Of a DNA stretch of 64,000 nucleotides, positions 1 through 64,000 are shown piece after piece. Within the stretch, counting starts at the first letter, position 1, and the number at the start of each line of letters is the position of its first letter. Origin of the DNA: a phage. The notes beneath the pieces were generated by a model. That model ran no database searches. It had not been told where the DNA came from and was given only the letters and a program-made list of their open reading frames with translations. The DNA is taken from sequence record PV808484.1; one strand, 5' to 3'. Made by a program: the position numbers and the translations under genes.

Positions 1-2
1 AA

Positions 3-437
3 TTAGTTTAAAATTTCTTTTGCAATGGTAGAAGCAAGTTTTCCATCATATTGATTCGGATACTCTGCTTTAAGGTGTTTCATCATATCTGGCATTTTCT
101 TGCCTGTCAAGGCAAATTCTTCGGCAATAGCTCGAAGATCATCTTCAGATAGCATTTCTGGTAAATATTTCTCCAGAGTGGTGATATCACGCATAGCTCG
201 CTCACATTTGCTAAGGGAAGCATTAACTTTCTTAAGCGAGTCTAGTTCCTCTTTAGCGTGTGCAATACCAATCTTAACAATGTTAATCATAATATCGTCT
301 TCTGATTTGTTTAGATTTGCCTTTTGAGTACGAGCAAGGTCAAACTCACCAATAATATTAGTTAACAAAGCAAAAGCACCCTTATCGGTTGTACGTGCTA
401 AGATACGATCTGCTTTCATTTGTGTCACAATAGACAT
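3..437 (-). CDS. GatB/YqeY-domain protein
   Basis: 144 aa; C-terminal LEKYLPEMLSEDDLRAIAEE...GKLASTIAKEIL resembles YqeY/GatB C-terminal domain; stop codon at window edge. Confidence 0.55.
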   Translation of the reverse strand: MSIVTQMKADRILARTTDKGAFALLTNIIGEFDLARTQKANLNKSEDDIMINIVKIGIAHAKEELDSLKKVNASLSKCERAMRDITTLEKYLPEMLSEDDLRAIAEEFALTGKKMPDMMKHLKAEYPNQYDGKLASTIAKEILN

Positions 438-449
438 TCTATTCTCCTC

Positions 450-1022
450 TTATTTGCTAATGCTTTGAATGTTATTTACAACACGGTTTATTGCCAGTGA
501 AGCCCTAGGCTCTGCAATACCTGTTGCATAGATATAAGGATGACCTTTTGGAGACTCCCTCATACCGAATGAACCTAATTCTAAACCATATTCATCCTCT
601 ACGTCAACCCCAATATTAGTGGGTACTAAATATGTTTTAACTCCATAATAAGTAGAGAAGAAACAGCGCATAGCGTTAGCATACTCTTCAATTGTAGCAT
701 CAGGGTAGAACTCAATCAACTCCAATTTCAAGAAAATATTAAAATGGGTATCATCTAAACTTTCTTCTGTACGGTAACATGGCGTTAGTGCCATATACGG
801 ATTACCTGCTGCAAATTCAAAACCATCCTTCTCCATTTGCAGGAAAGATTGTTCTGCACTAGCTACATAGTATTTACCGTTAGGATGCCCTAATGGGCGA
901 TCCTCTTTATTTTCTGGTAGTGTGTACGCCAGTATATCAGCATCCACGAGATATGGAACTTCTAACATTTGTGCAAATCGACCATAGTAATCAATAGCTT
1001 GAGCTATTACTGCAACATTCAT
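450..1022 (-). CDS. hypothetical protein, possible class II ligase (AsnA/aaRS-like) core
   Basis: 190 aa; PCYRTEE and ELGSFGMRES...ATGIAEPRASL resemble class II motif 2/3; tentative. Confidence 0.4.
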   Translation of the reverse strand: MNVAVIAQAIDYYGRFAQMLEVPYLVDADILAYTLPENKEDRPLGHPNGKYYVASAEQSFLQMEKDGFEFAAGNPYMALTPCYRTEESLDDTHFNIFLKLELIEFYPDATIEEYANAMRCFFSTYYGVKTYLVPTNIGVDVEDEYGLELGSFGMRESPKGHPYIYATGIAEPRASLAINRVVNNIQSISK

Positions 1023-1270
1023 GATCGACCTCCATTGCGGAATGCACGTTTAGTAATGTTTGACATAGTGATCAAATCTTGAAGCGTCATATCAGGAAAA
1101 TGCTGTTCAAGAACACCTTCAACAGCGCCTACAATATCTGATAACTCAATAAGTTGCATCAGCTTGCAGTCTTGATCAATAGCATCTTGAAGTTCATAAA
1201 GCTCTTCTTGAATCTTAGCAACAGAACCATATTCCTCTTTGCTAATCTCCTTCAAATGATACCCTGCCAC
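1019..1270 (-). CDS. possible MazG-like NTP pyrophosphohydrolase
   Basis: 83 aa; EELYELQDAI (EExxE) followed by ELSDIVGAV (ExxD) as in all-alpha NTP-PPases; overlaps downstream start. Confidence 0.35.
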   Translation of the reverse strand: MAGYHLKEISKEEYGSVAKIQEELYELQDAIDQDCKLMQLIELSDIVGAVEGVLEQHFPDMTLQDLITMSNITKRAFRNGGRS

Positions 1271-1280
1271 TTTAACCCCC

Positions 1281-3017
1281 TTAGTTTACCAGTTTATTTA
1301 TGTCTGGTAAAAGATTTATTTCACCTAAGAAATCACCTTCACCTTCCTCTAGCCAACTCTCATATGCTTGTGCATGATTATAGTTACCATCAAAAGAATC
1401 TGCAACAAATTTTTCTACAGTTTTTCGAGATGTGCCAGCGCCAAATACACCAAGTTTAATACCATTGATCGGTAAAGTGGTGCTTGTGGGTACTTTCTCT
1501 GTTGCAACACGGTTGATATCTATAATCTCCTGTACGGTTGTATTCCATTGTAAGCATTTAACACAACGGGTGTGCGCTACATACAGTAGGTTTCGCTCTG
1601 CCTCTTCCAGTCCTACCCATTCACCAGTCTTTTTATCATAATTGGAAGGAAAATCATTAGCAACAATAACCTGATCCCACTCCAAACCTTTAGATTTGTG
1701 TGCTGTAGTCAATGTGACTTTTGCTGTAGGAGAATTTCTATGCGTTCTAAGTGTATGTGCTATAGTGTTTGCCTTACCAGAAACTACAATGTTTAACAAA
1801 CGTTTAGCATCTGGATCAGCCTCTGCACACTCAACAAATTCATCCCAGTCTGCATAAGGTAATACAGTTTCATGTTTTACTTTCTCAATATCTCCTCTCC
1901 GAAGAGCATTAACACTATCTACCATAGAGATAAAATCCCTGGTATCTACGTTAATAATAATTTCTTCCCCGTCTGCAATACGATCCATTGCCTCCATAAG
2001 CAAGGTTAAATTCTTGCGAAAGATGATAGTGTAAGGCTTTGTATAGTCTACAACATCTGATTTGTAGCTACCTACTACAGTATCAAAGCCTTTACCAACC
2101 AAAGGATGACGCAAAGGTTCTTTATCACTTAAAATCATATTCGCAATGTTTGCCACTTTGGGGCCAAAACGGAAGCAAGCAGTTAATGGAAGTTCTGCCC
2201 CATATGTAGAAGTTTCCTTCATCATATTTTGGCTTCCACGGAACTGGTAGATGCTCTGATATTCGTCTCCCACCACTACTACTTGTTTTGCAGATTTAGC
2301 ATTCCGCAGAATAGACAAGAATGCAGGGTTAACATCCTGGAATTCATCCCCAAAAATAATGTCATAACCAAGATCAGCACCTGATAATTCAAACAATTTT
2401 ACATAGGTGTCATGCGTCATCAAAGTATCTGTGTTAGGATCAATGCGCTCTCGCCACAATTGTTTTGCATACTTAACTACTTCTGTAATTAGTTTGTGTT
2501 CGTTAATACCTTTTCTTTTAATATCTGCAAGATGTACACCAGGAAAATGTTTACGGCTGATAAAAGGATCATCCGAAAATTCAAACTTACCTACGGTTTG
2601 CTTGATCATTAAACCAATCATAGCACGAGTTAAAAGTGTTTTCCCTCGTTTATCAATAAGATTATTAATCTTAAATTTCTTTGCTATCTCGCTACCTGTA
2701 CCTGCAACGTTAACATACTGTCCTTCTGGTCGTGACAGTTTTGCACGTAAACGATGATCCAGGAATTGATAGCAAATGGAATGCAATGTACGGCATTCTA
2801 CATTTGGTGGCATCTTACGCCGTGCTTCTTCTGCCATGCTTTTATTGAAAGCTAAGTAAAGAATGCGATCTTCTGTACTGTTAGCCAGCAAATAAAGTGT
2901 TGACGTTTTGCCTGATCCAGATTTAGCCTGGATAGTTAAAAAGCGATGATCTGGAAAAGCCTCCTTAATAGCTGTTTGCTCTTCTGTTGGAGTAAAACTC
3001 AACTCTTTCTTAGCCAT
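1281..3017 (-). CDS. UvrD/PcrA-family SF1 DNA helicase
   Basis: Walker A AKSGSGKTST, DEFQD, VGDEYQSIYQFRG, TTAHKSKGLEWD; start set at internal ATG with AGAGAGG SD, abutting upstream stop. Confidence 0.8.
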   Translation of the reverse strand: MAKKELSFTPTEEQTAIKEAFPDHRFLTIQAKSGSGKTSTLYLLANSTEDRILYLAFNKSMAEEARRKMPPNVECRTLHSICYQFLDHRLRAKLSRPEGQYVNVAGTGSEIAKKFKINNLIDKRGKTLLTRAMIGLMIKQTVGKFEFSDDPFISRKHFPGVHLADIKRKGINEHKLITEVVKYAKQLWRERIDPNTDTLMTHDTYVKLFELSGADLGYDIIFGDEFQDVNPAFLSILRNAKSAKQVVVVGDEYQSIYQFRGSQNMMKETSTYGAELPLTACFRFGPKVANIANMILSDKEPLRHPLVGKGFDTVVGSYKSDVVDYTKPYTIIFRKNLTLLMEAMDRIADGEEIIINVDTRDFISMVDSVNALRRGDIEKVKHETVLPYADWDEFVECAEADPDAKRLLNIVVSGKANTIAHTLRTHRNSPTAKVTLTTAHKSKGLEWDQVIVANDFPSNYDKKTGEWVGLEEAERNLLYVAHTRCVKCLQWNTTVQEIIDINRVATEKVPTSTTLPINGIKLGVFGAGTSRKTVEKFVADSFDGNYNHAQAYESWLEEGEGDFLGEINLLPDINKLVN

Positions 3018-3018
3018 T

Positions 3019-3495
3019 TCAACCTCTCTTAATTTGTTTAACAAGCATAGGAACAAAATCTCGTTTTAAAATTTGTTCAATAATGTGATCAGGTAGCTGT
3101 TGGAAATTATAATTAAAAGCTACTGTTTCACCTTTAGGTGTTTCTACCCGCACATATAACATGTTGCGAAGTTTATCCACTTGTGCTGTATATTCTAAAC
3201 CACGTAATTGATGCATTGCAAACATCAAATCATCAGTTTCAGTTTGGAATCTATCCCTTGTCTGCATCAAGGATAAGGCAAAAGGTAGATTTTCCCTAAG
3301 AGCCACCTTCTTAGGCACTAGTGAAGGGAAATACTCCCCAATAACTTCCTGTGTAAGCTGAATACACTCTTTTTCAAGCTGGTTTTGTTCCTTGAGTTCA
3401 CAAACACTTTTTTGTAAAGTGTTAACCTCTTTTTGCAAAGCTGCTAGTTGAGCACTTAACTTTCTTTTTTGATTACGACCAAAACGTTTAGACAT
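3019..3495 (-). CDS. hypothetical protein (coiled-coil N-terminus)
   Basis: 158 aa ORF; operon context. Confidence 0.5.
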   Translation of the reverse strand: MSKRFGRNQKRKLSAQLAALQKEVNTLQKSVCELKEQNQLEKECIQLTQEVIGEYFPSLVPKKVALRENLPFALSLMQTRDRFQTETDDLMFAMHQLRGLEYTAQVDKLRNMLYVRVETPKGETVAFNYNFQQLPDHIIEQILKRDFVPMLVKQIKRG

Positions 3496-3503
3496 ATTTC
3501 CCC

Positions 3504-4019
3504 CTAGTAAAACCCCTTAACAATTTGTATTAACTCGGCACAACGGTTGACCAACTTTTCCTCGCACAATACACGTTGTGGCATATGTTGTATAATATAC
3601 TCCATTTGCTCATGCCATGTCCACTTTTCTTTTTTGTCCGGGATAACATCACTAGCACGAGAATTATCTTTTAATGTTTGTATAATCCAATTGCTTGGAA
3701 AGTGCTCTCCACCTTTCTTAAATGGTTTATAGTGTCCTAGAGTGAATTGAGAATCCCCTGTTAGAGCACCCAATTTATTTAGATGGATAATCAAACTACG
3801 AAACACGTAGTATTCATAGATGTTATCCACCGTATAGCAAGCATAATATTTCAAGATGCCCTTATCTCGCGGATACTTACCAACATCCAGATTACACCAG
3901 TTGACATTTTCTGGATCATAGTGGTGTTCCTTAAGCCATATTTCTCTTTCATCAAAGTCTGGATATATTACCGCCCTGCTTACAGAGTCAACAAGTGGAG
4001 ATTGAGCATCAAAAAACAT
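3504..4019 (-). CDS. hypothetical protein
   Basis: 171 aa ORF; operon context. Confidence 0.5.
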   Translation of the reverse strand: MFFDAQSPLVDSVSRAVIYPDFDEREIWLKEHHYDPENVNWCNLDVGKYPRDKGILKYYACYTVDNIYEYYVFRSLIIHLNKLGALTGDSQFTLGHYKPFKKGGEHFPSNWIIQTLKDNSRASDVIPDKKEKWTWHEQMEYIIQHMPQRVLCEEKLVNRCAELIQIVKGFY

Positions 4020-4040
4020 TATATTTTCCTTATTGGTTTG

Positions 4041-4406
4041 TTAAACGTTTTCTAAATCTTTTAAGGCATTACCCAACGTTAGAACAATAACATCGTTTGC
4101 TGCCTCTTCCCCATTGATATTGGTGAAATTTGGTGTGACAAAAGTAACCATATAAAACTCGTCCACCTGGAAGATAGCAATAACACCATCCATCTTAACA
4201 TCTTGACGAAAGGAAAAACCAATCATCTTCTCTTGCAAAGGCATATCCCCTTCCTTCATTACCGCCAGGGAGTTTTCAGGAATGTTATATTTATCTGCTC
4301 CGATGTAGATGTACGTAATGTTATCTTTATCGTGATGATACAGGGTTGCTTTTTCCATGTCTAAACCTGACAGATCAAATACGTTAATTTCTTGTGTAGT
4401 CTTCAT
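4041..4406 (-). CDS. hypothetical protein
   Basis: start moved to internal ATG (MKTTQEINVF) preceded by GGGAGG SD; avoids long overlap with neighbour. Confidence 0.45.
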   Translation of the reverse strand: MKTTQEINVFDLSGLDMEKATLYHHDKDNITYIYIGADKYNIPENSLAVMKEGDMPLQEKMIGFSFRQDVKMDGVIAIFQVDEFYMVTFVTPNFTNINGEEAANDVIVLTLGNALKDLENV

Positions 4407-4770
4407 AAATATCCTCCCAAATCCAATAATCATCTGTGTAAGTAGGATGCCTTTTATCCCACTCTGTTCTAGCCCAAGCAACCGCTGCTACCAACACATC
4501 ACCATGACAAGGTTGAGGTGAGCAGAAGCAAACTAAGTCTTTCCCTTCTAATTCTAACAAATCCTCAAGAGTGATTTTACCACAACGAATTTGTTCCCAC
4601 AACCACTCTTTATATCTTTGTATAGTTGATCCTCGTGGTTCATCATCCTTTAACTTGAAAGGATTTGCAAACTTTGAGGCTTTTAACCCCATATGAGGCA
4701 TAGCTCTGCCAATGTACACTGCACCTTCAGGTATTACTTTACCTGAGTGGTAAAAATTTAATACTTTCAT
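4384..4770 (-). CDS. DUF4326-like protein
   Basis: 128 aa; AVYIGR...SKFANPF...LVCFCSPQPCHGDVL pattern typical of DUF4326. Confidence 0.5.
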   Translation of the reverse strand: MKVLNFYHSGKVIPEGAVYIGRAMPHMGLKASKFANPFKLKDDEPRGSTIQRYKEWLWEQIRCGKITLEDLLELEGKDLVCFCSPQPCHGDVLVAAVAWARTEWDKRHPTYTDDYWIWEDIYEDYTRN

Positions 4771-4771
4771 A

Positions 4772-5122
4772 TTAACCCAAACACATCTGCGCGATCAAGC
4801 CTTGTATAAATTTATTAGCTTCTTTACTGTCGTAGTCAGTCTCTTCTGGATATCCATCTTCATCGTACACAACTGTACCTTCAATATACCCTGCCTCAAT
4901 TAAGGCGCGGATCATATCAAATTGCCAGCATGAGTTACCAAATGGACGTTTACCATTAAAACACTCTTCTTCTCTCCATAACGTAGAGAGTAGTTGTCGG
5001 AAATATTCCCGTACAGTGACAGTACCAAGATCTGAATCCTCAAACATAACATCCAGGGCATCAGGATTGCTTTTCTCTACATAAGGAATATATTTAACAC
5101 CATTAATAGTTACATCAAGCAT
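4772..5122 (-). CDS. hypothetical protein
   Basis: 116 aa ORF; 1-nt gap to neighbours. Confidence 0.5.
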   Translation of the reverse strand: MLDVTINGVKYIPYVEKSNPDALDVMFEDSDLGTVTVREYFRQLLSTLWREEECFNGKRPFGNSCWQFDMIRALIEAGYIEGTVVYDEDGYPEETDYDSKEANKFIQGLIAQMCLG

Positions 5123-5485
5123 TTATTTCTCCTTATCATCATATTCTAGGAACATATCTGCACGATATGCTTTACGCTCTTCAAACTTAGCAGGATCTAC
5201 AACAATAAGCAATACAAGGTTAACATCTAAATACTTTTTAACAAATAGAAATAAATCTTTTCCACAGTTAAAACCTACACCAGTATAGGCATCCCCATAT
5301 TGATCTACTGATTTAATCTTCTTACTAACCGTACATTCTATGCTATTCTTTTCTTCTTGGTATAAGGCTTTCCCACCCCAATATGTAAAGAATTTAGTAC
5401 CGTCAGCACCAAGTTTAAAACCCTCTGTTGCATGTCCCGCAAATGAAAGTAAGCATAACCAAGTGATCATCAGGTACTTTAGCAT
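5123..5485 (-). CDS. predicted secreted protein
   Basis: N-terminal signal-peptide-like LMITWLCLLSFAGHA; ATG with AGGTGG SD directly after upstream stop. Confidence 0.5.
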   Translation of the reverse strand: MLKYLMITWLCLLSFAGHATEGFKLGADGTKFFTYWGGKALYQEEKNSIECTVSKKIKSVDQYGDAYTGVGFNCGKDLFLFVKKYLDVNLVLLIVVDPAKFEERKAYRADMFLEYDDKEK

Positions 5486-5486
5486 T

Positions 5487-5969
5487 TTAACCACCTAATT
5501 GCAAATGTTTAGAAAGAACAATATCCCACTGATCACCACAACCGTTATCTATGCGGAACATAATGTACGTATCATCTTCTTCTACGACATATAATACCTC
5601 ATAGGAATTACAACAGCCTTCCCAATTTTTAACAGCCTCTGGTGTATCATGTGTAAAAATTTCATTACCATCATATGACCAAAACAAAGGAGTAAGGTTT
5701 TCGAACGTCAGTGAAGTAGGGTTCACTTCGTCTTTAACTGCTTCCTCATATTCCTTATGCGTTTGTACTGCTTTAGTTAGTGTACTCATGTCTATCTCCT
5801 TTTCTCCTTCTTGACTATGGAGGATAGCGAACTCTCTAAACTCCACCTCACGCCATGTTTTCAGGTAGTGCTTTATAATTTGATCAACATCTGCCTGTTC
5901 AACGTTACTTTTCAAGCAATAGTAGTCATGGTCTTCACCCATTCTACCCCATATGCTATACATTGTCAT
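5487..5969 (-). CDS. hypothetical protein
   Basis: 160 aa ORF. Confidence 0.5.
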   Translation of the reverse strand: MTMYSIWGRMGEDHDYYCLKSNVEQADVDQIIKHYLKTWREVEFREFAILHSQEGEKEIDMSTLTKAVQTHKEYEEAVKDEVNPTSLTFENLTPLFWSYDGNEIFTHDTPEAVKNWEGCCNSYEVLYVVEEDDTYIMFRIDNGCGDQWDIVLSKHLQLGG

Positions 5970-6237
5970 CTGATTGATCCTTCACATTGTTCTTGGCATA
6001 CACAGGAATAACATCATGGTGATCTTTATTACTTTCGTCTGTTAAAGCCCAAAACAACTTACCTGCCGGATGTTTAAAGATGTAAGCAATAGGTTCCTCT
6101 TCCTGTGCTTCTTTGCTACGGATGCCATCCCGCCAGGCAAGCCAAGTGTAGATCATCATCTCTTGACGTTCTTCTTCATTAGGCCACAGATGGGGTAGAA
6201 AGTTTTTATCAAACCATTGCTTAAACTCTTCAGTCAT
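5956..6237 (-). CDS. hypothetical protein
   Basis: 93 aa ORF; SD TAAGGAG region upstream. Confidence 0.5.
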   Translation of the reverse strand: MTEEFKQWFDKNFLPHLWPNEEERQEMMIYTWLAWRDGIRSKEAQEEEPIAYIFKHPAGKLFWALTDESNKDHHDVIPVYAKNNVKDQSDDNV

Positions 6238-6247
6238 AGTCTACTCC

Positions 6248-6412
6248 TTAGCGTACAAAGTTAACTTCTGCTTCTTTCAGCTTTGACACTTCTACATAAC
6301 CACCATGATCATCTTTAATCCATTCTTTTCCTTTACGGATGATAACAGGATATGTAGAGTGAGTAAGTTTAGGTACAGATCTTTTTGTTTTAGTGATAGA
6401 AATGTTTTGCAT
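6248..6412 (-). CDS. small hypothetical protein (54 aa)
   Basis: hand-translated MQNISITKTKRSVPKLTHSTYPVIIRKGKEWIKDDHGGYVEVSKLKEAEVNFVR; AAGGAG SD 6 nt upstream; below ORF-track cutoff. Confidence 0.35.
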   Translation of the reverse strand: MQNISITKTKRSVPKLTHSTYPVIIRKGKEWIKDDHGGYVEVSKLKEAEVNFVR

Positions 6413-6472
6413 AGTAATCTCCTTAGTAAATTTTACATAGAGTCTAGATTATTTAGTAGGTAGAGTCAATAA

Positions 6473-6739
6473 CTAATTACTGTTAGATCTGTACTCTGTC
6501 TTCCATTCACAATGGTAAACTTCAACAGGTTCTAACTTCCAGTGTTCAGGAACTAGTTCAGGACAATATCTACAAAAGAGAAATAGATAGATAACTAAGA
6601 CAGGTATTAAATAGTAAAATGGTATACGATCATAACCATACTTACGAGATAACATGTAGACATATAGATAGGGTATAACAATTAATCCTATAACTATAAG
6701 TAAGAAGAGAAGTATAAACCTTAGTGTAGTAACATCCAT
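6473..6739 (-). CDS. small membrane protein
   Basis: 88 aa; two long hydrophobic segments. Confidence 0.5.
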   Translation of the reverse strand: MDVTTLRFILLFLLIVIGLIVIPYLYVYMLSRKYGYDRIPFYYLIPVLVIYLFLFCRYCPELVPEHWKLEPVEVYHCEWKTEYRSNSN

Positions 6740-6817
6740 AGTATTCTCCTATACAGTAATATACTCTGTTCCTGCCCCTCCATGAGTGACAGGAACAATA
6801 TCTATAGAGAATACTAA

Positions 6818-6878
6818 CTCGCTTCGCTCGTCACCTTTCAGGTTTAGGGTAGCATGTTTTTCTGAAAAAGTCAATACT
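6818..6878. repeat. conserved noncoding element, copy 1
   Basis: CTCGCTTCGCTCG...TTAGGGTAGCATGTTTTT...GAAAAAGT; second copy at 35445-35504. Confidence 0.5.
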
Positions 6879-6904
6879 CTCCACAAAACTTTACAAAATA
6901 CTTT

Positions 6905-7177
6905 TTACATAGGTACAACAGAGTCTGTTTTGAAGTCGTACATATGATTTACACCTGTGATTTTTGACATAGAGATCGCACGTTTAGCACCTGCAATTAC
7001 CTGGTCTGTCTTCTTAATCTCTTCACGGAACTTACGCACAGTTAGAGAGAAGAAACGATGATCCATCCATTGACGATTCACACGATCACGCTTGAAGTGA
7101 CGGAAATCTTCAATCTGTTTATTGCGCAATCGGCGCAGTACATGCAATAATTTATAGTAAGGGTGTTTATTTTTCAT
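6905..7177 (-). CDS. hypothetical protein (basic)
   Basis: 90 aa ORF. Confidence 0.5.
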   Translation of the reverse strand: MKNKHPYYKLLHVLRRLRNKQIEDFRHFKRDRVNRQWMDHRFFSLTVRKFREEIKKTDQVIAGAKRAISMSKITGVNHMYDFKTDSVVPM

Positions 7178-7180
7178 AAT

Positions 7181-7609
7181 TTATTCTCCAAATCGAAAAT
7201 CGTCAATATCATCAAACCATACACAATGGCGAGTCCTTTCTTTTTCTGTTGCAGACATTGTTTCAACAGCTTTAGGACTAAGCACAACAGGAATGTAACG
7301 AACAGGTCGTTCATAGTAGTAGCCATACTTTTCTGTATTAGCTGCCTCAAAGACTTTACGGCGTTCTTCAAGATCTTCTATGGTGAATCCTACCATATAA
7401 CCATCATGTTTGCTACCCCATCCTTCCTCACTTTCAACAATCGGGATATAAAAGCCGTTACGCGTCCCTGACGCTGGTTTTTCTTGAGCCTGAAGGCAAG
7501 CCTCCCATCCTGCTTTAAAGACGTTATAGAGCGATTTACGCACGTTATGAGTGCCGCTTTCGCTTGCTGGATAGAGTTCATTAAATTTATCTTGGATTTG
7601 TTGTGTCAT
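7181..7609 (-). CDS. hypothetical protein
   Basis: 142 aa ORF. Confidence 0.5.
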   Translation of the reverse strand: MTQQIQDKFNELYPASESGTHNVRKSLYNVFKAGWEACLQAQEKPASGTRNGFYIPIVESEEGWGSKHDGYMVGFTIEDLEERRKVFEAANTEKYGYYYERPVRYIPVVLSPKAVETMSATEKERTRHCVWFDDIDDFRFGE

Positions 7610-7752
7610 ACTCGCCCCTTAGTGATTATTTGACCAGCTAAACAAATAGCTTGTAGTACAATAAAGAAGTAGCCTAATTTTACACTACCCAATACCCAGA
7701 ATGCAATGTTTGCAAACAAACAAAAAGCAATATTAAGTCTAAAGAATAACAT
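7606..7752 (-). CDS. small hydrophobic peptide (48 aa)
   Basis: hand-translated MLFFRLNIAFCLFANIAFWVLGSVKLGYFFIVLQAICLAGQIITKGRV; fills intergenic gap; overlaps neighbour start. Confidence 0.3.
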   Translation of the reverse strand: MLFFRLNIAFCLFANIAFWVLGSVKLGYFFIVLQAICLAGQIITKGRV

Positions 7753-7953
7753 TTAATCCCCTTCATATTTAGGTAAAGGCATATATGCCACAATAGGAGG
7801 GTAATCAAAGTGAAAATGATGGTTCACCACAATAATCTTACCAGACATACTTTTATGCACTTCACAATACCCTTTTTCACCATCTTCCATTACCACCACA
7901 TACTCACCTAGTGGGATATCGTATGGATCTTCTACTTTTACCCATTCTGTCAT
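7753..7953 (-). CDS. hypothetical protein
   Basis: 66 aa ORF. Confidence 0.45.
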   Translation of the reverse strand: MTEWVKVEDPYDIPLGEYVVVMEDGEKGYCEVHKSMSGKIIVVNHHFHFDYPPIVAYMPLPKYEGD

Positions 7954-8219
7954 TTTGGAAATACCTCTTGTCCATCTTCATGCATTTGTAGTAAAGTTTC
8001 ACAGATTTCATACACATCTTGGTATGTTACAACTGAGAGATCAGATTCTTGATCTTCGACAAGCATAGCACAAAGAGCTTTAATGTCAATACCTTTACAA
8101 TGTTCCGTAGCTACACGGTACATTTCACCATCCTCCCAAACAATTGGTTGCGGGAGCAAAACATCTGTACCATCTTCACAAGTTACAATGTAGTCTGCAA
8201 TATTGTCACGAATTTTCAT
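7950..8219 (-). CDS. hypothetical protein
   Basis: 89 aa ORF; 4-nt overlap coupling. Confidence 0.5.
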   Translation of the reverse strand: MKIRDNIADYIVTCEDGTDVLLPQPIVWEDGEMYRVATEHCKGIDIKALCAMLVEDQESDLSVVTYQDVYEICETLLQMHEDGQEVFPK

Positions 8220-8473
8220 TGTACTACCCCCTTAAATCCAGATGTACTGCCAGTTTTAACTTTTGCTTTAAGATGTTCCAACTCTACCATAGGTGTTGCT
8301 ACTTGTATAGGATTTTCCTCAACCTCATAAATATAATATTCATAATAAGCATACTTACCAATAGAGTGCAGATACTTAATTGCATGTTCAGGCGAATCTG
8401 CTTCAACATACCCTAAATCTTTTGTGGTACGACCTTCGCAATCACCTTCGGTAGTTACATGATAAAGTGTCAT
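8216..8473 (-). CDS. hypothetical protein
   Basis: 85 aa ORF; 4-nt overlap coupling. Confidence 0.5.
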   Translation of the reverse strand: MTLYHVTTEGDCEGRTTKDLGYVEADSPEHAIKYLHSIGKYAYYEYYIYEVEENPIQVATPMVELEHLKAKVKTGSTSGFKGVVQ

Positions 8474-8784
8474 AAAACCTCCTCATAGTAAGGTAAAGCC
8501 TTGATCAGTTGTTCTGAAGTGCCATTTTGCACCCACGTAACACCATTGTCAACAGAAACATACCCTTTTTTGTCAATAAATTTACGCAGACAACCAGTGA
8601 ACTTATTTTTGTAGATCATTTCTTCTTTCCTTTTTTGATTACAGCCCCCGTCACTTCCTTGCCAAACTTCCGCTCTGAATTCCATCTCAAACCACTCACC
8701 ACCGCAAAAACGGCTGTGTTCAACACGTCTATCTTCCTTCATTGCTTCTTTAGCTTCGATAGAAGTTAGTTCGATGTTTTGCAT
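8470..8784 (-). CDS. hypothetical protein
   Basis: start set at internal ATG (MQNIELT) with AAGGAG SD. Confidence 0.45.
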   Translation of the reverse strand: MQNIELTSIEAKEAMKEDRRVEHSRFCGGEWFEMEFRAEVWQGSDGGCNQKRKEEMIYKNKFTGCLRKFIDKKGYVSVDNGVTWVQNGTSEQLIKALPYYEEVL

Positions 8785-8902
8785 TTGCTTTTCTCCTTTC
8801 CTTTGGTATGCGCTAATCTTAACAAAATAAAAACGTATGTCAATACTTGATTTGAAATTAGTTTCTGGTACTCTGTGTGTATCGTAACAAAAGAGGTTAG
8901 AT
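8785..8902. promoter_or_regulatory. divergent promoter / strand-switch region
   Basis: AT-rich 118 bp gap between first minus-strand gene and first plus-strand gene. Confidence 0.4.
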
Positions 8903-9193
8903 ATGAACATCACACTAGCAACTAAGAATATTACAGAAACTTTCGATGGTTTTGGCATTATTATTGCTGTTCATGGGCATAACGAAAAATGGTTAGCCTC
9001 TTTTGAAGAGGACAAAGAACGCAATGTACGTTTGAATGCACCAATCAAAGTTTTACACCAGGTAGGTGAGAATAAGAAACAATGGAGATCATACAAAGAG
9101 TGGAACATTACAAACGAATTAATACACAAACTTGACAAAGTGATAAACATGTTCGACAATGCACCAAGCAGTGCAAAACGTGTTTTACTATAA
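8903..9193 (+). CDS. hypothetical protein
   Basis: 96 aa ORF; GAGG SD. Confidence 0.5.
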   Translation: MNITLATKNITETFDGFGIIIAVHGHNEKWLASFEEDKERNVRLNAPIKVLHQVGENKKQWRSYKEWNITNELIHKLDKVINMFDNAPSSAKRVLL

Positions 9194-9204
9194 AGGAGAG
9201 TGAT

Positions 9205-9558
9205 ATGAAAATTGTACACGATGAAATTCAATTTGAAGAGAGTGATCTTCTTGATCTGGATGTGACACTAAGTAAACTGATCTACAACGCACTTTCTGCA
9301 TATCGTGCAAAAGTGATAGCCACAAACAATGTTAAAATTCCTAGTGGGTTACTTCGTCGGATGTACCCACACGCTAAAGGTGACTATCTACCTTATATGG
9401 AAGAACGAGCAGCAGAACACTGGTTAGAAATTCTTGAAAAAATGGAGTCCTCTTTTAAAGATTCAACTCCACCTGAAGAAGTTAATGAAAAACAACGGCA
9501 AGAGCGTTTAGAAGGTCGTATTTTGTTTGCTAAGTATTTCCATAATTTGTGGAGCTAA
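9205..9558 (+). CDS. hypothetical protein
   Basis: 117 aa ORF; AGGAGAG SD. Confidence 0.5.
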   Translation: MKIVHDEIQFEESDLLDLDVTLSKLIYNALSAYRAKVIATNNVKIPSGLLRRMYPHAKGDYLPYMEERAAEHWLEILEKMESSFKDSTPPEEVNEKQRQERLEGRILFAKYFHNLWS

Positions 9559-9656
9559 ACATATCTGGTAAAATCACTTATATGTTCTTAGTATACTTGT
9601 GTAAAGAAGTTATCTAACAGGTGTTGAGTGGACTATTAAATTAGGAGGGCTTTAAT

Positions 9657-9995
9657 ATGTTTAGTAAAGAAATGAGAGAAGTAATTGCCACTTTGGTAGT
9701 TGATCATGGTGTTGAAGTTGAGCGTCACGTTTGGAACGATGAACCTCCTTTCTTCGATTTGGCATCACGAGCTAAAAGTCATATGCACCTGCTGGAAGAC
9801 GGTAATGAGTTTGTTCTCCGTATGCGTTATGATCGAGAGTTTCGAATTCCGCTTGACACTGAACCAGATGGTGTAGTAATGTGGTTGGCAGAACATTTCG
9901 CATACGATGCACTACATGGAAGAAGTTTTGGTAATGAGCGTTGGGATGCCATTTGTCGTAAGCATAATATTGAACCAGAGTACGGGAGTTTATAA
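9657..9995 (+). CDS. hypothetical protein
   Basis: 112 aa ORF; GGAGGG SD. Confidence 0.5.
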   Translation: MFSKEMREVIATLVVDHGVEVERHVWNDEPPFFDLASRAKSHMHLLEDGNEFVLRMRYDREFRIPLDTEPDGVVMWLAEHFAYDALHGRSFGNERWDAICRKHNIEPEYGSL

Positions 9996-10246
9996 TGTTA
10001 AGTATCAAACCTAAAATGATAACAGCAGATGAAGCAGACTTTATTTTCAAATGTGGACGTGTATGGAGAGAGTTCACAAAAGGGAATGAAGTGGTTGTTG
10101 TTGTCGAACACAAGATATCTATCCAGGATCTGTTTGGACAATATGTTGATGTTATTAAATTAGGTATTGACAAGGGTTTAGTTGAGGTGTTAACATTAGA
10201 TCAAGTTGAAGCAGAGCACCTCGATAAAGTGGTGGTTGAATTTTAA
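9995..10246 (+). CDS. hypothetical protein
   Basis: 83 aa ORF; ATGA-type overlap with upstream gene. Confidence 0.5.
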   Translation: MLSIKPKMITADEADFIFKCGRVWREFTKGNEVVVVVEHKISIQDLFGQYVDVIKLGIDKGLVEVLTLDQVEAEHLDKVVVEF

Positions 10247-10266
10247 AATACAGACGGGAGAAAGGT

Positions 10267-10440
10267 ATGAGTTTCTTTGTTACAGTATTTATGGCTATTT
10301 GGATTGTAGTCTCACTCGTTCTTTTCCTGGTGGGTTGTCTGGAAGAGATTAAGAAAGCGGTTATTTGCGGTTTCTTTGGCTTTATTATCTCTCCTGCCTG
10401 GATGTGGTTCTTCATTATGATTGGTTTCCTTAAAAGGTAA
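10267..10440 (+). CDS. small membrane protein (57 aa)
   Basis: hand-translated MSFFVTVFMAIWIVVSLVLFLVGCLEEIKKAVICGFFGFIISPAWMWFFIMIGFLKR; GGGAGAAAGG SD. Confidence 0.4.
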   Translation: MSFFVTVFMAIWIVVSLVLFLVGCLEEIKKAVICGFFGFIISPAWMWFFIMIGFLKR

Positions 10441-10454
10441 GTGAGGAATAAAGA

Positions 10455-10892
10455 ATGAGTAAAACAAACGCAATCGCAGATAAAGCAACGGATGTACTTC
10501 TGAACATGGTTAACGTCACTATTCAAACAATGAGTGATGTTGTGGAGTTTGGAAAACAACAAATTCCAGAAGTAATCCATCAATTATTAGTGTGGAAAGC
10601 AGTATCCGCAGGTTTATGGCAACTTTTTAGTATTTGCTTTATGTTTATTACTTTTATTGCTGTGCGGAACCTCGTAAAAGCAATTAAAGATAAAGAATGC
10701 CTGTGGTCACGAGATCGCTATGGTGAAGTATCTGCTTTACCTATTGTTGGTCTTGTTGTCTGTGCTTTCTTTTTCTTTTTAGGATTTGTTATTTTCTTTT
10801 CGAATTTTGATTGGCTAAAAATCATTATTGCACCAAAAGTGTATCTGATTGAATTTGCTGCTGATTTAATTCGTTCATCTCAACAAAAATAA
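10455..10892 (+). CDS. membrane protein
   Basis: 145 aa; several hydrophobic helices. Confidence 0.5.
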   Translation: MSKTNAIADKATDVLLNMVNVTIQTMSDVVEFGKQQIPEVIHQLLVWKAVSAGLWQLFSICFMFITFIAVRNLVKAIKDKECLWSRDRYGEVSALPIVGLVVCAFFFFLGFVIFFSNFDWLKIIIAPKVYLIEFAADLIRSSQQK

Positions 10893-10903
10893 AAGGGGTT
10901 AAA

Positions 10904-12031
10904 ATGAAATACACGATTTATGGTGATATTGTAAGTGTAAATAAAGATATGGGCGTGGAATCTAACTACCTTCCACCTGGATTCTATACTGTTAGTCGTG
11001 ATCCCCTTGGCAATTATTTTTTAAGCCGTGGTAATCTGACAGGTGTACCGGATGTTCTGTATGGTGAAACAGAAAAACGAGCAAATCACGTTATCCGTAC
11101 ATTCCATCGCCGGAGTGCACAAGGTAAAAATACAGGTTTGCTCCTGACAGGAACTAAGGGCAGTGGTAAAACTATGTTAGCCAAACTCATTAGTCGTGAC
11201 CTTGTAGAAGAAGGTATTCCAACTATTATGGTTACTCAAGCCTACAGCGATGCTAATTTCATTGAACTTATTAGCAAGATCACCGACAAAGCAGTGATTA
11301 TTTTTGACGAGTTTGATAAAGTGTATGAGAAGAAACAAGATCAAGAAGCACTTCTCACTTTGTTAGATGGTACTGGCAGTGGTAATAAACTGTTTATTCT
11401 GACTAAAAACAGTGGTTTTATCTCTGAATTCTTTTTAAATCGTCCTAGTCGTGTGTTTTATAATTTTAATTATGATAAAATCTCACTAGAAACTATGATT
11501 GACTATTTAGATAAAAACCTGGATAACAAAGCACACTTTGATAATTTCCAAAGACTTTGGGATGTAAGTTTAGAGTTGTCCTTTGATGTGATCCAAGGTA
11601 TAGTAGAAGAACTTAATTTCTACCCTGATTTATCCTTTAAAGAATGCATCTCTATGATGGGCGTTTCTTTAGGTGGTGGTAATAAATGGGATATCAGCAG
11701 CGTTGTTATTAATGGAAAACTTCAGAAAGTTAGCTGGGTATCTAGTTGGCATAACTTCACACCTGCAATCTTTTTAGGTGGTTCGTGCACACTAGACGTG
11801 TACTTGTCATCTCCAAGTGATGCAGATTCTAAAGAAGCCCTTGCTAATAGCTCTTACGTGGTTTTTGATGATGAAGGCGATGCTCGAATTCCATTGAATG
11901 CGACAAAAATGAAAGCAGACCTTATCACAGGCGGTAAAATCGTTGTGTTTAGTGATGATCCAGAAGATTCTTTCCGTATTGTTCTGGAACCAACTATCAC
12001 CAATGGTGCAACTTTGGCAAGCGTGTTTTAA
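10904..12031 (+). CDS. AAA-type ATPase
   Basis: Walker A LLTGTKGSGKTMLAKL and Walker B VIIFDEFDK. Confidence 0.7.
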   Translation: MKYTIYGDIVSVNKDMGVESNYLPPGFYTVSRDPLGNYFLSRGNLTGVPDVLYGETEKRANHVIRTFHRRSAQGKNTGLLLTGTKGSGKTMLAKLISRDLVEEGIPTIMVTQAYSDANFIELISKITDKAVIIFDEFDKVYEKKQDQEALLTLLDGTGSGNKLFILTKNSGFISEFFLNRPSRVFYNFNYDKISLETMIDYLDKNLDNKAHFDNFQRLWDVSLELSFDVIQGIVEELNFYPDLSFKECISMMGVSLGGGNKWDISSVVINGKLQKVSWVSSWHNFTPAIFLGGSCTLDVYLSSPSDADSKEALANSSYVVFDDEGDARIPLNATKMKADLITGGKIVVFSDDPEDSFRIVLEPTITNGATLASVF

Positions 12032-12047
12032 GTAAGCCAGCAAATAA

Positions 12048-12072
12048 AAACCCGCTTCGGCGGGTTTTCTTG
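12048..12072 (+). terminator. rho-independent terminator
   Basis: AAACCCGC-TTCG-GCGGGTTT hairpin followed by TTTTCTTG. Confidence 0.7.
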
Positions 12073-12105
12073 CATTAATGCCAGATTTAATAAGAGGAGT
12101 AGTAG

Positions 12106-13083
12106 ATGGCAGCACCAAAATCATGGGAACAATATAAAGAAGAGTGTATACCAATAGCAGAGAGTAAGCAAATCCAAATCTTAGGATGGACGGGACAATG
12201 GAAAGGGGGCCACACAAAACTTGATTTGTTGTGCCATTGTGGTTATAAATGGGATACTACAAGTATTAACAGTTTTAAATGTGGTAGCGGTTGTCCACAA
12301 TGTAAGAGGGAGAAACAAACAATGTCCGACGATCAACATATTGCAGGTTTCTTTTCTACAGGGAAATTTAAGGAAGGCACTATCTTCACTAACACAGGAA
12401 CACGGGGTAAAGGATGTAGGCATATTACCTGGATGGTTGAATGTCCTGTTTGCTCTCATGATGAATATGTTCAAGCAGGTGTTTGTGATGGTAAATTTTA
12501 CTCTAAAGGACATCGCCTTAAACAAGGGTATATTCCGTGTCGTTGTGGGAAATATCAGTATACAGAAGACCAGATCACCTATAGGGTAAAAAAGGAAGTA
12601 GAAGGGAAAGGGTATGTCTGGGTAGATTGGATTACCAAACCCTCTTCTATAGGTAAGTTTAAATATCTTTGTCTTGTGCATGGTGAGCAGATAGGGAGTG
12701 CTCGTAATTTATTAAGCCTCGGTCAAGGTTGTCCACAGTGTGCTGGTCATAGTCAACAGCAATTATATATTAATATTGTTAAAGATAATGATATTATAGT
12801 TGCTCTTAAGTTTGGTATAGCTAAAGATAGCGATAGACGATTAAACGGTCAAAATAGCCGTAATCTGTTTTTTATGGAGCGTATTTGTTTATATGATTTT
12901 AGCACAGTGAAACAATGTAAGGCTGCTGAAAGAGCTATAAAGAAAAAATTAAAAACTGGTATTTTAACGGCAAGAGAGTTGAAAGATGGTTATACAGAAA
13001 CAGTAAGTGTTTCTGATTTGGAAAATCTTCAAAAAATTATTACACAATATGGTGGCAAGTTAGTATACAGTAAGGAGGTGTAA
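12106..13083 (+). CDS. multi-zinc-ribbon protein with GIY-YIG-like C-terminal motif, possible nuclease
   Basis: repeated CxC/CxxC modules (CHCGYKW, CGSGCPQC, CPVCSH, CRCGKY, GQGCPQC); C-terminal LYINIV...ALKFGIA...RRL...ERI. Confidence 0.5.
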   Translation: MAAPKSWEQYKEECIPIAESKQIQILGWTGQWKGGHTKLDLLCHCGYKWDTTSINSFKCGSGCPQCKREKQTMSDDQHIAGFFSTGKFKEGTIFTNTGTRGKGCRHITWMVECPVCSHDEYVQAGVCDGKFYSKGHRLKQGYIPCRCGKYQYTEDQITYRVKKEVEGKGYVWVDWITKPSSIGKFKYLCLVHGEQIGSARNLLSLGQGCPQCAGHSQQQLYINIVKDNDIIVALKFGIAKDSDRRLNGQNSRNLFFMERICLYDFSTVKQCKAAERAIKKKLKTGILTARELKDGYTETVSVSDLENLQKIITQYGGKLVYSKEV

Positions 13084-13635
13084 ATGCGGATTACTGATAA
13101 GTATGTGTTCTTCTTCTCGGCAAAAGATGAATTTAGCAACTGGTATCTATCATCTTTTATTGAACCTTTAGCTCCCAAGTATAATAATTCTATCACAAGT
13201 TCTGTCGAATTTACTTGTGTGGAACAATATATGATGTGGAGAAAAGCATGTTTATTTTATGATTACAACATTGCATCTTCTATTTTAACCGGAGATCTAA
13301 GATATACAGGAGAAAAAGAACAAGCATATTATAAGCGACTAGGTAGATTAGTTAAAGATTATGATGAAGATACCTGGACTTCTTTACGGGAGAAGATTGT
13401 CAAACGTGGTTTGTATCTTAAATACACACAAAATGAAGATCTCAAAAATAAACTTATAGCTTACGCAGATAAGGAGTTCGTAGAGGCAAGCCCTTATGAT
13501 TCTATTTATGGTATCAAAATGGGGATGTGGGATCGTGATGTTGAAAATAAGGATTGTTGGAAAGGACAAAATCTTTTAGGAAAATGGCATACAGACCTTG
13601 CTGTTTATCTAAAAGCACAATCTGATATTTCCTGA
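13084..13635 (+). CDS. NADAR (YbiA-like, DUF1768) domain protein
   Basis: FFFSAKDEFSNWY, FTCVEQYMMWRKA, GIKMGMWD...NLLGKWH match NADAR signature blocks; ATG overlaps upstream stop. Confidence 0.7.
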   Translation: MRITDKYVFFFSAKDEFSNWYLSSFIEPLAPKYNNSITSSVEFTCVEQYMMWRKACLFYDYNIASSILTGDLRYTGEKEQAYYKRLGRLVKDYDEDTWTSLREKIVKRGLYLKYTQNEDLKNKLIAYADKEFVEASPYDSIYGIKMGMWDRDVENKDCWKGQNLLGKWHTDLAVYLKAQSDIS

Positions 13636-13854
13636 TATTTTGAAAATTTTTATTTTTATAAAAAGGGGTGTGGGTTTCATGTACGGAAATCCACCCTCTG
13701 AATAATATATCCAGAGTAAGTATTATTCTGTACTCTGTTAATAAATTATTTAATTTGTTTGTTGGATTATGATATCTGGTTTTTAAAAGGCATACTATCT
13801 CTTAACTACTACTTATAACAGAACAGTAAAATCATTTTTATAAAAAGGACAAAA

Positions 13855-14051
13855 TTATTTAAAGTTTTTACAGATTTTTGGGTACAAATTTTGAAAATGA
13901 AAAGTTCAAGTTTGGTCAAAATTATTTAAAGTTTTTGTACGTATTTCCATCCAGATTTTGAAAATGAAAAGTTCAATTTTTTAAAAATTCCCCAGTTTAT
14001 TTAAAGTTTTTTTGCCTTTTTCCGTAGAAAAATCAAAAATGAAAAGTTCAA
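13855..14051. repeat. three imperfect tandem repeats (~67-73 bp) with two conserved boxes
   Basis: box A TTATTTAAAGTTTTT at 13855, 13923, 13997; box B TTTTGAAAATGAAAAGTTCAA at 13889, 13956, 14031. Confidence 0.6.
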
Positions 14052-14076
14052 TTTCGTGTTTTTATAGGTATGCGTA

Positions 14077-14190
14077 TGATAATCATTCTCATTTGTAAAT
14101 GAGAATCATTATCATTTAATTATGTAAGTGATAATCATTCTCAGTAAGAGAATGAGAATCATTAGCAAATGAGAATTTTCTCATTTAGAG
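14077..14190. promoter_or_regulatory. cluster of Fur-box-like palindromes
   Basis: TGATAATCATTCTCATT, AATGAGAATCATTATCATT, GTGATAATCATTCTCAG, AATGAGAATCATTAGC; compare Fur consensus GATAATGATAATCATTATC. Confidence 0.5.
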
Positions 14191-14447
14191 AATAACGCGT
14201 AGGGGTGGTGTTTGTCTCGCGCTCCCGTGTCCCCTCGCCATACAATAAGAATAGCATAACCAACAACAAAAGCAAGCGATTATTTTTATCTTTACATTTC
14301 TTTACAAATTTATTTTAGACGAGCTACCGGCGATCAACCTTCCAACCAGTGTGCCCTGGTATGTTAGCCCCGCCTTTACGCCGTGGGGGTGGCGCTTCCT
14401 CTTCTGTATGTAAAACAGTATAAGCCCGATCCCTGGGCTTGTCAAGA

Positions 14448-14714
14448 TTATTTTTTGTTTTCTTGCCAGGATAGGACACCTAACCAAAAATACATGTCGC
14501 CCCGCGCCCCTGGCGGGATCTTGCTTTCCCCGCCGCCACTGCAAGCCCATAGATAACCATTTGCGAACGTATCAAAATGATCTATTTCTTCCACCTTATG
14601 ATCGCCCAGGTTGAGAACGGTTTCAACCTTTAAGCCCGTTGCGCTTGCTACCTGGTGCACCGTGCCGCCTTGCCAGCCTAATGAGTGCATGAGGTGTAAA
14701 GTAGTATTTGTCAT
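14448..14714 (-). CDS. hypothetical protein (88 aa) in GC-rich segment
   Basis: internal ATG (MTNTTLHLMHSLGW...) in ORF-track frame; local GC roughly 50-60 percent versus 32-42 percent elsewhere; weak SD. Confidence 0.35.
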   Translation of the reverse strand: MTNTTLHLMHSLGWQGGTVHQVASATGLKVETVLNLGDHKVEEIDHFDTFANGYLWACSGGGESKIPPGARGDMYFWLGVLSWQENKK

Positions 14715-14824
14715 GGTATCGCCCTTTCTTTGATGTGCGCCCTGGTTGGCGCGGTAGAAAGATAATAGCCCCTTTCCTTTATAGATAGCAAGCAAAAAAG
14801 AAATGAAAAAAGATTAAAAAAGGG

Positions 14825-14853
14825 TTGACGTTCCTCACCTGGTAGCGTATTAT
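14825..14853 (+). promoter_or_regulatory. sigma70-like promoter
   Basis: TTGACG-17 nt-TATTAT. Confidence 0.45.
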
Positions 14854-14980
14854 TCATCTTGTCGAGGGGGGCGAGGCACAACGACAATAAACAAAAGGAG
14901 GGCGCAATGCAGGACGGGCAAAGGTGAGGATCTCCACAATCCACCGTCACAATAACATTACTTATAAAAGGTTGATAACG

Positions 14981-15076
14981 ATGATCAAGAAAGAAAACAG
15001 CTTGACGGTTGGAACGATTAACGCTATCATTTTCGCCGTTCCATTTTGGGTTGTAGTAGCGGTTATTATCTTTTAA
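14981..15076 (+). CDS. small hydrophobic peptide (31 aa), type I toxin-like
   Basis: MIKKENSLTVGTINAIIFAVPFWVVVAVIIF; about 120 nt leader containing a 6-codon mini-ORF (MQDGQR) with AAGGAGG SD. Confidence 0.35.
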   Translation: MIKKENSLTVGTINAIIFAVPFWVVVAVIIF

Positions 15077-15084
15077 AAATATTC

Positions 15085-15141
15085 TTGACAACGTTTTTTA
15101 ATCTGATAAGATGTATCACATAGGGCGGCAATAGTGCCGCT
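15085..15141 (+). promoter_or_regulatory. promoter plus 5'-UTR hairpin cassette
   Basis: TTGACA-16-TAAGAT then CATAGGGCGGCAATAGTGCCGCTCATA. Confidence 0.55.
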
Positions 15142-15164
15142 CATAACAGAAGAGAGAAATAATC

Positions 15165-15437
15165 ATGGCATCATATAGCGCATCAATGATCGTAATGGGT
15201 ATCACTGGTAAACCTATGCGCGGTGGCGGATCTTTCGCTAACATCAATATTGATGGACGTTTATCCCTGGACGCAGCGATCACAGTGGCACGGGAAACAT
15301 TTAAAAAAGAATGTAATTTCAATAAACAAGATTATCTCGGTTTCGCTATTGAAAAAACCGCGCGATTTGTGGATTATAAAAGCCCGAAAATGATCGACAC
15401 TACACTAAAAGCGAAAGATGTAGCGTTTTTGCTTTAA
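15165..15437 (+). CDS. hypothetical protein
   Basis: 90 aa ORF downstream of cassette. Confidence 0.55.
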   Translation: MASYSASMIVMGITGKPMRGGGSFANINIDGRLSLDAAITVARETFKKECNFNKQDYLGFAIEKTARFVDYKSPKMIDTTLKAKDVAFLL

Positions 15438-15440
15438 GAC

Positions 15441-15501
15441 TTGACACTGAAAAATAATTTGGTAATATATACCACATAAGGCGGGGAAATGGTTTCCCGC
15501 C
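15441..15501 (+). promoter_or_regulatory. promoter plus 5'-UTR hairpin cassette
   Basis: TTGACA...TAATAT then GGCGGGGAAATGGTTTCCCGCC. Confidence 0.55.
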
Positions 15502-15526
15502 AAGCCATCAAAGAAAGGGTAACACA

Positions 15527-15889
15527 ATGAGCAAGCAAATCAATACTATCATGTTAAACCTGGTATCTTTCCGCGATGACGTGAAAAATCTTTCGCGTGA
15601 TGCAGTGGATGCACGGATCGAAAGCTATCGCACACAGATCGCAACATTACCGTTAAAACGTGATCAACATGCCGCTAATATGATGCTTGATGCTATGATT
15701 AAAAAGATGATTCAATGTGATCTTACTCTGGCTTATGAATATGCTGGCGATCTTTTTGTAACATATAACAAGCCCGTTCCAGGTATGAGCACCACGGAAG
15801 AATTGCATGCCTTAAATCTGCGACAAGATGCATGGGATAACATGCGCCGTGTTATGGTATGGGTAGAAAGCGGTAAAATTTACGAATAA
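15527..15889 (+). CDS. hypothetical protein
   Basis: 120 aa ORF; AAAGGG SD. Confidence 0.55.
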   Translation: MSKQINTIMLNLVSFRDDVKNLSRDAVDARIESYRTQIATLPLKRDQHAANMMLDAMIKKMIQCDLTLAYEYAGDLFVTYNKPVPGMSTTEELHALNLRQDAWDNMRRVMVWVESGKIYE

Positions 15890-15895
15890 AAACGG

Positions 15896-15950
15896 TTGAC
15901 ATTGCACTAAAACCTGATAAGCTATCTTAAAGCGGGAATAGTTCCCGCTT
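15896..15950 (+). promoter_or_regulatory. promoter plus 5'-UTR hairpin cassette
   Basis: TTGACA then AAGCGGGAATAGTTCCCGCTT. Confidence 0.5.
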
Positions 15951-15967
15951 ACATAGGATAAAACTTT

Positions 15968-16114
15968 ATGAAACAATATGTAATGAGTATTCACACCAAA
16001 AACGGCGCTACTGTTACGACTCCGGCACGGTTTGCACTTGTAAACCGTTGCAAGAGACTAAAACGAGAGCTAAAAAACAACCGTGCAACGGGCTTTAAAC
16101 GCTGGGGAGGATAA
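15968..16114 (+). CDS. small basic protein (48 aa)
   Basis: hand-translated MKQYVMSIHTKNGATVTTPARFALVNRCKRLKRELKNNRATGFKRWGG; cassette upstream. Confidence 0.4.
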   Translation: MKQYVMSIHTKNGATVTTPARFALVNRCKRLKRELKNNRATGFKRWGG

Positions 16115-16116
16115 TC

Positions 16117-16389
16117 TTGTTTTTTCTAAAAGTTTTTGATAATGTGATCGCTTTTGAACATGCTGCAACGTTCAACCTGGCGAGATACGCTATCAGGTTT
16201 AAAGATAATGTTTATCCCCGTGCTGGTGGCGGTTACACTATCTTTAATCATCGTAACGCTCAATTAACGGATATAACGAATCCAGATCCTGGAGTGTATC
16301 GCATAGGTTGGCTACCGTCAAAAGACGCGGCAAGCATGTTTAAGGTGTGTAAACTACTAACAGAAGAGGCGAACGAACATGGGGCGTGA
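16117..16389 (+). CDS. hypothetical protein (probable TTG start)
   Basis: no in-frame ATG near 5' end; GGGGAGG SD 6 nt before TTG. Confidence 0.4.
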   Translation: MFFLKVFDNVIAFEHAATFNLARYAIRFKDNVYPRAGGGYTIFNHRNAQLTDITNPDPGVYRIGWLPSKDAASMFKVCKLLTEEANEHGA

Positions 16390-16933
16390 ATATGTGATCC
16401 AGTCCTGGGTAAAGCATGATGCTGATGATCCGCGCATAATACCAGATGACATGATCGATCACATGGTAGGGTATAGCGGGGAGCAGATAGGAAATCGAGC
16501 GGCAAAGAGCAACGGTCACACAAAAACGCGATCCGTTCGCCCTGGTTGGCTGGCAAATGGTAACGCTGACATTGCAAGCGCCGCAGATCCAAGCGATGAC
16601 GCTAAAAATAATCCCTTATACAGCATTGATCCGGCTTTTAAGGTGTTAGAAGAGTATCCCGCTAAATTAGCCGCACTAGATAAAGCATATGAAGAAAAGC
16701 GCATGGCATGGACGGTATACAACACCGCTAAAATGGTGCTAGATGCAAAATTGATTAAAGCCCAGGAGAAGATCAATAAACTTGTTACCATAGCGCAAGA
16801 GGAAGACCAGGACGACCAGGAGGAAGAGGAAGAAATCATGCCTACCCTGGAAGAGGAAGAGATCCAGCCATACATGCCGACGGAAGAGGAAAAAAGACAA
16901 GCCCTAAAAAATTATGAAAATTGTGTTGTGTAA
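16379..16933 (+). CDS. hypothetical protein with acidic C-terminus
   Basis: 184 aa; ATG overlaps upstream stop; EEDQDDQEEEEE tract. Confidence 0.5.
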   Translation: MGREYVIQSWVKHDADDPRIIPDDMIDHMVGYSGEQIGNRAAKSNGHTKTRSVRPGWLANGNADIASAADPSDDAKNNPLYSIDPAFKVLEEYPAKLAALDKAYEEKRMAWTVYNTAKMVLDAKLIKAQEKINKLVTIAQEEDQDDQEEEEEIMPTLEEEEIQPYMPTEEEKRQALKNYENCVV

Positions 16934-16936
16934 GGC

Positions 16937-17042
16937 TTGACATATGCAAACAAGCCCCGTAATATGTACCACATAAAGCGGGGCAACGCCCCATAAGGTG
17001 AAATAAAAAATCACTTGACACCTGAAATCAGTAAGCTATAAT
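16937..17042 (+). promoter_or_regulatory. tandem promoters, first with 5' hairpin
   Basis: TTGACA-17-TAATAT then AAGCGGGGCAACGCCCCAT; second TTGACA-16-TATAAT. Confidence 0.5.
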
Positions 17043-17079
17043 GCTTATATAGATTGAAACATTACTAAGGAATAAAAGC

Positions 17080-17259
17080 ATGGCTATTATTGCAAAGACT
17101 GAGATCGTAGGTTTAGATTCTATCATCCTGGCATATGAGGAAGCTATAGAAATGTATGTGGTTTCCTATGGTGATTATATCCGTGAATATAAATCTATTG
17201 ATCTAGCTTTTGAATGCTATATTCGCCAGGTCAATAAAGCCTATGATGATTATCGTTAA
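17080..17259 (+). CDS. small protein (59 aa)
   Basis: hand-translated MAIIAKTEIVGLDSIILAYEEAIEMYVVSYGDYIREYKSIDLAFECYIRQVNKAYDDYR. Confidence 0.4.
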   Translation: MAIIAKTEIVGLDSIILAYEEAIEMYVVSYGDYIREYKSIDLAFECYIRQVNKAYDDYR

Positions 17260-17354
17260 AAGTTTTAGTCTTGTGCTATTGACAACGAACGATAGTGCAA
17301 GCATAATAACTTTTATCGGGAATACTCCTAACTAATCAAAAGAGATTAAAGACT

Positions 17355-17720
17355 ATGGCTAAAAATATCAATGTTTCTGCTTATGCTACCCTGGCTAACA
17401 CTGCTAAAATTGAACTATCCAGCATTGAAGCGGTACATATTAGCGCCCGTCGCTGGTTTCAAAAGTCTTATGGTAACACTTATTTCTCTTTGATGGTTGA
17501 CGTTGAGATCGGCGGTAAACTGATTGAAGTCGTTAACGTTCCGTTTCACTATGGCTACGGGGATCATTTTGATACCGTTGCCCTAGAAGAGTTTAGCAAG
17601 GTTATCAACCTGGAAGGTAAAGAATTTTCAAATTATGCCTACCTTTCCCGTTTTTGCCGTGATAATGGGATCGCTGTATACAGTCATGCAAGCGATGTTA
17701 AACGTAAAAAAGATTTATAA
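17355..17720 (+). CDS. hypothetical protein
   Basis: 121 aa ORF; TTGACA-type promoter about 17280. Confidence 0.55.
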   Translation: MAKNINVSAYATLANTAKIELSSIEAVHISARRWFQKSYGNTYFSLMVDVEIGGKLIEVVNVPFHYGYGDHFDTVALEEFSKVINLEGKEFSNYAYLSRFCRDNGIAVYSHASDVKRKKDL

Positions 17721-17726
17721 AAAGCA

Positions 17727-17754
17727 TTGACAGCACGAATAAAAAGCGTAAAAT
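17727..17754 (+). promoter_or_regulatory. sigma70-like promoter with no ORF directly downstream
   Basis: TTGACA-16-TAAAAT; followed by about 85 nt structured noncoding sequence. Confidence 0.4.
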
Positions 17755-17840
17755 GTTTCATATCAGGACGGGGAACGAAGTAACACCCCGTTAAGTAGCC
17801 CAGGAGTAAGACACACGAAAAACTCCCCTGATAAAATAGT

Positions 17841-17901
17841 TTGACAATGGTTTCTAATAACGTATAATACTTACATCGAGAGCGGGAACACTTCCCGCCT
17901 C
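17841..17901 (+). promoter_or_regulatory. promoter plus 5'-UTR hairpin cassette
   Basis: TTGACA-16-TATAAT then AGCGGGAACACTTCCCGCC. Confidence 0.55.
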
Positions 17902-17923
17902 ACTGAAAAAAGAGATTAACATC

Positions 17924-18163
17924 ATGGCTAAATCTAAAATGTTCTTAGGTCACAAAAACAAAACTCATTGGAATGTAAGCCTTTGGATCAACAACGATGA
18001 AGGTTTTTATAATCTTGCGCGTGAATTTATCGCAGCTAACACCAATAAGAATGACGCAGCGCGTGATATGATGTTATTTCTTGAAAGTATGGATCAAGAT
18101 AAAACGCCAGACGGATTCAAGTTCAGTAAAACCGCGATCCGTGCCGCTATGGTTGGAATGTAA
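17924..18163 (+). CDS. hypothetical protein
   Basis: 79 aa ORF. Confidence 0.55.
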   Translation: MAKSKMFLGHKNKTHWNVSLWINNDEGFYNLAREFIAANTNKNDAARDMMLFLESMDQDKTPDGFKFSKTAIRAAMVGM

Positions 18164-18258
18164 AGGAGACATAAAAATGAAACATCGTTCGACCTATCTC
18201 ACAAAACGTTTTAGCTTAGATCATAAATTGGGCTATTACGGAAGAAATAGAAAATAAT

Positions 18259-18318
18259 TTGACAACGTTTTAAATTAGTGTAAGATATATCACATAGGGC
18301 GGGAAATGGTTTCCCGCC
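18259..18318 (+). promoter_or_regulatory. promoter plus 5'-UTR hairpin cassette
   Basis: TTGACAACGTTTT...TAAGAT then GGGCGGGAAATGGTTTCCCGCC. Confidence 0.55.
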
Positions 18319-18340
18319 AAATCAAAGAAAGGTTATCATT

Positions 18341-18568
18341 ATGGCTATCATTATTGTTCGCGTATCCGGTACGGTTGGAAGCTCCCAGGTAGTAGCAGTT
18401 ATCACAGAGAAGAAAGGGGATGATCTTCACTCTTCCTTGAATAGTTGGGCGGTCGCTAATTTTGGTCAGTGGTCGAGCGTCGAGTATATCGAATCCTACC
18501 AGGTGCCGACGATTAGCCTAACCGATTTAAATGTTGATCGCTTGTTGTGCCTGGATGGATTAAACTAA
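18341..18568 (+). CDS. hypothetical protein
   Basis: 75 aa ORF. Confidence 0.55.
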   Translation: MAIIIVRVSGTVGSSQVVAVITEKKGDDLHSSLNSWAVANFGQWSSVEYIESYQVPTISLTDLNVDRLLCLDGLN

Positions 18569-18576
18569 AAATAATC

Positions 18577-18633
18577 TTGACAAGATAACTAAAATCAGTA
18601 AAATGTAATGCATAGGGCGGCAATAGTGCCGCT
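18577..18633 (+). promoter_or_regulatory. promoter plus 5'-UTR hairpin cassette
   Basis: TTGACA-16-TAAAAT then CATAGGGCGGCAATAGTGCCGCTCATA. Confidence 0.55.
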
Positions 18634-18655
18634 CATAGTAAGAGAGATTATCAAA

Positions 18656-18871
18656 ATGGCTAATATCCGCACACTGTTAAAAAATGCAAGTCAAGTTTTA
18701 TTTTCAGATGACGAGTATTTCAACAAAGACATTACAGGCGTGAAAAATTTAAAAGACGTGAAGGATGTTATCGGTATCCGTGGATCTTTACGTAAAGGTG
18801 ACATATACGGTAACAAGGTGCAATATAAACTGTCAAAAGATTATGATTTTACTTTGACAATTATCAATTAA
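18656..18871 (+). CDS. hypothetical protein
   Basis: start at internal ATG (MANIRT) downstream of cassette. Confidence 0.5.
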   Translation: MANIRTLLKNASQVLFSDDEYFNKDITGVKNLKDVKDVIGIRGSLRKGDIYGNKVQYKLSKDYDFTLTIIN

Positions 18872-18882
18872 GGGATCACAAA

Positions 18883-19041
18883 ATGAAAACTTGCCAATGT
18901 GGTAAAAAGTCTATCTCTGGTTTAAAACGTGGCGTTGCTCTTTGTCAATATCACTATAACGCTCAAACGTGGGGTAAGCAGTGGGCGGATCAGATGGAAG
19001 AGGCAAAGAAAGAAAATATAAAAGTAGTTGCAAAGAAATAA
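18883..19041 (+). CDS. small Cys-containing protein (52 aa)
   Basis: hand-translated MKTCQCGKKSISGLKRGVALCQYHYNAQTWGKQWADQMEEAKKENIKVVAKK. Confidence 0.4.
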   Translation: MKTCQCGKKSISGLKRGVALCQYHYNAQTWGKQWADQMEEAKKENIKVVAKK

Positions 19042-19112
19042 AAATAAAGTAAACTGTATTCATCAAGGCGGTGGAATAGCCCACCGCCTAACAAAGAGAA
19101 GAGGAAAACATC

Positions 19113-19283
19113 ATGATCACTTTCGCTACCCGTGAAGCCGCTCGCAACGTTGCACGTAAAGTTAACGCCGCCAACCTGGGCGCTACGTTTAAAGCCCCGG
19201 TGAAAGATGAGTCAGGAAAATGGATCTTCCCTGGTCTGCGTCACGCTGATAAGCTGGGAACATTAACGTTAAAAAATAAATAA
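19113..19283 (+). CDS. small protein (56 aa)
   Basis: hand-translated MITFATREAARNVARKV...; preceded by hairpin GGCGGTGGAATAGCCCACCGCC. Confidence 0.4.
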   Translation: MITFATREAARNVARKVNAANLGATFKAPVKDESGKWIFPGLRHADKLGTLTLKNK

Positions 19284-19290
19284 GATCCGC

Positions 19291-19349
19291 TTGACAGTAG
19301 CATGATTTATAAGTAAAGTAACAACAACGGCGGGAAATGGTTTCCCGCC
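19291..19349 (+). promoter_or_regulatory. promoter plus 5'-UTR hairpin cassette
   Basis: TTGACA-17-TAAAGT then GGCGGGAAATGGTTTCCCGCC. Confidence 0.55.
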
Positions 19350-19369
19350 ATCAATAAAGAGATAAGATT

Positions 19370-19729
19370 ATGAAATCAGTAAAAGCAATCAAAACTTACA
19401 TTGTATCGGCTATTTCTTTTGAAGGTACTACAACCGAAAAAGAAAAAATCACCGAACTGATGCGCCGTTTTAATTCTGAATACTGGTATCCCGATAATCA
19501 AAAACGTTACAATTATAACGTGATCAAGGCGATAGCCTCATGGTTACAAGGTTTACCGTCAGACATTAACATCGCCTTTGATTATAACGAGATCGATCAC
19601 TTGTTAATTGAATGGAAGTACATAAAAGAAACAAGCAAAGAAACAACCGTTACCCGTGAGCGGGAAAATTATTGGTTATATATTGCAAGCATGATCGTAA
19701 TCCTGGCAAAACAGCATAACGTGGCGTAA
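19370..19729 (+). CDS. hypothetical protein
   Basis: 119 aa ORF. Confidence 0.55.
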   Translation: MKSVKAIKTYIVSAISFEGTTTEKEKITELMRRFNSEYWYPDNQKRYNYNVIKAIASWLQGLPSDINIAFDYNEIDHLLIEWKYIKETSKETTVTRERENYWLYIASMIVILAKQHNVA

Positions 19730-19743
19730 TTAAGAGGAAGAAA

Positions 19744-19881
19744 CATGAACGCATCACAGCAGATCGAAAAATTCAACCGCAGCAAGGCGCGTAAAGATTG
19801 GAACGAAGAGATCACCAAAAAAGGCGACAAGCGGAACAAAACAAAAAGAGATCGCAGCACAAAAAGACACTGGAACGAATA
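19744..19881 (+). CDS. small basic protein (45 aa)
   Basis: hand-translated MNASQQIEKFNRSKARKDWNEEITKKGDKRNKTKRDRSTKRHWNE; terminator follows. Confidence 0.35.
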
Positions 19882-19887
19882 ACAAAA

Positions 19888-19910
19888 AAGGGCGCAATAA
19901 GCGCCCTTTT
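19888..19910 (+). terminator. rho-independent terminator
   Basis: AGGGCGC-AATAA-GCGCCCT then TTTTA. Confidence 0.6.
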
Positions 19911-20000
19911 AGCTTATATAGAGGCTTGTTACCCATAGGCAATGGTAACGCCAGGGCAAGCCTATAAACAACGTTAGACGGCTTTACAGGAGCTTTAAAA

Positions 20001-20183
20001 ATGAGATTAGAAGAAATAAGCAAGGCACTAGCCCAGGGGCAAAGGTTATGCGCCAGATATCGTGATCAATATGGCTTCATAACTAGCGGCGTGATCCTGG
20101 GGATTGAAGGCAATAAGATTTTTATTGACACGTTGAAAAACGTTGTATATAGTGACAATATAATCTCAATAAAACATATATGA
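20001..20183 (+). CDS. hypothetical protein
   Basis: 60 aa ORF. Confidence 0.45.
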   Translation: MRLEEISKALAQGQRLCARYRDQYGFITSGVILGIEGNKIFIDTLKNVVYSDNIISIKHI

Positions 20184-20593
20184 GGCAAGAAATGAAAAAC
20201 TTATTGATCGCTGGTTTACTCTCTTTTGGTATGGTTGGAACATCTAGCGCGGCGATATCCTCCACAGTAGCAGAATTAAGCGCCGTTGATGCAATGGAAA
20301 ACGTCATGCTTATTAATAATGCGATCCCCGATGAAATCATGGAGGATTCACACATGATCGCTTATGGTGCTGTTACACAACTAACGGCAAAAATAGATAA
20401 ATCTATTGTTAATGGCTTAAATGAAGATGTACCATGTGAAATTATTACCAGTGTGCTTACTACTCAAAATTTTACGCCGTGGTTAAAAAGTATTCAAAAA
20501 GTACACAGTACAGCCGCAGATCGTAGCAATGAAAAACTAGTGTCAGCACTTGCAACGTATACCCTAGCAAAATGCACCGAGATAAAAGATTGA
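20180..20593 (+). CDS. predicted secreted protein
   Basis: N-terminal KNLLIAGLLSFGMVGTSSA signal-peptide-like segment. Confidence 0.5.
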   Translation: MRQEMKNLLIAGLLSFGMVGTSSAAISSTVAELSAVDAMENVMLINNAIPDEIMEDSHMIAYGAVTQLTAKIDKSIVNGLNEDVPCEIITSVLTTQNFTPWLKSIQKVHSTAADRSNEKLVSALATYTLAKCTEIKD

Positions 20594-20616
20594 CAACATA
20601 GAAAGCACGTTATAAG
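20590..20616 (+). promoter_or_regulatory. sigma70-like promoter
   Basis: TTGACA-15-TATAAG, then AAGGAG SD. Confidence 0.45.
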
Positions 20617-20640
20617 ATACACACAACAAAGGAGAACTAC

Positions 20641-20943
20641 ATGAACGGCATAGCTAAAACGTTTTTTCTTTTTTCTGGTGTAAATGATCCATCAATAAAA
20701 GTCGATAGTGTAAAAGAAAACAATACTATCACCGCTAAATTGTTTCAAGATGAAACAAATAACGTGCTAATCATTAATCTTAAAGAAATAACTAAAGGTT
20801 ATTATACTATTGCTTACCATGCAATCTATCATGCTGGTACTAGTGAGGAAGTGCAAACAAGCAACAACGAAAGCGCGGCGCTACCTGGTGATCTGGTGCT
20901 GGGCGTTATCAGTTTAATTGTCAATGATTTTTTTAAGGAGTAA
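20641..20943 (+). CDS. hypothetical protein
   Basis: 100 aa ORF. Confidence 0.55.
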   Translation: MNGIAKTFFLFSGVNDPSIKVDSVKENNTITAKLFQDETNNVLIINLKEITKGYYTIAYHAIYHAGTSEEVQTSNNESAALPGDLVLGVISLIVNDFFKE

Positions 20944-20947
20944 AACC

Positions 20948-21043
20948 ATGCCCTATTTACATTTATTTTTCGGTATCTTATTGACAGGATCTTTTTTCTT
21001 CTGTATGCTTGTTTCTATTGTAAACCACGTTTTAAGACATTAA
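20948..21043 (+). CDS. small hydrophobic peptide (31 aa)
   Basis: MPYLHLFFGILLTGSFFFCMLVSIVNHVLRH. Confidence 0.3.
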   Translation: MPYLHLFFGILLTGSFFFCMLVSIVNHVLRH

Positions 21044-21052
21044 GGAAACAGC

Positions 21053-21172
21053 ATGAAAATTATTCCCGTACAATATAGCGTAATAAATCCAGCATACGAG
21101 GAAGGAAGGAAAACAAGCATGGCTTTATGTTGTATTGCTACTATAGCCATGTTGTTATGCATTGTGTTTTAA
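21053..21172 (+). CDS. small hydrophobic peptide (39 aa)
   Basis: MKIIPVQYSVINPAYEEGRKTSMALCCIATIAMLLCIVF. Confidence 0.3.
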   Translation: MKIIPVQYSVINPAYEEGRKTSMALCCIATIAMLLCIVF

Positions 21173-21272
21173 TAGGTTTTATAGTTGTACGCTTTAAAGG
21201 CTTGACAATTTTTTGTTATGCTTTAAACTATATCTTGAAAACGGCAAAGGCCGCAAACAAAAGGGTAAAATT

Positions 21273-21596
21273 ATGAAATCTGTGATCGGTGTTTATTTGG
21301 ATAACTCTGATTTTTTCTATCATCGCGCTCGTTTCCTTGATGCGATTGAAATGATAGAATCAGGCTTTAAAGAGTATCGCCTTGCACATGATGACCTGGA
21401 AGCATTACAGGGCAATAGTGTTTTTACATTGCAAGCTAAAGCACTATGCAAAAGCCGGATCGACATTGCGAGCAAAAAGATAGAACGCGGCATGTCCTGG
21501 TTGCGCACCGCAGAAATCAACATGGGGCAATGGTACGGCGAAAACTTAGAAAATAAACATGCTTTTGTCAATGTAGAAAATATTGAAGATTATTGA
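21273..21596 (+). CDS. hypothetical protein
   Basis: start at internal ATG (MKSVIG) after AAAGGG SD. Confidence 0.5.
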   Translation: MKSVIGVYLDNSDFFYHRARFLDAIEMIESGFKEYRLAHDDLEALQGNSVFTLQAKALCKSRIDIASKKIERGMSWLRTAEINMGQWYGENLENKHAFVNVENIEDY

Positions 21597-21658
21597 TTGA
21601 CAGCACACCTAACGGGTAGTATATTGTATCTCATAGAGCGGGGAAATGGTTTCCCCGC
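21597..21658 (+). promoter_or_regulatory. promoter plus 5'-UTR hairpin cassette
   Basis: TTGACA-17-TATATT then GCGGGGAAATGGTTTCCCCGC. Confidence 0.55.
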
Positions 21659-21678
21659 CATCAATAAAGAGATAAGCT

Positions 21679-21963
21679 ATGAAGATCACAAAAGCACTTT
21701 CCAACTATGCAGCACGTCGCGGATTATGTTTAACCGTTGAAAATTTAGGGAAAGAAGATTTTTTGTGCTTTTGGGAGCTTGAGAATGATAATGAGTGGAT
21801 CTTCTCTTATTCTATCTGCGAAGATCAAAACGGTTGTTTATTAACCTGGCGCGGTAATATCTATCTACCGGAAGAAATCAAAGAAGAATTACCAGGCACG
21901 ATCATGACTGAGAAACAGCTTAAGGAAGTGATCAATTTTGTAGGGCAAAACATTAAAAAATAA
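21679..21963 (+). CDS. hypothetical protein
   Basis: 94 aa ORF. Confidence 0.55.
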   Translation: MKITKALSNYAARRGLCLTVENLGKEDFLCFWELENDNEWIFSYSICEDQNGCLLTWRGNIYLPEEIKEELPGTIMTEKQLKEVINFVGQNIKK

Positions 21964-21964
21964 T

Positions 21965-22022
21965 TTGACAGCAGAAAAACAACGTAGTAAAGTTTATCAC
22001 ATAGGGCGGCAATAGTGCCGCT
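21965..22022 (+). promoter_or_regulatory. promoter plus 5'-UTR hairpin cassette
   Basis: TTGACA-17-TAAAGT then CATAGGGCGGCAATAGTGCCGCTCATA. Confidence 0.55.
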
Positions 22023-22044
22023 CATAACAGAAGAGAAACAAATC

Positions 22045-22215
22045 ATGATCCCGACTATGTTTTATGTATCGCGCAAAGGTCACAATATTTTTTGGTCTGA
22101 AGATTTAAATGAAGCCATGACGTTTGCCCGTGATCGTGTTGCTATCGGTGGCGTTAACATTACTGTAACCGATGAAAATGGCATTGAATACTATAACGGC
22201 GACGATGAAGAGTAA
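22045..22215 (+). CDS. small protein (56 aa)
   Basis: start at ATG (MIPTMF) downstream of cassette. Confidence 0.45.
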   Translation: MIPTMFYVSRKGHNIFWSEDLNEAMTFARDRVAIGGVNITVTDENGIEYYNGDDEE

Positions 22216-22260
22216 TTAACAAGGCGGGGAGTATTCCCGCCGTCAATAAAGGATAATATC

Positions 22261-22398
22261 ATGAAAACTTTCAACGCAACAGCATCAACAATTGGTTATA
22301 TTATCACCGTGCAAGCTATTGATCTAGTAGCTGCAACAAACAAGATTAAAAACATGATCCCTGTAGGCAGTGATTTTTCCGTTTGGGAAGTAAAATAA
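22261..22398 (+). CDS. small protein (45 aa)
   Basis: MKTFNATASTIGYIITVQAIDLVAATNKIKNMIPVGSDFSVWEVK; hairpin GGCGGGGAGTATTCCCGCC upstream. Confidence 0.35.
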   Translation: MKTFNATASTIGYIITVQAIDLVAATNKIKNMIPVGSDFSVWEVK

Positions 22399-22401
22399 AT
22401 C

Positions 22402-22463
22402 TTGACAGTGATTTGTTATTTGATAAGATGTACTACGTAGGGCGTGGCAATAAGGCAACGCCC
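22402..22463 (+). promoter_or_regulatory. promoter plus 5'-UTR hairpin cassette
   Basis: TTGACA-17-TAAGAT then GGGCGTGGCAATAAGGCAACGCCC. Confidence 0.5.
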
Positions 22464-22484
22464 CACATCAGAAAGGGAAAGATT

Positions 22485-22721
22485 ATGACTATAGCAACAG
22501 TATTAACCGCCGTTAAAACCGCCGAATCATCCGGCTTGCATGTTGAGATTATAGATCAACCAGGTGGCGATCTCCTTGTCCAGGTTTACCCGCCGAAAGT
22601 AGGGGATGATTATTATTGGTGCTATTCTGATACGTTCGAACAAGTAGACACGAAAGCGATCACGGCTTTTATTTTAAAAGCTATTGAAGAAAATAACTTT
22701 CATTATAACATCAATCAATAA
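22485..22721 (+). CDS. hypothetical protein
   Basis: start at internal ATG (MTIATV) after AAAGGG SD. Confidence 0.5.
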   Translation: MTIATVLTAVKTAESSGLHVEIIDQPGGDLLVQVYPPKVGDDYYWCYSDTFEQVDTKAITAFILKAIEENNFHYNINQ

Positions 22722-22763
22722 ACCATAAGCGGGGCAGTAACGCCCACTAATGAGGGTAAAATC

Positions 22764-22868
22764 ATGTTAGAGAAAATTTTCACGGTTGTAGTAGTGGGCC
22801 TGGCGTTATCGGTTGGAGTGGTTGCAACTATGGCTAACATGATTCTATCTTCTCACGGTATTGGATAA
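22764..22868 (+). CDS. small hydrophobic peptide (34 aa)
   Basis: MLEKIFTVVVVGLALSVGVVATMANMILSSHGIG. Confidence 0.3.
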   Translation: MLEKIFTVVVVGLALSVGVVATMANMILSSHGIG

Positions 22869-22878
22869 GGTGAATCAA

Positions 22879-23094
22879 ATGATCACGAATAAGACAGGTA
22901 AAACAGAATTTTTACGCGGCTTGCAAATAGGTAAACCTGAGATCTGGCATTGCACTAAATCCGCGCATAATGAAATGAAAGATTTTACCGCTACTTTACA
23001 ACGTGTTAAAATATCTATCACACAGAAAAAAGCCTTGTTAGTAGTAGAAAACGAGATCCCGCAAACTATTATTATTGTCGAGCGTACAGCATGA
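22879..23094 (+). CDS. hypothetical protein
   Basis: ATG (MITNKTG) with AAGGTG SD. Confidence 0.5.
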   Translation: MITNKTGKTEFLRGLQIGKPEIWHCTKSAHNEMKDFTATLQRVKISITQKKALLVVENEIPQTIIIVERTA

Positions 23095-23477
23095 AAACAG
23101 AAATCATTATTGAAATCATCAACGGTTATAAAGAAGCCTTTATTTTTGCTGAATCCGCCAGGGATCATGAAGGTAATTTTATTGATAACTTGACTGATTA
23201 TGATTTTTCAGATCAAGCCCATCAGCGGATCATTCATGACGTAGCGGCTTATTGTGATGCCAATGATGCCGCTATCTCTGAGGCAATGAGCGACGGCGCA
23301 ACAGCCAACCAGATCGGGAATGATTTACATTTTACCCGTAATAGTCACGGCGTAGGCTTTTGGGATCGCCCTGAAATATACACTACTAACACCGCCAACC
23401 GCTTAACTAATGCAGCTAAATTGATGCCATCGGTGCATGCTTACATTGGTGAAGATAATTTGATTTATATTGAATAA
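23091..23477 (+). CDS. hypothetical protein
   Basis: 128 aa ORF; ATGA overlap. Confidence 0.55.
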   Translation: MKTEIIIEIINGYKEAFIFAESARDHEGNFIDNLTDYDFSDQAHQRIIHDVAAYCDANDAAISEAMSDGATANQIGNDLHFTRNSHGVGFWDRPEIYTTNTANRLTNAAKLMPSVHAYIGEDNLIYIE

Positions 23478-23483
23478 AAAGTA

Positions 23484-23542
23484 TTGACACCGATCCCCAA
23501 TATGGTACTATTTACCACGTAGGCGGGAAATGGTTTCCCGCC
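23484..23542 (+). promoter_or_regulatory. promoter plus 5'-UTR hairpin cassette
   Basis: TTGACA then GGCGGGAAATGGTTTCCCGCC. Confidence 0.55.
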
Positions 23543-23565
23543 AGGTAATCAAAAAGGTAAATACT

Positions 23566-23955
23566 ATGCGCAACCTGGTTTCTGTTTCTAACGTTGAAAA
23601 ATTTCAATCTTTACAGGGTATCGTTAACAACGTAGCGCCTTTTTTAGTCAACGGCTTGATTGCAAAGATGAAAAATAAACATCATGCGGCATGGTCTGCT
23701 TACTGCTTTGATAATGATGAAAAAGCGGCTGAAATGATGTTAAATATGCTGTTAGACAGTGTAGAATCATCTTTACCGGAAAACATCGCAGAAGAGATCA
23801 CCTATCGTTATAATATGGCGATCACTTACCAGGAGGTTGCGCAATTTAATATGATGGACGATGACGAACAACAGGATCAGGAAATTTTCTGGGAGTATGC
23901 AGATCGTCAATCGGCTTTTGATGAAAAGTTAGCGATGTATTATAACGAATATTAA
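23566..23955 (+). CDS. hypothetical protein
   Basis: start at internal ATG (MRNLVS). Confidence 0.5.
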   Translation: MRNLVSVSNVEKFQSLQGIVNNVAPFLVNGLIAKMKNKHHAAWSAYCFDNDEKAAEMMLNMLLDSVESSLPENIAEEITYRYNMAITYQEVAQFNMMDDDEQQDQEIFWEYADRQSAFDEKLAMYYNEY

Positions 23956-23970
23956 TACACGGTAAAAGAA

Positions 23971-23997
23971 AGGGGCGCACTAAGCGCCCTTTTTTGT
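23971..23997 (+). terminator. rho-independent terminator
   Basis: GGGCGC-ACTAA-GCGCCC then TTTTTTG. Confidence 0.7.
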
Positions 23998-24341
23998 ATT
24001 CTTTTTTCACAATGGAAGCGACACGTAAAGAATAGGCGTAAAAGGTGGCGTAAAACCATCTAAAACCGACTGTAACCGCTTAAACAAGGCAGGGATGATT
24101 AATCCCCTTACCAGGATGAAAAAGCTGTTAGAGAGCTATTCATAGCGTTTAAAGCACATAGGAAATAATTTGCTTTTTATCTTGCCTTTTATCCTGCTTT
24201 TGATTATTATTATGGAACGGGCGGCACCTGGGGACAGGGGAAGATAATCACCGGAAGATCCCGCTATATATTGATAGCTAATACCTATTAAACAACAAAA
24301 CATCAAAGGGATAAACTATCAAATCTTTACAATCCTACCTA

Positions 24342-24400
24342 TTGACACACGATCACCCTTATACTAATATGTATCCCGTAGGCGGGAAATGGTTTCCCGC
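24342..24400 (+). promoter_or_regulatory. promoter plus 5'-UTR hairpin cassette
   Basis: TTGACA-17-TAATAT then GGCGGGAAATGGTTTCCCGC. Confidence 0.55.
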
Positions 24401-24419
24401 TTGATATAGGAATCATACC

Positions 24420-24650
24420 ATGATCGAACAAATTAAAAGCACTCAAAATGTTAACGGCAATGTGTTCCACTTTATCGGCAATAAAGGAAAAGGCGTACCC
24501 TACGCCGCCGTAACCGTGCAACCTAATGGCGATTATTGGTTTACCGTGTACGGATCATACTCTTTCGGACGCCCGGCACATGATAAGATCTTGCAAGCGG
24601 TTAAACCTGCGGGGAAGAATATTACAGCAGAAAAATTTTATAAAAAATAG
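24420..24650 (+). CDS. hypothetical protein
   Basis: 76 aa ORF. Confidence 0.55.
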   Translation: MIEQIKSTQNVNGNVFHFIGNKGKGVPYAAVTVQPNGDYWFTVYGSYSFGRPAHDKILQAVKPAGKNITAEKFYKK

Positions 24651-24725
24651 CTTGCTTTATTTCTTCTGTTAACTTATAGTTATCGCGTAGGGCAAACAAT
24701 TTTAAACGGTAGACGAGGAATCACC

Positions 24726-25109
24726 ATGAGCAATATCATCAACCTGGCAGCGACTGTAAACGGTAAAGACTTTAACGGCGCTGTAGACCGTGATCCTATG
24801 TGGTGCTTATCAGTGTTTAAAGGCGATCTGGTTGAAGTTAGAACAACCGAAGGGTATAGCGATGATTATAAATGCGAGATCCATTTACATAACTGGTACA
24901 CGGGGAAAACTTATGCGCTGAATCACGCGTTTATCGGGAAAATTGAATATCGCGAGATGATCGACGATGAAACGGGGCAAGATTTTAGTGATTATGTTTA
25001 TATTCGTTCAGAAACATTAGCCGAACGTTTGATCGAGAAAATGAAAGCAAAAAATAAAATTAATTTAGCTCATTGGCTTGATATAACAAATGATCCGGCT
25101 TACAAGTAA
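24726..25109 (+). CDS. hypothetical protein
   Basis: 127 aa ORF; GAGG SD. Confidence 0.55.
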   Translation: MSNIINLAATVNGKDFNGAVDRDPMWCLSVFKGDLVEVRTTEGYSDDYKCEIHLHNWYTGKTYALNHAFIGKIEYREMIDDETGQDFSDYVYIRSETLAERLIEKMKAKNKINLAHWLDITNDPAYK

Positions 25110-25124
25110 ATAACATTTCATACC

Positions 25125-25150
25125 AGGGCGCACAAAGCGCCCTTTCTTTT
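25125..25150 (+). terminator. rho-independent terminator
   Basis: AGGGCGC-ACAAA-GCGCCCT then TTCTTTTT. Confidence 0.65.
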
Positions 25151-25357
25151 TACCTAAATAAAGATGATAGCTTTTACCTATCAAAAACATTCACCGAAAA
25201 AAGTGAATAGATCGCGGTATCGAGCTAATCAAGGAGCAGATGAACAACCATACCATGAAGATCATAAGGCGCTTACAACGTGTTTTAAACCGCTTATTTT
25301 TAATTTCTCCATGTAACTATCTGGCAAAAACAGCCTTTTTCGTGTCTTTCCTCTTAA

Positions 25358-25430
25358 GTGATAATCATTCTTATTTATAGCTGATTATTTATGCAATAAA
25401 CTGCATAATGCAATAATGATAATCATTCTT
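25358..25430. promoter_or_regulatory. Fur-box-like palindromes
   Basis: GTGATAATCATTCTTA and AATAATGATAATCATTCTT; the latter 16/19 to Fur consensus. Confidence 0.5.
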
Positions 25431-25440
25431 AACTTATGAC

Positions 25441-25790
25441 CATCTAACCTATAAAATAATAAGTTATCTAACTAAATTAAAGCTAATTATTTCACCTTTA
25501 TTTATAACTTACTGTTACTATCTCATTGATAACCTTATATTAAACAACAATAACTAATATAAATCATTACTAAGCTAAATATAATCTATCTAACCTTTAA
25601 AACTATAACTATAATCTATCGAATTGTTGCACAAAGTAACTATTAAATTGTTAGTAACATTACTAAATAATTCATATCCTATCTATTTATGATCTAATCT
25701 TTACTTTCCTATCTATTACCTAAATAATCCTATCATACAGTTACCATTTCATGTAATAATCATTTCATACAATAACTATAACAAGAAATA
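25441..25790. repeat. G-depleted AT-rich low-complexity tract
   Basis: about 4 percent G on plus strand; degenerate ATCTATC / CTAACCT motifs. Confidence 0.55.
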
Positions 25791-25808
25791 TAATTCGCAA
25801 GCGTATCA

Positions 25809-25982
25809 TTAGCAGCCTATGCCGGACACATAGGCGGCTAATAATAACGCAACTACACACCCCACATAATAACCATCACCGATAGTTATTATTTGTGCTT
25901 ATGTAGCTTGCAACAATTGCAAGCGCAACAATATACATGGTATATTGTATCCCTTACATTGTTGCGGTGCGTTATTATTAGC
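25809..25982. repeat. nested inverted repeats (structured noncoding element)
   Basis: hairpin TTAGCAGCCTATG-CCGGACA-CATAGGCGGCTAA; palindrome GCTTGCAA-CAA-TTGCAAGC; 14-bp inverted pair GCTAATAATAACGC / GCGTTATTATTAGC. Confidence 0.5.
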
Positions 25983-26296
25983 TAATGTTTGGAACATTGG
26001 CTATAATATAAGCTAAATAATAAGCTATTCAATAATAAACATAATGAATAATGACACTGATGATCATAATGCGCCACCTTCCAGGGGGCGCTATGTGAAC
26101 ACAAAGAAATCTTTCTTGTCAAGAAAAATATTAACACTATTGCGCAAAATTATTTATGTCTGAATAGATGATTTTTCATACTATTGTTATTATTTATCGG
26201 CCCTAACTATTGCCTATTTGTTGAGCCTACTTTCTTAAAAGCGCAATAAATCAGAATTATCTTGATTTTTAGGGTGTTTTATAGTATAGAAAATAT

Positions 26297-26317
26297 GCAA
26301 ATGATAATCATTATCAG
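26297..26317. promoter_or_regulatory. Fur-box-like site (near consensus)
   Basis: GCAAATGATAATCATTATCAG; 16 contiguous matches to Fur consensus. Confidence 0.55.
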
Positions 26318-26481
26318 CTATCTTCCACGGGTGGCACTATTTCACGCAGGATCATTTCATTTGGCAAGGTGTATATAGATGTTTAGACTTGCCAAGCCAT
26401 TGATTTACTTAGAATTTATCTGTTTTGTTGTGAGTAGTACCTTTCTTGCTCAGAAAATAATCAAAAGTCTTATAAGTCATT

Positions 26482-26513
26482 GAATGATAATGCAAATGAT
26501 AATTATTCTCATT
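26482..26513. promoter_or_regulatory. Fur-box-like site
   Basis: GAATGATAATGCAAATGATAATTATTCTCATT. Confidence 0.45.
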
Positions 26514-26872
26514 GATATTTGAGGGGGACGGTCGGCAGAAATCGGGGGGCGCTGAAAATCGCGTTAAGCACCTCTCGCAAGCGAGCAGTATTTTGCGGCA
26601 AGTTATTGATATTATTGGCTTTACGCTTATGGAAAGGGGGTGTGTCGAAATAAATCGGGTATACCGGAAAATTTTTGTGGCATAGATATTTATTTGTCTA
26701 TATTATGTACAAAGGGGTGTGTTAAAAATATTAGGTATATATAGAATAATTGATAGGGAAATCCTATACTAATTCCTCCATTAATGATGTTTCTATGTTG
26801 CTGTTCTTGTAACAGATGAAAAGACGCTGTATGATGTGTAGCATGAAACGTAAATTTATAAAGGAGTCTGAT

Positions 26873-27241
26873 ATGTGTGTTCCTCTTAGCAGTCCTCTGC
26901 TGTTAGAATTTTACAAAGCATGGATGGAAGATCATTCCTCAATGCATCGTGAGAATGTTGGTTTGTGTAATTGCCTTATGGATTACCTGGCAACCACTAT
27001 GTCAAAGAAAAAGCCTACGGAAGAAGATATAGAATATTTCAAGATGGTTCGTAGCAAAACGCTGAAAGAGATGAAACTGCAATTCACGTGTGCTGGGCTA
27101 TCCTCCTTCCTACCCTTTAATTATGATCTTCTATGTTATGAAGATGAAGGTAAGACACATTCTTGCCATACCAACCCAAAGAGATTGCAGTGGGTGAAAG
27201 ATCGTATTGCCGATTCATGTTTGGTGTTAGGGGGGTGGTAA
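26873..27241 (+). CDS. paralog family A protein
   Basis: start at ATG (MCVPLSS) after AAGGAG SD; shared motifs FYKAW, GLC.CL.DY, FTCAGL, LPFN, CHTN..RLQWVKDRI. Confidence 0.55.
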   Translation: MCVPLSSPLLLEFYKAWMEDHSSMHRENVGLCNCLMDYLATTMSKKKPTEEDIEYFKMVRSKTLKEMKLQFTCAGLSSFLPFNYDLLCYEDEGKTHSCHTNPKRLQWVKDRIADSCLVLGGW

Positions 27242-27609
27242 TGAAAAGTAATATTCCGTTGAGTAGTGCAGCTTTAATACGATTCTATAAAGCATGGATT
27301 GCCAACCATCCGGCAATGAATCGCACAACGAGTGGCTTGTGTGGTTGTCTGGTAGATTATGTAGATGATTTTGTTGGCGAGGTAACTAGAGAAGAAGATA
27401 AAAGATGGCGTGATCGTTTGTTGGATAGTTTGAAATACGAAATGAGGAAACAATTTACATGTGCAGGACTGGACTACAATCTTCCGTTCAATGTAGATTG
27501 CATGGATTACCTTTCAGAGTGTATAGACTTGGCGTGTCATACCAACACGTTACGTCTTCAATGGGTGAAAGACAGAATCGAAGATGCAAATAATGCTTGC
27601 ATTGAATAG
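27241..27609 (+). CDS. paralog family A protein
   Basis: tandem duplicate of previous gene; same motif set; ATG overlaps upstream stop. Confidence 0.6.
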   Translation: MKSNIPLSSAALIRFYKAWIANHPAMNRTTSGLCGCLVDYVDDFVGEVTREEDKRWRDRLLDSLKYEMRKQFTCAGLDYNLPFNVDCMDYLSECIDLACHTNTLRLQWVKDRIEDANNACIE

Positions 27610-27680
27610 AAATGTCTGTACACTGTGTTCCATAAGATATGCAATATCGCGCATAACAAAACTACTAATGAGAGGTGTAA

Positions 27681-28139
27681 ATGAAAACTGTATCTTTGTA
27701 TCTTGCTAACACGGAGCGTGTACATAATCTCGTAAAAGAATGCGGTGTGAGTGTTCAATTTAATACAGGAAAGCCTTCCGTGGTGACAGGCAGTGAGATG
27801 TGTGTTATTGATTTCCTCAATGAATATTTTCGTGGAAAACCTATTGCTCGTCACTTCATTCAAGAAATGCGAGATGTTCTACAGGATTATGAATTCTACC
27901 CAGAAGTTTGTGAACGCTATGAAACGATTCTTAGTTCTGTAGAAGATCCAGATACTAGTGAAACAGGTGCTTCCCACTTACTGTGGATGTTGAATGAAAT
28001 TCAGGATGGGTGTAATGGTATGTCTGAAACCAAACGCCATCGTTGGCTAGGCTATATTCAGGGTGTTATGGTTATGAAAAACCTTATTACAGTGAACGAT
28101 GAACGTAACGCTACACGCCCCGTCTTTAATGGAGCATAA
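27681..28139 (+). CDS. hypothetical protein
   Basis: 152 aa ORF; GAGAGG SD. Confidence 0.55.
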   Translation: MKTVSLYLANTERVHNLVKECGVSVQFNTGKPSVVTGSEMCVIDFLNEYFRGKPIARHFIQEMRDVLQDYEFYPEVCERYETILSSVEDPDTSETGASHLLWMLNEIQDGCNGMSETKRHRWLGYIQGVMVMKNLITVNDERNATRPVFNGA

Positions 28140-28140
28140 C

Positions 28141-28356
28141 ATGAAAAGCATTAAGGTGTGTATTGAAAATAATTGTGGCTATCTGGGGTTGACACACGTT
28201 GCTTTCCCTCTTATATTGGATGCCGATATAGCTTACAGCGGAGTTGCTTATGTGTCATTCAAGACAATGAGCCAAGTACCTGGCTGGAATTGGGAAGTAG
28301 TTGATGTTGTTGAAGGAGAAGACTATGTTTTCCTTCCACACGAATATACTGTTTAA
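28141..28356 (+). CDS. hypothetical protein
   Basis: start at ATG (MKSIKV) 1 nt after upstream stop. Confidence 0.5.
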   Translation: MKSIKVCIENNCGYLGLTHVAFPLILDADIAYSGVAYVSFKTMSQVPGWNWEVVDVVEGEDYVFLPHEYTV

Positions 28357-28371
28357 AGAGAGGAAAAGAAG

Positions 28372-28548
28372 ATGGATAAACAAACTACTGTGTACTTAGT
28401 AACAAAGAATACCCCAGGCTGGAGCCAATGCAGCACTGTCCCTTACAAGATTTGTGCAACATTAGAACTAGCACAACGCGCAGAAGCAGAAGTGGATGCC
28501 ATGCAATACAGCTATGGTGAGATCATTCCTTTTACTCTTGAACAATAA
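28372..28548 (+). CDS. small protein (58 aa)
   Basis: MDKQTTVYLVTKNTPGW...; AGAGAGGAAAAG SD. Confidence 0.4.
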   Translation: MDKQTTVYLVTKNTPGWSQCSTVPYKICATLELAQRAEAEVDAMQYSYGEIIPFTLEQ

Positions 28549-28559
28549 GGAGTTGTGTA

Positions 28560-29012
28560 ATGTTTGAAATTGGTAAAGTGTATCGTTTTAAGAACGCATC
28601 TTATATCCGTAAGTTTGCTAATGTGTCTGAGTGCAATAGCAGGATTGCTTCTTTCTTAGGTGATTCCTGTTTTCGTGTATTAGATGTGGATGCCTGGTAT
28701 GGTGTCACTTCTTTGCAATCCTTAGCAGGAGAGCAAGAAATTATCACTCAAAATGAAGGAGACTTTGTTCTGTGTTACACATTGCTTGCAGAAAGTGAGT
28801 TTGAGTATTTTGTAGAAGTATTAGAAGAAGCACCAAAAAGTAAACACGAAGAGAAATACCTGCTTGTAGTGGATGGAGTTCCGATCATGGAAACCACCTC
28901 CCGTGAGGAAGTTGAAAAAGAGGCAAAACGTTACAAGCTGGATCGTACACAGAGTGTAGTTGAAGTCTATTCTCTTGTTGGTGTTGCAGATGTTCATGTG
29001 AACATTGTATAA
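28560..29012 (+). CDS. hypothetical protein
   Basis: 150 aa ORF; AAGGAG SD. Confidence 0.55.
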   Translation: MFEIGKVYRFKNASYIRKFANVSECNSRIASFLGDSCFRVLDVDAWYGVTSLQSLAGEQEIITQNEGDFVLCYTLLAESEFEYFVEVLEEAPKSKHEEKYLLVVDGVPIMETTSREEVEKEAKRYKLDRTQSVVEVYSLVGVADVHVNIV

Positions 29013-29015
29013 TAT

Positions 29016-29228
29016 ATGTGTAATGATAGATACATTCTTCGTGTATCTGATAAGTCTCCTATGTTTGACTGGCGGGGCTGGTGGCTACTAGCTCCGATGC
29101 AAGGTCTGACAGACGTGGAAAAGGAGGCTTATGTGTATACAAAAGAAGAGATAGAAGATAGCCTTTATTTGACAGATAACATTAAGAATGGTATCTTTGA
29201 GTGTAAATTGAAAGGAGAGGAAGAATGA
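29016..29228 (+). CDS. hypothetical protein
   Basis: 70 aa ORF. Confidence 0.45.
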   Translation: MCNDRYILRVSDKSPMFDWRGWWLLAPMQGLTDVEKEAYVYTKEEIEDSLYLTDNIKNGIFECKLKGEEE

Positions 29229-29524
29229 CTATTACAGAAAAACTGCGCTGTATTGCAAAGCAAAGTGGAGAAGGTTTATGGTTTCCTATTGAGGAAATTA
29301 TTCAGGACTGTTATGATCAGGCTAAGACTGGCAAATACTCCAAAGCATTTAAACCGTCTGTTTTCGGTTTGGATGACTATCCAAAAAATGAACAAGCAAA
29401 GAAACGACAAGTTGATTTGATTGATCTGGCTATGGAAGCACTACGAGAGCATGGACTTAGTAAGGTGTATGCTTTAAACACCAAAGAGGGCTTTGTAGAT
29501 TCCGTGATCGTAGACTGGTATTAA
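29225..29524 (+). CDS. hypothetical protein
   Basis: 99 aa ORF; ATGA overlap. Confidence 0.55.
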   Translation: MTITEKLRCIAKQSGEGLWFPIEEIIQDCYDQAKTGKYSKAFKPSVFGLDDYPKNEQAKKRQVDLIDLAMEALREHGLSKVYALNTKEGFVDSVIVDWY

Positions 29525-29533
29525 GGAGAAGTC

Positions 29534-29902
29534 ATGCAAGAGAATAGTAAAGTGTGTAGCATGAAAAGCAGCCCCTATTTGCTACAATTTTATGAGTGGT
29601 GGTTAGAACAAGAAGATACAAACTTTAGCAAAAAACATTATGGTCTTTGCACGTGTCTTGTAGACTTCTTGTACAATATTGCTTTGATAAAAGATGTTGA
29701 GAATGTAGCAAAGCTCCAATCCTCTGTACGAGAGGAAATGAAGGAACAATTTAAGAAAGCGGGTTTGAACCATTTACATCCGTTTAATACGGATTTCTCG
29801 CACTACTTTACGGAAACAGAGCTAGGCATTGCACACCTTAATAAAGAACGTGTACAATGGGTGATTGATCGTATTCGTGATATGGAGGAATACAATGGTT
29901 AA
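29534..29902 (+). CDS. paralog family A protein
   Basis: LLQFYEWW, GLCTCLVDF, FKKAGL, HPFN, AHLNKERVQWVIDRI. Confidence 0.55.
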   Translation: MQENSKVCSMKSSPYLLQFYEWWLEQEDTNFSKKHYGLCTCLVDFLYNIALIKDVENVAKLQSSVREEMKEQFKKAGLNHLHPFNTDFSHYFTETELGIAHLNKERVQWVIDRIRDMEEYNG

Positions 29903-30104
29903 GTTTAAAACTTTCTGTGCAATCACTGTTTGTCTTATTCTTGCATACGTGTTATTCTCTGGTATCGTTCGTTTAGGTGAGTATATGGCAAGAGAAGCTC
30001 GTGAAAGTGCAGCTAAAAAAGAACAGTGTATTGTGTTCAAGCATCAAAGAGATGCTGAAAAGTTTCTTGAACAGGATTGTGGGCGCTATGTGAATTATAA
30101 TTAG
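29895..30104 (+). CDS. paralog family B small membrane-anchored protein
   Basis: N-terminal TM helix; C-terminal KHQRDAEKFLEQDCGRYVNYN matches 34892-35116 (KHNKQAEDFLKNKCYNYIDYE). Confidence 0.5.
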   Translation: MVKFKTFCAITVCLILAYVLFSGIVRLGEYMAREARESAAKKEQCIVFKHQRDAEKFLEQDCGRYVNYN

Positions 30105-30113
30105 GAGGGAAGT

Positions 30114-30362
30114 ATGTTAGATATTTTTACCTTTGATCGTGTTGGTACACCGATTACCGAAGAAGAACGTACCAAAATTGAACAAGAATTGGATGCTTTA
30201 CGTGCGTCTCTTACAGACACAGCCTCACTACAACGTGAAGCTGCACATCTCACAGAGATCACTGGTATTCAGTGGAACACGGAGTGGGTTGTAATTACAA
30301 TTGAAGCGGATATTTGGGGACATGAAGAGACGCTACGTACCGGAGTAGTAACGGTTTGGTGA
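30114..30362 (+). CDS. hypothetical protein
   Basis: 82 aa ORF; GGAGGG SD. Confidence 0.55.
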   Translation: MLDIFTFDRVGTPITEEERTKIEQELDALRASLTDTASLQREAAHLTEITGIQWNTEWVVITIEADIWGHEETLRTGVVTVW

Positions 30363-30408
30363 TAGATGTTATTCTTTTGTGTTTCTTGATATATAAATAG
30401 GAGGGTTT

Positions 30409-30633
30409 ATGGTAAAACGTCTGGAATGGGATGCGTGTACTGCTCACGCTTGTCACTGTGATATTGTTGAAGATCCTAATGGAGAGATGGTGTATTATGA
30501 GGATTACGAAGCATTGCACAATGCTGTGATTGCTTTACTGGATGATATTAGCTCACGCTATCCAGGACAACAATTCACGTGTCCACATATCCAACTATTA
30601 GCCGAACTTACGGAGTATCCAAGTGTTCCATAA
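30409..30633 (+). CDS. paralog family C protein
   Basis: CHCDIVEDPNGEMVYYEDYEAL matches 35768-36040 (CDIVPDPEGDYVLLADYNKL). Confidence 0.5.
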   Translation: MVKRLEWDACTAHACHCDIVEDPNGEMVYYEDYEALHNAVIALLDDISSRYPGQQFTCPHIQLLAELTEYPSVP

Positions 30634-30634
30634 T

Positions 30635-30802
30635 ATGGGTGTCCCTGAACAACTGCTCTTTATTGTAGGATTAGTAGGCTTATTGGCGGCTGGCGCTAAA
30701 GCCGCTTCTCACACGCATCACATAATGTTAAGATTTCTGTTCCTACTCCCTTCTATCCTTGTATTATTAGTCATATTGATTGATAACATTTTTCACAATT
30801 AA
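30635..30802 (+). CDS. small membrane protein (55 aa)
   Basis: MGVPEQLLFIVGLVGLLAAGAKAASHTHHIMLRFLFLLPSILVLLVILIDNIFHN. Confidence 0.35.
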   Translation: MGVPEQLLFIVGLVGLLAAGAKAASHTHHIMLRFLFLLPSILVLLVILIDNIFHN

Positions 30803-30811
30803 GGAGAGGTT

Positions 30812-31396
30812 ATGAGTAAAATTATACCAAGCAGTTATGAATTATTGCAGTTTTATGTATATTACTTAGACTGGGTTAATAGATCGAATGTTAAAGACAA
30901 TGCGATGTTTAGTAAAAACATCTGTTTAACAGAAAGTATCTTCCGTTATTGGCACACAGGCAGAAAGTGTACACACAGTGAAGCTATGCGCATTGTAGGT
31001 GAATACCTGGAGCAATTGCAAAAAGCAGAACTTCCTGTCCTTCACCCATTCAACGAATCTAAAGAAGAATTAGAACAAGAGTGTAGAGAAGGTAAGTGCC
31101 ATTTAAATGAAAAACGTATCGAATGGGTGAGGCAACGTTTAGCCGATGCAGGGAATCCTCCTAGTGACTCTGACTATACGTGGTATGATGTAGAGGGTTT
31201 AGTTCAAGGTTTTGAGGCTTGTGCTATAGGTAATACCAACTTTGCCAAAGTTTTATGCGAGGTTTATGATCTGGCAGATAAAATCCGAAATCACGGATGG
31301 AAACAAGAGCATAAAGAATCATATGAACGCCTTGACAAGATTTTCAAACAGATCTATTCTAACCACAAAGAGATGTTCCAAATGGAGGATGTGTAA
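30812..31396 (+). CDS. paralog family A protein (extended C-terminus)
   Basis: LLQFYVYYL, HPFN, CHLNEKRIEWVRQRL; AAGGAGAGG SD. Confidence 0.55.
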   Translation: MSKIIPSSYELLQFYVYYLDWVNRSNVKDNAMFSKNICLTESIFRYWHTGRKCTHSEAMRIVGEYLEQLQKAELPVLHPFNESKEELEQECREGKCHLNEKRIEWVRQRLADAGNPPSDSDYTWYDVEGLVQGFEACAIGNTNFAKVLCEVYDLADKIRNHGWKQEHKESYERLDKIFKQIYSNHKEMFQMEDV

Positions 31397-32082
31397 TGAA
31401 AGAGATTATGTTTGAAGGGCATCGTTACGAAGTTCCAGACAATGCAAATTTCATGGCTCGTGATATCACTGGAGATGTGTTCTGGTTTGAAGATGAACCT
31501 GTGTTTTCTTCGAACAAACACTGGTTTTCACAACAATCTTCTTCGGAAAATATGACTTTTGGCTACGTAGAGCCTAAAGTGCGCTGCAAAGCAGCTTCTT
31601 CTTTGGTAAAAATTTCCCAAGATGATCAAGAAAATACTCCAGATGTTGTTAGTGCACTACTGAAGTACATTGCAGAACTTGAGAAGAAAATTAAAGAAGC
31701 AGAAACTAAGGTGAAAGCACGATCAGCCATCATTGAAGCTATGTCTGAACGTATCTTAGAGCTAGAAGATTTGTGTGGAGAGGCTTATCAAGTGGTTGGT
31801 GCGCTGGCTTGTGAAGCACAAATGTTTGAAACTTCAGAACAAGTTTCACATATGTTAGATAATTTGAGTGAATGTAAAATGATTCATGATGATGTATTGC
31901 CATTTTGTTGCAATGTTAACAAAACAGAGCAAACACAAGATTCAGAAACAGTTTATGTTCCGCTAATGTGTGTTCCAGATCATCTAAAAGGTGTATTCTC
32001 TTGTAAATGGTCGCTGTTGAGCGTTACTAATTGTGGTGAAAACTATTCTGCCAACATTGAATTGCTAAAACACGTTAAATAA
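31396..32082 (+). CDS. hypothetical protein
   Basis: 228 aa; central coiled-coil-like segment. Confidence 0.55.
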   Translation: MKEIMFEGHRYEVPDNANFMARDITGDVFWFEDEPVFSSNKHWFSQQSSSENMTFGYVEPKVRCKAASSLVKISQDDQENTPDVVSALLKYIAELEKKIKEAETKVKARSAIIEAMSERILELEDLCGEAYQVVGALACEAQMFETSEQVSHMLDNLSECKMIHDDVLPFCCNVNKTEQTQDSETVYVPLMCVPDHLKGVFSCKWSLLSVTNCGENYSANIELLKHVK

Positions 32083-32092
32083 GGAGAGTAAT

Positions 32093-32497
32093 ATGTGGTC
32101 TGTTAAAATCAAATATAATGCGCAGTATTATGGTGGAAAGCCTTACGAAGTTGTTATTTGTGACTGTATCTCTAAAGAAGTTGCACAGCTTTGTGGTGCT
32201 GGTGTTAGTGAAGCTATGAACAAAATGCATAACTCGACTGTGCGTTACCTGGATCAAGATATTCCAGAAGATGTAAATGACTATGCTTACGAAGTTATTT
32301 ACAGTGAAGGTAAGAAGCTCTCTATTGAAGATGCACTTAAAGCACTACCTGCTATGTGCAGCCCAACACCAGAAGCAGTTAAAGAGATTTTACCAGAATC
32401 CAACCCCGATGAATATGCCTCTATGGTTGCTTCAGATATGTGGAATCTCTGTCGAGAAACTATGATTAAAAATCTTGTGGAAATGGCGCATGAGTAA
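32093..32497 (+). CDS. hypothetical protein
   Basis: 134 aa ORF; AAGGAGAG SD. Confidence 0.55.
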   Translation: MWSVKIKYNAQYYGGKPYEVVICDCISKEVAQLCGAGVSEAMNKMHNSTVRYLDQDIPEDVNDYAYEVIYSEGKKLSIEDALKALPAMCSPTPEAVKEILPESNPDEYASMVASDMWNLCRETMIKNLVEMAHE

Positions 32498-32708
32498 AAC
32501 ACACTTTATACATCCGTTTGATCCAAAGAACAAGGCGGTTATACACCGCCGTTGGACTGAAACGCGCATTACAAAATGTCCTGTGCCAGCAGCACAGGAA
32601 TATAACAAAACATATAAAGCAGAATTTGTGGAGTACACCTTTGTAAATAACAAAGGGAAGGAGGTTTATGTTCCAGAATACTGCCTTTGGATAAAATGGG
32701 AGGAATAA
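32490..32708 (+). CDS. hypothetical protein
   Basis: start at ATG (MSKTHF) overlapping upstream gene end. Confidence 0.5.
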   Translation: MSKTHFIHPFDPKNKAVIHRRWTETRITKCPVPAAQEYNKTYKAEFVEYTFVNNKGKEVYVPEYCLWIKWEE

Positions 32709-32875
32709 TGCAAACATTTTTTATCGACAAGTTCAATAAAAGTATGAACACGTGGATGGCAACATTCACTATGCAATTTGCGTCATTTAAAGAAGCTCAA
32801 GAATGGTGCGATCAACACAAGGATTTTGATTTTTACTATCAAATTAATACAAATCTTTCTCCAGAGGATAAATAA
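32708..32875 (+). CDS. small protein (55 aa)
   Basis: start at ATG (MQTFFIDK) after GGGAGG SD. Confidence 0.45.
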   Translation: MQTFFIDKFNKSMNTWMATFTMQFASFKEAQEWCDQHKDFDFYYQINTNLSPEDK

Positions 32876-32876
32876 T

Positions 32877-33221
32877 ATGTTGGCTGATATTGAAATCCTT
32901 ATGTACCGCCAAGGTATGATCAAAATGTGGCTGGATTCTTTTAGCAACATATACTGCACAGTGCGATCAGCAGAGGAGCGTAAAACGCTTATTTTATCTG
33001 CTATTGTTGATAAACAACGTTTCTTCAAAGAAGTTTTGCAAACAGGCTTCTCCGATGCAGGAGTAGAGATTGCAACTCTTAGTCTTGGGGTGCTGTCTTA
33101 CTTGGAGTCCGTTGTTTTATATGTCTTCTCTTTAGAAGAACACTTGCAATTTGAAGCATTAAAACTTATCTTAGATGCTGCAATTGACATAGAACAAAAT
33201 CGAATTGATTCTTTTGAATAA
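32877..33221 (+). CDS. hypothetical protein
   Basis: start at internal ATG (MLADIEIL). Confidence 0.5.
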   Translation: MLADIEILMYRQGMIKMWLDSFSNIYCTVRSAEERKTLILSAIVDKQRFFKEVLQTGFSDAGVEIATLSLGVLSYLESVVLYVFSLEEHLQFEALKLILDAAIDIEQNRIDSFE

Positions 33222-33236
33222 AATAAGGAGAAAACT

Positions 33237-33695
33237 ATGCAAGAGGTTAAACATTATCCACATGGTCGTAGTTTTGTAGCTGTATGGCATGTTCCTGCTC
33301 GTAATGAACTGTTTTGTGCATCTTTTCATTACAAAGATGGACAATATTTCACCTATGATGAGACGATGGATGATTTTATCCCAGAGTGCGATCATGGGTA
33401 TACACCAATGTTCTTTAAACGTATGAAAGCTCGTTTCTTCGTTACAGATGTTGATGGTGAACCTACTTGGCACATCGAAGAAGATTGGCAAGATTCTGTG
33501 GATATTAAAGAAGCCCCAGAATGGGCTACACTACTGGTACACGTGAAAACCCCTACCCTTGACATTATGGCGTGGGTTAATCATGATGATACCCATTACC
33601 AATACATAAACAGTAGCACAGAGATTTCTGGTGAGATTATTGGTCGTTGGAAGCCTACGAATCAGGTTGCTATTGTCGGATATAAGACAGTATAA
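33237..33695 (+). CDS. hypothetical protein
   Basis: 152 aa ORF; AAGGAGAAAA SD. Confidence 0.55.
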   Translation: MQEVKHYPHGRSFVAVWHVPARNELFCASFHYKDGQYFTYDETMDDFIPECDHGYTPMFFKRMKARFFVTDVDGEPTWHIEEDWQDSVDIKEAPEWATLLVHVKTPTLDIMAWVNHDDTHYQYINSSTEISGEIIGRWKPTNQVAIVGYKTV

Positions 33696-33696
33696 T

Positions 33697-33891
33697 ATGA
33701 AAAGTAGCGTAGATTGGGATGATTTATCCGCTTTTGAAAAATGGTTCTTAGGTAGTGGTTGTTATGCAGATGGGGATCTCGAAAGAGATCCTTCTGGAAA
33801 CTACATTATGCCATTAACCCAAGGTTTTTATGAGTGCTGGTGCGCAGCACAAAACAACGTACTGAATAAGGAGACAACACAATGCAATTAA
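33697..33891 (+). CDS. hypothetical protein
   Basis: start at internal ATG (MKSSVDWDD). Confidence 0.5.
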   Translation: MKSSVDWDDLSAFEKWFLGSGCYADGDLERDPSGNYIMPLTQGFYECWCAAQNNVLNKETTQCN

Positions 33892-34121
33892 ACATCGGAC
33901 AACCCATTTTTGATGCAGATACTGGTCAATATGCAGTGATTGTTGCTCGTATGAGCGGTGATGACTTTATTGTTTCAGAACTACTCGGATCAGATCCGCA
34001 ACTGCGAGTAGTATGTGACCTATATCTTCGAGACGAAAGTGATCGCATTGCACTGAAAGAAGATGGTATGCTTTACTACACCTGGACTAGAGATCCTGGT
34101 GTAAAGGAGGTAGAGGTATAA
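33882..34121 (+). CDS. hypothetical protein
   Basis: 79 aa ORF. Confidence 0.5.
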   Translation: MQLNIGQPIFDADTGQYAVIVARMSGDDFIVSELLGSDPQLRVVCDLYLRDESDRIALKEDGMLYYTWTRDPGVKEVEV

Positions 34122-34420
34122 TGGTAAGGAATAGGGGTTTACATAAAAGAAGACACCTTACTTACTGGCATCGCAAAGTACATGAACCTGTATCAAAGAA
34201 AGAATGGCAATACCTTCCTTATGGAAAGGAGCGAAGGAAGTATTTGTTAGCTCATTTAAGGGTACATGGTTCGCTTCCTGTTAACAGTAAGTGGCAATTG
34301 CAAACAGCTTATGACGAAGATATGAAATATCTGTTAAAGAGAGGCATTATTTGCCTTGTTAAGATAGGACGATGGAAATCTCGTCAATCTTATATCGTAC
34401 TTAAACAGGAGAAACCATGA
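34121..34420 (+). CDS. hypothetical basic protein
   Basis: 99 aa, K/R-rich; AGGAGG SD. Confidence 0.55.
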   Translation: MVRNRGLHKRRHLTYWHRKVHEPVSKKEWQYLPYGKERRKYLLAHLRVHGSLPVNSKWQLQTAYDEDMKYLLKRGIICLVKIGRWKSRQSYIVLKQEKP

Positions 34421-34668
34421 ATATCAAAGATGTTGTAGCATATGTAGAAGATGAAGTTAAAAACCATACAAGTTTACTGAAAGTAATGGTTGTGGTTAAA
34501 AATGGCATTGGACAAGTAAACGTACAACATGTCTTATCTGATACTGTATATAATGTGTTTGAATGTAAAGACACACCTCATGGAGTACGTGTGGTGTATA
34601 TTGATAACAATTTCAAAGAGTGTGTGAGACATACCTTAGAAAATGAGCTAAGGATCACAATCTTATGA
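34417..34668 (+). CDS. hypothetical protein
   Basis: 83 aa ORF. Confidence 0.55.
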   Translation: MNIKDVVAYVEDEVKNHTSLLKVMVVVKNGIGQVNVQHVLSDTVYNVFECKDTPHGVRVVYIDNNFKECVRHTLENELRITIL

Positions 34669-34838
34669 GTTATTATGTTGTACCCTATGCCAATAAGTGG
34701 AGAGTAAGAGAAACTTGTTTTCTATTCTCCTGGTGGGCTACGTTCGGAGATGGTTGTGGAAATGATACAGGGAAGCCTGTAGAGTATGACACAAAAGAAG
34801 AATGTGAACAGTGGATAAAATTAACACAAAGATGTTGA
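34665..34838 (+). CDS. small Cys/Trp-rich protein (57 aa)
   Basis: MSYYVVPYANKWRVRETCFLFSWWATFGDGCGNDTGKPVEYDTKEECEQWIKLTQRC; ATGA overlap. Confidence 0.4.
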   Translation: MSYYVVPYANKWRVRETCFLFSWWATFGDGCGNDTGKPVEYDTKEECEQWIKLTQRC

Positions 34839-34863
34839 CACGATCTTAACTTCTTGTTAGTAT
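34835..34863 (+). promoter_or_regulatory. sigma70-like promoter
   Basis: TTGACA-17-TAGTAT upstream of 34892. Confidence 0.4.
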
Positions 34864-34891
34864 CAATATGTACTAACGATAAGGAGGGTTT

Positions 34892-35116
34892 ATGAAGTCT
34901 GTAAACAAGTTGCAACAATTTTTGTTATCAACAGCAATCTTTTTGCTTTTGTTAATTGGTATTCTGTATGGTGCATCTAACTTATACAATCTACACAACA
35001 ATGTAGAACATAATATAGAGAAGTGCACCATCCTAAAACACAATAAACAAGCAGAAGATTTCTTAAAGAACAAGTGTTACAACTACATTGATTATGAGGA
35101 GACAAACAATGATTAA
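34892..35116 (+). CDS. paralog family B small membrane-anchored protein
   Basis: N-terminal TM helix; AAGGAGGG SD. Confidence 0.5.
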   Translation: MKSVNKLQQFLLSTAIFLLLLIGILYGASNLYNLHNNVEHNIEKCTILKHNKQAEDFLKNKCYNYIDYEETNND

Positions 35117-35351
35117 AGAATTAGGTATGCGAGTATACAGTGAGTGGACTCCAAGCAATGGCCCAGGAGTTGTTGCAGCTAAATGTATCAATGGTCGTAT
35201 TGAGTACCTAGAAGGGTATGAAGATAATGAAGAGTTAGTAGATTATGCTAAATCTTTTATTGAAGATGATACAGACTTTATTGTATTATATGATACAGGA
35301 GAGTTAGAGTATGGATATGATGGAGATGGGGATATCTTTGAACTTCAATAA
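35109..35351 (+). CDS. hypothetical protein
   Basis: start at ATG (MIKELGM) overlapping upstream end. Confidence 0.5.
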   Translation: MIKELGMRVYSEWTPSNGPGVVAAKCINGRIEYLEGYEDNEELVDYAKSFIEDDTDFIVLYDTGELEYGYDGDGDIFELQ

Positions 35352-35444
35352 GAGTAGTAAGTAAGGTATAAAGAGTATATAGTTAGTTATAGAGTTAGTA
35401 ACATTACATATACTCTTCCCATGTATAACATGGAATATTCTCTA

Positions 35445-35504
35445 CCTCGCTATCGCTCGGTATATAAGATTAGGGTAGCATGTTTTTTACGAAAAGTAAA
35501 ACTG
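35445..35504. repeat. conserved noncoding element, copy 2
   Basis: CCTCGCTATCGCTCGG...TTAGGGTAGCATGTTTTTT...GAAAAGT; matches 6818-6878. Confidence 0.5.
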
Positions 35505-35558
35505 TTTATACCGATTGATAGCAGGTTTTTAATAGATTCTATCTATGAGGAGTAGAAA

Positions 35559-35777
35559 GTGTACAAATTATATAAAGGAAAAGATAAGTTTACGGGTAAT
35601 ACATCTGGTTTCTATGTAACACCACGTGGCGTTGCTGTATTTGATTGGATTCCTGGTACTCCAGATCGTGAAATGATCTCTCTTGTAAAACTGTCGGAAC
35701 AAGAGTACACTTACGGTGACATTACAACATTCTATTCTCGTGCAGAAAATCCAAAACTGATCGCGGAGTGGGAATAA
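35559..35777 (+). CDS. hypothetical protein (GTG start)
   Basis: 72 aa; GAGGAG SD upstream of GTG. Confidence 0.45.
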   Translation: MYKLYKGKDKFTGNTSGFYVTPRGVAVFDWIPGTPDREMISLVKLSEQEYTYGDITTFYSRAENPKLIAEWE

Positions 35778-36040
35778 TGGTTACACGATATGATTTAGAG
35801 GTGTACAGCCAAGGTGCTGCTGGTCAATGTGATATTGTACCAGATCCAGAAGGAGACTATGTTCTTCTTGCTGATTACAACAAGCTAGAAGAAAGACTTC
35901 TGGCTGTGTATGCTAAAGAGAACAAAACAATCTGTCCTTATTGCAATGGAATGGGTTGGGTGGTTGCAGATGTTGGACAAATGTATGAATGTGTACCTTG
36001 TAAAACCACAGGCTTTATTGAAAAGGATACTGACAAATGA
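35768..36040 (+). CDS. paralog family C protein
   Basis: 90 aa; CPYCNG and CVPCKTTG zinc-ribbon-like C-terminus. Confidence 0.5.
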   Translation: MGIMVTRYDLEVYSQGAAGQCDIVPDPEGDYVLLADYNKLEERLLAVYAKENKTICPYCNGMGWVVADVGQMYECVPCKTTGFIEKDTDK

Positions 36041-36285
36041 CTGTAGCAGATAAAATGAGAGAAATGGCAGAAAACGCAGAACTTAACAAAGCAAAGGAGA
36101 GTTTACAAAACATCTACGCGTATATTGAAAGAGCAGCTAAAGATGGAGACAGAGAAGCTGCCATATACACGCTTTATCCAACTTTTGTAAAAGTTAGTTT
36201 GGATGCTGAAGGTTTTTCAACTTTTATTGATACAGAAACATCTCATTACGATGAAAATTTTACTCGAATAGTTATTCGATGGTAA
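36037..36285 (+). CDS. hypothetical protein
   Basis: 82 aa ORF; ATGA overlap. Confidence 0.55.
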   Translation: MTVADKMREMAENAELNKAKESLQNIYAYIERAAKDGDREAAIYTLYPTFVKVSLDAEGFSTFIDTETSHYDENFTRIVIRW

Positions 36286-36390
36286 ATTTCTGATATTTAT
36301 GCGCCCTGGCTACCTGGGCGTAATAAATTCAGCTTATATTTGATCCGCGCCTTCGGCGCTTAGGCAAAGCCACGCCACACAGGAGAGTTT

Positions 36391-36801
36391 ATGTTCAAAT
36401 GGTTAAAAGAGTTTCTAACATCTTTGGCAGAACCTAAGCAAGATGTTATTAAAAGCTCTATCACAGGAAAACCGCTTGTTATAGTTACAGGCGGCTTTGG
36501 TCATGGGTTTTCTCTTAAACAAACAGATATAGGTTTACAGGGATCTTTGATTAGTTTTAGAATCACTCAATTAGGAGATAATAGACAAACAATCTTAGAC
36601 CTTTTCAATGGGGAATTTGATGATTATTTATCCAAGAGTGGTAAAGAACGTCTGATCGAGCATATAAAACACCGCTATGAGCATGGTGGTTACTACTTAG
36701 ATACAAAACGTAATGCACAAGGTGATCTTGACATAGTTCGTATAGCGTGGGATAATGAATTTAAAACTAAACTTGGTAAACTTCTGGAGGAGTTATGGTA
36801 A
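36391..36801 (+). CDS. hypothetical protein
   Basis: 136 aa ORF; AGGAGAG SD. Confidence 0.55.
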   Translation: MFKWLKEFLTSLAEPKQDVIKSSITGKPLVIVTGGFGHGFSLKQTDIGLQGSLISFRITQLGDNRQTILDLFNGEFDDYLSKSGKERLIEHIKHRYEHGGYYLDTKRNAQGDLDIVRIAWDNEFKTKLGKLLEELW

Positions 36802-36977
36802 ATATTAAAACAGGTGATATTGTACGTCTTGCTAGTGAAGAAATGTTAATGACTGTAATGGTATCTACCTACGATACTTGCGAAGTGGTGTGGTTTGATG
36901 TTAATGAACAACTACAGAAAGCTACATTTGATAAACGTATGCTTCGTAAAGTTGAAGAAGTGAAGGAGGAAGAATAA
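36795..36977 (+). CDS. hypothetical protein
   Basis: 60 aa ORF. Confidence 0.45.
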   Translation: MVNIKTGDIVRLASEEMLMTVMVSTYDTCEVVWFDVNEQLQKATFDKRMLRKVEEVKEEE

Positions 36978-36978
36978 T

Positions 36979-37191
36979 ATGACAATGTTGCTTCGTATGT
37001 TTGTGTTTCTTATGTTCTGGATTATCGTTGGTAACGGTATTGTGTTTTTGATTTTTCCTGAAGTAATGACAGGTAATGAAAATAAGGCAGTGCCTTACAT
37101 TATGCTTATCGGTTACGGTATTGGTACACTCGGATTACTGTTTGCTGACTGGTTAGTCAATACTTTGTTCTCTAAGTACAGGAACAACTAA
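36979..37191 (+). CDS. small membrane protein
   Basis: 70 aa; two hydrophobic helices. Confidence 0.5.
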   Translation: MTMLLRMFVFLMFWIIVGNGIVFLIFPEVMTGNENKAVPYIMLIGYGIGTLGLLFADWLVNTLFSKYRNN

Positions 37192-37192
37192 T

Positions 37193-37465
37193 ATGTCGGA
37201 AAAATTACCTAATGTTTTCTTTTGTTTTGTAGATTGTGTTACACAAGAAATTATAGTTGACGAAGAAGGTATGTTTACTTATTTTGCATCTGAAGAAGAG
37301 GTAAAACTGTCAGCTATGAAATGTATAAGCCAATTGTCAGTACCTGCTGTCAACAGGTTCGGTATTGCACAGGTGTATAAAACAGTAACAGAGTTTACAC
37401 CAGATCGAAAACTAACTTTTCTTAACGTTCACTTTGTTTGTAAGTTTAGTGAACTACGACATTAA
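37193..37465 (+). CDS. hypothetical protein
   Basis: 90 aa ORF. Confidence 0.5.
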   Translation: MSEKLPNVFFCFVDCVTQEIIVDEEGMFTYFASEEEVKLSAMKCISQLSVPAVNRFGIAQVYKTVTEFTPDRKLTFLNVHFVCKFSELRH

Positions 37466-37478
37466 ATCAGGAGTGAAA

Positions 37479-38078
37479 ATGAAAGAATATTGGAGTGGTG
37501 AGAAGGGCTTACTAAAGCCAGGAATGCTTTTGCGAGTGAAGAACATGTTGATCACACAAGATTACATAATGCCTAATCCTGGAGCATTAGTAGAATTCCT
37601 TACTGCGCGAGATCAACCTGGGGTTGGTGAAATGTGGATTGTAACGTGGATATCTCTCGATGGTAAATTGCGCGTTGCTCCTATTGACCCAAAACACCTA
37701 GAATCTCCTTACGCCAGTATTGATCCTCGGATCATAGATTTGGCTAGAGTTTATAAAGCTCGTACTGGTGTAGAATTAAATGTGGAAATTTTAAATCAAT
37801 GTATTGACTTCTTACCGGAAAAAGTGCATAATGCACAACAAGAAGGTAACGGTTTAGAAGTTGTTCTTCTTAATGATGGGATGTTCTCTGGTTTGGCATC
37901 CGTAGATTTTCCAATAACATTAAGATTGTTACCTGGAGAATATGTACTGGATGAAGATACTATTGCTATATCCTCTAAAATTTTAGAACTCATTCCAGGT
38001 GCAAGGTGTGTTGGTGATACATCTTCCTTGCTGTTTACTCTGAATGAAGAAGCCATTATAGTTAAAAAGGAGAAGTAA
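37479..38078 (+). CDS. hypothetical protein
   Basis: start at ATG (MKEYWSG) after AGGAG SD. Confidence 0.55.
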   Translation: MKEYWSGEKGLLKPGMLLRVKNMLITQDYIMPNPGALVEFLTARDQPGVGEMWIVTWISLDGKLRVAPIDPKHLESPYASIDPRIIDLARVYKARTGVELNVEILNQCIDFLPEKVHNAQQEGNGLEVVLLNDGMFSGLASVDFPITLRLLPGEYVLDEDTIAISSKILELIPGARCVGDTSSLLFTLNEEAIIVKKEK

Positions 38079-38183
38079 ATGATGACGTTTATTGTTGGTG
38101 TTATTGTTGGTTATTTTGGTCACAAGTACCAGGATGTTATCATCGCTAAAGTTGACGAAGTAATCGAAAAATTTAAACACTAA
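38079..38183 (+). CDS. small hydrophobic peptide (34 aa)
   Basis: MMTFIVGVIVGYFGHKYQDVIIAKVDEVIEKFKH; AAGGAGAAG SD. Confidence 0.3.
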   Translation: MMTFIVGVIVGYFGHKYQDVIIAKVDEVIEKFKH

Positions 38184-38193
38184 TTTTTTAAAA

Positions 38194-38221
38194 GGCTGTA
38201 CTGCTGTGCAGCCTATCTTTC
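38194..38221 (+). terminator. possible terminator hairpin
   Basis: GGCTGTAC-TGCT-GTGCAGCC then TATCTTTC. Confidence 0.4.
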
Positions 38222-38234
38222 AAAGGAGAGTAAA

Positions 38235-38408
38235 ATGTTCAAAGATACCAATTATAAATGTGTACATTGCGGTAAATCTTTTGGTGATCACAAAGCTAAA
38301 ACATTCAATTGTCCACGAAAAGGGCGGGGTAGCTTTAAAGGTTTTAATCCATCCCACGTTTACTCTCCCAACTACGACAAACCAGAAGAAGAAAAATTTG
38401 TAATCTGA
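38235..38408 (+). CDS. small zinc-ribbon-like protein (57 aa)
   Basis: MFKDTNYKCVHCGKSFGDHKAKTFNCPRKG...; AAAGGAGAG SD; preferred over overlapping ORF-track frame 38206-38403. Confidence 0.45.
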   Translation: MFKDTNYKCVHCGKSFGDHKAKTFNCPRKGRGSFKGFNPSHVYSPNYDKPEEEKFVI

Positions 38409-38417
38409 GGAGGCAAT

Positions 38418-38705
38418 ATGGAACTAGTGCAAGAAGTTTATGAAAAACTGAAAGAAGAGAATCTTGATTGGCCTGAACATGCTCTTATTGTCGTCAAAGA
38501 TACTAATGGTGAAATAAAATTCTCAAGTGTAAGTGAAGATGATGTTGTTTTAAGTCCTACAGGGTATTATATGAGAGGTGTTACGTGTCTATTCAACACC
38601 AAAGTGTATCCTGAAATTAAACTTAGTTACGGTGAACCTGATCATCCAGAAATCGTTACACGTAATGAATATGAAAATTATTATTTTGCTCGTGAAAGCA
38701 AATAA
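38418..38705 (+). CDS. hypothetical protein
   Basis: 95 aa ORF; GAGGAGG SD. Confidence 0.55.
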   Translation: MELVQEVYEKLKEENLDWPEHALIVVKDTNGEIKFSSVSEDDVVLSPTGYYMRGVTCLFNTKVYPEIKLSYGEPDHPEIVTRNEYENYYFARESK

Positions 38706-38713
38706 GGAAAACT

Positions 38714-39037
38714 ATGCAAAAAATAAACACTGGTTCTCGTCCTAAACAGAAGCAAACAAAAGCAAGGGTATCTTATGTTGACAACTCTTGTTATAATTTC
38801 AAAAATGTTAAAGAAGTTATCATTGATGAAAAAGAAGGTTTGATTCACATTTCATCTGAACGTTTGAAAGGTAGTGTTACTCTTCGTGAGAATGTATCTA
38901 TACCTATGAAAGTTGTGGCTACACTCTGTGTTGATAAGCCAGATGTTGTTAACTACTATGTGTTCCGTGATAGTTGTATTTCATTACATAATAAGATTTT
39001 TAAATCTTCGCACGTTAAAACAAAACACATTGTATAA
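38714..39037 (+). CDS. hypothetical protein
   Basis: 107 aa ORF; AAGGAAAA SD. Confidence 0.55.
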   Translation: MQKINTGSRPKQKQTKARVSYVDNSCYNFKNVKEVIIDEKEGLIHISSERLKGSVTLRENVSIPMKVVATLCVDKPDVVNYYVFRDSCISLHNKIFKSSHVKTKHIV

Positions 39038-39042
39038 CACAT

Positions 39043-39067
39043 AAACCCGCTTCGGCGGGTTTTCTTG
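39043..39067 (+). terminator. rho-independent terminator
   Basis: AAACCCGC-TTCG-GCGGGTTT then TCTTG; same hairpin as 12048. Confidence 0.7.
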
Positions 39068-39122
39068 TATATATGCTCTTTGTGTGTTTTTATTTGTCTT
39101 AGCCTAAACAGTAGGAGGTCTT

Positions 39123-39344
39123 ATGTCTGTAGTTGTAGAAGGTAGTATTGGTTTCTTAGTAGATAACCCTCACCCTTTCGTGGTTAAGGTTCATATTCAA
39201 GAAAAGGTAAGCAACAATACGTGGTTGTGCTTGTTAGATAGTAAGATACACTCTTATACAGAGGTTTATCTTCACACTTGGCAAATTGGTACGATAACAG
39301 CAGAGGATGAATTGATAATTGAATTATATGAACGAGATCTATAG
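39123..39344 (+). CDS. hypothetical protein
   Basis: 73 aa ORF; AGGAGG SD. Confidence 0.55.
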   Translation: MSVVVEGSIGFLVDNPHPFVVKVHIQEKVSNNTWLCLLDSKIHSYTEVYLHTWQIGTITAEDELIIELYERDL

Positions 39345-39419
39345 ATGACTTTACTAGAGAGTATCGTAGTGTTAATCATCTTTATCATTGTTGTCATAGG
39401 ATATTTTACAGAAGACTAA
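39345..39419 (+). CDS. possible micro-peptide (24 aa, hydrophobic)
   Basis: MTLLESIVVLIIFIIVVIGYFTED; ATG overlaps upstream stop. Confidence 0.2.
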   Translation: MTLLESIVVLIIFIIVVIGYFTED

Positions 39420-39423
39420 AATA

Positions 39424-39457
39424 AAGCCCCTAGAATCGCTTCTAGGGGCTTTTGTTT
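39424..39457. terminator. bidirectional terminator at convergent operon junction
   Basis: AGCCCCTAG-AATCGCTT-CTAGGGGCT flanked by A-run upstream and T-run downstream. Confidence 0.7.
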
Positions 39458-39519
39458 GCATTAGATAGGGAAACGTATTACTAAGATAAAAAGTGCGTTA
39501 GAATGCGTTACAGGAGGTT

Positions 39520-39777
39520 TTAGGAATGCATAAAATCTTCTTCAGGGCAGGTTGAAAGATAAGAGATGCACGTTGGGACAACAACAACATTGTCTTTAAG
39601 GTTTGCAACCAAGCCTTTTGTAATTCCAGCCACTGCCCCGTTAATATCTGCTTGACGGATACCAAAACCTTGTTGTGCGGATAGATAACAAAATCCCTCA
39701 CCTTTCTGTTGATTATTATTGAAGTAATAAACGTAGTGCATCATAAAATGGTCTTTAACGATTTGTTCTGTGGTCAT
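39520..39777 (-). CDS. hypothetical protein
   Basis: 85 aa; AGGAGA SD. Confidence 0.5.
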   Translation of the reverse strand: MTTEQIVKDHFMMHYVYYFNNNQQKGEGFCYLSAQQGFGIRQADINGAVAGITKGLVANLKDNVVVVPTCISYLSTCPEEDFMHS

Positions 39778-39797
39778 AATATTCTCCTATAAGAAAA

Positions 39798-39811
39798 GGG
39801 GCTTTCGCCCC
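39798..39811 (-). terminator. intergenic GNRA-loop hairpin (attenuator-like) abutting RBS
   Basis: minus-strand RNA GGGGCGAAAGCCCC then UUUUCUUAUAGGAG and ATG. Confidence 0.45.
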
Positions 39812-39821
39812 CTTGGTCAAG

Positions 39822-40634
39822 TTACTTAGTCAAATGATCTTCTATCATTTTTATGAAAGCAGGATTGCTAAAAGCATCTGCTGCCTTTTCTCTATAAACA
39901 AAGACTCCTCTATCTTCGTAAAGAAGAGTTTCTTCGTAATTAATTCCTGGGTTAACAACAATCATTTTTGTACCCATATTAAGTGCAGGGAATAATTCCC
40001 AATTAAAATTGATAACTTGGTTTGAACATCCTACTACAACAACCAAATCTTGCATGGTCAAAGTATCAAACAAGTGAGCCATATCTGCATACAAAGGTGC
40101 AGCCTCACCAAAAAATACAACATTAGGCTTCACCCAGTTATAATCATCTATGTTTATACTATTGTAACCAATGTCTACCAGTGTTTTGTAATCTCCAGGA
40201 TGCATACGGTAAACTACTTCAGGAAGATACCCGTGCACGTGAATAACAGAATCCCTGTCCACACCTGCTCGCTCTAGTAGATCATCAACGTTTGTTGTCA
40301 AGTTTACTACTTGGTTAGGATATTCCTTAAACCACTTTGCTATTTGAATATGTGCAGCATTAGGTTGTACATCTTTAAGCTCAACACGTCTTTTGTTATA
40401 AAATTCGTGTGTTTTGGCATACAAGTCCATACCGTTCTCGTCTACACCACCGACCACTGGAAGATCTGGAGATGTTCTCACACGATAACCTGCTTGGAAA
40501 GCTCCAATATCGCAGACCTCTTCTAAGTCATATTCTTCCCATAAGGCACGACCACTATCTGTGTCTGTTCGGAACGTTCGAATCCCACTGTCTGCACTTA
40601 AACCTGCGCCACTAACAAAAATTACTCTTCGCAT
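39822..40634 (-). CDS. Sir2-family NAD-dependent protein
   Basis: GAGLSADSGIRTFR, TTNVDDL, VHG motifs; no CxxC zinc module seen. Confidence 0.75.
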   Translation of the reverse strand: MRRVIFVSGAGLSADSGIRTFRTDTDSGRALWEEYDLEEVCDIGAFQAGYRVRTSPDLPVVGGVDENGMDLYAKTHEFYNKRRVELKDVQPNAAHIQIAKWFKEYPNQVVNLTTNVDDLLERAGVDRDSVIHVHGYLPEVVYRMHPGDYKTLVDIGYNSINIDDYNWVKPNVVFFGEAAPLYADMAHLFDTLTMQDLVVVVGCSNQVINFNWELFPALNMGTKMIVVNPGINYEETLLYEDRGVFVYREKAADAFSNPAFIKMIEDHLTK

Positions 40635-40645
40635 TCAATATCCTC

Positions 40646-41176
40646 TTAGTAATCATCATCCCAAGAAGATGCGTCGTAACGCTCTTCCTCTTCGAAATCC
40701 CAATTAATTTCTACTCCAAAATCTAAAAACAATTTAACAATGTTTTCTGTAGAGTAGTATTTATCATAAGCATTAGCTAGTTCCCAATACTTGTCACTCA
40801 ATTTTTTATATTTAGGATCATTATAGTCATAATCTACTTTATAACCATAATCATACATCTCTTGTTCAGCTTTAAGCATAGCTTCTGGTGTAAGAAGATT
40901 AGGGAACGGACGATTTCTTTCTTTTAACTTAGAAGCAATCCAGTTTGCAACATTCGCCACTTCACCATCTCGATTATCACCTAAACAACTTGCATAATCT
41001 CCATCTTCGTAAGTGCCTAAATCCCCACTAACTTCATGTACAATAGACGAATACGATCCACACGTTTCACAATCTGAAAAAGTGTCTACTGTTGTAATAT
41101 CAATAGATAAAACTGGTAAAGCCATAGCTTCTTTCACACAAGCCTCCTCATATAATAACATGTCATCAAAACCCAT
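40646..41176 (-). CDS. hypothetical acidic protein
   Basis: start at internal ATG with GGAGGA SD; acidic C-terminus. Confidence 0.5.
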   Translation of the reverse strand: MGFDDMLLYEEACVKEAMALPVLSIDITTVDTFSDCETCGSYSSIVHEVSGDLGTYEDGDYASCLGDNRDGEVANVANWIASKLKERNRPFPNLLTPEAMLKAEQEMYDYGYKVDYDYNDPKYKKLSDKYWELANAYDKYYSTENIVKLFLDFGVEINWDFEEEERYDASSWDDDY

Positions 41177-41230
41177 ATATCCTCCAGACAAATAAAGCCC
41201 CTGTTTGGGGCTTTGGTTAAGTTTTACGGA

Positions 41231-41842
41231 TTATACCAGACTTTTAAGGTACTTGTCAAGGGCTTCTTGATCACCTTGACAAACATAGCAACGGAAGTCT
41301 TGAGCAGAAGGTTCTTTGTCCTCGTCCCAATCCCAATAGACAGTACCTTTATAGCGTGAGCCTGGGAACTCGAAGTATGCCACATGAGTAATATGGTGTG
41401 GGCCACCCCAAAATTCTGTAAAAGTAAATTGAGGATACGCTGCTTTAACTGTATTTTCAAACCAAGTTTTACGATCTAATGCTTCGTTTATAAAATAAGC
41501 ATGGCGTTCCATTTCATCCCAATCTTTCCAAACGCATTTTTCATCCAGAGAAAAAACAAAATCTTCACTGTTAAAATCGTCTGTATCTGATTCCAAAATA
41601 TCATAATCATGTGCACTAGGTATCCACCATCCAGCTTCTAATAGTGCTTTTGCAGGTACAAAACCTTTTTCAGCATATTGATCAAATTCTTTTACTCTAC
41701 GTACAGTGCAGTATTCATCTTCACCACCAATGTCCAGTAGACAAGCACCTTTGCGTCTTGCTGCAAGACCATGTGTATCAAAAACTACAACACTACCTTC
41801 ACCGTCTTCACGATCTACTTGATATGCAACTTTTTGAGTCAT
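41231..41842 (-). CDS. hypothetical protein
   Basis: 203 aa ORF. Confidence 0.55.
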   Translation of the reverse strand: MTQKVAYQVDREDGEGSVVVFDTHGLAARRKGACLLDIGGEDEYCTVRRVKEFDQYAEKGFVPAKALLEAGWWIPSAHDYDILESDTDDFNSEDFVFSLDEKCVWKDWDEMERHAYFINEALDRKTWFENTVKAAYPQFTFTEFWGGPHHITHVAYFEFPGSRYKGTVYWDWDEDKEPSAQDFRCYVCQGDQEALDKYLKSLV

Positions 41843-41965
41843 ATTACCCCCAATGTATATGGGAAATTAACCAAAAGATAAATTCCCAAAAACACCAACC
41901 AAGAAAAGTTAATGGAATTATAAAGGCTATCAGAGCAGTCTTCCAGCCTTTCCACAATGTTTCCA

Positions 41966-42955
41966 CTATTCCTCCATACATTTAAGAATATGTGCAATGA
42001 CAGGTATAGTCCAACCGTTACCTAACATCTTATATGCTTGTGTGTTACTACTCACTTTAAAGTAATCATCTGGCACACCTTGCAAGCGGCAACACTCTTT
42101 AACCGTTAACTTTCTATAATGTACGCCTTCACTCAATTTTTCAAAGGCATCTAGATATCTTCCAGGTGGAATGTAGGCTAATAGTACGTCTTTAGGCACA
42201 GTCGTGAGGCAACGAGTTTTTTCACTGTCCTGAACTTCCAAACAATGTACCAAACGATCAGTTTTAGATGTACTACGTTTGCCATTTTCATTAATTCTAC
42301 GCCCATATATTGCTGCCGGATAAAAAACCAGTTGTCTGCGACTCTTTTCAAAATACTGTTCTATATTACCACCTTTGGCATAATTTGCATCTATGCAATA
42401 AGCCTTATCTCTGTCTACAATACTATCATCTTCAATGATATCTTGCAACACTTCATTGGTAATCTCCCAGGGTTTTATTTCCCAGTTGCACCAGTATAAA
42501 CGTTGTCTATTCTGTGCCGTGAAATCTGCGGAGTTAATGAATACGGGATCAACACCTAAGTAACTTGTGATCACGTTTTCCCACTCCACTTTCATCTTAA
42601 CGTTTTCAAGCATGAACTTAACATTAGGATTAAACTTTTTAATATGTTCAAGAATTTCAACATATTCGAAGAATAGCTTAGATCGCGGATCTTGAAAGTT
42701 CAAACCCTTACCAGAAGAAGAGAAGCCTTGACACGGACTACCACCTAACAAAAGATCAATTTCTCCCCACGGGATATCCCATTCTCTCCATTTTGTAACA
42801 TCACCTAACTGAATAATATCTGGAAAATTTGCTTGGCTTTCAGCTACGGCAAATTTGTCTAATTCTGAAGCGTAATATGTATCTACTTCAATACCTGCAC
42901 TTTTTAGCGCAAGCATTCCTCCTGACATACCATCAAAAAGACTTAAAACTTTCAT
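41966..42955 (-). CDS. dcm: DNA cytosine-5 methyltransferase
   Basis: LFDGMSGG (motif I), GGSPCQGFS (motif IV), MLENV (motif VI). Confidence 0.85.
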   Translation of the reverse strand: MKVLSLFDGMSGGMLALKSAGIEVDTYYASELDKFAVAESQANFPDIIQLGDVTKWREWDIPWGEIDLLLGGSPCQGFSSSGKGLNFQDPRSKLFFEYVEILEHIKKFNPNVKFMLENVKMKVEWENVITSYLGVDPVFINSADFTAQNRQRLYWCNWEIKPWEITNEVLQDIIEDDSIVDRDKAYCIDANYAKGGNIEQYFEKSRRQLVFYPAAIYGRRINENGKRSTSKTDRLVHCLEVQDSEKTRCLTTVPKDVLLAYIPPGRYLDAFEKLSEGVHYRKLTVKECCRLQGVPDDYFKVSSNTQAYKMLGNGWTIPVIAHILKCMEE

Positions 42956-42957
42956 TA

Positions 42958-43368
42958 TTACTTCTTCTCCTTAACACTAGCTGGTAATTCTGCCTTGAGG
43001 CAGAAGTTTAAACGGTAAGCCTCATTCTCATTTAAAAGTACAGATTCACACGATAACCAGAACAAGAGATCCTCAATACCAGGACTGTTAAGCCAACAGT
43101 GCAGAAGAGAATGTTGTTCTATATCAATGTAATTTAGTAACAAGGCTTGTAAGGCGTAACTAGTTCCTGTCGTTTTTGCTTTTTCAAGGATGATATTGTG
43201 TTTACTAACAACTTTCTTCCTAAGACCAAACCATTTATTAACAACAACAGTCTCTTCTTGTAGTTGTTTTCTTATTTTCTCACATTCTTTAACTACAATC
43301 TGCATCTTATCCACTGCTGATTGAAGTTGTTCTTTTGTTGGGTTTACAAAATAATCACTATAATACAT
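42958..43368 (-). CDS. hypothetical protein
   Basis: 136 aa ORF; GAGGAG SD. Confidence 0.55.
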   Translation of the reverse strand: MYYSDYFVNPTKEQLQSAVDKMQIVVKECEKIRKQLQEETVVVNKWFGLRKKVVSKHNIILEKAKTTGTSYALQALLLNYIDIEQHSLLHCWLNSPGIEDLLFWLSCESVLLNENEAYRLNFCLKAELPASVKEKK

Positions 43369-43394
43369 GCTAAACTCCTCTTCTGTTTTTCTGT

Positions 43395-43423
43395 AGTCTA
43401 TTCGAAAAAACTGGTGTTGTCAA
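43395..43423 (-). promoter_or_regulatory. sigma70-like promoter (minus strand)
   Basis: reverse complement reads TTGACA-17-TAGACT. Confidence 0.4.
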
Positions 43424-43450
43424 CAAAAAACCCGCCGAAGCGGGTTTATA
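43423..43450 (-). terminator. rho-independent terminator
   Basis: minus-strand CCCGC-TTCG-GCGGG followed by TTTTTTG. Confidence 0.65.
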
Positions 43451-43708
43451 TTATTCTACAGGAACTTCTTCACCAAGAGAAACTTCTAAACGGAATGCTT
43501 TACTTTCAATACATTCACTACCTTTTAAGAAATCGAATTGCACTATAGACTGACTTAATAGAATAGATAGAATCACATCGCAATCTTCACTAGGGGCTAG
43601 ATGTTTGTATTCTTCCTTCAAGGTAACATCATAAAAACATAAGTCCCCTACTCCTAGTTCATCCCATCCTTCCCATGCATCTACAAAGTTAAATTCTAAA
43701 CCTTTCAT
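43451..43708 (-). CDS. hypothetical protein
   Basis: 85 aa; GAGGAGG SD. Confidence 0.55.
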   Translation of the reverse strand: MKGLEFNFVDAWEGWDELGVGDLCFYDVTLKEEYKHLAPSEDCDVILSILLSQSIVQFDFLKGSECIESKAFRLEVSLGEEVPVE

Positions 43709-44229
43709 ACAACCTCCTCGTAATCGTTATTGTGTTTTACTGTCTCAACATACAATAAAGATTCCATCTGTAATACATTACCAGAAAGAATAAACCCATA
43801 AGCCATTTCAGATGTGTCTATATCATATGCCCCGTCTTCCGGTTTAGCAAAGTGTAAAACTATTTCATCTGGGTTTTCTGCATCCCATAGTTTAGAAATT
43901 TTCCGAACCAGAATGTTAGCTAAAATAGTTGACATTCGGGATAAAGCTGTATCCTCATATCTTTTAAAACCTAGCCAATAGAGGTTAAGAATTTCTACTT
44001 CTTCTTGTGTTAAGTTTTTGTCTAAAGTAATCAGATCTGTAGAGCACGGCGTTTTTGTTGAACCTACTGTTACAAAACCTGGAGTGTTATGAAAAACAAT
44101 CTTAACTTTATCACGTATAAAGTTTAAACCTTGTGCCTCAACTATATATTGTATTGTAGGTACAATATCGTTTGTTACATCAATAAAACTATCTTTAATG
44201 ACGCTTATATTATTTCTGGACAAGACCAT
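43705..44229 (-). CDS. hypothetical protein
   Basis: 174 aa ORF. Confidence 0.55.
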   Translation of the reverse strand: MVLSRNNISVIKDSFIDVTNDIVPTIQYIVEAQGLNFIRDKVKIVFHNTPGFVTVGSTKTPCSTDLITLDKNLTQEEVEILNLYWLGFKRYEDTALSRMSTILANILVRKISKLWDAENPDEIVLHFAKPEDGAYDIDTSEMAYGFILSGNVLQMESLLYVETVKHNNDYEEVV

Positions 44230-44788
44230 TCTCCTCTAAAATAGGCTTAATAAATTCGAAAATTTGTTTTTTACTTTTACCTCGAATATTAAAACAAGGA
44301 ACATTAAACTTTTTAGCCAACATCCAAGCTGTTCTTGTACCACCTAAAGGATCTCCATTTTTATCTGTATTTGCACAAGCTAAAAGAAAACAAGATGGTT
44401 TTGGATTCTCAAGATCTCTTCCAAGAACTTGGTGGATATTTCTTTGATGTAATTTTTTAGCACCTTGAGATAATCTGTCCCAAGCTGGATGCAATTCTTT
44501 TGCATATTGCAAGGTTAGAGCATAGTTTACACTATCTGGTCTGTCAAGAACAATAACCTCTCCCTCTATTTCATTACCTTTAAACGAGAGCCAAGGGATG
44601 TATATTTCTTTCTTTGTATTGTTCCCACTATCATATACCCCGCATTCAAATGCGGAATCTGCACCTTCTGCTTTACCGGATCGCAAAATGAACCATGTAG
44701 ATAACCATTTTGCAACAGATACCATAGTATCCCATTCTTCGTCTGTAATATCTCTGCTACCAACACCTGTGTAGAATAAATCGCTCAT
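44210..44788 (-). CDS. DprA/Smf-like (SLOG-type Rossmann) domain protein
   Basis: start at internal ATG with AAGGAG SD; YTGVGSR, SGKAEGADSAFECG, GGTRTAWMLAKKFNVPCF resemble DprA motifs. Confidence 0.5.
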   Translation of the reverse strand: MSDLFYTGVGSRDITDEEWDTMVSVAKWLSTWFILRSGKAEGADSAFECGVYDSGNNTKKEIYIPWLSFKGNEIEGEVIVLDRPDSVNYALTLQYAKELHPAWDRLSQGAKKLHQRNIHQVLGRDLENPKPSCFLLACANTDKNGDPLGGTRTAWMLAKKFNVPCFNIRGKSKKQIFEFIKPILEENGLVQK

Positions 44789-44798
44789 GGTTTTCTCC

Positions 44799-45119
44799 TT
44801 AACAAGTAATATTGGGAGTAACAATTGGATTAACAATTGGAGTAATAGGGTACGTAAACCAAGGGCTTCCAATTTCCCAAGGATAATAAGGTCTACGAGG
44901 ATCGTATGGAGGAGTTACTTCAGGCTTTTTCCAAATCTCCGCTAATTGTTTCTTCCATTTATCCCTTGCTGTCTCATTATCTTCATCCAACTGTTCATCA
45001 TTATCTTTTATTTCTGGTTTTGGAAATAAAAGCTCTTTGACTAATTCAACATCTTCCGTCTCAATAGTAGTTTCTTTCGTAAGTTCTCCTACTGTTTCTT
45101 TAATTGTGATTTTATACAT
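44799..45119 (-). CDS. hypothetical Pro-rich protein
   Basis: 106 aa; Pro/Thr-rich C-terminus. Confidence 0.5.
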   Translation of the reverse strand: MYKITIKETVGELTKETTIETEDVELVKELLFPKPEIKDNDEQLDEDNETARDKWKKQLAEIWKKPEVTPPYDPRRPYYPWEIGSPWFTYPITPIVNPIVTPNITC

Positions 45120-45862
45120 TAGTCCTCCTCTAAAGTAGAATAAAATTGTAACGTATTTGAATCATCAAAATATGCAAAGGTTAAATTACCATTGAAGCAA
45201 GATCCTGTGTCCATATATACCCTATTACTGCTAATCACAGGTTTAGGAACATAAGAATGCCCGTGAAATACATAATCTACTCCTGAAACCCTAGGAAGAA
45301 GAATTCCTTCAAGTGCGCAATCTATCATATCACGATCCCACATTAAAGATTCTGTGAATCGAGAAACTTGCTCTTTATTCATATTCAAACAAAATGGCAA
45401 AACTTCTGTCACTGGCAAATGTTCCAAAACTGAAGGATACCCACCGTGAATAAAGCCTAGTTTCATATTACGATAATTGACAACAAGTACAACAGGTAAA
45501 TCTTCTAGCATCAAAGCAAGAGCAGTTGCACCCTCTTCTCCACACTCGTCTAGAACTGTATGGCCTCCGTTCTGAAACCAACATTCGTAATATCGTCTAT
45601 CACCTTCTAGCAACCCTTTAATCATCATATCTTCATGGTTCCCACGAATAGCATAACGATTTAGCTTTCTGGTGAATTCAACAACACAACGAAAATTCTG
45701 CTTGCCGCGATCTGTAAGATCTCCTAAAGATACAACAACATCTTGATCTCGGATACCTAAAGTATTAACACCTTTCTGGTACAAATCAAAGCAACCATGT
45801 AAATCACCAATAATAAACAGGTCTTGATCATCTTTTACACTAATTTCTTGATATACTAACAT
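45119..45862 (-). CDS. Ser/Thr protein phosphatase (calcineurin-like)
   Basis: IIGDLHGC, GDLTDRG, RGNHE metallophosphatase motifs; ATG chosen one codon in from TTG. Confidence 0.75.
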   Translation of the reverse strand: MLVYQEISVKDDQDLFIIGDLHGCFDLYQKGVNTLGIRDQDVVVSLGDLTDRGKQNFRCVVEFTRKLNRYAIRGNHEDMMIKGLLEGDRRYYECWFQNGGHTVLDECGEEGATALALMLEDLPVVLVVNYRNMKLGFIHGGYPSVLEHLPVTEVLPFCLNMNKEQVSRFTESLMWDRDMIDCALEGILLPRVSGVDYVFHGHSYVPKPVISSNRVYMDTGSCFNGNLTFAYFDDSNTLQFYSTLEED

Positions 45863-46188
45863 CAACTCTCCTCAAAATCCATAAGTATAAAGATATTAAC
45901 TTTACCTTCTATATTATGTTCTACAACAAGATCTGCAAATTCTTTGTAGGCTTTTTCTTCTATTTGTTCAATGTGAGACGCTACATCTTTGTATATAGCG
46001 TCACCATCTACTTTAACAAGGAGGAATAGAGATCTTACTTCAATCTCTTTATTTTTACGGGGTAGAAAATCGACGGCTTCTTGTATACGCCAGCCGAGAT
46101 ACCCTGGAGTCCTTTGAATATCCTCCAAATGACTTTCTAAGATTTCCCTTCCTTTGTCTATTAAAGCCTGTTCTGTCGTTATTTTCAT
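45862..46188 (-). CDS. hypothetical protein
   Basis: 108 aa ORF. Confidence 0.55.
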   Translation of the reverse strand: MKITTEQALIDKGREILESHLEDIQRTPGYLGWRIQEAVDFLPRKNKEIEVRSLFLLVKVDGDAIYKDVASHIEQIEEKAYKEFADLVVEHNIEGKVNIFILMDFEES

Positions 46189-46198
46189 CCCCTTCTCC

Positions 46199-46771
46199 TT
46201 AATGTGTTAATGAAACTGCGTAGCTAAACACAGGTTCAGATATTACATCGGCTACAGTAATAAAAACGTCTTCGTCTTGAGTTGTTTCTACACGACATAC
46301 AGTTACACCATTCACCACGAATTCAACGCAATGTGGAATATTTTCACAAACGAAGGTAGTGTAAGTAACACCCAAAGCATCATACAAAGATTTAACAGTG
46401 TTTGCAAGTGCCGCAGTTTCTTCTTTTTCTGAGACAATGAATGCTGTAACAACAAGATTGTTTGCATAGTTTAGACTGTCCTCTATAGCCAATGATTTAC
46501 AAGGTAGTAATGCAAAATATTTACCTGGTTTAATCAGACCTGCTTCCCATTGATTCAAAATTGCCTGGGATGGTTTAGTAATATAAAACAGATTTTCACT
46601 TGGGTTATCAATATTACTTCTGGCGATACAACGTGAAGGATTATTAATATCAAACACATGATCAAAATCTACACAAACAGGTAAACTGAAAGGTGTGAAT
46701 TTTTTACCTAATAATCCTATGGCTGATAATATGTTTGCTGTGCTTATCTTCCCGTTAAAAGCTAAACGCAT
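46199..46771 (-). CDS. hypothetical protein
   Basis: 190 aa ORF. Confidence 0.55.
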   Translation of the reverse strand: MRLAFNGKISTANILSAIGLLGKKFTPFSLPVCVDFDHVFDINNPSRCIARSNIDNPSENLFYITKPSQAILNQWEAGLIKPGKYFALLPCKSLAIEDSLNYANNLVVTAFIVSEKEETAALANTVKSLYDALGVTYTTFVCENIPHCVEFVVNGVTVCRVETTQDEDVFITVADVISEPVFSYAVSLTH

Positions 46772-46782
46772 ATTTAACTCCT

Positions 46783-46986
46783 TTAACTAGCAACCGTAAC
46801 TTCCGAACTTTCTTCTTTCGTACTGTCTACGATATGCCTGGTGGCAATATACGAGACTTGCCAGTTACCATCTGGTGTAGTCTCAATAAGTACCCTATCT
46901 ACTTCGAGAAAATGCAAAAATTCAACCATCGCTCGCTTCGATAGGAATTGTTTTTTAACAGTCTCCTCAAAAGATTGAACTGCCAT
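46783..46986 (-). CDS. hypothetical protein
   Basis: 67 aa; GGAGGAAA SD. Confidence 0.5.
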   Translation of the reverse strand: MAVQSFEETVKKQFLSKRAMVEFLHFLEVDRVLIETTPDGNWQVSYIATRHIVDSTKEESSEVTVAS

Positions 46987-46995
46987 GTTTCCTCC

Positions 46996-47658
46996 TTATT
47001 TAATATTCAATTTTGCACAAAGACGTTGTACCGCTTTGGCATCGAACAAACTCCCACGAATAGTTCTCTTTCCTGATTCATTCAGATGCTTTGCAATCGT
47101 CATATATGGCGTTTTACAAGCTCTGTATGCAACTAAAGAATCTTTTAAAGAAAGCGCAAACTCTCTTGAGCGTTTTGCTTCTTCCGTTTTCGTATAATCT
47201 GTTCTTTTGTATTTAGGGTTTGCTGCACCAAGAAGCGTTCCCTTCGCTTTTGCTACCTTAAGGCTCTTCTTAACACGATCAGATATTGCACGAGCCTCTT
47301 CTTCTGCCAGAACTGCTAAAATATTTATTATCATATTTTCAGCGGAGGGCATAGTTGCTATTCGTACATTAATCATCTCTAACAAGGTTGCAACAGAAGC
47401 TGTGTTACGTCCAAGACGGTCAACCTTAGCAACAACAAGTGTAGCACCTGTTTCTTTGCAAAGATTAACAGCTTTTACAAGCTCTCTACGTTGCTTCCAA
47501 TCGCCTTTACCCGAATAAAACTCTGCAAAGCTACCTACAATAGTATAATTTTCTTGTGAATCCAGGAAGCGTTGAATATCTGCTTCCTGTGATTCTATAC
47601 CATACTGGTTGCCTTGTTGTTTCTTCTTAGAAAGTCGATGATATAGTACAAACTTCAT
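46996..47658 (-). CDS. serine recombinase (resolvase/invertase family)
   Basis: N-terminal YHRLSKKKQ with catalytic Ser, VAKVDRLGRN, C-terminal HTH-like segment; GGAGGG SD. Confidence 0.8.
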   Translation of the reverse strand: MKFVLYHRLSKKKQQGNQYGIESQEADIQRFLDSQENYTIVGSFAEFYSGKGDWKQRRELVKAVNLCKETGATLVVAKVDRLGRNTASVATLLEMINVRIATMPSAENMIINILAVLAEEEARAISDRVKKSLKVAKAKGTLLGAANPKYKRTDYTKTEEAKRSREFALSLKDSLVAYRACKTPYMTIAKHLNESGKRTIRGSLFDAKAVQRLCAKLNIK

Positions 47659-47715
47659 AATACCCTCCTGTTCTGTTACAGGAAGTATGCACTACCTTAA
47701 TGTTAAAGTCAACAG

Positions 47716-47919
47716 TTAAGTAGTGGTAATATCATCCTCTTGAATACCAGGGTCAACTTCTGCAAAGATAGCCTCTACAGGAATTTCTTCACCTGCTATT
47801 CTAGAAAGAAGCACTGAACCAATAGCTTTTGCGTGTTCTTCGGATTCCGCATAAACATTAGTTCCTGTGTCTTTTTTCTTAGTTTCGTTAAAATATACCA
47901 GATAGTAATTGTATGCCAT
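47716..47919 (-). CDS. hypothetical protein
   Basis: 67 aa ORF. Confidence 0.45.
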   Translation of the reverse strand: MAYNYYLVYFNETKKKDTGTNVYAESEEHAKAIGSVLLSRIAGEEIPVEAIFAEVDPGIQEDDITTT

Positions 47920-48170
47920 TATTCATCCCAATCGTTGTTACGAGCACTTTCAAGAACCTTGACAACTTCTGCATACTCTACAGCTAAACCAGCACACACT
48001 TCAGCTTGTTTTGCAATTGCTTGTTTAAAGAACATAGCGATTGCAACACTCTGTGTTGTGTGAATGTTATCTGCTTTAGTTGATACATGAAGATCAAAAT
48101 CTTCTTCATCAAAGGTGAGTTCCATAGTAACAATAAATTTCTCGGTCATAAAAATGCTCCTCTTAAACAA
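47919..48170 (-). CDS. hypothetical protein
   Basis: 83 aa ORF. Confidence 0.5.
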   Translation of the reverse strand: MFKRSIFMTEKFIVTMELTFDEEDFDLHVSTKADNIHTTQSVAIAMFFKQAIAKQAEVCAGLAVEYAEVVKVLESARNNDWDE

Positions 48171-48672
48171 AATAGAAAGGTTGAGTTAAACCCAGCCTGT
48201 TTTTTGGGTCGTAGACGTACCAAGCATATGCTGTCTTATCAGTACCACCTGCAACAAAAGATGGTCGTTCAGAAAGAACAATCAAATTTGTTGGTGGATT
48301 CTGTTTATGGAATTCCCTTCGTTTAATAGACTCTAGGAACCCAAGACGCAACAAGTATATGCAAACGTCTGCTTCTTTTAAGCTCTTTTGCAAGAACTCA
48401 AGTGCAAGTTTGAATGGGGGATTTGTGATTATAATATCCGGCTTAGTATGCCATTCGTGGTTAAAATAATCTTTCCCTTCTTCTAACTCACAATATTCTG
48501 ATCCTTCTGGAAAATGTTGATAAATTGCAGCAGCAGCGCCTTTACACGGTTCTGCAAAAATAAAACCTTCTTCTTTAAGGTTATTAAAATCTATTACACT
48601 AAATAATGCATTTATACATTTTTGTGGAGTAGGATAGTAATCAGTTGGTGGACGATCATACTTATTTGCCAC
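48163..48672 (-). CDS. small DNA N6-adenine methyltransferase (probable GTG start)
   Basis: DYYPTP and IIITNPPF motifs; GAGGAG SD. Confidence 0.6.
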   Translation of the reverse strand: MANKYDRPPTDYYPTPQKCINALFSVIDFNNLKEEGFIFAEPCKGAAAAIYQHFPEGSEYCELEEGKDYFNHEWHTKPDIIITNPPFKLALEFLQKSLKEADVCIYLLRLGFLESIKRREFHKQNPPTNLIVLSERPSFVAGGTDKTAYAWYVYDPKNRLGLTQPFYFV

Positions 48673-49090
48673 TACTTAAAATCTCCTCTTTTGTGATTTC
48701 AGGGTCTTCTTCAAAAACCATAATATCTCTTAAGAACGTTAATTCTTCCATAGATACTGGTATTGTATCTTCTTCTGTTTTTCGTTTACATAAATCGTCA
48801 AGAAAGTTTTTAAAGTTTTCTGACAAGTCGTAAAATTTCAACAGTTGATAATCACAGGAGGAGATCCTATCTAGTTCTAACATTCTTTCTAAGATATTTT
48901 CTGTGTTGCCGTACAACACACGAACTTCTCCGAAAGGGTTGACTAAATATTGTGAAGTTCTGAACCATCCCTTTTTAGATACAGTGTAACGCTGTTCTGC
49001 TAAACTTTCAATAAAATTTTTAGCTCTTTTACAGTTTTGTTCTAAAGAGTAGTAGGCTTTTTCTACAAAGTTTACAGGTACTGGTAACAT
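48662..49090 (-). CDS. hypothetical protein
   Basis: 142 aa; AGGAGGAG SD. Confidence 0.55.
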   Translation of the reverse strand: MLPVPVNFVEKAYYSLEQNCKRAKNFIESLAEQRYTVSKKGWFRTSQYLVNPFGEVRVLYGNTENILERMLELDRISSCDYQLLKFYDLSENFKNFLDDLCKRKTEEDTIPVSMEELTFLRDIMVFEEDPEITKEEILSSGK

Positions 49091-49105
49091 ATCTCCTCCT
49101 AATAA

Positions 49106-49120
49106 CCCCCCTTGAGGGGG
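49106..49120 (-). terminator. intergenic hairpin abutting RBS
   Basis: CCCCC-CTTGA-GGGGG directly 5' of AGGAGG SD. Confidence 0.4.
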
Positions 49121-49131
49121 TTTATACTAGA

Positions 49132-49785
49132 TTAATTATCAGAGGACACTTTATCAAGTTTTTCAGAGACTGTCAATACTTTTTCTTGTGATTCTTTCAT
49201 TTCTGCTAAAATACTTTCAGCTTCATCACTATCAGGATCACCAGTCAACAGCATACTAATTAGTTGCTCCTTGCTGAAGTTCAGAATATCTTCCGCTGTT
49301 AACTCCAGTTGTTCTTCGATCTCTTCGATAAAAGTTTCACCGCCTGAAAAAGCATCTCGCAGTTTTGCAACTTCCATCGCTTCTTCTGGGGTTGCCCCAG
49401 CGTCTAAAGCTGCTAAAGCAAAATCTGCCCCACTACCCACAGCATAATAATCTTCAGTTAAAGGATATGCTCGCGTTGGATTATTACCCTCGTGCATATA
49501 AATTTTACCGTCTGGGTGAACAACCAATGCCACAAACTCTTCATCTTCTTTATCAGGATCTGACTGGATCACCAAACCTGGGATTGTCTCTTGTGCTGCT
49601 TGGCATTGTAAGTTTTGTTCGAACCAAGAAAAGAAAGTCAGGATAGAAGACAGACGTCCTGCACCACCAACAAGGTAATCCCCAATTTTACGCACTTTCT
49701 TGAAATTTAAAGTGTCTACACGACTACCTACTGTTACCTTACCGTCAGACAGAATTTTGTTACGTGTTGCAATAATTGTTGTCAT
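49132..49785 (-). CDS. HslV/proteasome beta-like Ntn peptidase
   Basis: N-terminal MTTIIATR, DGKVTVG, KVRKIGDYLVGGAG, AVGSGADFALAA align with HslV blocks. Confidence 0.65.
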   Translation of the reverse strand: MTTIIATRNKILSDGKVTVGSRVDTLNFKKVRKIGDYLVGGAGRLSSILTFFSWFEQNLQCQAAQETIPGLVIQSDPDKEDEEFVALVVHPDGKIYMHEGNNPTRAYPLTEDYYAVGSGADFALAALDAGATPEEAMEVAKLRDAFSGGETFIEEIEEQLELTAEDILNFSKEQLISMLLTGDPDSDEAESILAEMKESQEKVLTVSEKLDKVSSDN

Positions 49786-50276
49786 TATACTTCCTCCTGT
49801 AGTGTTTTAAGGACTGCTTTACCACCGCTTACATATTTACGGAGGTAATCAATAGCTCTTAGTGTTTCTTTATCCACAAGAATTTTATTAGTTCTTGTTA
49901 GTGGATGATTTAGTAAATCACTGCAATTTCTTACTAACATAGATTTCTTGTGAAAGATACTGCTAAGAAAAAGAAGTTTAGAATCTTCTTCATCAATCAG
50001 GAGTAATTCTGAATTAGACCCAGCTATATTTATTATACACTCAAACAAGCCTTCTTGACTATCAGATAATTCCTGGTAATATTTAGTTAGCCAATCCTCG
50101 CCTTTTAACCAACTAAAAAACATCTGAACTTTTTGCAAAGTTGTCATGTTCTCTAAACGAAGAGATATTTCTTTTTCAATCTTGTCAATATAAATCTGTC
50201 TAAACTCATTCGGCTTAACTAAGCCAGCTTGATAGCATTCATCAATACCATTGCGATCAATCTCAATTAGCGTCAT
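49785..50276 (-). CDS. hypothetical protein
   Basis: 163 aa ORF. Confidence 0.55.
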   Translation of the reverse strand: MTLIEIDRNGIDECYQAGLVKPNEFRQIYIDKIEKEISLRLENMTTLQKVQMFFSWLKGEDWLTKYYQELSDSQEGLFECIINIAGSNSELLLIDEEDSKLLFLSSIFHKKSMLVRNCSDLLNHPLTRTNKILVDKETLRAIDYLRKYVSGGKAVLKTLQEEV

Positions 50277-50312
50277 TTAACCTCCATAACAGGCATCCTT
50301 GCCTTGTAATTA

Positions 50313-51065
50313 TTAATATACTTCCGTGATGAACTGAGACAAACGGGAACGTTGGTTATCAGCAGTTGTCATTTCAACATAACCAATAAAATCCACAATA
50401 GCTTCCCTTTCTCCTTCTTCGTTAATAGGAACAACACGATCTAACAAATCACCTAACCCGTTAGCTCTTCGTTTAATTGCATATGTTTGATTAACATCGC
50501 CCATAATGACAATACGTGTATTAAGACCTGCTCGCTCAAGGAGAAGTTTTACTGTATTTGGTGACATAAGTTGAACTTCATCAATAAGAATAATGCTGTT
50601 ATCCCACGTAGCACCTAGTGCATAGTTTGGAATATTAAGTTCAATTTTGCCACTTGCAATATCGTTTTCCAATTTATTTGCAGTCATAAACTGTTGGAAA
50701 ATTCTTTTAGTTGATTCGTAGTGTGCTGCTAGTTTATCAGTTTTATCTCCAGATAAGAAACCAATTTGATCATCACCTACTTCTGTCGGGTTTTTAAGGA
50801 AAATCAACTTTCTGAAATCACCAGCTTTAAGCATTTGCAATGCTTTCCATAGTGCTGTTGTCGTTTTTCCTGTTCCTGCTGGGGCATTAACAATGGTTAA
50901 ATCATTCCAAACCATGCTTCTTACAATAGCTTCTTGATTCCCAATAGGGGTAAATTCATCAAGACGGTAATCATCATTTCCTACTGCTTTAGCCGCATAA
51001 CGACTGGCACGTTTGTCATCATTGGCTGCTGATTGACGACGAGCCTTTGCGGTTTTATTTCCCAT
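50313..51065 (-). CDS. phoH: PhoH-like ATPase
   Basis: Walker A NAPAGTGKTTTAL; PhoH-typical length. Confidence 0.8.
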   Translation of the reverse strand: MGNKTAKARRQSAANDDKRASRYAAKAVGNDDYRLDEFTPIGNQEAIVRSMVWNDLTIVNAPAGTGKTTTALWKALQMLKAGDFRKLIFLKNPTEVGDDQIGFLSGDKTDKLAAHYESTKRIFQQFMTANKLENDIASGKIELNIPNYALGATWDNSIILIDEVQLMSPNTVKLLLERAGLNTRIVIMGDVNQTYAIKRRANGLGDLLDRVVPINEEGEREAIVDFIGYVEMTTADNQRSRLSQFITEVY

Positions 51066-51084
51066 GTTTGCACTCCTTATAAAA

Positions 51085-51098
51085 GGGGCTTTCGCCCC
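51085..51098 (-). terminator. intergenic GNRA-loop hairpin (attenuator-like) abutting RBS
   Basis: minus-strand RNA GGGGCGAAAGCCCC then UUUUAUAAGGAG and phoH ATG; identical to 39798 element. Confidence 0.45.
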
Positions 51099-51103
51099 TT
51101 TGT

Positions 51104-51604
51104 TTAGTTATAAGCGTCTAATGTTCCAGTTTTAAGTACCTGAATTACACGCTCTGCGCGATTAGGCGTTTGGCGATACCATTTACTTTTACGTAAATTT
51201 ATAGAGGCTTGAGTATAATATGAATTACTCACTAAAGTCAAGCTATTTTTGAAAGATTCTGCACCTTTCAATCCCATTTGAAATACCATATTAATAATAG
51301 CCATTTTACGATTAGGACTTACTTTATCGTAAATAGGAGATAATATGGTACTTGAATGGATTTGTTGTATCGCTTTCTTTACGTCACTCTCAAAGATTTT
51401 TCTAGCTTCCGCTTCAGTAATAACTCCATTGGTTTTTCTACCTACTAAGTTATCAAGAATGCGTATAGCTTCTGCTTTATCTTTGCGTTTTGTCAGAAGG
51501 TGTCCAATACCAACTGTCCAATACCCTTCGGTATCAGGATATACAGTTAGCTTTAGTCCTTCATCAAAACGTAACATATCAAACACATCAACTACCTTAG
51601 CCAT
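51104..51604 (-). CDS. T4-type lysozyme (endolysin)
   Basis: MLRFDEGLKLTVYPDTEGYWTVGIGHLL and NMVFQMG close to T4 lysozyme. Confidence 0.9.
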   Translation of the reverse strand: MAKVVDVFDMLRFDEGLKLTVYPDTEGYWTVGIGHLLTKRKDKAEAIRILDNLVGRKTNGVITEAEARKIFESDVKKAIQQIHSSTILSPIYDKVSPNRKMAIINMVFQMGLKGAESFKNSLTLVSNSYYTQASINLRKSKWYRQTPNRAERVIQVLKTGTLDAYN

Positions 51605-51616
51605 GTTTTCCTTATA

Positions 51617-51760
51617 TCAGTCGCCCTCCCCATGATCTAGCTCTTGAAACAGTAGGTGTTCAGGAGACATTTCACGTTTAGGCTTCGTCTTTTTAGTTTG
51701 GGACTTAAGCTCTGTTGCCAAAGCACGAGAAAAGATCTTACGTTTCTGTTTACCTTTCAT
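51617..51760 (-). CDS. small basic protein (47 aa)
   Basis: hand-translated MKGKQKRKIFSRALATELKSQTKKTKPKREMSPEHLLFQELDHGEGD; GGAG SD. Confidence 0.35.
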   Translation of the reverse strand: MKGKQKRKIFSRALATELKSQTKKTKPKREMSPEHLLFQELDHGEGD

Positions 51761-51764
51761 ATTG

Positions 51765-52025
51765 TTACTCCGCAATCTGAGCCATGAATTCACGTAGTTC
51801 AGAAAAACCTCCTACGTGGGTTAGCTGTTCACCATCTTCCACAAAAATCTGAGGAAATGTGCGTGGTAGAACACCTGTTTTCTCTAAAACCAGATTCTGA
51901 ATCTGATCTAAAGAATAGTCTTCATCTAAGGTAAGGTATTTAAAATCCTGTTCACGCTGTTCTAGTAGAATCTTAGCGTTAGTGCAGAAAGGACAATTTG
52001 GTTTACCGTAGATAATAAAATTCAT
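51765..52025 (-). CDS. glutaredoxin-like protein
   Basis: CPFC active site; start set to ATG (MNFIIYGKPNCPFC) with AAGGAG SD. Confidence 0.8.
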   Translation of the reverse strand: MNFIIYGKPNCPFCTNAKILLEQREQDFKYLTLDEDYSLDQIQNLVLEKTGVLPRTFPQIFVEDGEQLTHVGGFSELREFMAQIAE

Positions 52026-52027
52026 TT

Positions 52028-52858
52028 TCACTCCTTGTTTAAAAGTATAGTTAAAGTTCTTACAATACCGCTATCAACACTTCGCGGATTTAAAGTAGGA
52101 TCTGTTTTTAAATAAGATGTTGCTGGTCTGACTGCTTTGGAATTATAGGTTGAAGCAGACACAGGATTAACTGTAACAGATAAATCTATAACAAGAAATA
52201 TCTTTCGTGCAAAATCATACCAAGAAATATAATCTGCACCTGCATAGTGTACAATTTTACTATTTACACCATCTTTTACAAGTTTAAAAATTGTTTCTGC
52301 AAGATCAGGTGCATAAGTAGGACATGATAAATGATCACATACTACATTAAATTCTTTTTGACCACCGTTGTAGCGTTCCAACATAGTTTTCAAAAAGTTA
52401 TGTCCAAATTCACTATAAACAGAAGCTGTTCTGATAATAAGTGCTGTAGGACAAACTGTTTGTACTAAAGTTTCACCTAATTGTTTACTGTAACCGTAGG
52501 TGTTCAAGGGGTTTGTTTTACTATCTTCTGTGCCAGCAACATGCCCATCAAAAACATAGTCTGTTGAAATATGTACAAACTGTATCAGTAAATCATTACA
52601 TGCTTTGGCAATGTTTGTTGCACCGTATGCATTAACATTTATACAGGTGTTAACATCTTCTTCAGCTTTATCTACTGCCGTGTAAGCCGCACAATTCACA
52701 ACAACATCAGGCACATGCTGTACAAGACTATTCATAACATCTTTAAAGTTGGTAATGTCTATATCACTTGCTTCAATCAAAACAACATCTTCTGGTGCAA
52801 CTTTTGCCAAAGATTGTCCTAATTGACCTTTTGATCCAAAGACTAAAAATTTTGTCAA
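52028..52858 (-). CDS. rmlD: dTDP-4-dehydrorhamnose reductase (probable TTG start)
   Basis: N-terminal FGSKGQLGQ Rossmann motif; typical RmlD length; AAGGAG SD. Confidence 0.8.
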   Translation of the reverse strand: MTKFLVFGSKGQLGQSLAKVAPEDVVLIEASDIDITNFKDVMNSLVQHVPDVVVNCAAYTAVDKAEEDVNTCINVNAYGATNIAKACNDLLIQFVHISTDYVFDGHVAGTEDSKTNPLNTYGYSKQLGETLVQTVCPTALIIRTASVYSEFGHNFLKTMLERYNGGQKEFNVVCDHLSCPTYAPDLAETIFKLVKDGVNSKIVHYAGADYISWYDFARKIFLVIDLSVTVNPVSASTYNSKAVRPATSYLKTDPTLNPRSVDSGIVRTLTILLNKE

Positions 52859-53409
52859 AGTATGATCTCCTTTAGTGTTTTTGCTTCCTGATCTTTTTGT
52901 GACAAGATAGGTTTAAAATTAATATCATTAAAGATTAAATCAAAACCCCAATCTATATTGATATCTGGATCATTCCACGCAAGACTACATTCTGAAGTCG
53001 GATCGTAATATTCTGTACATTTATATTCAAAATCAGCAATATCGCTAATCACAACAAAGCCATGAGCGAAACCAGGAGGAATCCAAAATTGTGTTTTATT
53101 CTTTTCAGATAAGAGAACACCTACCCATTCTCCAAATGTTGGACTACCAACCCTAATATCTACAGCAACATCATAAACTTCACCACGAACACAGCGTACT
53201 AACTTCCCTTGTGGGTTTTTCTTTTGAAAATGAAGCCCACGTAGAACTCCTCGGATAGAACGTGAATGGTTATCTTGGACAAAGTTTTGTTTACCTATGT
53301 ATTGATCATATAAAGCCTGATTAAAACTTTCTAAGAAAAAGCCACGTTCATCTCCGTAAACGTCAGGTTGAATGATCAACAAATCTTCGATTTTTGTTGC
53401 TTGAATCAT
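52855..53409 (-). CDS. rmlC: dTDP-4-dehydrorhamnose 3,5-epimerase
   Basis: GDERGFFLESF, RGLHFQ and cupin-type motifs. Confidence 0.85.
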   Translation of the reverse strand: MIQATKIEDLLIIQPDVYGDERGFFLESFNQALYDQYIGKQNFVQDNHSRSIRGVLRGLHFQKKNPQGKLVRCVRGEVYDVAVDIRVGSPTFGEWVGVLLSEKNKTQFWIPPGFAHGFVVISDIADFEYKCTEYYDPTSECSLAWNDPDINIDWGFDLIFNDINFKPILSQKDQEAKTLKEIIL

Positions 53410-53421
53410 TTAATTCCCCTT

Positions 53422-54291
53422 TTATTTTAATTTAAGTAAATACTTACCGTAGTCTGTTTTACTTAAAACCTCTCCAGAACTTTTTACAGAGTCTAAAGTA
53501 ATCCATTCATTTTTAAAAGCAATCTCTTCCAGGCATGCAACCTTCATACCTTGTTGCTTCTCTATTGCATGAACAAATTGAGATGCTTCCATAAGACTTT
53601 CATGTGTTCCTGTATCCAGCCAAGTGAAACCTCTTCCTAGCTTACAGACACGTAAAGCCTTTTCTTTCCAGTACATCTCATTTATATCTGTGATCTCTAA
53701 CTCCCCTCTAGCAGAAGGCTTAACGCTTTTAGCTTTCTGTATAACAGAATTATCGTAAAAGTACAAGCCTGTAATTGCATAGTTGCTTTTTGGTGCTTTT
53801 GGTTTTTCTTCAATACTTACTACTGTACCTTCAGAATCAAACTCAACAACACCAAATCTTTCAGGATCATTTACGTGATACCCAAAAATATTAGCTCCAC
53901 CATTCTTTTCAATATGTTCTCTAGCAGAATCTAAAATGCTACCAAAACTCTGACCAAAGAATAAATTATCACCTAGAACAAGTGCTACAGAATCTTCACC
54001 AATAAAGCTCTCACCAATAATAAACGCTTCTGCTAAACCTTTTGGGCTGTCCTGTATTGCATACTGTAGGGAAACACCAAAAGAAGAACCATCACCTAGA
54101 AGATTTACAAAATTAATTTGATCTTCTGGTGTTGTAATTATTAGTATTTCCCTAATTCCAGAAAGCATTAGGACAGAGAGTGGATAATAAATCATAGGTT
54201 TATCGTAAATTGGTAATAGTTGTTTACTAACCCCTTTAGTAACTGGGTAAAGTCTTGTCCCACTACCACCCGCTAAGATAATACCTTTCAT
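53422..54291 (-). CDS. rmlA: glucose-1-phosphate thymidylyltransferase
   Basis: [18 protein letters not shown]...[16 protein letters not shown]. Confidence 0.9.
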
Positions 54292-54299
54292 ACTCCTCC

Positions 54300-55289
54300 T
54301 TAAACTTTATTTTCCCACCACTCTTTGTTATCTACATACCAATCAATGGTTGAATAAAGTTTTTCTTCAAATGTGCCTTTAGCTTTCCACCCTAATTCCT
54401 TTTCAATCTTATAAGGATTCACTTCATATCTTAAATCATGCCCAGGTCTATCTGTAACCATCTCAATGAGGCTACAAGCATCTGTTTCAGATGGATATAC
54501 CGCATCCATATAATCACAAATCATATAGATTACATCAATATTAGTTCTAGGGTTTCTGCTCCCAATATTATATGTCTCTCCAGATTTGCCTTTAGTTACT
54601 ACCAGGTGTAATGCTTCTGCGTGATCATCAACGTATAGCCAATCTCTTACTTGAAGACCATCGCCATAAACAGGGATTGGTTTATTCATTAAGATATTTG
54701 TTATCGTCTTAGGTATTAGTTTTTCTGGATGATGATATGCTCCAAAATTATTTGAACAATTTGTTATAACTGTCGGAATACCATAAGTACGATGCCACGC
54801 TCTTACCAAATGATCGCTTGCAGCTTTAGATGCAGCATATGGACTACTTGGTTTATAAGGATTCTGTTCTGTAAACGGATAATCCCCTTCTTCCATATCA
54901 CCATACACTTCATCTGTTGAAATATGATGGAACATTTTAAGATTTGATTTATCTCCCATTAAACGAACAGCTTCTAGAAGATTAAATGTTCCAACAATAT
55001 TTGAATTTATAAAAACACTCGGTGATGCTATTGAATTATCTACGTGACTCTCTGCTGCAAGATGCATTATATAATCTGGATTAACATCTGCCACAATCTT
55101 AGCAGTTAACTGCGCATTTGTCAAGTCAACACGACAAAACTTTACATTAGGTGTTTCTGATAAATTTCTAGGGTCTGAAGCGTAACCCCATTTATCTATA
55201 ACGTAAATATCATTCTTAGTATTTTTAGCTAGGAAACGAACTACCGCACTTCCAATAAAGCCTAAACCACCTGTTACTAAGTATTTCAT
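54300..55289 (-). CDS. rmlB: dTDP-glucose 4,6-dehydratase
   Basis: TGGLGFIGS Rossmann motif, YAASKAASD catalytic YxxxK. Confidence 0.9.
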
Positions 55290-55483
55290 TTAGTCTCCTT
55301 CCAATTATTACCTTCAGTAAAAATAATACCTTCATAAAACAACCATCTGGAACCTTTTTCAACAGGAACAGGAAGCTCTTCTTCAGTAAAGTTATAAACC
55401 TCTCTAGCATCTTCTAAAAGTGATGCAAATGTTTTTGGACTTACTGTTACGCGAGGAGCATTGATCAATTGATCTAGCATCAT
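55286..55483 (-). CDS. hypothetical protein
   Basis: start at internal ATG with AAGGAGG SD. Confidence 0.45.
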   Translation of the reverse strand: MMLDQLINAPRVTVSPKTFASLLEDAREVYNFTEEELPVPVEKGSRWLFYEGIIFTEGNNWKETK

Positions 55484-55496
55484 TCTACTATCCTCC

Positions 55497-55823
55497 TTAC
55501 CAAACGTGTTGAGAAATAATAGTTTCCGTTTCAATGTTATATTTTTCAAGAAGTTGTGCATAGGCTTCTTTTGCATTTTTATTTAGTTGCTCAAGATCTA
55601 CAGCTACACTTCCTTCGCCACCTTCTAAATAAATGCCATATATGCAATAAGATTCATCAGCGTCATAGAAAGGTGAGATACGGCTTAAATCAAGACCTTC
55701 TTGTAAGAACCAATTAAAATCTCCATCAAATTCTTCTTCAATTCTAGGATCTTCTCCTACAGCCTCTTCCCATTTATTAAAAGGTGCACCCTGTAACATA
55801 CGCCATTCAGTGTCAACTCCCAT
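55497..55823 (-). CDS. hypothetical acidic protein
   Basis: 108 aa ORF. Confidence 0.5.
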   Translation of the reverse strand: MGVDTEWRMLQGAPFNKWEEAVGEDPRIEEEFDGDFNWFLQEGLDLSRISPFYDADESYCIYGIYLEGGEGSVAVDLEQLNKNAKEAYAQLLEKYNIETETIISQHVW

Positions 55824-55953
55824 TATCTTCCTCTTCTTCTTCCGTGTGAACGAAGCCTAAACCGTTACAATTCCAACACGGAATAAATTGTTCCATACTA
55901 ACAATAAAATTCCCAGTACCACCGCAGATAGGACAAATACTTACATCATCCAT
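55813..55953 (-). CDS. small zinc-ribbon protein (46 aa)
   Basis: hand-translated MDDVSICPICGGTGNFIVSMEQFIPCWNCNGLGFVHTEEEEEDNGS; GAGGAG SD. Confidence 0.4.
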   Translation of the reverse strand: MDDVSICPICGGTGNFIVSMEQFIPCWNCNGLGFVHTEEEEEDNGS

Positions 55954-55955
55954 TA

Positions 55956-56138
55956 TTAAAGCTCCTCAATCTTTTCTAACATCTGTTTTAACTCATTCTC
56001 TGTTAACAGAATTTCTGTGATACCATCATAAGTTTCTACCATCAGAGTAAAACATTTTTCTCCATCTGAACACACAAAAGCACCACCTTCATCTTCTGTT
56101 AAGTCAGAATTAATATCCACATCAACAAAATCAATCAT
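55956..56138 (-). CDS. hypothetical acidic protein
   Basis: start at ATG (MIDFVDV) with AAGGAG SD. Confidence 0.45.
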   Translation of the reverse strand: MIDFVDVDINSDLTEDEGGAFVCSDGEKCFTLMVETYDGITEILLTENELKQMLEKIEEL

Positions 56139-56349
56139 CTTTTTCTCCTTTGATAATTTCAAACTTGGCTACACCATTAACTATAATGTGACCGCAAGAC
56201 ATAACCCCTAGCCAATGATCACCATTCTTTTTTAAACGTTTACCGTAAACATCACAGAAACCATTCTGTAATTCGGAAGCCTCATAAGAGGCTCCCTTTT
56301 CGAAAACGTCTTTGAAGTCAGAAATTAATCCAACACAAAGTAGTTTCAT
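56131..56349 (-). CDS. hypothetical protein
   Basis: 72 aa; ATG overlaps nrdB stop. Confidence 0.5.
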   Translation of the reverse strand: MKLLCVGLISDFKDVFEKGASYEASELQNGFCDVYGKRLKKNGDHWLGVMSCGHIIVNGVAKFEIIKGEKDD

Positions 56350-57434
56350 TAAAAGTCTAACTCCTCGTCATCACTTACATCTTTATTTGCTGAATTCAGT
56401 TTGTAAGCTGTAATTTGGATCTCCTGTGCTGCTGCTTGAATTTGATCTGGATTTAACCAAACATCCATCCAAGGCAGTGGACTTTTCTTCGGTGCACGGA
56501 ATTTGTGTTTCATTTTCAGTCTGCGATAGATAGGCGCGGCATTGAAGTAAACCCAAAGTTTGAACAACTCTGCGTTACCACCAACGATAACCCTTCCTTC
56601 ACTAAACAGATAGTCACACCAATCTTCCTCTTGTCCAACTACCGTATCAAGAATTTCTGTCAGAACGTCGATATTGTCTTCGTATACTTTTCTCCAGACA
56701 GGATCTTTCAGCAGTGCATCAATAATAGCATAATCCATTTTAACGTGCAATAGTTCATCCAACATAATTTTTTGAATGAGTTTAGCTGCACCTACAAACA
56801 GTTGCTGCTCTGCTAAGGCAAATGTTGCAGCAAAAGATGATATGAATTGAATGCCTTCCAGACCGATAAGTGCAATCATTCCTTTCAGAATCAGTAGACG
56901 AAGGTTATCATCCTTCTCAATCAGACCTAGAGCATATTTATGTCCTGCCTCTGCCAGATCACTCATTATCTCTTCAACTATACCCATCCTCTGGAAGATT
57001 CTTTCGTTCTCCATAATCTGATCGATAACTTCATTTGGATTAGGGATACACTGACGAATAATTTCAGAATATGTCAAAGCGTGTAAAACTTCCATTTCTG
57101 ATTGCTTCATCATCATTGCACATGCTTCGTTGTTGCTTAAAAATGGTGCAAACAAAGTGATGATTGATTTAGCAAGTGAATCATTTTCCCATTGGAAGGA
57201 TAGGTTTTTGATCATAACATCATAGTTGCTTTTAGAACAAGCTACGAAATCTTTTCGTGTCTGATCTAAGTTTACTTCGTTTTCATCCCAATCTTGCTGT
57301 TTTTGTAGTTTGTACAGACGATGCATTTCTGGGTATGTTACATTAATAGAATCAAAAATACCTAACTGTTCTCCCAAAAATACAGGGTAGAAACCTTCTT
57401 TGTAAGTGTCGTTGTATAAGTTAATTGCTGCCAT
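56349..57434 (-). CDS. nrdB: ribonucleotide reductase class Ia small subunit
   Basis: 361 aa; diiron/tyrosyl-radical subunit pattern; adjacent to nrdA. Confidence 0.9.
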   Translation of the reverse strand: MAAINLYNDTYKEGFYPVFLGEQLGIFDSINVTYPEMHRLYKLQKQQDWDENEVNLDQTRKDFVACSKSNYDVMIKNLSFQWENDSLAKSIITLFAPFLSNNEACAMMMKQSEMEVLHALTYSEIIRQCIPNPNEVIDQIMENERIFQRMGIVEEIMSDLAEAGHKYALGLIEKDDNLRLLILKGMIALIGLEGIQFISSFAATFALAEQQLFVGAAKLIQKIMLDELLHVKMDYAIIDALLKDPVWRKVYEDNIDVLTEILDTVVGQEEDWCDYLFSEGRVIVGGNAELFKLWVYFNAAPIYRRLKMKHKFRAPKKSPLPWMDVWLNPDQIQAAAQEIQITAYKLNSANKDVSDDEELDF

Positions 57435-57756
57435 TTAAATCCTCCACAATATCACACATTGCTTTTATTGTATCAATGTGTTCTCTCTCCATACCATCCT
57501 CTAGGTAAGCCTTCTCTAATGCGTCCCATACACTCTTTGTGAGTAGTATAGTAACCTCTCCCTCATACCTTGCTCTGGTTAAAGCATACCAGGTAGCTAT
57601 GGGATCATTGGAAGCCCATATTTCAACACTGGAAAATTGAAAACCTGCAATATAATGACAACACCAATCGAATGTAAAATCTTTACTATCTACCAGTGTA
57701 TAATTTCCCCAGCGTCTTTGTGGTGTTGCCCCAGGTAATACAACTAATGTAGGCAT
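57421..57756 (-). CDS. hypothetical protein
   Basis: start at internal ATG (MPTLVVLP) with AAGGAGG SD just after hairpin. Confidence 0.5.
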   Translation of the reverse strand: MPTLVVLPGATPQRRWGNYTLVDSKDFTFDWCCHYIAGFQFSSVEIWASNDPIATWYALTRARYEGEVTILLTKSVWDALEKAYLEDGMEREHIDTIKAMCDIVEDLNGSN

Positions 57757-57772
57757 ATTCCTCCTTAAGAAA

Positions 57773-57788
57773 GGGGGACAAAGCCCCC
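57773..57788 (-). terminator. intergenic hairpin abutting RBS
   Basis: GGGGG-ACAAAG-CCCCC between nrdA stop and next SD. Confidence 0.4.
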
Positions 57789-57796
57789 TAGTTTCA

Positions 57797-60058
57797 TTAC
57801 ATCTTACAAGCCTCACAACCGGATTCTTCATCCTCTTGAGCGAGTGAGGTTGCCGATTTTGTTCTGCTATTTAGATAGTACAAAGATTTACCACCAAGTT
57901 TTGCAAACTGAAGAATATATTGCATTTCTGATTTAATGGATAAACGACCACCTTCCATCTTAGAATAGTCAATCCACTTATCACATGATGCACCTTGATC
58001 TAAGAATTTAGTCAATAGTCCATATGCTTCAGCCATATCTTTATCTGGCGTATCCCAAGCCGATTGGTAAATATCTTTTAGTTTATCGTAATCTGGCACA
58101 ATAAACAGAACATTACCTTTTTGGCTTTGTTTATAAACTATAGTATCACGTACAGGATACACAGAGTTAGTCGTATTACTTACAAGACTACTGGACTCAT
58201 TCGGAGCAATAGCTGCTAATACACTATTTCGGATACCGCCTTGTGCAATGATATCTTGTCGTAAACCTTCCCAATCCATTTTAAGTTTAAAATTGCCAAT
58301 ATCATCTACAGCTTTAGCGTAGGTGTCAATAGGCAACCATCCTTCAGGCCATTTGGTTTTATGCATCCATTCTGCATTACCTTTCTCTTTTGCCAAACGA
58401 AGAGAAGCTCTTGCTAACCAATAATAATGTCTTTCTGCTAATTCGTGAATTAGTTTTTTGCCGTAAGGATCTGAATAAGTAACAAAATTACTTGCCAGAT
58501 AATGTGCAAGGTTTGTAATACCTACACCGATAGACCTACGTGCTTTAGCAGTGATTTCGTTATGTTTAAACGGATACTGCATTGTTTCAATCACATTATC
58601 AATAGTTAGAACGGTATAATATGCAACATCTTCATATTCTTCTGGTGTAACACGACCAGCTACAATAGAAGACAAGAAGCATAATGCCAATTCTTGATCT
58701 TCTGTGTTCTCACCTGTGAAAAGATCCGTCATACTGTGAAATGCTTTCGTAGGTAAGAAAATTTCTTGGCACAAGTTTGACTGATAAATAACATCCTTAA
58801 ACGGAGTATGCTTATTAGCATTATCCGCAAAGAACATATAAATACGTCCTGTCTCTGCTCTTTGTGTAATAATTTCTGCCAGAAGATCTCGTGCTTTTAC
58901 AAACTTCTTCTTAATTCGTTTGCGACTAACTTTTTCATATACTTCTTCAAACTCTTCCTCGCTTTTATAAAGCGCCTCATAGAGTTCTGGTGCTTCGTCA
59001 TAACTGACTAGCATCCAATCTTTGCCTTTTGCTGCACGGCGCAGGAAAGCATTGTTTACTACAATAGAGTAATCAAGTTTATCTACTCGTTTTTCACTAA
59101 CAGTAGTTGGGTTTTTCAAACGTACCAGATCTTCAAAATCAGGTTCTAGTATTGTAAACGTTACTGTTGCACTTCCACCACGACTTGCTTGTTTTGATGC
59201 TCCAACACTTGTTTCCATCCATTTCAGATATGGTAAAAGACCACCGTGAACGATACGGTTGTTCTTAACACCTTGTCCTGTAGCACGGGTTTGGAGGTTA
59301 ACACCAATACCTGCATTATTCAATGTATATTCATGAGCAAGATAGTTAGCAATTGCTAAAGATTCTGCTGTATCGTCTGCTCTAAACAGACAACAAGAAG
59401 CACTACCTTTAATCTTAGTACGCAAAGTTGTTAAATAAGGTGATGGTAAATTAATCTTAAGATCACTTACGTAGGTATATAGACGTTTAATGTCTTCTAC
59501 TCTGCGATCTTTTGGTTGGATTTCCATTACCTTCATTGCTACACCAATGAATAAAAATTGTGGTGATTCAAAAACCACATCATTGATCGCATCTTTCACA
59601 AGATACTTATCAACCATCTGGCGCAGTACGGAATAACCATAAGTTAGGTTTTTATCATGATTGATAATTTTACCAATCTCAATAATTTCTTCTTCTGTAT
59701 AATCCATTTTCCCCCAATAGCCTTTACTTACAGACATATTGTAGAAATCCAGGAGGGAGGGGATATTGTGATATCCCCCATGAGCCTGTTTATAGATCAT
59801 ACCAAGAAGTAACCGACCTGCCATATCACTATATGCCTGATCTTTCTTATCAATACATGCTGCTATCATAGCTTTATGTAAATCACGAGTAGGCACACCG
59901 TCGTAACAACGTTTAACAGCTTCGAGTTCAATTTCAGACCAATTTAATTTACCAGCAGCAAACTCTGACCATTTACGAAGTTTTTCTGGATTAAATTCTT
60001 CTTTCTTGCCGTTTGTTTTTGTTACATAACGGATAGATTTGCTTAGATACTGAGTCAC
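57797..60058 (-). CDS. nrdA: ribonucleotide reductase class Ia large subunit (probable GTG start)
   Basis: 753 aa; catalytic Cys-containing blocks and C-terminal CEACKM tail; AGGAGAGG SD. Confidence 0.9.
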   Translation of the reverse strand: MTQYLSKSIRYVTKTNGKKEEFNPEKLRKWSEFAAGKLNWSEIELEAVKRCYDGVPTRDLHKAMIAACIDKKDQAYSDMAGRLLLGMIYKQAHGGYHNIPSLLDFYNMSVSKGYWGKMDYTEEEIIEIGKIINHDKNLTYGYSVLRQMVDKYLVKDAINDVVFESPQFLFIGVAMKVMEIQPKDRRVEDIKRLYTYVSDLKINLPSPYLTTLRTKIKGSASCCLFRADDTAESLAIANYLAHEYTLNNAGIGVNLQTRATGQGVKNNRIVHGGLLPYLKWMETSVGASKQASRGGSATVTFTILEPDFEDLVRLKNPTTVSEKRVDKLDYSIVVNNAFLRRAAKGKDWMLVSYDEAPELYEALYKSEEEFEEVYEKVSRKRIKKKFVKARDLLAEIITQRAETGRIYMFFADNANKHTPFKDVIYQSNLCQEIFLPTKAFHSMTDLFTGENTEDQELALCFLSSIVAGRVTPEEYEDVAYYTVLTIDNVIETMQYPFKHNEITAKARRSIGVGITNLAHYLASNFVTYSDPYGKKLIHELAERHYYWLARASLRLAKEKGNAEWMHKTKWPEGWLPIDTYAKAVDDIGNFKLKMDWEGLRQDIIAQGGIRNSVLAAIAPNESSSLVSNTTNSVYPVRDTIVYKQSQKGNVLFIVPDYDKLKDIYQSAWDTPDKDMAEAYGLLTKFLDQGASCDKWIDYSKMEGGRLSIKSEMQYILQFAKLGGKSLYYLNSRTKSATSLAQEDEESGCEACKM

Positions 60059-60069
60059 TTCCTCTCCTA

Positions 60070-60318
60070 TTAATTGTGCATGTTTAGAACATCTACATCA
60101 TAACCGCCACGCATCTCATTATATAAGCCATTTGCGTATAGAAAACCTTCAAAATGATCTATACCTTCAAAACCTTTTGCCTTTGCTTTGCGGTCTGCTT
60201 CTTGTCTTTTTGGGGATAATCTTTTAGATGTATCAAGGATAACTGTTACATTGCAACCTAATGTTTCATCAAAATAGACTTCAATTTCACAGCCTTCATA
60301 TTTATTACTTTCTGTCAT
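60070..60318 (-). CDS. hypothetical protein
   Basis: start at internal ATG (MTESNKY) with GAGAGG SD. Confidence 0.5.
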   Translation of the reverse strand: MTESNKYEGCEIEVYFDETLGCNVTVILDTSKRLSPKRQEADRKAKAKGFEGIDHFEGFLYANGLYNEMRGGYDVDVLNMHN

Positions 60319-60330
60319 TTGGCCTCTCAA

Positions 60331-60741
60331 TTAGAATTCAGAATCATCATCTCGTGATGGATCATGTTCATTTCCGAAGTCTTCCATTTTGATATGAGAG
60401 CTACCCCAACCTGTAAAATCTTCTTCTCCAAAGTGCAAAATATCTACACCTTGATAGATTCGCTTATATTTATAGTCTTGTCGAACTGGGAAAGTATACA
60501 ATGTAGTATTTGCAAACACCACACGTCGATTGTTGTTACTACGAATATTAACACCACGTTCTACTGTATAATGTCCATCGGTAGACATACCAAGCATTAC
60601 TAATGCTGCTCGCAATGTAGTGTTATGATATTCGTGAGGAATTTTTCCTCCGTGCTTTTTAGCCATTTCTTTCCAGATCGGTGTAGCCTTAATGGTAGAC
60701 ATACTTACGGTCGCCCAAATGGTTGTATTAATTAGTGACAT
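60331..60741 (-). CDS. hypothetical protein
   Basis: 136 aa; GAAGGAG SD preceded by AGGAGAGC-TAT-GCTCTCCT hairpin. Confidence 0.55.
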   Translation of the reverse strand: MSLINTTIWATVSMSTIKATPIWKEMAKKHGGKIPHEYHNTTLRAALVMLGMSTDGHYTVERGVNIRSNNNRRVVFANTTLYTFPVRQDYKYKRIYQGVDILHFGEEDFTGWGSSHIKMEDFGNEHDPSRDDDSEF

Positions 60742-60838
60742 AAATTCTCCTTCTCTCTTTTAAGGAGAGCATAGCTCTCCTAACGTTAGCCTATACTACA
60801 CGAATCTCAATTAAAAGTCAACTATAATTTTAAGTTGA

Positions 60839-61810
60839 TCACCATTTTGTATGGTTAGTCAAAAGTTGACGATGTTGAATCCAACCACAGAAGTTTCCAC
60901 TCCACAAACGATGTTTACGATCCATATGTGTAATACCTTCTTCCCAAGAGGAAGGGAACGGAGGAATATTAATACCACCTTTCTGTTGTTTTAATCCTGA
61001 CAAATCCATTTCTTTCATTGGCGTTGCCTGGTGTTCAAACGGAGATGCATGTACCTTTTGTCCAGACAGCAAACGAGAATAGATATCCAATGCTTTATCT
61101 TTAGTATCATTCAACTTACGATAACTTACCTGAGCGCAACAAGAAGCTGAAATAGCTTTTGCTTCATCTTCTGTCAACATTTTCTCGTTGGAGAAGGTTT
61201 CACCCAAGAAATAACGGATCATACCAGTTTCTGGATCTCGATCACGATTAACGTAAGGTGTATGCCACTCCCCTGGGAAAAGAAGATATGGTTCAGAAGA
61301 TTCATACAGTTTTTTAATTTCTTTAGCAAGAGCCTCAATAGTAGGATCTGCATCAGCATCTACGCGCAACCACAAGAAGTTTTCTAACTCTGTAGTGGTT
61401 ACTACAGTCTTCATACGCTGGAATGGTTCTAGTAGTCGGTTTGCAACCTGTTTATGATAACCAGCAAGAGCAAACTCTTCTGCAAAACGTGCAGCACTTA
61501 GCGCAGCCAAGTCCCACCATTCTTTTGCAGTGTAACCTGCATCAATCAGGGCATCGTGATCTGTGCCTTTATCTTGCATACCTGGTTGGTTAGCACCAAA
61601 ACGATAAGGACGTGCTGGAGATTGCCGTACCATTTCAATTAGAGTTTTAACAGGGATAGCTCGACTTGATGCGGCATTACGAGAAAACAAACGATGCGTC
61701 ATCAATTCAGAGTGAATGATTCGAGGATATTCAAGTTCAAAGGTAACAATATCCTTACCTTCAGATGTTTGAGAGTGTGCAATAATTTTTGCTGAAATAG
61801 AATCTGTCAT
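60839..61810 (-). CDS. thyX: ThyX-like (flavin-dependent thymidylate synthase family) protein
   Basis: THRLFSRNAASSR aligns with ThyX RHR-x7-S block but first Arg is Thr; ENFLWLRVDADA matches downstream ThyX block. Confidence 0.7.
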   Translation of the reverse strand: MTDSISAKIIAHSQTSEGKDIVTFELEYPRIIHSELMTHRLFSRNAASSRAIPVKTLIEMVRQSPARPYRFGANQPGMQDKGTDHDALIDAGYTAKEWWDLAALSAARFAEEFALAGYHKQVANRLLEPFQRMKTVVTTTELENFLWLRVDADADPTIEALAKEIKKLYESSEPYLLFPGEWHTPYVNRDRDPETGMIRYFLGETFSNEKMLTEDEAKAISASCCAQVSYRKLNDTKDKALDIYSRLLSGQKVHASPFEHQATPMKEMDLSGLKQQKGGINIPPFPSSWEEGITHMDRKHRLWSGNFCGWIQHRQLLTNHTKW

Positions 61811-61819
61811 TATTTCTCC

Positions 61820-62410
61820 TTAAGGTAGTAAAATACTTTCAATTTCTTCCCACTGATTATCTAAACCAGTGATAATTACATTAGGAAGTTTCTTTAACTC
61901 TTCCAAGTATGGATCTTCATAAATAGTGTTGAAATATATTTTCAACGTTTCATCTGGAAACAGGACAAGATTTTCAGCCCTATCATCAATAGTTACGTCG
62001 CAAGGTAATAAGTATTTTTCTTTTGTTGCGAAAAAACCATTACCAGATGTTCTACTAAAATCCACTTTATCTAAAGACCGTGTTACGTGTCTATATTTAG
62101 AACTAAGGTGTCCACCCTTAGTGTGGCTTGCTATAGATATATTAGCTCCATTTGCAATTATACGATGAACAACATCTGTACTATTAGGTACTACGCCCAT
62201 AGTATCATATAGATGTTGGTTATCCCAAAAAGAGTAAGGATCTACACCAAATTGCTTTTTAAAATCAGGGAAATATTTCGTAATATCATAATGCACAGTT
62301 TTATGTGTCTTATCAAATTTGATATTAGATCTACTTACCGCATTTAACCAATTTAACCATTCTATATCCGCAGGAGCTATTACTAAATCCCAATCACATA
62401 CTAGACGCAT
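61820..62410 (-). CDS. HAD-family 5'(3')-deoxyribonucleotidase-like protein
   Basis: start at internal ATG with AGGAG SD; HAD motif I CDWDLV (DxDxV) near N-terminus; later DD motif. Confidence 0.5.
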   Translation of the reverse strand: MRLVCDWDLVIAPADIEWLNWLNAVSRSNIKFDKTHKTVHYDITKYFPDFKKQFGVDPYSFWDNQHLYDTMGVVPNSTDVVHRIIANGANISIASHTKGGHLSSKYRHVTRSLDKVDFSRTSGNGFFATKEKYLLPCDVTIDDRAENLVLFPDETLKIYFNTIYEDPYLEELKKLPNVIITGLDNQWEEIESILLP

Positions 62411-62957
62411 TATTTCTCCTGTTATAACATTTTCTACACATTGTTTCGTAAATGTCTTCTCCCCCAATAACAATCTGTTCTTTAGAGTCGATAAGTCTAG
62501 CATTGAAAATAGCTTTTCTTCCACATTTACAAATGCTTTTCAATTCTGTAATTGAATCTGCTATAGCTAATAACCGTTCAGAACCTTCAAACAATTCTGT
62601 AGCAAAATCTGTTTTAAGTCCATAGCAGAATACAGGAATATCGTAATTATCTACCACATCTCCAAGAATGTCAACCATATCTTTAGTTAGGAATTGTGAT
62701 TCATCTACAAATACTGCATCTACTGGATTTTCTTTAAGCTGTGTATAAATTTCCAGCATATCTTCTTTTGTTTTAACTGGTTTTGCTTCCTCTTTAATAC
62801 CTATCCTAGAAGCAATAGCACAACCAGATCTGGTATCTAAAGCTGAAGTTAAAAGAAGAACTTTCATATTTCTTTCTTTATAGTTCCAAGCTGTTTGTAG
62901 AAGATGTGTGCTTTTACCACTGTTCATCGGACTATATCGGAAATAAAGTTTAGCCAT
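62394..62957 (-). CDS. tdk: thymidine kinase
   Basis: P-loop PMNSGKSTHLL, VDESQF, C-terminal CxCG...CRKCY zinc knuckle. Confidence 0.9.
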   Translation of the reverse strand: MAKLYFRYSPMNSGKSTHLLQTAWNYKERNMKVLLLTSALDTRSGCAIASRIGIKEEAKPVKTKEDMLEIYTQLKENPVDAVFVDESQFLTKDMVDILGDVVDNYDIPVFCYGLKTDFATELFEGSERLLAIADSITELKSICKCGRKAIFNARLIDSKEQIVIGGEDIYETMCRKCYNRRNNASSM

Positions 62958-63002
62958 ATTTTCTCCTCTAACGCTCCCGTTTGTGGGAGCGATAATACTT
63001 TA

Positions 63003-63578
63003 TTATTTCTCTTCGTCAAGAAGAATTTTTACTATTTGTTTTCTTCGCTTACTTACTGTACTTTCTGGTGAAATTCCGCGCTTCGTTAGCCAATTTTTAT
63101 CCTTTTTAGACTGGCATAAAGCTATCGCTTCCTTCTCCGCTTTTGCTTCCCTGAATGTCATATCGTGCTTGTCAGCATAAGCCAGGATAGCGTTACACTG
63201 CTTACAAACTACACGCAGGTCGTCTTCTGTTACATACAATAGGCGTAAAACAAAACTTGGGATATCTTCATAACAGGTTAATGTACCTGCTGCATTGATA
63301 TGGTCTACTTGAAAGTCTTTCATACCTCCTGTGTGTCCACACAATTCACACTTACAATTCCAAACCTGTTTCGGTTTGCCTGTTTTCTTATCTAAAACTA
63401 CATTGCCATCTTTGTCCAACCTATCGGCTTTAAATCGTACAGATTGGATCTTTTTTATCTTATTTGGGTGTCTCACCCATGCTTTCCTTAAGCAACCCCT
63501 TAAATATGTATAAAAGGCTGCTTGAGTTTTCCAAGGTGTTCCATCTCCCCAAATAACTTTAGGTTCTTTATTTTCCAA
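63003..63578 (-). CDS. HNH endonuclease (probable TTG start)
   Basis: CKCELCG...DHINAAG...CKQCNAIL; no in-frame ATG near 5' end; AAGGTG SD. Confidence 0.6.
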   Translation of the reverse strand: MENKEPKVIWGDGTPWKTQAAFYTYLRGCLRKAWVRHPNKIKKIQSVRFKADRLDKDGNVVLDKKTGKPKQVWNCKCELCGHTGGMKDFQVDHINAAGTLTCYEDIPSFVLRLLYVTEDDLRVVCKQCNAILAYADKHDMTFREAKAEKEAIALCQSKKDKNWLTKRGISPESTVSKRRKQIVKILLDEEK

Positions 63579-63762
63579 TAGTGCTCACCTTTTTAGCTAC
63601 ATAATCTCCAGGTGGGATGTTATATTTAAAGAAAAGCATACGGTCTAAACCAGCCTTACACATGTTTTCTGGGATTGTGATTGTATATAGGAGTTTATCT
63701 CCACGCTTATTGTATATTTTATATACTTCACCCTCTCCGTATTGTTTACCGTGAGAAGCCAT
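63568..63762 (-). CDS. hypothetical protein
   Basis: 64 aa ORF. Confidence 0.45.
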   Translation of the reverse strand: MASHGKQYGEGEVYKIYNKRGDKLLYTITIPENMCKAGLDRMLFFKYNIPPGDYVAKKVSTIGK

Positions 63763-63955
63763 CTACACTCTCCTTCAATTGTTCAATAGCATCTGCTGCT
63801 TCAATGTACTTACCTTTATACATTGCTTTTAAAGCCTTACGAACAAGATCATCGTCTGTGTATAAATCAATTAGCTGATTAGCTAACTCAATTTTTACAG
63901 GGTTTTTTAGATTAGGGTAGGCTTCATACAACATATTGTAATACTTATCACTCAA
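63746..63955 (-). CDS. hypothetical protein
   Basis: 69 aa ORF. Confidence 0.45.
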   Translation of the reverse strand: MSDKYYNMLYEAYPNLKNPVKIELANQLIDLYTDDDLVRKALKAMYKGKYIEAADAIEQLKESVDGFSR

Positions 63956-64000
63956 TTCTTTTTCAATATGAATAACGTGAATCGCTTTGTTTAGGTTGAT

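Follow-up and report, generated by a model that had tools for sequence, protein, structure and literature searches.

Near one terminus of its genome, a Justusliebigvirus, the phi92-like coliphage from which the 64,000-nucleotide window analysed here derives (PV808484.1), carries around 20 small genes of unassigned function within ~10 kb, most of them preceded by a recurring unit made up of a strong promoter of host type, a GC-rich hairpin at the predicted transcript start and a weak ribosome site. The question raised by this locus is what such a hairpin, repeated gene after gene, does for the phage, and whether it acts in termination, regulation, recombination or in the messenger RNA itself.

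An array of promoter-hairpin modules

The sequence-only reading had placed the array at 15085-24420, which holds broadly, although its true extent is slightly wider, from 14825 to 25143 (Table 1). The array is real and lies far above chance. Promoters of near-consensus sigma-70 type, as had been described, are dense: between 15000 and 24500 the + strand holds 19 TTGACA-N16/17-TAnnnT sites and the - strand one, against a chance expectation of 0.125 from dinucleotide shuffles, and promoters joined to a strict hairpin (stem of at least 6, at least 5 GC, no more than 20 nt from the -10) number 12, compared with 0.005 expected. Folding energy supports 14 modules (-9.4 to -14.5 kcal/mol), in keeping with the at least 14 originally proposed; a fifteenth hairpin module is found at 19028 and another, at 21202, is weak. 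Four promoters of the array (17015, 17279, 20590 and 24652) have no hairpin or merely a vestigial one, and two hairpin/RBS units (22223 and 22726) have no promoter. Both exact repeats that had been pointed out were recovered, CATAGGGCGGCAATAGTGCCGCTCATA at 15119, 18611 and 22000 and GGCGGGAAATGGTTTCCCGCC at 18298, 19329 and 23522 (near copies at 15481 and 24381), with 0 expected by chance in each case. The conserved start region, TATCACATAGG, is exact in only three modules and found with up to two mismatches in about eight; taken alone, the looser match does not reach significance as a motif.

Table 1. Features of the array; the first coordinate of each promoter-bearing unit is the start of its -35, and energies are in kcal/mol.
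Coordinates	Strand	Feature	-10	Hairpin	Energy	ATG	Remarks
14825-14853	+	First array promoter, TTGACG-N17-TATTAT					Hairpin degenerate in source phage
15085-15167	+	Energy-supported module (-35 15085-15090)	15107-15112	15123-15142 GGGCGGCAATAGTGCCGCTC	-12.9	15165	Leader fold z = -4.3
15441-15529	+	Energy-supported module	15463-15468	15480-15501	-14.1	15527	
15896-15970	+	Energy-supported module	15918-15923	15930-15950 AAGCGGGAATAGTTCCCGCTT	-12.3	15968	Drives three ORFs, the last ending at 16933
16937-17014	+	Energy-supported empty cassette, no ORF	16960-16965	16980-16992 (core)			Abuts next promoter (17015) directly
17015-17082	+	Hairpin-less perfect-consensus promoter, TTGACA-N16-TATAAT				17080	Leader unstructured, z = +0.5
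17279-17357	+	Promoter, TTGACA-N17-CATAAT		Vestigial GGGAATACTCC		17355	
17727-17840	+	Energy-supported promoter + hairpin, no ORF	17749-17754	17767-17792			
17841-17926	+	Energy-supported module	17863-17868	17882-17898 GCGGGAACACTTCCCGC	-9.8	17924	DUF7249 gene
18259-18343	+	Energy-supported module	18281-18286	18298-18318 GGCGGGAAATGGTTTCCCGCC	-14.0	18341	
18577-18658	+	Energy-supported module	18599-18604	18615-18634	-12.9	18656	
19028-19115	+	Module, -35 TTGCAA	19050-19055 TAAACT	19066-19089 AGGCGGTGGAATAGCCCACCGCCT	-17.7	19113	Ortholog in Paula
19291-19372	+	Energy-supported module	19314-19319	19329-19349	-14.0	19370	
19886-19910	.	Canonical bidirectional terminator AAAAGGGCGCAATAAGCGCCCTTTT					T-tracts; stem family differs from module hairpins
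20590-20643	+	Hairpin-less promoter, TTGACA-N17-TAAGAT				20641	Strong SD AAGGAG; leader z = +0.2
21202-21275	+	Weak-hairpin module	21224-21229	21242-21253 CGGCAAAGGCCG	-4.9	21273	Leader z = -1.7
21597-21681	+	Energy-supported module	21620-21625	21638-21658 GCGGGGAAATGGTTTCCCCGC	-14.0	21679	
21965-22047	+	Energy-supported module	21988-21993	22004-22023	-12.9	22045	Orthologous modules in Paula and ZYD have other hairpin type
22223-22263	+	Promoterless hairpin+RBS unit		22223-22241 GGCGGGGAGTATTCCCGCC		22261	Starts 8 nt past upstream stop codon
22402-22487	+	Energy-supported module	22424-22429	22440-22463 GGGCGTGGCAATAAGGCAACGCCC	-12.8	22485	
22726-22766	+	Degenerate promoterless hairpin+RBS unit GCGGGGCAGTAACGCCCAC		~4 bp stem		22764	Read from sequence; intact version in REC, GGGGCGGTAACGCCCC
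23484-23568	+	Energy-supported module	23506-23511	23522-23542	-14.0	23566	
23967-23995	+	Canonical terminator AGAAAGGGGCGCACTAAGCGCCCTTTTTT					T-tract
24342-24422	+	Energy-supported module	24365-24370	24379-24403	-13.9	24420	
24652-24728	+	Degenerate last module, TTGCTT-N17-TATAGT, lead tatcgcgtaGGG kept		None		24726	Gene gp30.8-like
25125-25143	+	Canonical terminator closing array, AGGGCGCACAAAGCGCCCT then T-tract					

The notion of one small gene per module applies to about 10 of 16 modules, the remainder driving 0, 2 or 3 ORFs. Downstream of promoter 17727 lies a two-hairpin element without an ORF; behind the hairpin at 17767-17792, ~50 nt of non-coding sequence are conserved. In ZYD and ALITA the corresponding position holds a gene, and the unit is a candidate for either an empty cassette or a small RNA. 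The site orthologous to the degenerate 14825 unit in Phapecoctavirus (REC, L004 2204) has both a hairpin, GGGCGGCAATGGTGCCGCTC, and a gene, and in phage muut the 14825 promoter has recombined with the 15896 module.

Placement of the hairpin

For 98 unique modules drawn from four phage groups, the distance from the -10 to the hairpin start is 10.4±1.9 nt and that from the hairpin end to the ATG 20.5±3.1 nt, the latter in agreement with the ~20 nt noted earlier. Looser criteria applied to 14 arrays gave 161 modules; in these arrays, a promoter lies 4-16 nt upstream of 154 hairpins and downstream of 3, and across 13 loci ~140 strict modules occupy the gene strand versus 1 on the opposite strand. 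Intrinsic terminators are likewise short GC-rich hairpins in intergenic spacers, but the module hairpins differ from them in lacking a U-tract, in standing behind a promoter and in lying 20 nt ahead of a start codon. Only 3 of the 98 have at least four T in the next 8 nt, a segment composed of 49% A and 18% T in these modules, and U-tracts flanking the hairpins are absent on both strands. The phage's own terminators (19886, 23967 and 25125), by comparison, have T-tracts and stems unlike those of the modules. Because a T-tract is absent and a promoter is always found upstream, the hairpin would be transcribed into the 5' leader rather than act as an intrinsic terminator, as the sequence-only reading had argued.

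Among the closest known systems are the PeSL (promoter-early stem-loop) cassettes of the T4-type phages RB49/phi1, PST/T4 and nt-1/KVP40 (Arbiol et al. 2010, PMC2839356; Comeau et al. 2014, PMC4122927), and the resemblance first drawn to them survives for cassette logic and recombination behaviour but not for hairpin geometry. In both systems a repeated unit of ~70-100 bp, composed of a near-consensus sigma-70 promoter, a GC stem-loop with a G-rich first arm, an SD and a start codon, fronts small ORFs of unassigned function that are grouped in a plastic region. In both, too, close relatives differ by insertions, deletions and replacements that have their junctions at the units, some units are chimeric or degraded, and the transcribed leads are similar (acacacata in RB49, cacatag here). 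However, the RB49 stem-loop constitutes the 17-nt spacer between -35 and -10 in six of eight units, that of PST and nt-1 lies just upstream of the promoter (PMC4122927), and the PeSL stem-loop was read, and assayed, as a terminator for transcription arriving from upstream (PMC2839356), whereas here every one of the ~160 modules scanned has its hairpin ~10 nt past the -10 and therefore within the cassette's own predicted transcript. The hosts of the modules also differ, being Stephanstirmvirinae, Vequintavirus and Asteriusvirus rather than T4-like phages.

It is unlikely that the module hairpins are transcription attenuators or insulators, as proposed for PeSL stem-loops, that stop or dampen upstream polymerase, and possibly that of their own promoter, perhaps with release of short 25-30 nt RNAs, leaving gene level to be set by the cassette's own promoter. 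A PeSL stem-loop with G-run and C-run arms did cut downstream lacZ as strongly as rrnB T1 (PMC2839356), premature termination just past promoters is common in Pseudomonas phages (PMC10914365), and promoterless copies stand directly behind stop codons. Annotators of Paula (GenBank LR865361) and G17 (MK327931) also labelled module hairpins as terminators; this label is a mislabelling, and the Paula calls fall mostly on the strand without genes. Besides the missing U-tract, the reading is opposed by the constant position behind a strong promoter, whose own output an attenuator would reduce, by the canonical terminators already present in the array and by the fact that genuine PeSL hairpins lie in or before the promoter rather than after it.

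Conservation of structure rather than sequence

Orthologous genes are preceded, across phages, by two to six different hairpins each, all with energies of -9 to -18 kcal/mol. The -35 hexamer and the stem arms are the most conserved parts of the unit and loops and spacers the most variable, substitution densities being 0.035-0.046 for stem arms, 0.108 for loops and 0.150 for promoter spacers; the covariation score is 0.350 versus 0.183 for shuffled data, and none of 500 shuffles exceeded it. These comparisons indicate selection on hairpin structure rather than on hairpin sequence. A strand test, in which single stem changes gave G.U over A.C by ~7 to 2, is only suggestive, and part of the fixed spacing may stem from shared ancestry and gene conversion of the units instead of selection.

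The dedicated regulator suggested by the sequence-only reading, for which the hairpin would provide the binding site, be the factor from phage or host, is distinctly unlikely. Such a site could be an RNA element that modifies polymerase in the manner of lambda nut boxB or HK022 put, a target for a translational repressor or nuclease in early-gene shut-off, or a palindromic DNA operator at +4 to +25. Nut and put elements lie just downstream of early promoters, and the module hairpin matches both this position and their form as a GC hairpin in nascent RNA; its palindrome overlaps the initially transcribed region, even an unrelated mycobacteriophage has the GGCGGG/CCCGCC stem, and the element behind promoter 17727 pairs two hairpins with no ORF. 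Nevertheless, a single genome holds at least seven stem types, swapped at orthologous sites, and loops as different as UGG, AUGG, UAG, CAC, AAUAGU and GACAA, a variety that speaks against sequence-specific recognition. Whilst nut and put occur once per operon, with conserved loops or partner motifs, and function in antitermination, the modules occur once per gene; besides the variable CACATAG lead no boxA-like partner motif was found, nor was a candidate hairpin-binding protein among the 20 ORFs scanned.

Exchange of units among phages

Breakpoints between relatives fall inside the units. Indels connect one promoter with another, or one hairpin/RBS with another; deletions whose overlap is 7-16 bp have fused two promoters into a chimeric module (17764/17863, 18602/19041 and 14832/15888); and a two-gene replacement is bordered by hairpin/RBS units. 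The promoterless units at 22223 and 22726 are the left and right junctions of a gene replacement seen when the source phage is compared with Paula, ZYD, muut and ALITA. Orthologous sites have exchanged hairpin types, and some cassettes are empty. The same architecture is found in Phapecoctavirus, Vequintavirus and jumbo Asteriusvirus phages, the latter two having single cassettes in common with the source phage at 82-93% identity, and, independently, in mycobacteriophage Thonko.

That the hairpin plays no part in expression, and that the unit serves recombination or mobility or is a selfish repeat homogenised by gene conversion, its hairpin promoting template switching or strand exchange, is very unlikely: junctions and chimeric or empty units would fit, as would the exchange of hairpin types between 97%-identical phages and the mapping of PeSL crossovers in or beside the stem-loop (PMC2839356), but most of the mapped junctions lie at the promoter hexamer region or RBS/ATG instead of the hairpin, stability is kept across very different stems and across phage groups with non-alignable modules, and recombination alone does not require fixed placement relative to -10 and ATG.

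A probable swappable expression cassette

The promoter-hairpin-RBS unit is probably a self-contained, swappable expression cassette. To the fuller reading, that it is an early-gene cassette in which the 5' hairpin serves to stabilise or insulate the mRNA, we assign a tentative probability of roughly 45%. Under this model, unmodified host RNA polymerase would read the near-consensus sigma-70 promoter of each cassette right after infection, the transcript would begin a few nucleotides ahead of the stable GC hairpin, and ~20 nt past it, beyond an A-rich segment that is free of structure and has a weak Shine-Dalgarno, translation of a small accessory gene would start. The hairpin would act in the mRNA, where a base-paired 5' end would hinder 5'-end-dependent decay (RppH, RNase E), RppH requiring unpaired 5' nucleotides, and where hairpin and initiating ribosome together would leave almost no naked leader. 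It would also isolate the ribosome site from upstream sequence, such that any ORF placed behind the unit could be expressed predictably. The sequences show the anatomy of the units, its departure from chance, the conserved structure, the lack of terminator features and recombination junctions within the units; we infer that expression is early, where precisely the transcript begins and that the hairpin stabilises or insulates. A literature search found no transcriptome studies or mapped transcript ends for these phages.

A stem-loop at the 5' terminus is established as a stabiliser of E. coli mRNAs, whatever the sequence of the stem-loop (Emory 1992; Bouvet and Belasco 1992; cited in PMC3997798). 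The ompA and papA stabilisers and their synthetic-biology derivatives share with the modules a sequence-independent hairpin near the 5' end and an accessible ribosome site downstream, stems here varying at kept stability and the RBS being predicted unpaired. They differ in being single, gene-specific elements with measured half-life effects, whereas the module is a repeated mobile unit known from sequence, with a predicted overhang that is borderline. If transcription starts at the usual 7 nt past the -10, the predicted unpaired 5' stretch averages ~3-4 nt (range 0-8), a mean at the border of the known 5'-stabiliser rule; an alternative start at the first CA after the -10 would give 5-6 nt in many modules. 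An overhang of 5-6 nt may be too long for 5'-end protection.

Folding of predicted leaders, as the sequence-only reading had proposed, bears out the hairpin: it forms in the 11 folded, with z from -1.7 (the weak 21202 module) to -5.0, and 12 of 16 predicted leaders leave the 15 nt ahead of the ATG free of pairing. Where a promoter has no hairpin, its leader shows no structure (z about 0). Against the model, several promoters of the array and every promoter of the adjacent 26.8-39 kb block do without a hairpin, and ~10-15% of hairpin/RBS units lack a promoter, a setting in which the hairpin cannot be 5'-terminal unless the RNA is processed. Cassettes would be added, deleted and swapped by recombination within and between phage lineages and, because it is repeated, the ~85-bp unit would double as recombination homology.

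Extent of the array and its genomic setting

The array is real, highly non-random and wider than the sequence-only reading knew. Between 15000 and 24500, the pattern TTGACA-N16/17-TAnnnT occurs 19 times on the + strand and once on the - strand, against 0.125 in dinucleotide shuffles, and 12 promoter sites have a hairpin (at least six pairs, at least five of them G-C) no more than 20 nt downstream, where 0.005 are expected. A folding energy criterion gives 14 promoters with a downstream hairpin (-9.4 to -14.5 kcal/mol), which bears out the earlier count of at least 14 spacers with a promoter and a GC hairpin; two extra modules are listed in the table. The two repeats quoted in that reading are each exact at all three of their positions, with none expected by chance. 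Other parts of it required revision: the array does occupy 15085-24420, but in full it begins at 14825 and closes with the terminator at 25143; the conserved TATCACATAGG lead is present, but exact in three modules only; and the proposal of one small gene per module holds for about 10 of 16 modules, the others driving none, two or three ORFs.

Across the whole 64 kb window, GGCGGG-type hairpins are confined to 15.1-24.4 kb, and the remaining strong hairpins are ordinary T-tract terminators. Similarly, in the complete genome of Escherichia phage EmilieFrey (MZ501063), whose positions 79000-88500 match 15000-24500 over the full length at 97.6% identity, modules are limited to 79.0-88.4 kb; outside this interval lie three unrelated sites with promoter, hairpin and RBS, on the opposite strand. 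The - strand sites of the window that lie outside the array are given in the table.

A total of 287 phage records match 15000-24500, chiefly from Justusliebigvirus and Phapecoctavirus (Stephanstirmvirinae). The array genes are homologues of phi92 gp226-gp248, a block that, on the linear phi92 genome, stands immediately before the terminal repeat at the right end. The stretch of the window following the array is the counterpart of the phi92 genome end, direct terminal repeat included, and array transcription therefore points to the physical terminus. Every array product tested falls into a PHROG of unknown function; one is a DUF7249 protein and one is T4 gp30.8-like.

Features in and around the array; modules are named by the position of their -35
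Position	Strand	Feature	Details
12106-13635	+	CapR-domain/T5orf172 protein and NADAR-domain protein	Just 5' of the array; possible bearing on anti-defence or on ADP-ribosylation biology
14832-15888		Missing in muut	16 bp overlap; chimeric module in muut has the TTGACG -35 of 14825 and the rest of 15896
17015, 20590	+	Promoters without hairpin	Leaders predicted to be unstructured
17742-17877	+	Hairpin plus ~50 nt, no ORF, behind promoter 17727	88.6% identity to intergenic, unannotated sequence in G17 and SD-1_S14 (jumbo phages), 92% to muut; predicted two-hairpin fold with AUCAGG/CCUGAU as closing stem (-18 kcal/mol); covariation absent
17742-18163		Three adjacent segments	Each matches a different G17 cassette best
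17764-17863		Missing in Paula, VivaForever and phi92	15 bp overlap between promoters 17727 and 17841
18602-19041		Missing in muut	12 bp overlap between promoters 18577 and 19028
19028	+	Extra module	-35 is TTGCAA
19886, 23967, 25125		Canonical terminators	T-tracts; different stem family (GGGCGC/GCGCCC)
21202	+	Extra module	Weak hairpin
21965	+	Module	Ortholog in Paula and ZYD has another hairpin type; surroundings 97% identical
22268-22738		Different genes in relatives	Junctions just past a promoterless hairpin/RBS/ATG (22223-22263) and within hairpin unit 22726
23996-26800		Nearly 3 kb after the array	Largely non-coding, two cassette genes excepted
41259	-	Promoter, hairpin and RBS before a - strand gene	Stem AAAGCCCC...; T-rich tail; may be a terminator with overlapping promoter
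49157	-	Promoter, hairpin and RBS before a - strand gene	Stem AACCCCC...
60821	-	Promoter, hairpin and RBS before a - strand gene	Stem AGGAGAGC...

Module anatomy and ribosome sites

Module geometry was derived from 161 modules, 98 of them unique, scanned in 14 arrays: that of the window and 13 related ones. In the 98 unique modules the hairpin starts 10.4±1.9 nt past the -10, and 20.5±3.1 nt separate its end from the ATG, the latter in keeping with the spacing of about 20 nt first proposed. Unlike intrinsic terminators, the hairpins have no U-tract on the transcribed strand: the 8 nt on their 3' side are A-rich (49% A, 18% T), with four or more T in only 3/98 cases, and the earlier conclusion that they are not terminators is thus well supported. 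On the opposite strand, just five of the 98 have at least five T beside the hairpin. Across the arrays, 154 GC hairpins without a T-tract have a -10 that ends 4-16 nt upstream; a promoter lies downstream of the hairpin in three cases only, which are empty (ORF-less) cassettes, and ~10-15% are promoterless hairpin and RBS units placed right behind a stop codon. A G-rich-arm-first polarity, seen in 52/52 unique hairpins, was rejected as a strand marker because the reverse complement of X-loop-rc(X) still has X first.

The 11 predicted leaders that were folded form the hairpin, as had been anticipated, with z ranging from -1.7 for the weak hairpin of 21202 to -5.0; of 16 predicted leaders, 12 leave the final 15 nt before the ATG free of pairing. 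If transcription starts 7 nt past the -10, the predicted 5' overhang before the hairpin has a mean of 3-4 nt; heuristic choice of the start site gives 0-6 nt. The ribosome sites of the hairpin cassettes (15165-24420) are weak, of AAGAG and AAAGG types, with a mean of -4.4 kcal/mol to the anti-SD and GGAG in 0/12. The neighbouring + strand block at 26.8-39 kb (26816-38714) has strong AAGGAG sites (mean -8.1, GGAG in 10/14) and TTGACA promoters without hairpins. Rfam gave no match at gathering score in 14000-26000, and none of its three sub-threshold matches lies on a module hairpin.

Conservation across phages

The same architecture recurs in four phage groups, on the gene strand only. Module counts per phage are 10-14 in six other Justusliebigvirus phages, 13 in four Phapecoctavirus phages, nine in two jumbo Asteriusvirus phages (with TTGCAA as -35 and stems such as GGGGAGAA/TTCTCCCC) and five in one Vequintavirus phage. 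Orthologous cassette genes are preceded by two to six different hairpins among phages, all of them stable (-9 to -18 kcal/mol), which differ by the loop only (GCGGGAA-TAG/CAC/TAC/CTC-TTCCCGC) up to wholly different stems. In pairwise comparison of orthologous upstream regions, substitution density rises from the -35 hexamer (0.022) through the stem arms (0.035-0.046), -10 hexamer (0.063) and loop (0.108) to the promoter spacer (0.150).

An alignment of 40 distinct hairpins has a covariation score of 0.350 against 0.183 in shuffles (0/500 reach it) and 37 cells altered on both sides against 15.8, a result that is descriptive and partly circular because the sequences had been picked as hairpins. 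MAFFT set even-loop and odd-loop hairpins one column off register, which makes its 79% pairing figure too low and inflates the -1 slide control. A ratio of about 7 to 2 for sense-strand G.U over A.C among single stem substitutions is no more than suggestive of strand-specific RNA selection. A first G.U versus A.C test, confounded by peripheral pairs, and an ortholog-based version, confounded by hairpin-type swaps, were both discarded. Together, ortholog stems that differ yet remain stable, arms more conserved than loops and covariation above that of shuffles form an evolutionary correlate, and only that, of dependence on structure over sequence.

Seven modules of the same architecture are also present on the gene strand near the genome end of Mycobacterium phage Thonko (MH632120, 61850-69471), an unrelated GC-rich actinophage; a limited literature search found no published description of them. 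The Thonko-type module consists of TTGACA-N17-TAACTT, an 11-nt lead with final gtga, GGCGGG-N5-CCCGCC, 12-18 nt including the SD, and the ATG. The matches listed by a degenerate pattern scan of IMG/VR are mostly lone chance hits, multi-hit contigs alone being informative; among them, IMGVR_UViG_2974682767_000001 has six modules of the Thonko kind.

In existing records, the hairpins are unannotated (phi92 RefSeq, EmilieFrey) or annotated as terminators, as in Paula (LR865361), where 9 of the 11 within the matching stretch are assigned to the strand opposite all genes, and in the jumbo phage G17 (MK327931), where they lie 19-20 nt before start codons. The supplement of the rV5 paper lists promoters and no hairpins, and literature searches found neither a published description of these modules nor a transcriptome of phi92-, rV5- or 121Q-like phages. 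With the hairpins unannotated or mislabelled, often on the wrong strand, operon maps are probably wrong in the most variable region of hundreds of therapeutic-candidate coliphages, as the number of matching records (287) implies.

Cassette turnover

Rearrangements were read against six close relatives (see table). Promoter-to-promoter deletions have overlaps of 7-16 bp overall, and these overlaps, together with the chimeras, show homologous exchange between units. Single cassettes of the array have counterparts in Vequintavirus and Asteriusvirus phages at 82-93% identity. Breakpoints fall inside modules in 30 of 54 cases, modules making up 19% of the region, but this is not a clean test: viable breakpoints must be intergenic to avoid coding sequence, and enrichment alone therefore proves little. 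In ZYD and ALITA a gene sits where the window has the ORF-less stretch behind promoter 17727. This stretch (17742-17877) is a candidate for a small RNA, or for a long structured leader belonging to the DUF7249 gene.

Function of the 5' hairpin

The preferred reading, to which we assign a probability of about 0.45, is that the array is made up of self-contained early expression cassettes in which the 5' hairpin serves as a stabiliser or insulator. A stabiliser function is plausible. Besides the promoter-early stem-loop (PeSL) cassettes of T4-type phages, a second close analogue exists in E. coli mRNAs, namely the stabiliser hairpin at the 5' terminus, which is sequence-independent (Emory 1992; Bouvet and Belasco 1992; as listed in PMC3997798), and the fit hinges on the distance of the window hairpins from the predicted 5' end. 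RppH requires unpaired 5' nucleotides (PMC3997798). The consensus promoter would direct initiation by the host polymerase, and the hairpin would form in the nascent RNA with 2-5 nt between it and the 5' end. The ribosome footprint has its upstream edge at about -20, where the hairpin would meet it; a hairpin flush with the footprint would leave little of the leader open to RNase E or RppH. The hairpin would also keep upstream sequence from pairing with the ribosome site, and the repeated unit would supply homology for cassette exchange. Pfam searches near the array found no Srd-like or RNA-binding factor, which leaves a link to RNase E activation unsupported.

That the hairpin is instead an attenuator or insulator is unlikely, considering its place between promoter and gene and, as indirect evidence, its missing U-tract. 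Somewhat less likely still is a site that a regulator would bind, in the manner of nut/put elements or an operator: unlike nut/boxB, the modules have loops and stems that differ among copies in a single genome as well as between orthologous sites, their lead motif is weak, and Pfam and PHROG scans of 20 ORFs revealed no partner protein for a nut/boxB-type site. Least probable is a purely recombinational repeat, which would fit the exchange between units and leave the stability of differing orthologous stems unexplained.

Should a 5' stabiliser or insulator role be correct, the array would amount to a naturally occurring collection of plug-and-play expression units, each compact at ~85 bp, and would supply a natural parts series for phage and E. 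coli engineering. Such a system would explain how host-takeover and anti-defence genes are gained and lost without upsetting their neighbours, and would take the PeSL concept, in another geometry, outside the T4-like phages. A bolder proposal, which we regard as doubtful, is that a consensus promoter, a hairpin within a few nt of the start and a minimal RBS form a widespread, unrecognised standard part of phage accessory-gene arrays, reached independently or spread (Stephanstirmvirinae, Vequintavirus, Asteriusvirus and even mycobacteriophages). The hairpin would then have a specific shared function, e.g. protecting early phage mRNAs against RNA-targeting defence or against a 5'-end-dependent RNase, either a host enzyme or one activated by phage, in addition to directing cassette exchange between unrelated phages.

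Relationship to PeSL cassettes

The likeness to PeSLs noted in the sequence-only reading holds for behaviour, namely cassette exchange, and breaks down for geometry. T4-type PeSLs, located in hyperplastic regions, consist of a stem-loop and a strong sigma-70-like promoter and mediate modular shuffling (Arbiol et al., PMC2839356). In common with these, the modules repeat a near-consensus sigma-70-type promoter in intergenic positions of a region full of small ORFs of unknown function, and are crossover points of indels and replacements between close relatives, with chimeric and empty units left. In the hyperplastic region of RB49, tested directly, 6/8 hairpin-associated promoters have the hairpin as their 17-nt spacer, with TTGACA on one side and the -10 on the other, and in the PeSLs of PST and nt-1 the stem-loop lies just upstream of the promoter (Comeau et al., PMC4122927). 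The stem-loop of PeSLs of the RB49, PST and nt-1 type is outside the cassette's own transcript and has been tested as a terminator (PMC2839356). Unlike these, the window and the 13 related arrays place the hairpin ~10 nt downstream of the -10, not in or before the promoter. As this position is constant, the modules are PeSL-like in cassette exchange but lack the defining PeSL anatomy; the system is a PeSL variant and not a member.

Two individual cases were also observed. At position 2179 of the flipped 114001-124500 segment, the RB49 hyperplastic region has TTGACA-N17-TAACAT with a hairpin, TGGGAGGGGTAATACTCTCCCA, 9 nt past the -10 and 19 nt before the ATG, and hence the geometry of the window side by side with classical PeSLs. 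In the Vequintavirus MaxBurger, a separate repeat, GATGGCC-TTGACTyCA-GGGCCATC-aataaag-TAAACT (5614, 6245, 6580 and 9984), has its -35 hexamer in the hairpin loop, a genuine PeSL geometry in a similar small-gene array.

Follow-up and report, generated by a model that had tools for sequence, protein, structure and literature searches.

Positions 17727-17840 of the window, i.e. of the whole 64,000-nt stretch of phage DNA that was analysed, very probably constitute a self-contained RNA cassette, in which a strong early promoter of the host type yields as its sole product a structured RNA of ~72 nt that belongs to a conserved family. The cassette starts with a σ70 promoter on the + strand (17727-17754), consisting of the -35 element TTGACA (17727-17732), a 16-nt spacer and the -10 element TAAAAT (17749-17754). 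An earlier note on this DNA had pointed out this promoter, and a consensus scan rates it as near-consensus (11/12), with transcription predicted to start at ~17761-17762; we infer that it is active in the phage of the window. The absence of an ORF before the next cassette promoter at 17841, which the note had also described, is confirmed, as there is no + strand ORF of at least 25 aa at 17730-17924, and an A-rich linker (17834-17840, + strand) leads directly to TTGACA-16-TATAAT (17841-17868, + strand), a 12/12 match. Because the downstream gene (17924-18163, + strand; 79 aa, DUF7249/phrog_871) owns this 12/12 promoter, the promoter at 17727 is left without any other product. The gene itself is not specifically linked to the RNA motif.

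The cassette is part of an array. At least 20 near-consensus + strand promoters are located between 15000 and 25000, and a hairpin lies close to the promoter in each of its cassettes. Taken as a class, promoter-like sites show modest enrichment in the region (62 found vs 42 ± 6 expected), and those matching the consensus at 11-12 of 12 positions are all on the + strand and all in front of genes. In the next cassette the hairpin is a PeSL-like leader stem-loop, GCGGGAA-CAC-UUCCCGC (17882-17898, + strand; PMC2839356), a pattern that occurs only once in the window and that is preceded by a T7 A1-like initial transcribed sequence, ACTTACATCGAGAG. ARAGORN found no tRNA or tmRNA genes in the whole window.

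The predicted ORF-less RNA spans 17762-17832. The hairpin CGGGG-N12-CCCCG, as reported in the earlier note, is present (ACGGGG, 17768-17773; CCCCGU, 17786-17791), but a single hairpin does not describe the full fold, which is a larger three-way junction of the helices P1, P2, and P3 (MFE -21.2 kcal/mol, z = -2.2); RNAalifold yields the same consensus. P1 comprises 7 bp (UAUCAGG/CCUGAUA), its 5' strand (U)AUCAGG (17761-17767, + strand) forming the predicted 5' end of the transcript and pairing with the 3' strand CCUGAU(A) (17827-17833, + strand), which adjoins P3. Within the main type of the motif the 5' strand shows no variation, and the closing helices of other types are unrelated in sequence (L048, UCAACGAA/UUCGUUGG; L052, AUCGAAG/UUUCGGU); in short-stem types a P1 of 4-5 bp is indistinguishable from chance. 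P2 (17768-17791, + strand) encloses a loop of 12 nt (17774-17785), which is hypervariable with 4-nt indels, and its 3' arm varies solely by C-to-U changes, i.e. from G-C to G-U pairs, which can pair only in the + strand RNA. It is followed by the single-stranded junction J, UAAGUAGCCCA (17792-17802, + strand; alignment A6 and census with model R2), and by P3 (17803-17826, + strand), in which GGAGU (17803-17807) and ACUCC (17822-17826) enclose a conserved loop of 14 nt, AAGACACACGAAAA (17808-17821). A U-tract is absent 3' of the fold in the window sequence.

The motif family was defined in this analysis by the pattern UAAGUAG-N-C, 2-4 nt and a 4-5 bp helix around (N)UAAG-N-C-NN-A-N-GAAA(N), and by two models, R1, which comprises main-type copies only, and R2, which represents the core. 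Its parts are the junction J, P3 (4-5 bp) with the invariant loop UAAG-N-C..A.GAAA, an optional P2 and a closing helix. In the window the exact pattern is matched at 17792-17820, and R2 matches 17789-17829 with 56.7 bits (E = 1.7e-13), the only match within the 64 kb. About 17 unpaired nucleotides are invariant from T7 to jumbo phages, and UAAGUAG-N-C of J is unchanged in 26 distinct cores save for UGAGUAG in EcoDS1.

The earlier note had proposed a covariance analysis across related phages, and such an analysis supports a folded RNA. In P3 90% of the cells are paired, vs 35-46% if the partners are slid, and double-change cells number 25 vs 10.8 ± 2.6, a value that none of 500 shuffles reached; on 35 distinct model-aligned cores the numbers are 37 vs 14.4 ± 3.0, again with 0/500. 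The pair types include GG/CC, CC/GG, A-U/U-A, and C-G/U-A. The pairing of P2 is kept in other lineages (CCGG/CCGG, CCAG/CUGG, CCAC/GUGG, CGGG/CCCG, CCCG/CGGG, GGGAUG/CAUUCC), so that at least six different arm sequences are found, all of which pair. The segment 3' of P3 closes the structure, either with the 5' end, as in P1 of the window, or with the P2 loop, resulting in a pseudoknot in T7-like phages. The pseudoknot covaries in four T7-like classes (GUCAA/UUGAC, GAUUAG/CUAAUC, GUCGGU/ACCGAC, GUCAUC/GAUGAC), the chance of a 6-nt match being 0.008 per class, and in Kc318 it reads GUCAAG/CUUGAC. Moreover, read on the + strand the wobbles are G-U pairs, whereas the complementary strand would have A-C mismatches in their place. 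Main-type copies taken alone show no significant covariation (54/500), and the support for the fold thus comes from the wider family. Taken together, the structured RNA suggested for 17727-17840 is a conserved, covariation-backed motif present in several phage lineages including T7. In muut, coupled indels (+1 G/+1 C) hint at an alternative long-range helix, GGGG/CUCC.

The family has apparently not been described so far. Rfam 15 gave no match at gathering score in the window, and at E ≤ 10 positions 17650-17950 matched no better than noise, with 17.8 and 14 bits where the cut-offs are 75 and 36; for T7 470-930 there was no relevant match, even at E ≤ 10. In the literature searched (open-access text; an older account in a subscription journal is possible) no function is assigned to the motif.

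The main type occurs in 45 of 50,697 phage records, which belong to three lineages, and is absent from 5,426 E. coli genomes and from one genome per species of 185,579 bacterial and archaeal species; scans of IMG/VR and metagenomes with the main-type pattern returned almost solely 121Q-like contigs plus chance matches. Three Justusliebigvirus genomes carry the motif, most of their relatives being without this cassette, as do five rV5-like phages (four with the main form, LTH01 with a diverged form), nearly all Asteriusvirus jumbo phages (2-3 copies/loci), Munch-like and Erwinia jumbo phages, and 488 T7-like records. For phi92-like and rV5-like phages the motif is an accessory element, one that most of their relatives do not need. 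Beyond the main type, R1 matches the 5'-UTR of 121Q (27 bits), Munch (30.5), LTH01 (28.7), Hallingskeid (24.1), and the T7-likes L031 (36.1 bits, E = 1e-7) and L030 (26), which is a non-circular link to the other lineages, and in the converse search a T7 query matches Hallingskeid. Weak model matches (L057, L058, L063, L067, and L071, 21-25 bits; the archaeal MAG L034) were put down to chance.

The genomic setting recurs as well, and the window shares it: the motif has sense orientation and lies within ~100 nt of the σ70 early promoter 5' of it, and a second promoter follows. The upstream promoter is found at the same position in every homologous copy and its orientation to the motif is constant, and in nearly all instances, in all lineages, a second σ70-like promoter starts 3-48 nt 3' of the motif core. 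EcoDS1 has the motif flanked by two annotated host RNAP promoters, and no strong promoter adjoins the copies in the 121Q 5'-UTR, L039, L048, and L052. The jumbo-phage copies are located ~3.5 kb from the genome end, inside the terminal repeat; a diverged one is syntenic with one gene family, phrog_27871/20181. The genes downstream of the motif copies belong to at least six families, at least five of them besides DUF7249/phrog_871, which rules out a gene-specific cis-regulator in general.

T7 is among the best-studied genetic systems, its A1 region is a standard transcription template, and transcription from A1 by the host RNAP early in infection is well established and also annotated in the record. 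The T7 motif occupies 549-587, with annotated E. coli promoters on either side, A1 (498) and A2 (626), and is 0.55 kb away from the genome end. With the window the T7 leader (nt ~536-594) shares the junction AUAAGUAGACAG, P3 (CCUG/CAGG), the loop AUAAGUCGCACGAAAAA and a preceding P2 hairpin, and in both phages the motif lies 3' of a strong early promoter for host RNAP and directly 5' of the next one. However, in T7 it follows another 5' hairpin, its start being at ~+38 to +52, and it is closed by the pseudoknot between P2 loop and 3' tail, which uses the A2 -35 element, instead of a P1 stem. In T7-likes in general the motif occupies positions +52 to +90 within a long leader, with its 3' strand overlapping the A2 -35 element, and only T7/T3-likes have an rrn-type boxA further downstream. 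The A1-A2 region forms part of a 'non-coding internalisation signal' (PMC11863960), and in the literature searched the T7 sequence serves only as such a signal or as template, the motif being unmentioned.

Based on these findings we propose that host RNA polymerase would transcribe the cassette within seconds of DNA entry and that the folded RNA would engage, through the invariant junction and loop, a factor that is conserved across Enterobacterales. We prefer a scheme in which the RNA would act in cis, on the host RNAP that transcribes it or on the elongation complex, in the manner of the put RNA of phage HK022. Antitermination in cis is, however, opposed by the fact that 17841-23967 shows no obvious terminator for it to act on, by the second promoter immediately 3', which would supply unmodified polymerases anyway, and by the presence of a boxA alongside the motif only in T7/T3-like leaders, for which reason a partnership with Nus factors and boxA was also rejected as general mechanism.

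A decoy or sponge that acts in trans after being freed by RNase cleavage in the A/U-rich tail is almost as likely, although taken by itself it is a possibility that we regard as rather doubtful. In this case the cassette would mass-produce a compact RNA of ~72 nt that sequesters or blocks a protein of the host, such as a regulator that binds RNA, an RNase or a sensor of antiphage defence, before phage proteins are made; the 5' end would be shielded in P1 and RNase E cleavage in the tail AUAAAAUAGUUU would define the 3' end. Such a role is in line with an upstream promoter that makes nothing else in the window, with the pairing of the extreme 5' end in P1, with the location of the motif on the DNA that enters first in T7 and the jumbo phages, and with invariant unpaired nucleotides, which fit specific recognition by a protein. 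Moreover, the cassette is an accessory, horizontally exchanged early module, like many anti-defence genes. Yet there is neither a terminator nor a defined 3' end, and in T7-likes the embedding of the motif in a long leader and its overlap with the A2 -35 element mean that a discrete RNA is not obviously made. Neither complementarity nor similarity to E. coli sequence was detected, the search having low sensitivity for short seeds, and as the species-wide genome set gave no similarity either, a host origin of the sequence and an antisense target in the host were rejected within that sensitivity.

A more general role of the fold, as proposed for PeSL, is improbable in our view: it could serve as stabiliser that guards the transcript from 5'-end-dependent decay or as insulator that damps read-through. 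RNA decay that starts from the 5' end and involves RppH and RNase E is well established, and a 5' end paired in P1 would impede their entry, and a promoter-proximal hairpin is found in each cassette of the array. Nevertheless, any stable hairpin would do for this purpose, leaving the ~17 invariant unpaired nucleotides unexplained, the T7-like motif is not at the 5' end, and the window fold is not followed by a U-tract. PeSL stem-loops, for their part, lowered the expression of a reporter in a terminator-like manner (PMC2839356), which would suit such an insulator.

Even less probable is an element that works at the DNA level, with an incidental fold, e.g. as binding site of an activator or another factor for the downstream promoter or as recombination hotspot. 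The motif does lie immediately 5' of a σ70 promoter, overlapping the A2 -35 element in T7-likes, and the authors of the PeSL study speculated that GGGG...CCCC stem-loops could be recombination targets (PMC2839356). However, the spacing to the downstream -35 element ranges from 3 to 48 nt, the 121Q 5'-UTR, L039, L048, and L052 copies have no adjoining strong promoter, and the orientation relative to the upstream promoter is constant. Furthermore, compensatory changes in three helices indicate a folded single strand, and the wobbles form G-U pairs on the sense strand only.

Finally, the earlier note had considered the remnant of a lost gene for this region. The unit would then be a former promoter with 5' hairpin, Shine-Dalgarno sequence and start codon, whose ORF was deleted and which is carried along as neutral passenger of recombination between promoters. 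In favour of this, the main type is laid out like a cassette leader, with a hairpin at the start, AGGAG at 17804-17808, a distance of 8 nt and ACG in place of ATG; the copy EJP2_a has an ATG with an ORF of 12 codons, and in ALITA the slot is taken by a genuine small gene. On the other hand, AGGAG is just one version of the covarying P3, which elsewhere reads CCAG, CCUG or CUUG, and neither frames nor stops are conserved, the indels of the P2 loop not being multiples of three; these same features, together with the location of its ATG (17753) within the -10 element, also dismiss a micro-ORF. The region is not poorly conserved either: the motif core is 88-92% identical between lineages, exceeding the shared early protein genes around it (68-79%), and variable columns are concentrated in the P2 loop (15/16 vs 13/60 elsewhere; p = 1.7e-7). 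J and the P3 loop, which are not helical, show no variation across at least five lineages, T7 among them, whereas the P2 loop varies freely. Essentially all Asteriusvirus genomes have kept the unit, at 2-3 loci, and so have ~490 T7-like records. Covariation and cross-lineage conservation therefore largely refute a dead gene, which we consider the least probable of these explanations; a descent of the main type from a gene leader is possible, which would not make the unit a dead remnant.

Several further candidates were rejected, namely a CsrA sponge (suggested by two CAGGA motifs in the main type, the GGA motifs not being conserved in other types), mimicry of the 16S rRNA 3' end (AAGUCG..., a likeness that rests on variable positions) and a CRISPR-repeat mimic, a hammerhead or pistol ribozyme, or a riboswitch, for which there is neither Rfam support nor an expression platform. 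To our knowledge, self-cleavage has never been reported in decades of in vitro transcription from T7 A1.

The slot of the unit is polymorphic among close relatives. VEcB is without the unit, the deletion junction being inside the -10 hexamer, ALITA has a different cassette of promoter, hairpin and gene in the same slot, and muut and Asteriusvirus share the element and the next gene at 92-94%. As shown by comparison of such genomes, the cassette moves by recombination between repeated promoter/stem-loop flanks, i.e. by shuffling of the PeSL type.

The second region that had been suspected to encode a small RNA or to be a gene remnant, 23998-24340, is of a different nature. It follows a bidirectional intrinsic terminator (23967-23995), which ends the preceding gene block, was found on both strands and is annotated in phage Paula. 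The gap of ~340 nt indeed has no credible ORF up to the promoter TTGACA-17-TAATAT (24342-24370), which together with a leader hairpin (24382-24400) forms a unit on the + strand (24342-24400) in front of a gene of the phrog_9227, Phi92_gp247 family (24420-24650). The sole ORF, on the minus strand (24136-24306, 56 aa, TTG start; bas61_0139 in the EmilieFrey annotation), was rejected, as in phiWec181 it has lost 2 nt, in both PD06 and phiWec181 its 3' third is missing, and PHROG gave no match. The gap consists of a noncoding segment specific to Justusliebigvirus (23996-24182), which occurs exclusively in 49 Justusliebigvirus records (full length, 88-96%), and which is missing from PD06 and phiWec181, and of a conserved promoter-upstream region common to Justusliebigvirus and Phapecoctavirus (24183-24341). 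It contains two copies of GGCGTAAAA (24035-24055), three 12-nt tandem copies of TTGCYTTTTATC (24170-24205) and an inverted repeat, TTGATAG...CTATCAA (24271-24286/24307-24322). There is no excess folding (z = +0.17 for 23996-24182, +0.89 for 24183-24341, and -1.1), no Rfam 15 match at gathering score or at E ≤ 10, and neither a conserved ORF nor homology to any gene elsewhere, so that neither a small RNA nor a lost gene is supported. The gap resembles spacer or regulatory DNA that carries short repeats.

As to the meaning of the motif, we tentatively propose, as an idea that is plausible but slightly short of even chances, that it represents a new class of phage RNA effector, a compact RNA with pseudoknot or three-way junction, that captures one conserved host machine before any phage protein is made. 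If so, unrelated virulent phages of enterobacteria (T7-like podoviruses, phi92-/rV5-like myoviruses, jumbo phages of >340 kb) would place this effector in the first transcripts of host RNAP, would direct it at a target such as RNAP/elongation factors, Rho, an RNase or an immune sensor, and would exchange it as promoter-flanked RNA cassette. The T7 A1-A2 spacer, for ~40 years regarded as promoter spacing, would gain a function of its own; its covarying fold has neither an Rfam family nor a described function in the literature searched. The occurrence of one motif in phi92-like, rV5-like, jumbo, and T7-like phages, invariably within the earliest transcripts of host RNAP, points to a common RNA-based step early in the infection of Enterobacterales, and promoter-flanked early cassettes can evidently include RNA genes and be passed on between phages of very different kinds. 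This is relevant for annotation, which leaves such regions blank or mis-calls them as tiny ORFs, and for phage engineering, in which trimming or refactoring of the region is common.

Among known systems, the put RNA of HK022 (putL/putR) is one of the closest, as it acts in cis, binds the β' zinc-binding domain of RNAP and makes the host enzyme resist pausing and termination, without a phage protein and whatever gene lies downstream (PMC9378689). Both RNAs are ~70 nt long with two stem-loops (P2 and P3 in the window, from ~+1) and are made by host RNAP immediately 3' of a phage early σ70 promoter, putL from ~+3. However, put consists of two long irregular stems with a triplex, has no junction/loop like UAAGUAG...GAAA and precedes terminators, none of which is evident at the window motif. 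Membership in the put family was rejected, as searches of the HK022 genome revealed no homology in sequence or structure, R1 giving no match and R2 at best 9.6 bits (E = 0.54), inside tail genes. The λ nut sites and the boxB-boxA-boxC leaders of rrn operons also combine a promoter-proximal hairpin with conserved single-stranded RNA, but the motif itself contains no boxA or boxB sequence and implies no N-like protein. A perfect rrn boxA, GCTCTTTAACAA, lies 24-382 nt 3' of the motif in T7/T3-like leaders and is absent from the window and from jumbo, rV5-like, and KP32-like contexts. In its architecture the cassette resembles the PeSL cassettes of T4-type phages, where small early genes stand behind a strong σ70 promoter and a GGGG...CCCC stem-loop and are inserted, deleted, and replaced via recombination between these repeats (PMC2839356, PMC4122927). 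Mini-circles and a stem-loop with terminator activity are further traits of PeSL cassettes. The likeness comprises the σ70 promoters and hairpins (ACGGGG/CCCCGU, GCGGGAA/UUCCCGC) in intergenic positions of an early array, the polymorphism between window, VEcB, and ALITA, the sharing of cassettes between lineages and the breakpoint in the promoter -10 of VEcB. Whereas PeSL elements flank ORFan genes in T4-likes, the cassette described here carries a conserved RNA motif instead of an ORF, and its hosts are phi92-like, rV5-like, jumbo, and T7-like phages.

The element at 17727-17840 is very probably a member of a conserved family of structured early-leader RNAs that is common to T7 and resides on a mobile cassette, a confidence that applies to its identity and not to any single mode of action. 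It opens with the σ70 promoter TTGACA-16-TAAAAT described in the earlier note (17727-17754, + strand, 11/12 consensus match), carries the hairpin noticed there, ACGGGG-N12-CCCCGU, at 17768-17791, and is indeed free of ORFs on the + strand up to 17841, where a second σ70 promoter, TTGACA-16-TATAAT (17841-17868, + strand, 12/12 consensus), serves a downstream 79-aa gene on the same strand (phrog_871/DUF7249, 17924-18163). The initial transcribed sequence after this second promoter, ACTTACATCGAGAG at 17862-17882, closely resembles that of T7 promoter A1 (ACTTACAGCCATCGAGAGGG) and occurs once in the window. The element itself is predicted to fold beyond one hairpin into a closed three-way junction on the + strand, composed of the closing helix P1 (17762-17767/17827-17832), the hairpin P2 (17768-17773/17786-17791) and the helix P3 (17803-17807/17822-17826), with a minimum free energy of -21.2 kcal/mol and z = -2.2, the - strand having z = -0.8. 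RNAalifold on the main-type copies, i.e. those of window-like form, gave the identical three-way junction, and the window contains exactly one copy of the motif (core model R2: 56.7 bits, E = 1.7e-13). In the modelled fold AGUA of the junction (17795-17798) and GAA of the P3 loop (17817-17819) would presumably recall the loop E/sarcin-ricin bulged-G signature.

The window phage is a phi92-like myovirus of the genus Justusliebigvirus (Stephanstirmvirinae), the element region being 99.4% identical to phage outra and 99.2% identical to EmilieFrey/Bas61. The 78-nt core of the main type is present in 45 of 50,697 phage records; carriers are three Justusliebigvirus members (outra, EmilieFrey, muut), four rV5-like Vequintavirinae (A73, W70, A7_1, A5-4) and essentially all Asteriusvirus jumbo phages, which have it at two loci ~10 kb apart (EJP2 at three), and none was found in 5,426 complete E. 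coli genomes or in one genome for each of 185,579 bacterial and archaeal species. Every main-type copy consists of a promoter, 7-8 nt, AUCAGGACGGGG..., an A-rich stretch and a second promoter, with varying flanking genes. The core is 88-92% identical among lineages whose common early genes share only 68-79% nucleotide identity, except for muut, which is nearer to jumbo-phage copy b, probably through recent cassette transfer. The P2 loop is nearly saturated (15/16 columns vary, 60% mean pairwise identity, 4-nt indels), whereas outside it 13/60 columns vary, and identity is 93-95% in the unpaired junction and the P3 loop (Fisher p = 1.7e-7). This pattern indicates purifying selection on a specific sequence and is unlike that of an eroding remnant or of a copy made recently without selection. 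As almost all pairs are invariant, covariation within the main type is not significant (a single double change, from A-U to U-A, and four G-C pairs turned into G-U; 54/500 shuffles equal).

At ~15-25 kb, a near-consensus σ70 promoter and a short G-run/C-run hairpin precede almost all small + strand ORFs, and window 15000-25000 is a dense + strand cassette array with at least 20 TTGACA promoters and a leader hairpin in each cassette. Many array genes have homologues in rV5-like and Asteriusvirus phages (68-79% nucleotide identity), which argues for a common early-cassette pool among these lineages. In most close relatives the 1-kb neighbourhood of the element is matched in two pieces, with 90% covered. 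VEcB precisely lacks the ~115-bp unit, the junction lying inside the -10 hexamer and fusing promoter 1 to the leader of the next gene, and in ALITA the same slot holds another promoter, a hairpin and a 60-aa gene. Moreover, the muut element plus the following 91-aa gene (phrog_14947; locus L009, 1992-2501) is 92-94% identical to jumbo-phage copy b (G17, SD-2_S15; L012/L013), whereas other early genes shared by this 146-kb Justusliebigvirus and its ~350-kb Asteriusvirus partners are ~70-79% identical, implying recent cassette transfer between very different phages. In the muut copy (2001-2082) the 5' G-run, which forms the P2 5' arm, is longer by one G and the 3' C-run (P3/P1 3' strands) by one C, and these coupled indels may hint at an alternative long-range GGGG/CUCC pairing.

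Model R1, built only from main-type copies and containing no T7-like sequence, also detects diverged relatives, with significant scores much below those of the main type: 27 bits for a copy in the true 5' UTR of Asteriusvirus gene 121Q_277, 30.5 bits for Munch and fENko-Kae01, jumbo phages of Salmonella/Klebsiella, 28.7 bits for rV5-like LTH01 and 24.1 bits for Hallingskeid, a jumbo phage of Erwinia. Junction (UAAGUAGAC..) and loop (AAGUC..A.GAAA) persist in the diverged copies. Where P3 of the main type has GGAGU/ACUCC, they have CCAGU/ACUGG, CUUGU/ACAAG or CCUG/CAGG; P2 is missing or has unrelated arms (GGGAUG/CAUUCC), and the closing helix is also unrelated in sequence. A 19-base pattern fitting all these members, TAAGTAGNCNNNNNGTAAGNCNNANGAAA, matched T7-sized IMG/VR contigs, and in T7 the motif is located at 549-587, 3' of the annotated E. 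coli promoter A1 (+1 at 498) and directly 5' of A2 (626; -35 begins at 589). BLAST with T7 530-592 yielded 488 records, including T7, T3, phiYeO3-12, K1F, EcoDS1, where an annotated host RNAP promoter flanks the motif on either side, and KP32-like Klebsiella phages, and also matched Hallingskeid; Kc318, from another Autographiviridae subfamily (Melnykvirinae), carries the motif as well. As R1 scores the T7-like loci L031 (36.1 bits, E = 1e-7) and L030 (26 bits) without any T7-like input, the link to T7 is not circular. E. coli RNAP transcribes from A1 when infection begins, and the resulting RNAs extend past A2 and A3, thus the T7 copy is transcribed. Copies are found on first-entering DNA, ~3.4-3.8 kb from the left end in the direct terminal repeat of several jumbo phages (e.g. 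fENko-Kae01 3605-3668) and at 0.55 kb in T7. In K1F the annotated 'gp0.1' CDS (L075, 43-258) crosses the motif (203-244), and the RNA conservation there makes this CDS doubtful.

The comparison across related phages proposed in the earlier note revealed covariation in P3, in P2 and in a T7-like pseudoknot. Among 26 distinct cores, 90.4% of the P3 cells are paired vs 35-46% with slid partners, and 25 double-change cells (10.8 ± 2.6 in shuffled data) and a covariation score of 0.515 (vs 0.181) were each reached in 0/500 shuffles, the pair types being CG20/GC6, CG18/GC6/UA2 and UA14/AU11. For 35 distinct model-aligned cores there are 37 double-change cells vs 14.4 ± 3.0 (0/500), in a model-fitted alignment that leans toward structure. 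P2 pairs via at least seven different arm sequences. In T7-like copies the segment that immediately follows P3 is complementary to the P2 loop, and both change together (GUCAA/UUGAC, whose 3' strand is the A2 -35, GAUUAG/CUAAUC, GUCGGU/ACCGAC, GUCAUC/GAUGAC and GUCAAG/CUUGAC; a 6-nt match has a chance of 0.008 per class), whereas in the window type this segment is predicted to pair with the transcript 5' end (P1) and not with the P2 loop. Long closing helices comparable to P1 of the window, unrelated in sequence, exist in loci L048 and L052; the 4-5 bp closing helices of other types are not distinguishable from chance. Invariance affects 20/42 core columns, 17 of these 20 lying outside the helices.

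In nearly every instance a σ70-type promoter ends 9-61 nt before the junction and another one begins 3-48 nt past the core. The genes that follow fall into six or more unrelated families (phrog_871/DUF7249 in the window; 5162, 8099, 13850, 14947, 27871/20181), and a gene-specific regulator was therefore rejected. In three distant groups of jumbo phages the diverged copy shows synteny with a single protein family (phrog_27871/20181), i.e. 121Q_277, Munch_006 and Hallingskeid CDS0051 (L006 4935-5527; L027 3605-4370; L026 12011-12800), which may reflect an ancestral location or gene-specific use of the motif. Additionally, in most T7/T3-like leaders (L030-L073) the motif is followed after 24-382 nt by a perfect rrn-type boxA (GCTCTTTAACAA), located in T7 (L035) at ~813-824, after A3 and before the R0.3 site; as a sequence match this suggests Nus-factor recruitment on T7-type leaders. 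Contexts of the KP32-like, jumbo, rV5-like and phi92-like kind, the window among them, have no boxA. Neither the window copy nor that of T7 matched any Rfam 15 family, even with the cut-off relaxed to E <= 10. Papers open to search mention the T7 sequence solely as a promoter template or within a 'non-coding internalisation signal', and we found no description in work on T7 early leaders, boxA or phage noncoding RNAs, although older reports may lie beyond this search.

Whereas the first half of the initial finding is thus real and far more interesting than it appeared, the second half is ordinary. The long gap at 23998-24340 exists (23996-24341, between a bidirectional terminator at 23967-23995 and the promoter at 24342), and no evidence was found there for the small RNA or the lost gene that had been considered. 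Its first part (23996-24182) occurs at full length, with 88-96% identity, in 49 Justusliebigvirus records and was not found outside this genus, never inside a gene of another lineage; the second part (24183-24341), 84-88% identical across Justusliebigvirus and Phapecoctavirus, lies directly upstream of promoter 24342, which belongs to a Phi92_gp247-family gene. For both parts folding is no better than that of shuffled sequence (z = +0.17 and +0.89; minus strand -1.09), and Rfam gave terminator-like noise only. The sole ORF (24136-24306, minus strand, 55-56 aa, TTG start), annotated as bas61_0139 in EmilieFrey (L016, 1255-1422), is not conserved, with a 2-nt deletion in phiWec181, loss of the 3' third in PD06 and phiWec181 and no PHROG match, and is probably a mis-call. 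The gap contains three tandem copies of the 12-nt TTGCYTTTTATC (24170-24205), two copies of GGCGTAAAA 12 nt apart (24035-24055) and, just upstream of promoter 24342, the inverted repeat TTGATAG...CTATCAA (24271-24322); judged by their sequence, the short repeats are possible operator- or iteron-like protein-binding sites. The gap is most economically read as spacer DNA, regulatory or bound by proteins, with which a new transcription block begins.

As to the mode of action of the element, the upstream promoter would be active and start transcription at ~17761, the RNA would fold in vivo as modelled, and the invariant junction and loop would engage a factor conserved in Enterobacterales. By analogy with HK022 put RNA, we tentatively speculate that the RNA may act in cis on host RNAP during elongation. 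An RNA that works in trans as a decoy or sponge is given a probability only slightly lower; a fold that merely confers stability or insulation appears improbable. A role of the conserved sequence at the DNA level is very improbable, as the wobble pairs read as G-U when the strand that is transcribed is considered, pointing to RNA and not to duplex DNA. From the pair of readings offered earlier for 17727-17840, small RNA or remnant of a lost gene, a conserved, covarying structured RNA stands, and the dead remnant is hardly credible given the covariation, the purifying selection and the retained junction and loop. The remaining probability falls to something other than these five modes.

Compared with known systems, the nearest functional analogue of the element is HK022 put RNA, which comprises ~70 nt with two stem-loops, starts at ~+3 of an early host-RNAP promoter and acts on RNAP without a protein factor (PMC9378689). 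Membership in the put family was rejected, as neither R1 nor R2 matches the HK022 genome. In PeSL cassettes of T4-type phages, strong σ70 promoters and GGGG...CCCC stem-loops allow early ORFans to be inserted, deleted or replaced by recombination (PMC2839356), and the polymorphism of the window slot in VEcB and ALITA is the behaviour described for these cassettes.

Follow-up and report, generated by a model that had tools for sequence, protein, structure and literature searches.

ColE1 RNA II and the T4 oriF(uvsY) and oriG(34) transcripts are R-loop primer transcripts of replication origins. The T7 and T3 concatemer junctions reportedly carry SRL and SRR arrays of short repeats on either side of the terminal repeat and a pacB site with the phiOR promoter, and are said to pass through a hairpin processing intermediate. 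A further group, the single-strand initiation (ssi) signals, includes the G4 oric, the phiX174 n'/PriA site, the M13 minus origin and the F-plasmid Frpo. Here we analyze a noncoding stretch (25441-25985) within a 64,000-nucleotide window of phage DNA (PV808484.1), in which an AT-rich, G-poor tract adjoins a structured element of ~180 nt, and we compare it with these systems as well as with phi29 pRNA, rut regions and iteron/DnaA-type origins.

Like the ColE1 and T4 primer transcripts, the RNA that we propose below would have a folded 5' domain followed by an easily melted region, and it may stay hybridised and prime the leading strand. The alternative pairings of the element, in which a 3' hairpin (P0) competes with the closing stem (P1) and a palindrome with one of the two arms (arm A), likewise recall the conformational control of RNA II. 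The locus differs from both in that its tail is AT-rich with 17% G, in having neither an antisense partner nor a Rom-like system, and in its distance of 240-800 bp from the end of a linear genome. Nor does the element have a known promoter, RNase H site or DNA start, and it shares no sequence or Rfam similarity with these transcripts.

In its position, the locus recalls the T7/T3 junction. Here too, a genome with a short direct terminal repeat (DTR) carries degenerate repeats and inverted-repeat structure in the unique DNA inside the right-hand repeat, the same place where the repeat must be duplicated during packaging. Unlike T7 and T3, this phage is a myovirus without a phage RNA polymerase, its irregular motifs are found on the left flank of the DTR only, with no array on the right, instead of forming regular arrays of a conserved heptamer on both sides, and its structured part, a three-way junction of 180 nt, folds on one strand; the sequences are unrelated. 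In size and plan the element also resembles phi29 pRNA, a phage RNA of ~175 nt encoded near the genome end, in which a closing helix leads into a three-way junction with two arms and a further domain follows at the 3' end. However, on inspection by eye, the arm loops of the element (for example CAU/GGU, AAUU/ACC and AGCU/AGG) are neither complementary nor covarying in the manner needed for ring formation, there is no Rfam pRNA match, and this DTR myovirus has a conventional terminase system, whereas phi29 is a protein-primed phage.

The remaining comparisons concern strand use and composition. The ssi signals are, like the element, imperfect multi-hairpin structures of 100-200 nt that work on one DNA strand only, but they serve obligatorily single-stranded genomes or transfer intermediates, and the stems of the element contain no -35/-10 pair. 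In the plus sense the tract has the look of a rut region such as lambda tR1, being unstructured over at least 80 nt, G-poor, richer in C than in G and placed after the end of an operon; its C content is not enriched (17%), however, and the relation between skew and coding strand points to use in the minus sense. The tract also offers the AT-rich unwinding region of an iteron/DnaA-type origin (78% A+T over 360 bp), but it lacks three or more phased 17-22-bp direct repeats with DnaA boxes.

The terminal region of the genome

The 1.7 kb around the stretch is 94-97% identical to Justusliebigvirus genomes, which places the window in a phi92-like E. coli myophage of the subfamily Stephanstirmvirinae. 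The stretch lies in an ORF-free terminal gap of ~1.7 kb (25110-26815), with the first early genes on its right. On the left, the gap is preceded by the last protein gene of the right genome arm (24726-25109, plus strand), an ORF that is homologous to phi92 gp248, is annotated as a CDS in phi92, inny and Paula, and is T4 gp30.8-like (T4 30.8 family by tblastn). An intrinsic terminator at 25125-25143, recovered by a terminator scan as a 7-bp stem with six GC pairs followed by TTCTTTTT and annotated as a terminator in phage Paula, closes this plus-strand operon; the block around it (25126-25254) is 82% identical to phAPEC8. We found no ORF of at least 40 aa between 25381 and 25981, in agreement with the initial annotation, which had listed none for the stretch. 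A 46-aa ORF with a good RBS at 25240-25380 is kept only within Justusliebigvirus.

To the right of the element, a spacer (25986-26223) that contains a weak Fur-like site (26052-26066) and a candidate minus-strand promoter leads to a homologue of the 343-bp phi92 DTR at 26224-26566, with 98% identity over 343 bp to the DTR-L/DTR-R annotation of phi92. In boundary alignments with phAPEC8, the edges of the repeat carry GTTG|AGCC and GTTA|AGCAC. Because the DTR sequence maps only once in the window, the window carries the collapsed, or concatemer-junction, form of the genome ends. A 342-bp DTR has been determined with PhageTerm for the close relative BME3 (PMC12210895), and Stephanstirmvirinae genomes end in DTRs (PMC12695924). 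Measured to the DTR edge, the distance is 238 bp from the structured element and 424-783 bp from the G-poor tract, both of which thus occupy unique DNA inside the right-hand repeat. An earlier suggestion that the stretch is a packaging site or terminus is therefore apt as to location, but the physical ends, as placed in phi92 and BME3, map 238 bp to the right, outside the stretch.

Across the 1.7-kb gap, sequence conservation with phAPEC8 is confined to islands: the terminator block, the element, both DTR edges, the Fur-box-like sites and 26683-26757, a short stretch upstream of the first gene. We regard 25441-25985 as belonging to a noncoding control region at the right end of this phi92-like myophage with its DTRs, of which it forms the inner part.

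The structured element and its functional strand

A sensitive search with 25380-26050 returned 133 phage records. Outside Justusliebigvirus, only ~25805-25928 of this query aligns, at ~80% identity, with matches in Phapecoctavirus (phAPEC8, ESCO5 and others), Klebsiella phages, Citrobacter phage Tr1 and others; a further six homologues, all divergent, came to light in pattern scans of IMG/VR and of metagenomes. The conserved unit is a ~180-nt element on the minus strand at 25803-25985 (cmsearch with our model, R1: 163.6 bits, E 1e-38). Each relative has one copy, scoring 154-188 bits, in fixed synteny; in the window the element is the sole strong match, and a covariance-model search of the full 64 kb found no second copy. 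There was no R1 match in the terminal gap of rV5 (Vequintavirus), from the sister subfamily, and BLAST against 5,426 E. coli genomes found no similarity to the element. All 14 of the bacterial-genome pattern hits, along with three from metagenomes and five from IMG/VR, were rejected by the covariance model as chance, leaving only Stephanstirmvirinae-like contigs as real.

Rfam 15 yielded no family match within 25441-25985 at E<=5 and none at gathering score anywhere in the window, a tRNA/tmRNA search was negative, and the searchable literature returned neither a description of the element nor transcriptomes for this phage group. Taken at the level of sequence and predicted fold, the element is a well-supported new motif, absent from Rfam, that would function as RNA or as single-stranded DNA. 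It is most likely a new noncoding RNA and a candidate genome-end control element.

When folded, the segment 25795-25990 is more stable than all 200 shuffles on both strands, with z-scores of -5.2 (plus) and -7.6 (minus) for RNA and of -8.5 (plus) and -9.8 (minus) with DNA parameters. The predicted fold consists of a closing stem of 14-15 bp, two long irregular hairpin arms that form a three-way junction, and a 3' hairpin. In plus coordinates, the closing stem P1 pairs 25968-25982 with 25837-25851, arm A spans about 25910-25965, arm B about 25852-25908 and the 3' hairpin P0 25815-25835, with an extended form at 25809-25841. When folded singly, 21 of 21 homologues share this architecture of P1, long arm A, long arm B and P0.

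The inverted repeats that had been noted in this segment are all present, although they do not assemble as first drawn. The perfect inverted pair described as 14 bp is in fact a 15-nt pair and constitutes P1. The 13-bp-stem hairpin at 25809-25841, whose inverted-repeat arms (25804-25821 and 25829-25846) are 89% complementary, is the extended form of P0 and competes with the long-range stem P1. The palindrome GCTTGCAA-CAA-TTGCAAGC is found at 25906-25924, but rather than forming a hairpin of its own, its halves pair with distal segments in arm A. Its three supposed loop bases covary with a distal triplet (pairs 25/75, 26/74 and 27/73), and pair 26/74 occurs as A-U, U-A, G-C and G-U. RNAalifold recovers the long arm A unconstrained when the Justusliebigvirus rows are left out, and with the full alignment arm A is 6 kcal/mol better than the palindrome hairpin. 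The element holds two conserved, mutually exclusive helix pairs, the extended 13-bp hairpin versus P1, which compete for GCUAA, and the palindrome hairpin versus arm A. The suggestion of a structured noncoding RNA, then, stands as regards a structured, covarying nucleic acid, with a fold that differs from the one proposed and, as set out below, with the minus strand as the functional one; structure prediction, put forward as a check, gave folding beyond shuffles on both strands and more strongly on the minus.

Covariation supports this fold in detail. An alignment of 21 distinct sequences contains compensatory changes in every helix, and RNAalifold on the minus strand returns 45 pairs, none of which is broken in any sequence and 13 of which show double changes. 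In our 55-pair model, 95.7% of cells are paired, and 98.3% after covariance-model realignment (24 distinct sequences); although the realigned rows are biased toward the model, the original alignment gave a comparable outcome. Compensatory double changes occur at 16 of the 55 pairs, a result that none of 500 column shuffles equalled, and a control in which partners were slid by 1-3 columns gave 25-52% pairing with at most five double-change pairs. Among the invariant single-stranded segments are the loop of P0 (GUCCG/UUCCC) and a 3' tail (CUAAU). By inspection of the homologue sequences by eye, we found no support for a pseudoknot in which the P0 loop would pair with the G-run of arm B, or for hammerhead-like junction cores. 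The likeness of AGCCTAT in P0 to AGCCTAC at the left end of the DTR was also rejected as a shared motif; we take it to be chance because the two do not covary in phAPEC8.

The imperfect pairs distinguish the two strands. For the same model pairs, the minus strand has 995 Watson-Crick cells plus 110 G·U cells, as against 995 plus none on the plus strand, where all 160 non-Watson-Crick cells are mismatches. On the plus strand of the 21-sequence alignment, the imperfect pairs are all A·C or C·A, without a single G·U, and several of the G·U pairs on the minus strand are invariant, for example 82/138 and 162/168. Predicted stability agrees, with MFEs across the 21 homologues of -72 to -82 kcal/mol for the minus strand versus -55 to -70 kcal/mol for the plus, the minus value being lower by 11-24 kcal/mol in all of them. 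Since G·U pairs occur only on the minus strand, this strand is very probably the functional molecule.

The choice between RNA and single-stranded DNA is less clear-cut. G·T is the mildest and best-tolerated mismatch in DNA, and the element also folds well with DNA parameters. With those parameters, however, the advantage of the minus strand is just 4.8 kcal/mol, versus 18-20 kcal/mol with RNA parameters, and the balance leans modestly toward an element that acts as RNA.

The G-poor tract and candidate roles at the genome end

In the minus sense, the element is followed on its 3' side by an AT-rich tract (25441-25800; 78% A+T, GC skew -0.6) that is G-poor on the plus strand and C-poor on the minus. 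An earlier estimate of about 4 percent G over some 350 bp was accurate: 25441-25790 contains 15 G in 350 nt (4.3%, with A 40.9%, C 17.1% and T 37.7%), the minimum among all 350-nt windows of the 64 kb (mean 18.2%, sd 3.9). In the plus-strand gene block around it, GC skew is +0.126 ± 0.124, and the value of -0.60 for the tract falls ~5.8 sd from the block mean. Because GC skew tracks the coding strand throughout the genome, the tract is the sole strongly minus-sense-like segment inside the plus block.

The short degenerate motifs that had been remarked on in the tract are real, as judged from the enrichment of ATCTA (8 versus 1.5 expected) and TAACTA (5 versus 0.5 expected). They are irregularly spaced and do not form long iterons; the best direct-repeat families (28 nt at 71% and 22 nt at 77%) are likewise irregular in spacing, and there is a weak 16-nt tandem repeat at 25723-25775. 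A scan for DnaA-box clusters, IHF sites and GATC clustering gave nothing notable, with two one-mismatch DnaA boxes in the 1.7 kb, both outside the stretch. The idea of an origin, in its classical form, is thus unsupported, there being neither long iterons nor a DnaA-box cluster. As RNA, the 360-nt tract has an MFE of -24.9 kcal/mol in the plus sense and -62.1 kcal/mol in the minus sense, neither of which differs from shuffles; the plus-sense RNA is essentially without structure (-0.07 kcal/mol per nt), and its C/G ratio is 2.6-7 in five consecutive 78-nt windows. The minus-sense RNA is C-starved, with more G than C but only 17% G.

Although the tract cannot be aligned between genera, its composition persists. 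In every related clade the plus strand beside the element is G-poor with more C than G, at 3-16% G per 100-nt bin (mostly 5-13%) across 200-400 nt. Element and tract adjoin in the same order in all clades while their surroundings diverge, which argues that both work together, and because this adjacency and orientation are kept, we treat the two as one minus-sense unit.

We tentatively favor a reading in which a noncoding RNA is transcribed leftward and acts in cis at the genome end. A minus-sense untranslated RNA would start in the spacer beside the DTR and run leftward, folding into a structured 5' domain before continuing into the 360-nt C-poor, AT-rich tract with its excess of G over C. Such a C-starved tail would be a poor substrate for Rho and a good site for a persistent RNA-DNA hybrid. 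Most likely this hybrid would act as an R-loop, either by priming or licensing DNA synthesis toward the left or by opening up the region so that the single DTR of a concatemer can be processed. That the RNA acts in cis on replication or on the processing of the ends, and not in trans, has about an even chance of being correct.

Several observations weigh against such a transcript. Justusliebigvirus has a candidate promoter, TTGAAT-16-TATATT, on the minus strand (26032 to 26005), which ends 22 nt before P1, but we found no sigma-70 promoter at a conserved offset upstream on the minus strand in the other genera, and a terminator scan found no intrinsic terminator after the element on that strand. 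The tolerance of DNA for G·T and the strong fold with DNA parameters (z -9.8) also count here, as do the orientation of the Fur-box-like modules, which is plus, and the nature of the plus-sense tract RNA, which, being G-poor, unstructured and richer in C than in G, would be a Rho loading site. In the minus sense the tract, with its 17% G, is not a classic G-rich R-loop former, and rV5, in the sister subfamily, does without the element.

The strongest alternative, which we nonetheless consider unlikely, is a single-stranded DNA signal, in which the exposed minus strand folds into a Y shape and provides a site for priming, or folds back to act as a primer itself, so that the single DTR of concatemers is duplicated before terminase cutting. 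Such a signal would resemble the hairpin intermediate that is reported to have been proposed for T7 concatemer processing, or the ssi signals of G4, phiX174 and the F plasmid. Exposure could come about on the lagging-strand template of a leftward fork, or through a nick combined with unwinding of the AT-rich tract. The strand specificity of the fold, its strength with DNA parameters on both strands, and the failure to find a conserved promoter are all consistent with this explanation. The setting suits it as well, given that the element is 238 bp from the DTR edge, that concatemers must duplicate the DTR and that the adjoining 78% A+T tract melts easily; the depletion of C on the minus strand would fit cytosine deamination of a strand that is often single-stranded. 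Against it, helices as long and irregular as these, with internal loops, and conserved wobble pairs are features seen more typically in RNA, and the small advantage of the minus strand with DNA parameters contrasts with the large one seen with RNA parameters. Furthermore, the structure is 582 bp from the physical end and not at it, and this phage group has no known nick site or hairpin end.

Less probable again is a free-standing, trans-acting RNA of ~180 nt that lies near the terminus only incidentally; it could, for instance, sponge up a protein, regulate functions of the host or the phage, or counter a defence. The tract would then have a role of its own, perhaps that of a Rho-dependent stop zone in the plus sense, which prevents transcription of the right arm from entering the terminal repeat. 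A compact, strongly covarying fold with invariant single-stranded segments is what such an RNA might look like, and the structure-free plus tract, with its C/G ratio of 2.6-7 and its position just downstream of the operon terminator, has the properties of a rut site. Yet element and tract stay adjoining and in the same order in all clades, no promoter/terminator pair delimits a 180-nt RNA, and the C content of the tract is just average (17%).

We consider it improbable that the region works as duplex DNA bound by protein, either as a pac site for the small terminase or as an initiator or operator array of short motifs, namely ATCTA/CTATCT in the tract and ATTAGC/GCTAAT and the operator-like GCTTGCAA..TTGCAAGC palindrome in the element. 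Packaging signals would fit the invariant 8-bp half-sites and the terminal location. Besides the excess of ATCTA in this window, ATCTA or CTATCT is enriched in the Klebsiella-phage and metagenomic clades, and in several genera the surroundings of the element carry two to four copies of GCTAAT on the same strand. However, TGCTAAT occurs no more often in the window than expected (14 versus 14.7), so that we rejected it as a promoter or motif specific to the phage, and the tract motifs are short and irregularly spaced. Duplex binding also leaves unexplained the 16 compensatory pairs, the covariation of the palindrome spacer and the strand asymmetry of G·U versus A·C. Finally, a miniature inverted-repeat mobile element, as might be imagined from the perfect 15-bp terminal inverted repeats that bracket a 146-bp unit, or a chance cluster of palindromes in AT-rich DNA, is so improbable that we exclude both on the grounds of copy number (one in the window, with none in E. 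coli genomes or among the bacterial pattern hits), fixed synteny and covarying internal helices with folding z-scores of -5 to -10.

Fur-box-like sites in the terminal region

Directly to the left of the G-poor tract are two Fur-box-like sites (25359-25373 and 25417-25431), each with two mismatches to TGATAATnATTATCA. Two further matches to TGATAATnATTATCA are found inside the DTR, a perfect 7-1-7 box at 26302-26316 and one with a single mismatch at 26497-26511, and both fall in islands conserved with phAPEC8. With the 19-bp Fur consensus and up to three mismatches allowed, the window contains five matches versus 0.03 expected. Noncoding 7-1-7 matches with at most two mismatches are confined to two clusters, which hold all eight of them: 14077-14167, with four sites, and the terminal region, with sites at 25359, 25417, 26302 and 26497. 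A ninth, at 14973, is just outside. In the other genera, too, a Fur-like box immediately precedes the G-poor tract, as seen in phAPEC8, Wec190, KP2025, Tr1, L022, L027 and L028. These sequence matches, which bracket the tract and recur within the DTR, suggest that host Fur may bind the terminal region. The modules are direct repeats in plus orientation, so plus-sense promoters could fire into the tract.

In its widest form, our proposal would be that this family of terminase-packaged DTR myoviruses uses a dedicated, hitherto undescribed structured genome-end RNA, acting in cis with a skewed AT-rich tail, for the start of replication or for DTR duplication, in a region wired to host iron through Fur; as a whole, this combination is doubtful. 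Were it true, the genome end would depend on an RNA in a way for which phi29 pRNA is the sole described counterpart among tailed phages. If Fur does bind, the iron status of the host would be linked to early events of a lytic phage. The phi92- and phAPEC8-like phages are widely isolated and are used in therapy cocktails, and the element, the tract conserved in composition only and the Fur boxes together make up a mutable target for questions of DTR replication, duplication and packaging. Between the two Fur-like sites on the left of the tract, we also observe a small palindrome, ATGCA-N6-TGCAT, at 25390-25405.

Fur-box-like sites in the control regions

In the window, we observed matches to the Fur-box motif at 14077-14167, 25359-25431, 26052-26066, 26302-26316 and 26497-26511. 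The match at 26302 fits the short 7-1-7 form of the motif perfectly, and at 14.1 kb four matches follow one another at a spacing of 23-29 bp. The 19-bp Fur consensus (the 19-mer), scored with up to three mismatches, is matched five times in the window as against 0.03 expected, and the position of the Fur-box matches is kept in other genera. Together, the clustering, the excess of 19-mer matches and the positional conservation suggest that the terminal and early control regions of the phage may be targets of the host Fur protein. A small palindrome at 25390-25405, ATGCA-N6-TGCAT, lies between the two Fur-like boxes of 25359-25431; in phages phAPEC8 and KP2025, similar ATGCA-N6/7-TGCAT sites adjoin a Fur box.

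The stretch from 13640 to 15100 is a second large ORF-poor region of the window. Here the Fur-box array lies between a 67-bp tandem repeat on its left (13850-13980 and onward) and a GC-rich stretch on its right (14200-14560). The GC-rich stretch folds no more strongly than expected, whichever strand is taken (z about 0), and has a negative GC skew in 350-nt windows with starts at 14201-14301. The region may serve in regulation or as an origin.

Edges and leaders of the terminal region

Both edges of the DTR homologue, the counterpart of the phi92 direct terminal repeat, carry the sequence GTTR|AGC (26220-26226 and 26563-26569), in the forms GTTG|AGCC and GTTA|AGCAC. The homologous places in phAPEC8 read GTTG|AGCAC and GTTA|AGCAC, and we regard GTTR|AGC as a candidate motif for terminase cutting. 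The leader that separates the DTR from the first early gene (26582-26815) is the mirror image of the G-poor tract at 25441-25800: its plus strand is C-poor, with a skew of +0.35 and a 52-nt run devoid of C at 26711-26762. This composition fits a terminal region from which C-poor untranslated leaders run outward in both directions.

Within the G-poor tract, 25723-25775 forms a weak tandem repeat with a 16-nt unit (AATAATCATTTCATAC; 3.3 copies, 67% matches). Judged by its distance from the start of the match, it seems to correspond to what the inny, arall and muut records label 'repeat_region'. A 46-aa ORF (MNNHTMKIIRRLQ...) with an AAGGAG ribosome-binding site occupies 25240-25380; it is conserved only within Justusliebigvirus and lacks annotation in inny and Paula.

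Related phages and their records

The rV5 genome (L051, NC_011041) contains a 2.6-kb ORF-free gap flanked by convergent genes (L051 9015-11618, record 104014-106617), and its relative LL12 is reported to carry its DTR in a comparable noncoding stretch, one on which two transcripts converge. We found no homologue of the structured element (25803-25985, minus strand) in the rV5 gap, which does contain a G-poor stretch with a skew of -0.55.

Four records labelled 'Campylobacter phage' (A150, A145, C3 and A110a) match this region of the E. coli phage at about 94% identity, and 'Pseudomonas phage PsgM04F' and E. coli phage phiWec190 have identical copies of the element. The hosts named in the 'Campylobacter' and 'Pseudomonas' records (MG065639/45/56/89 and OR584014) look doubtful.
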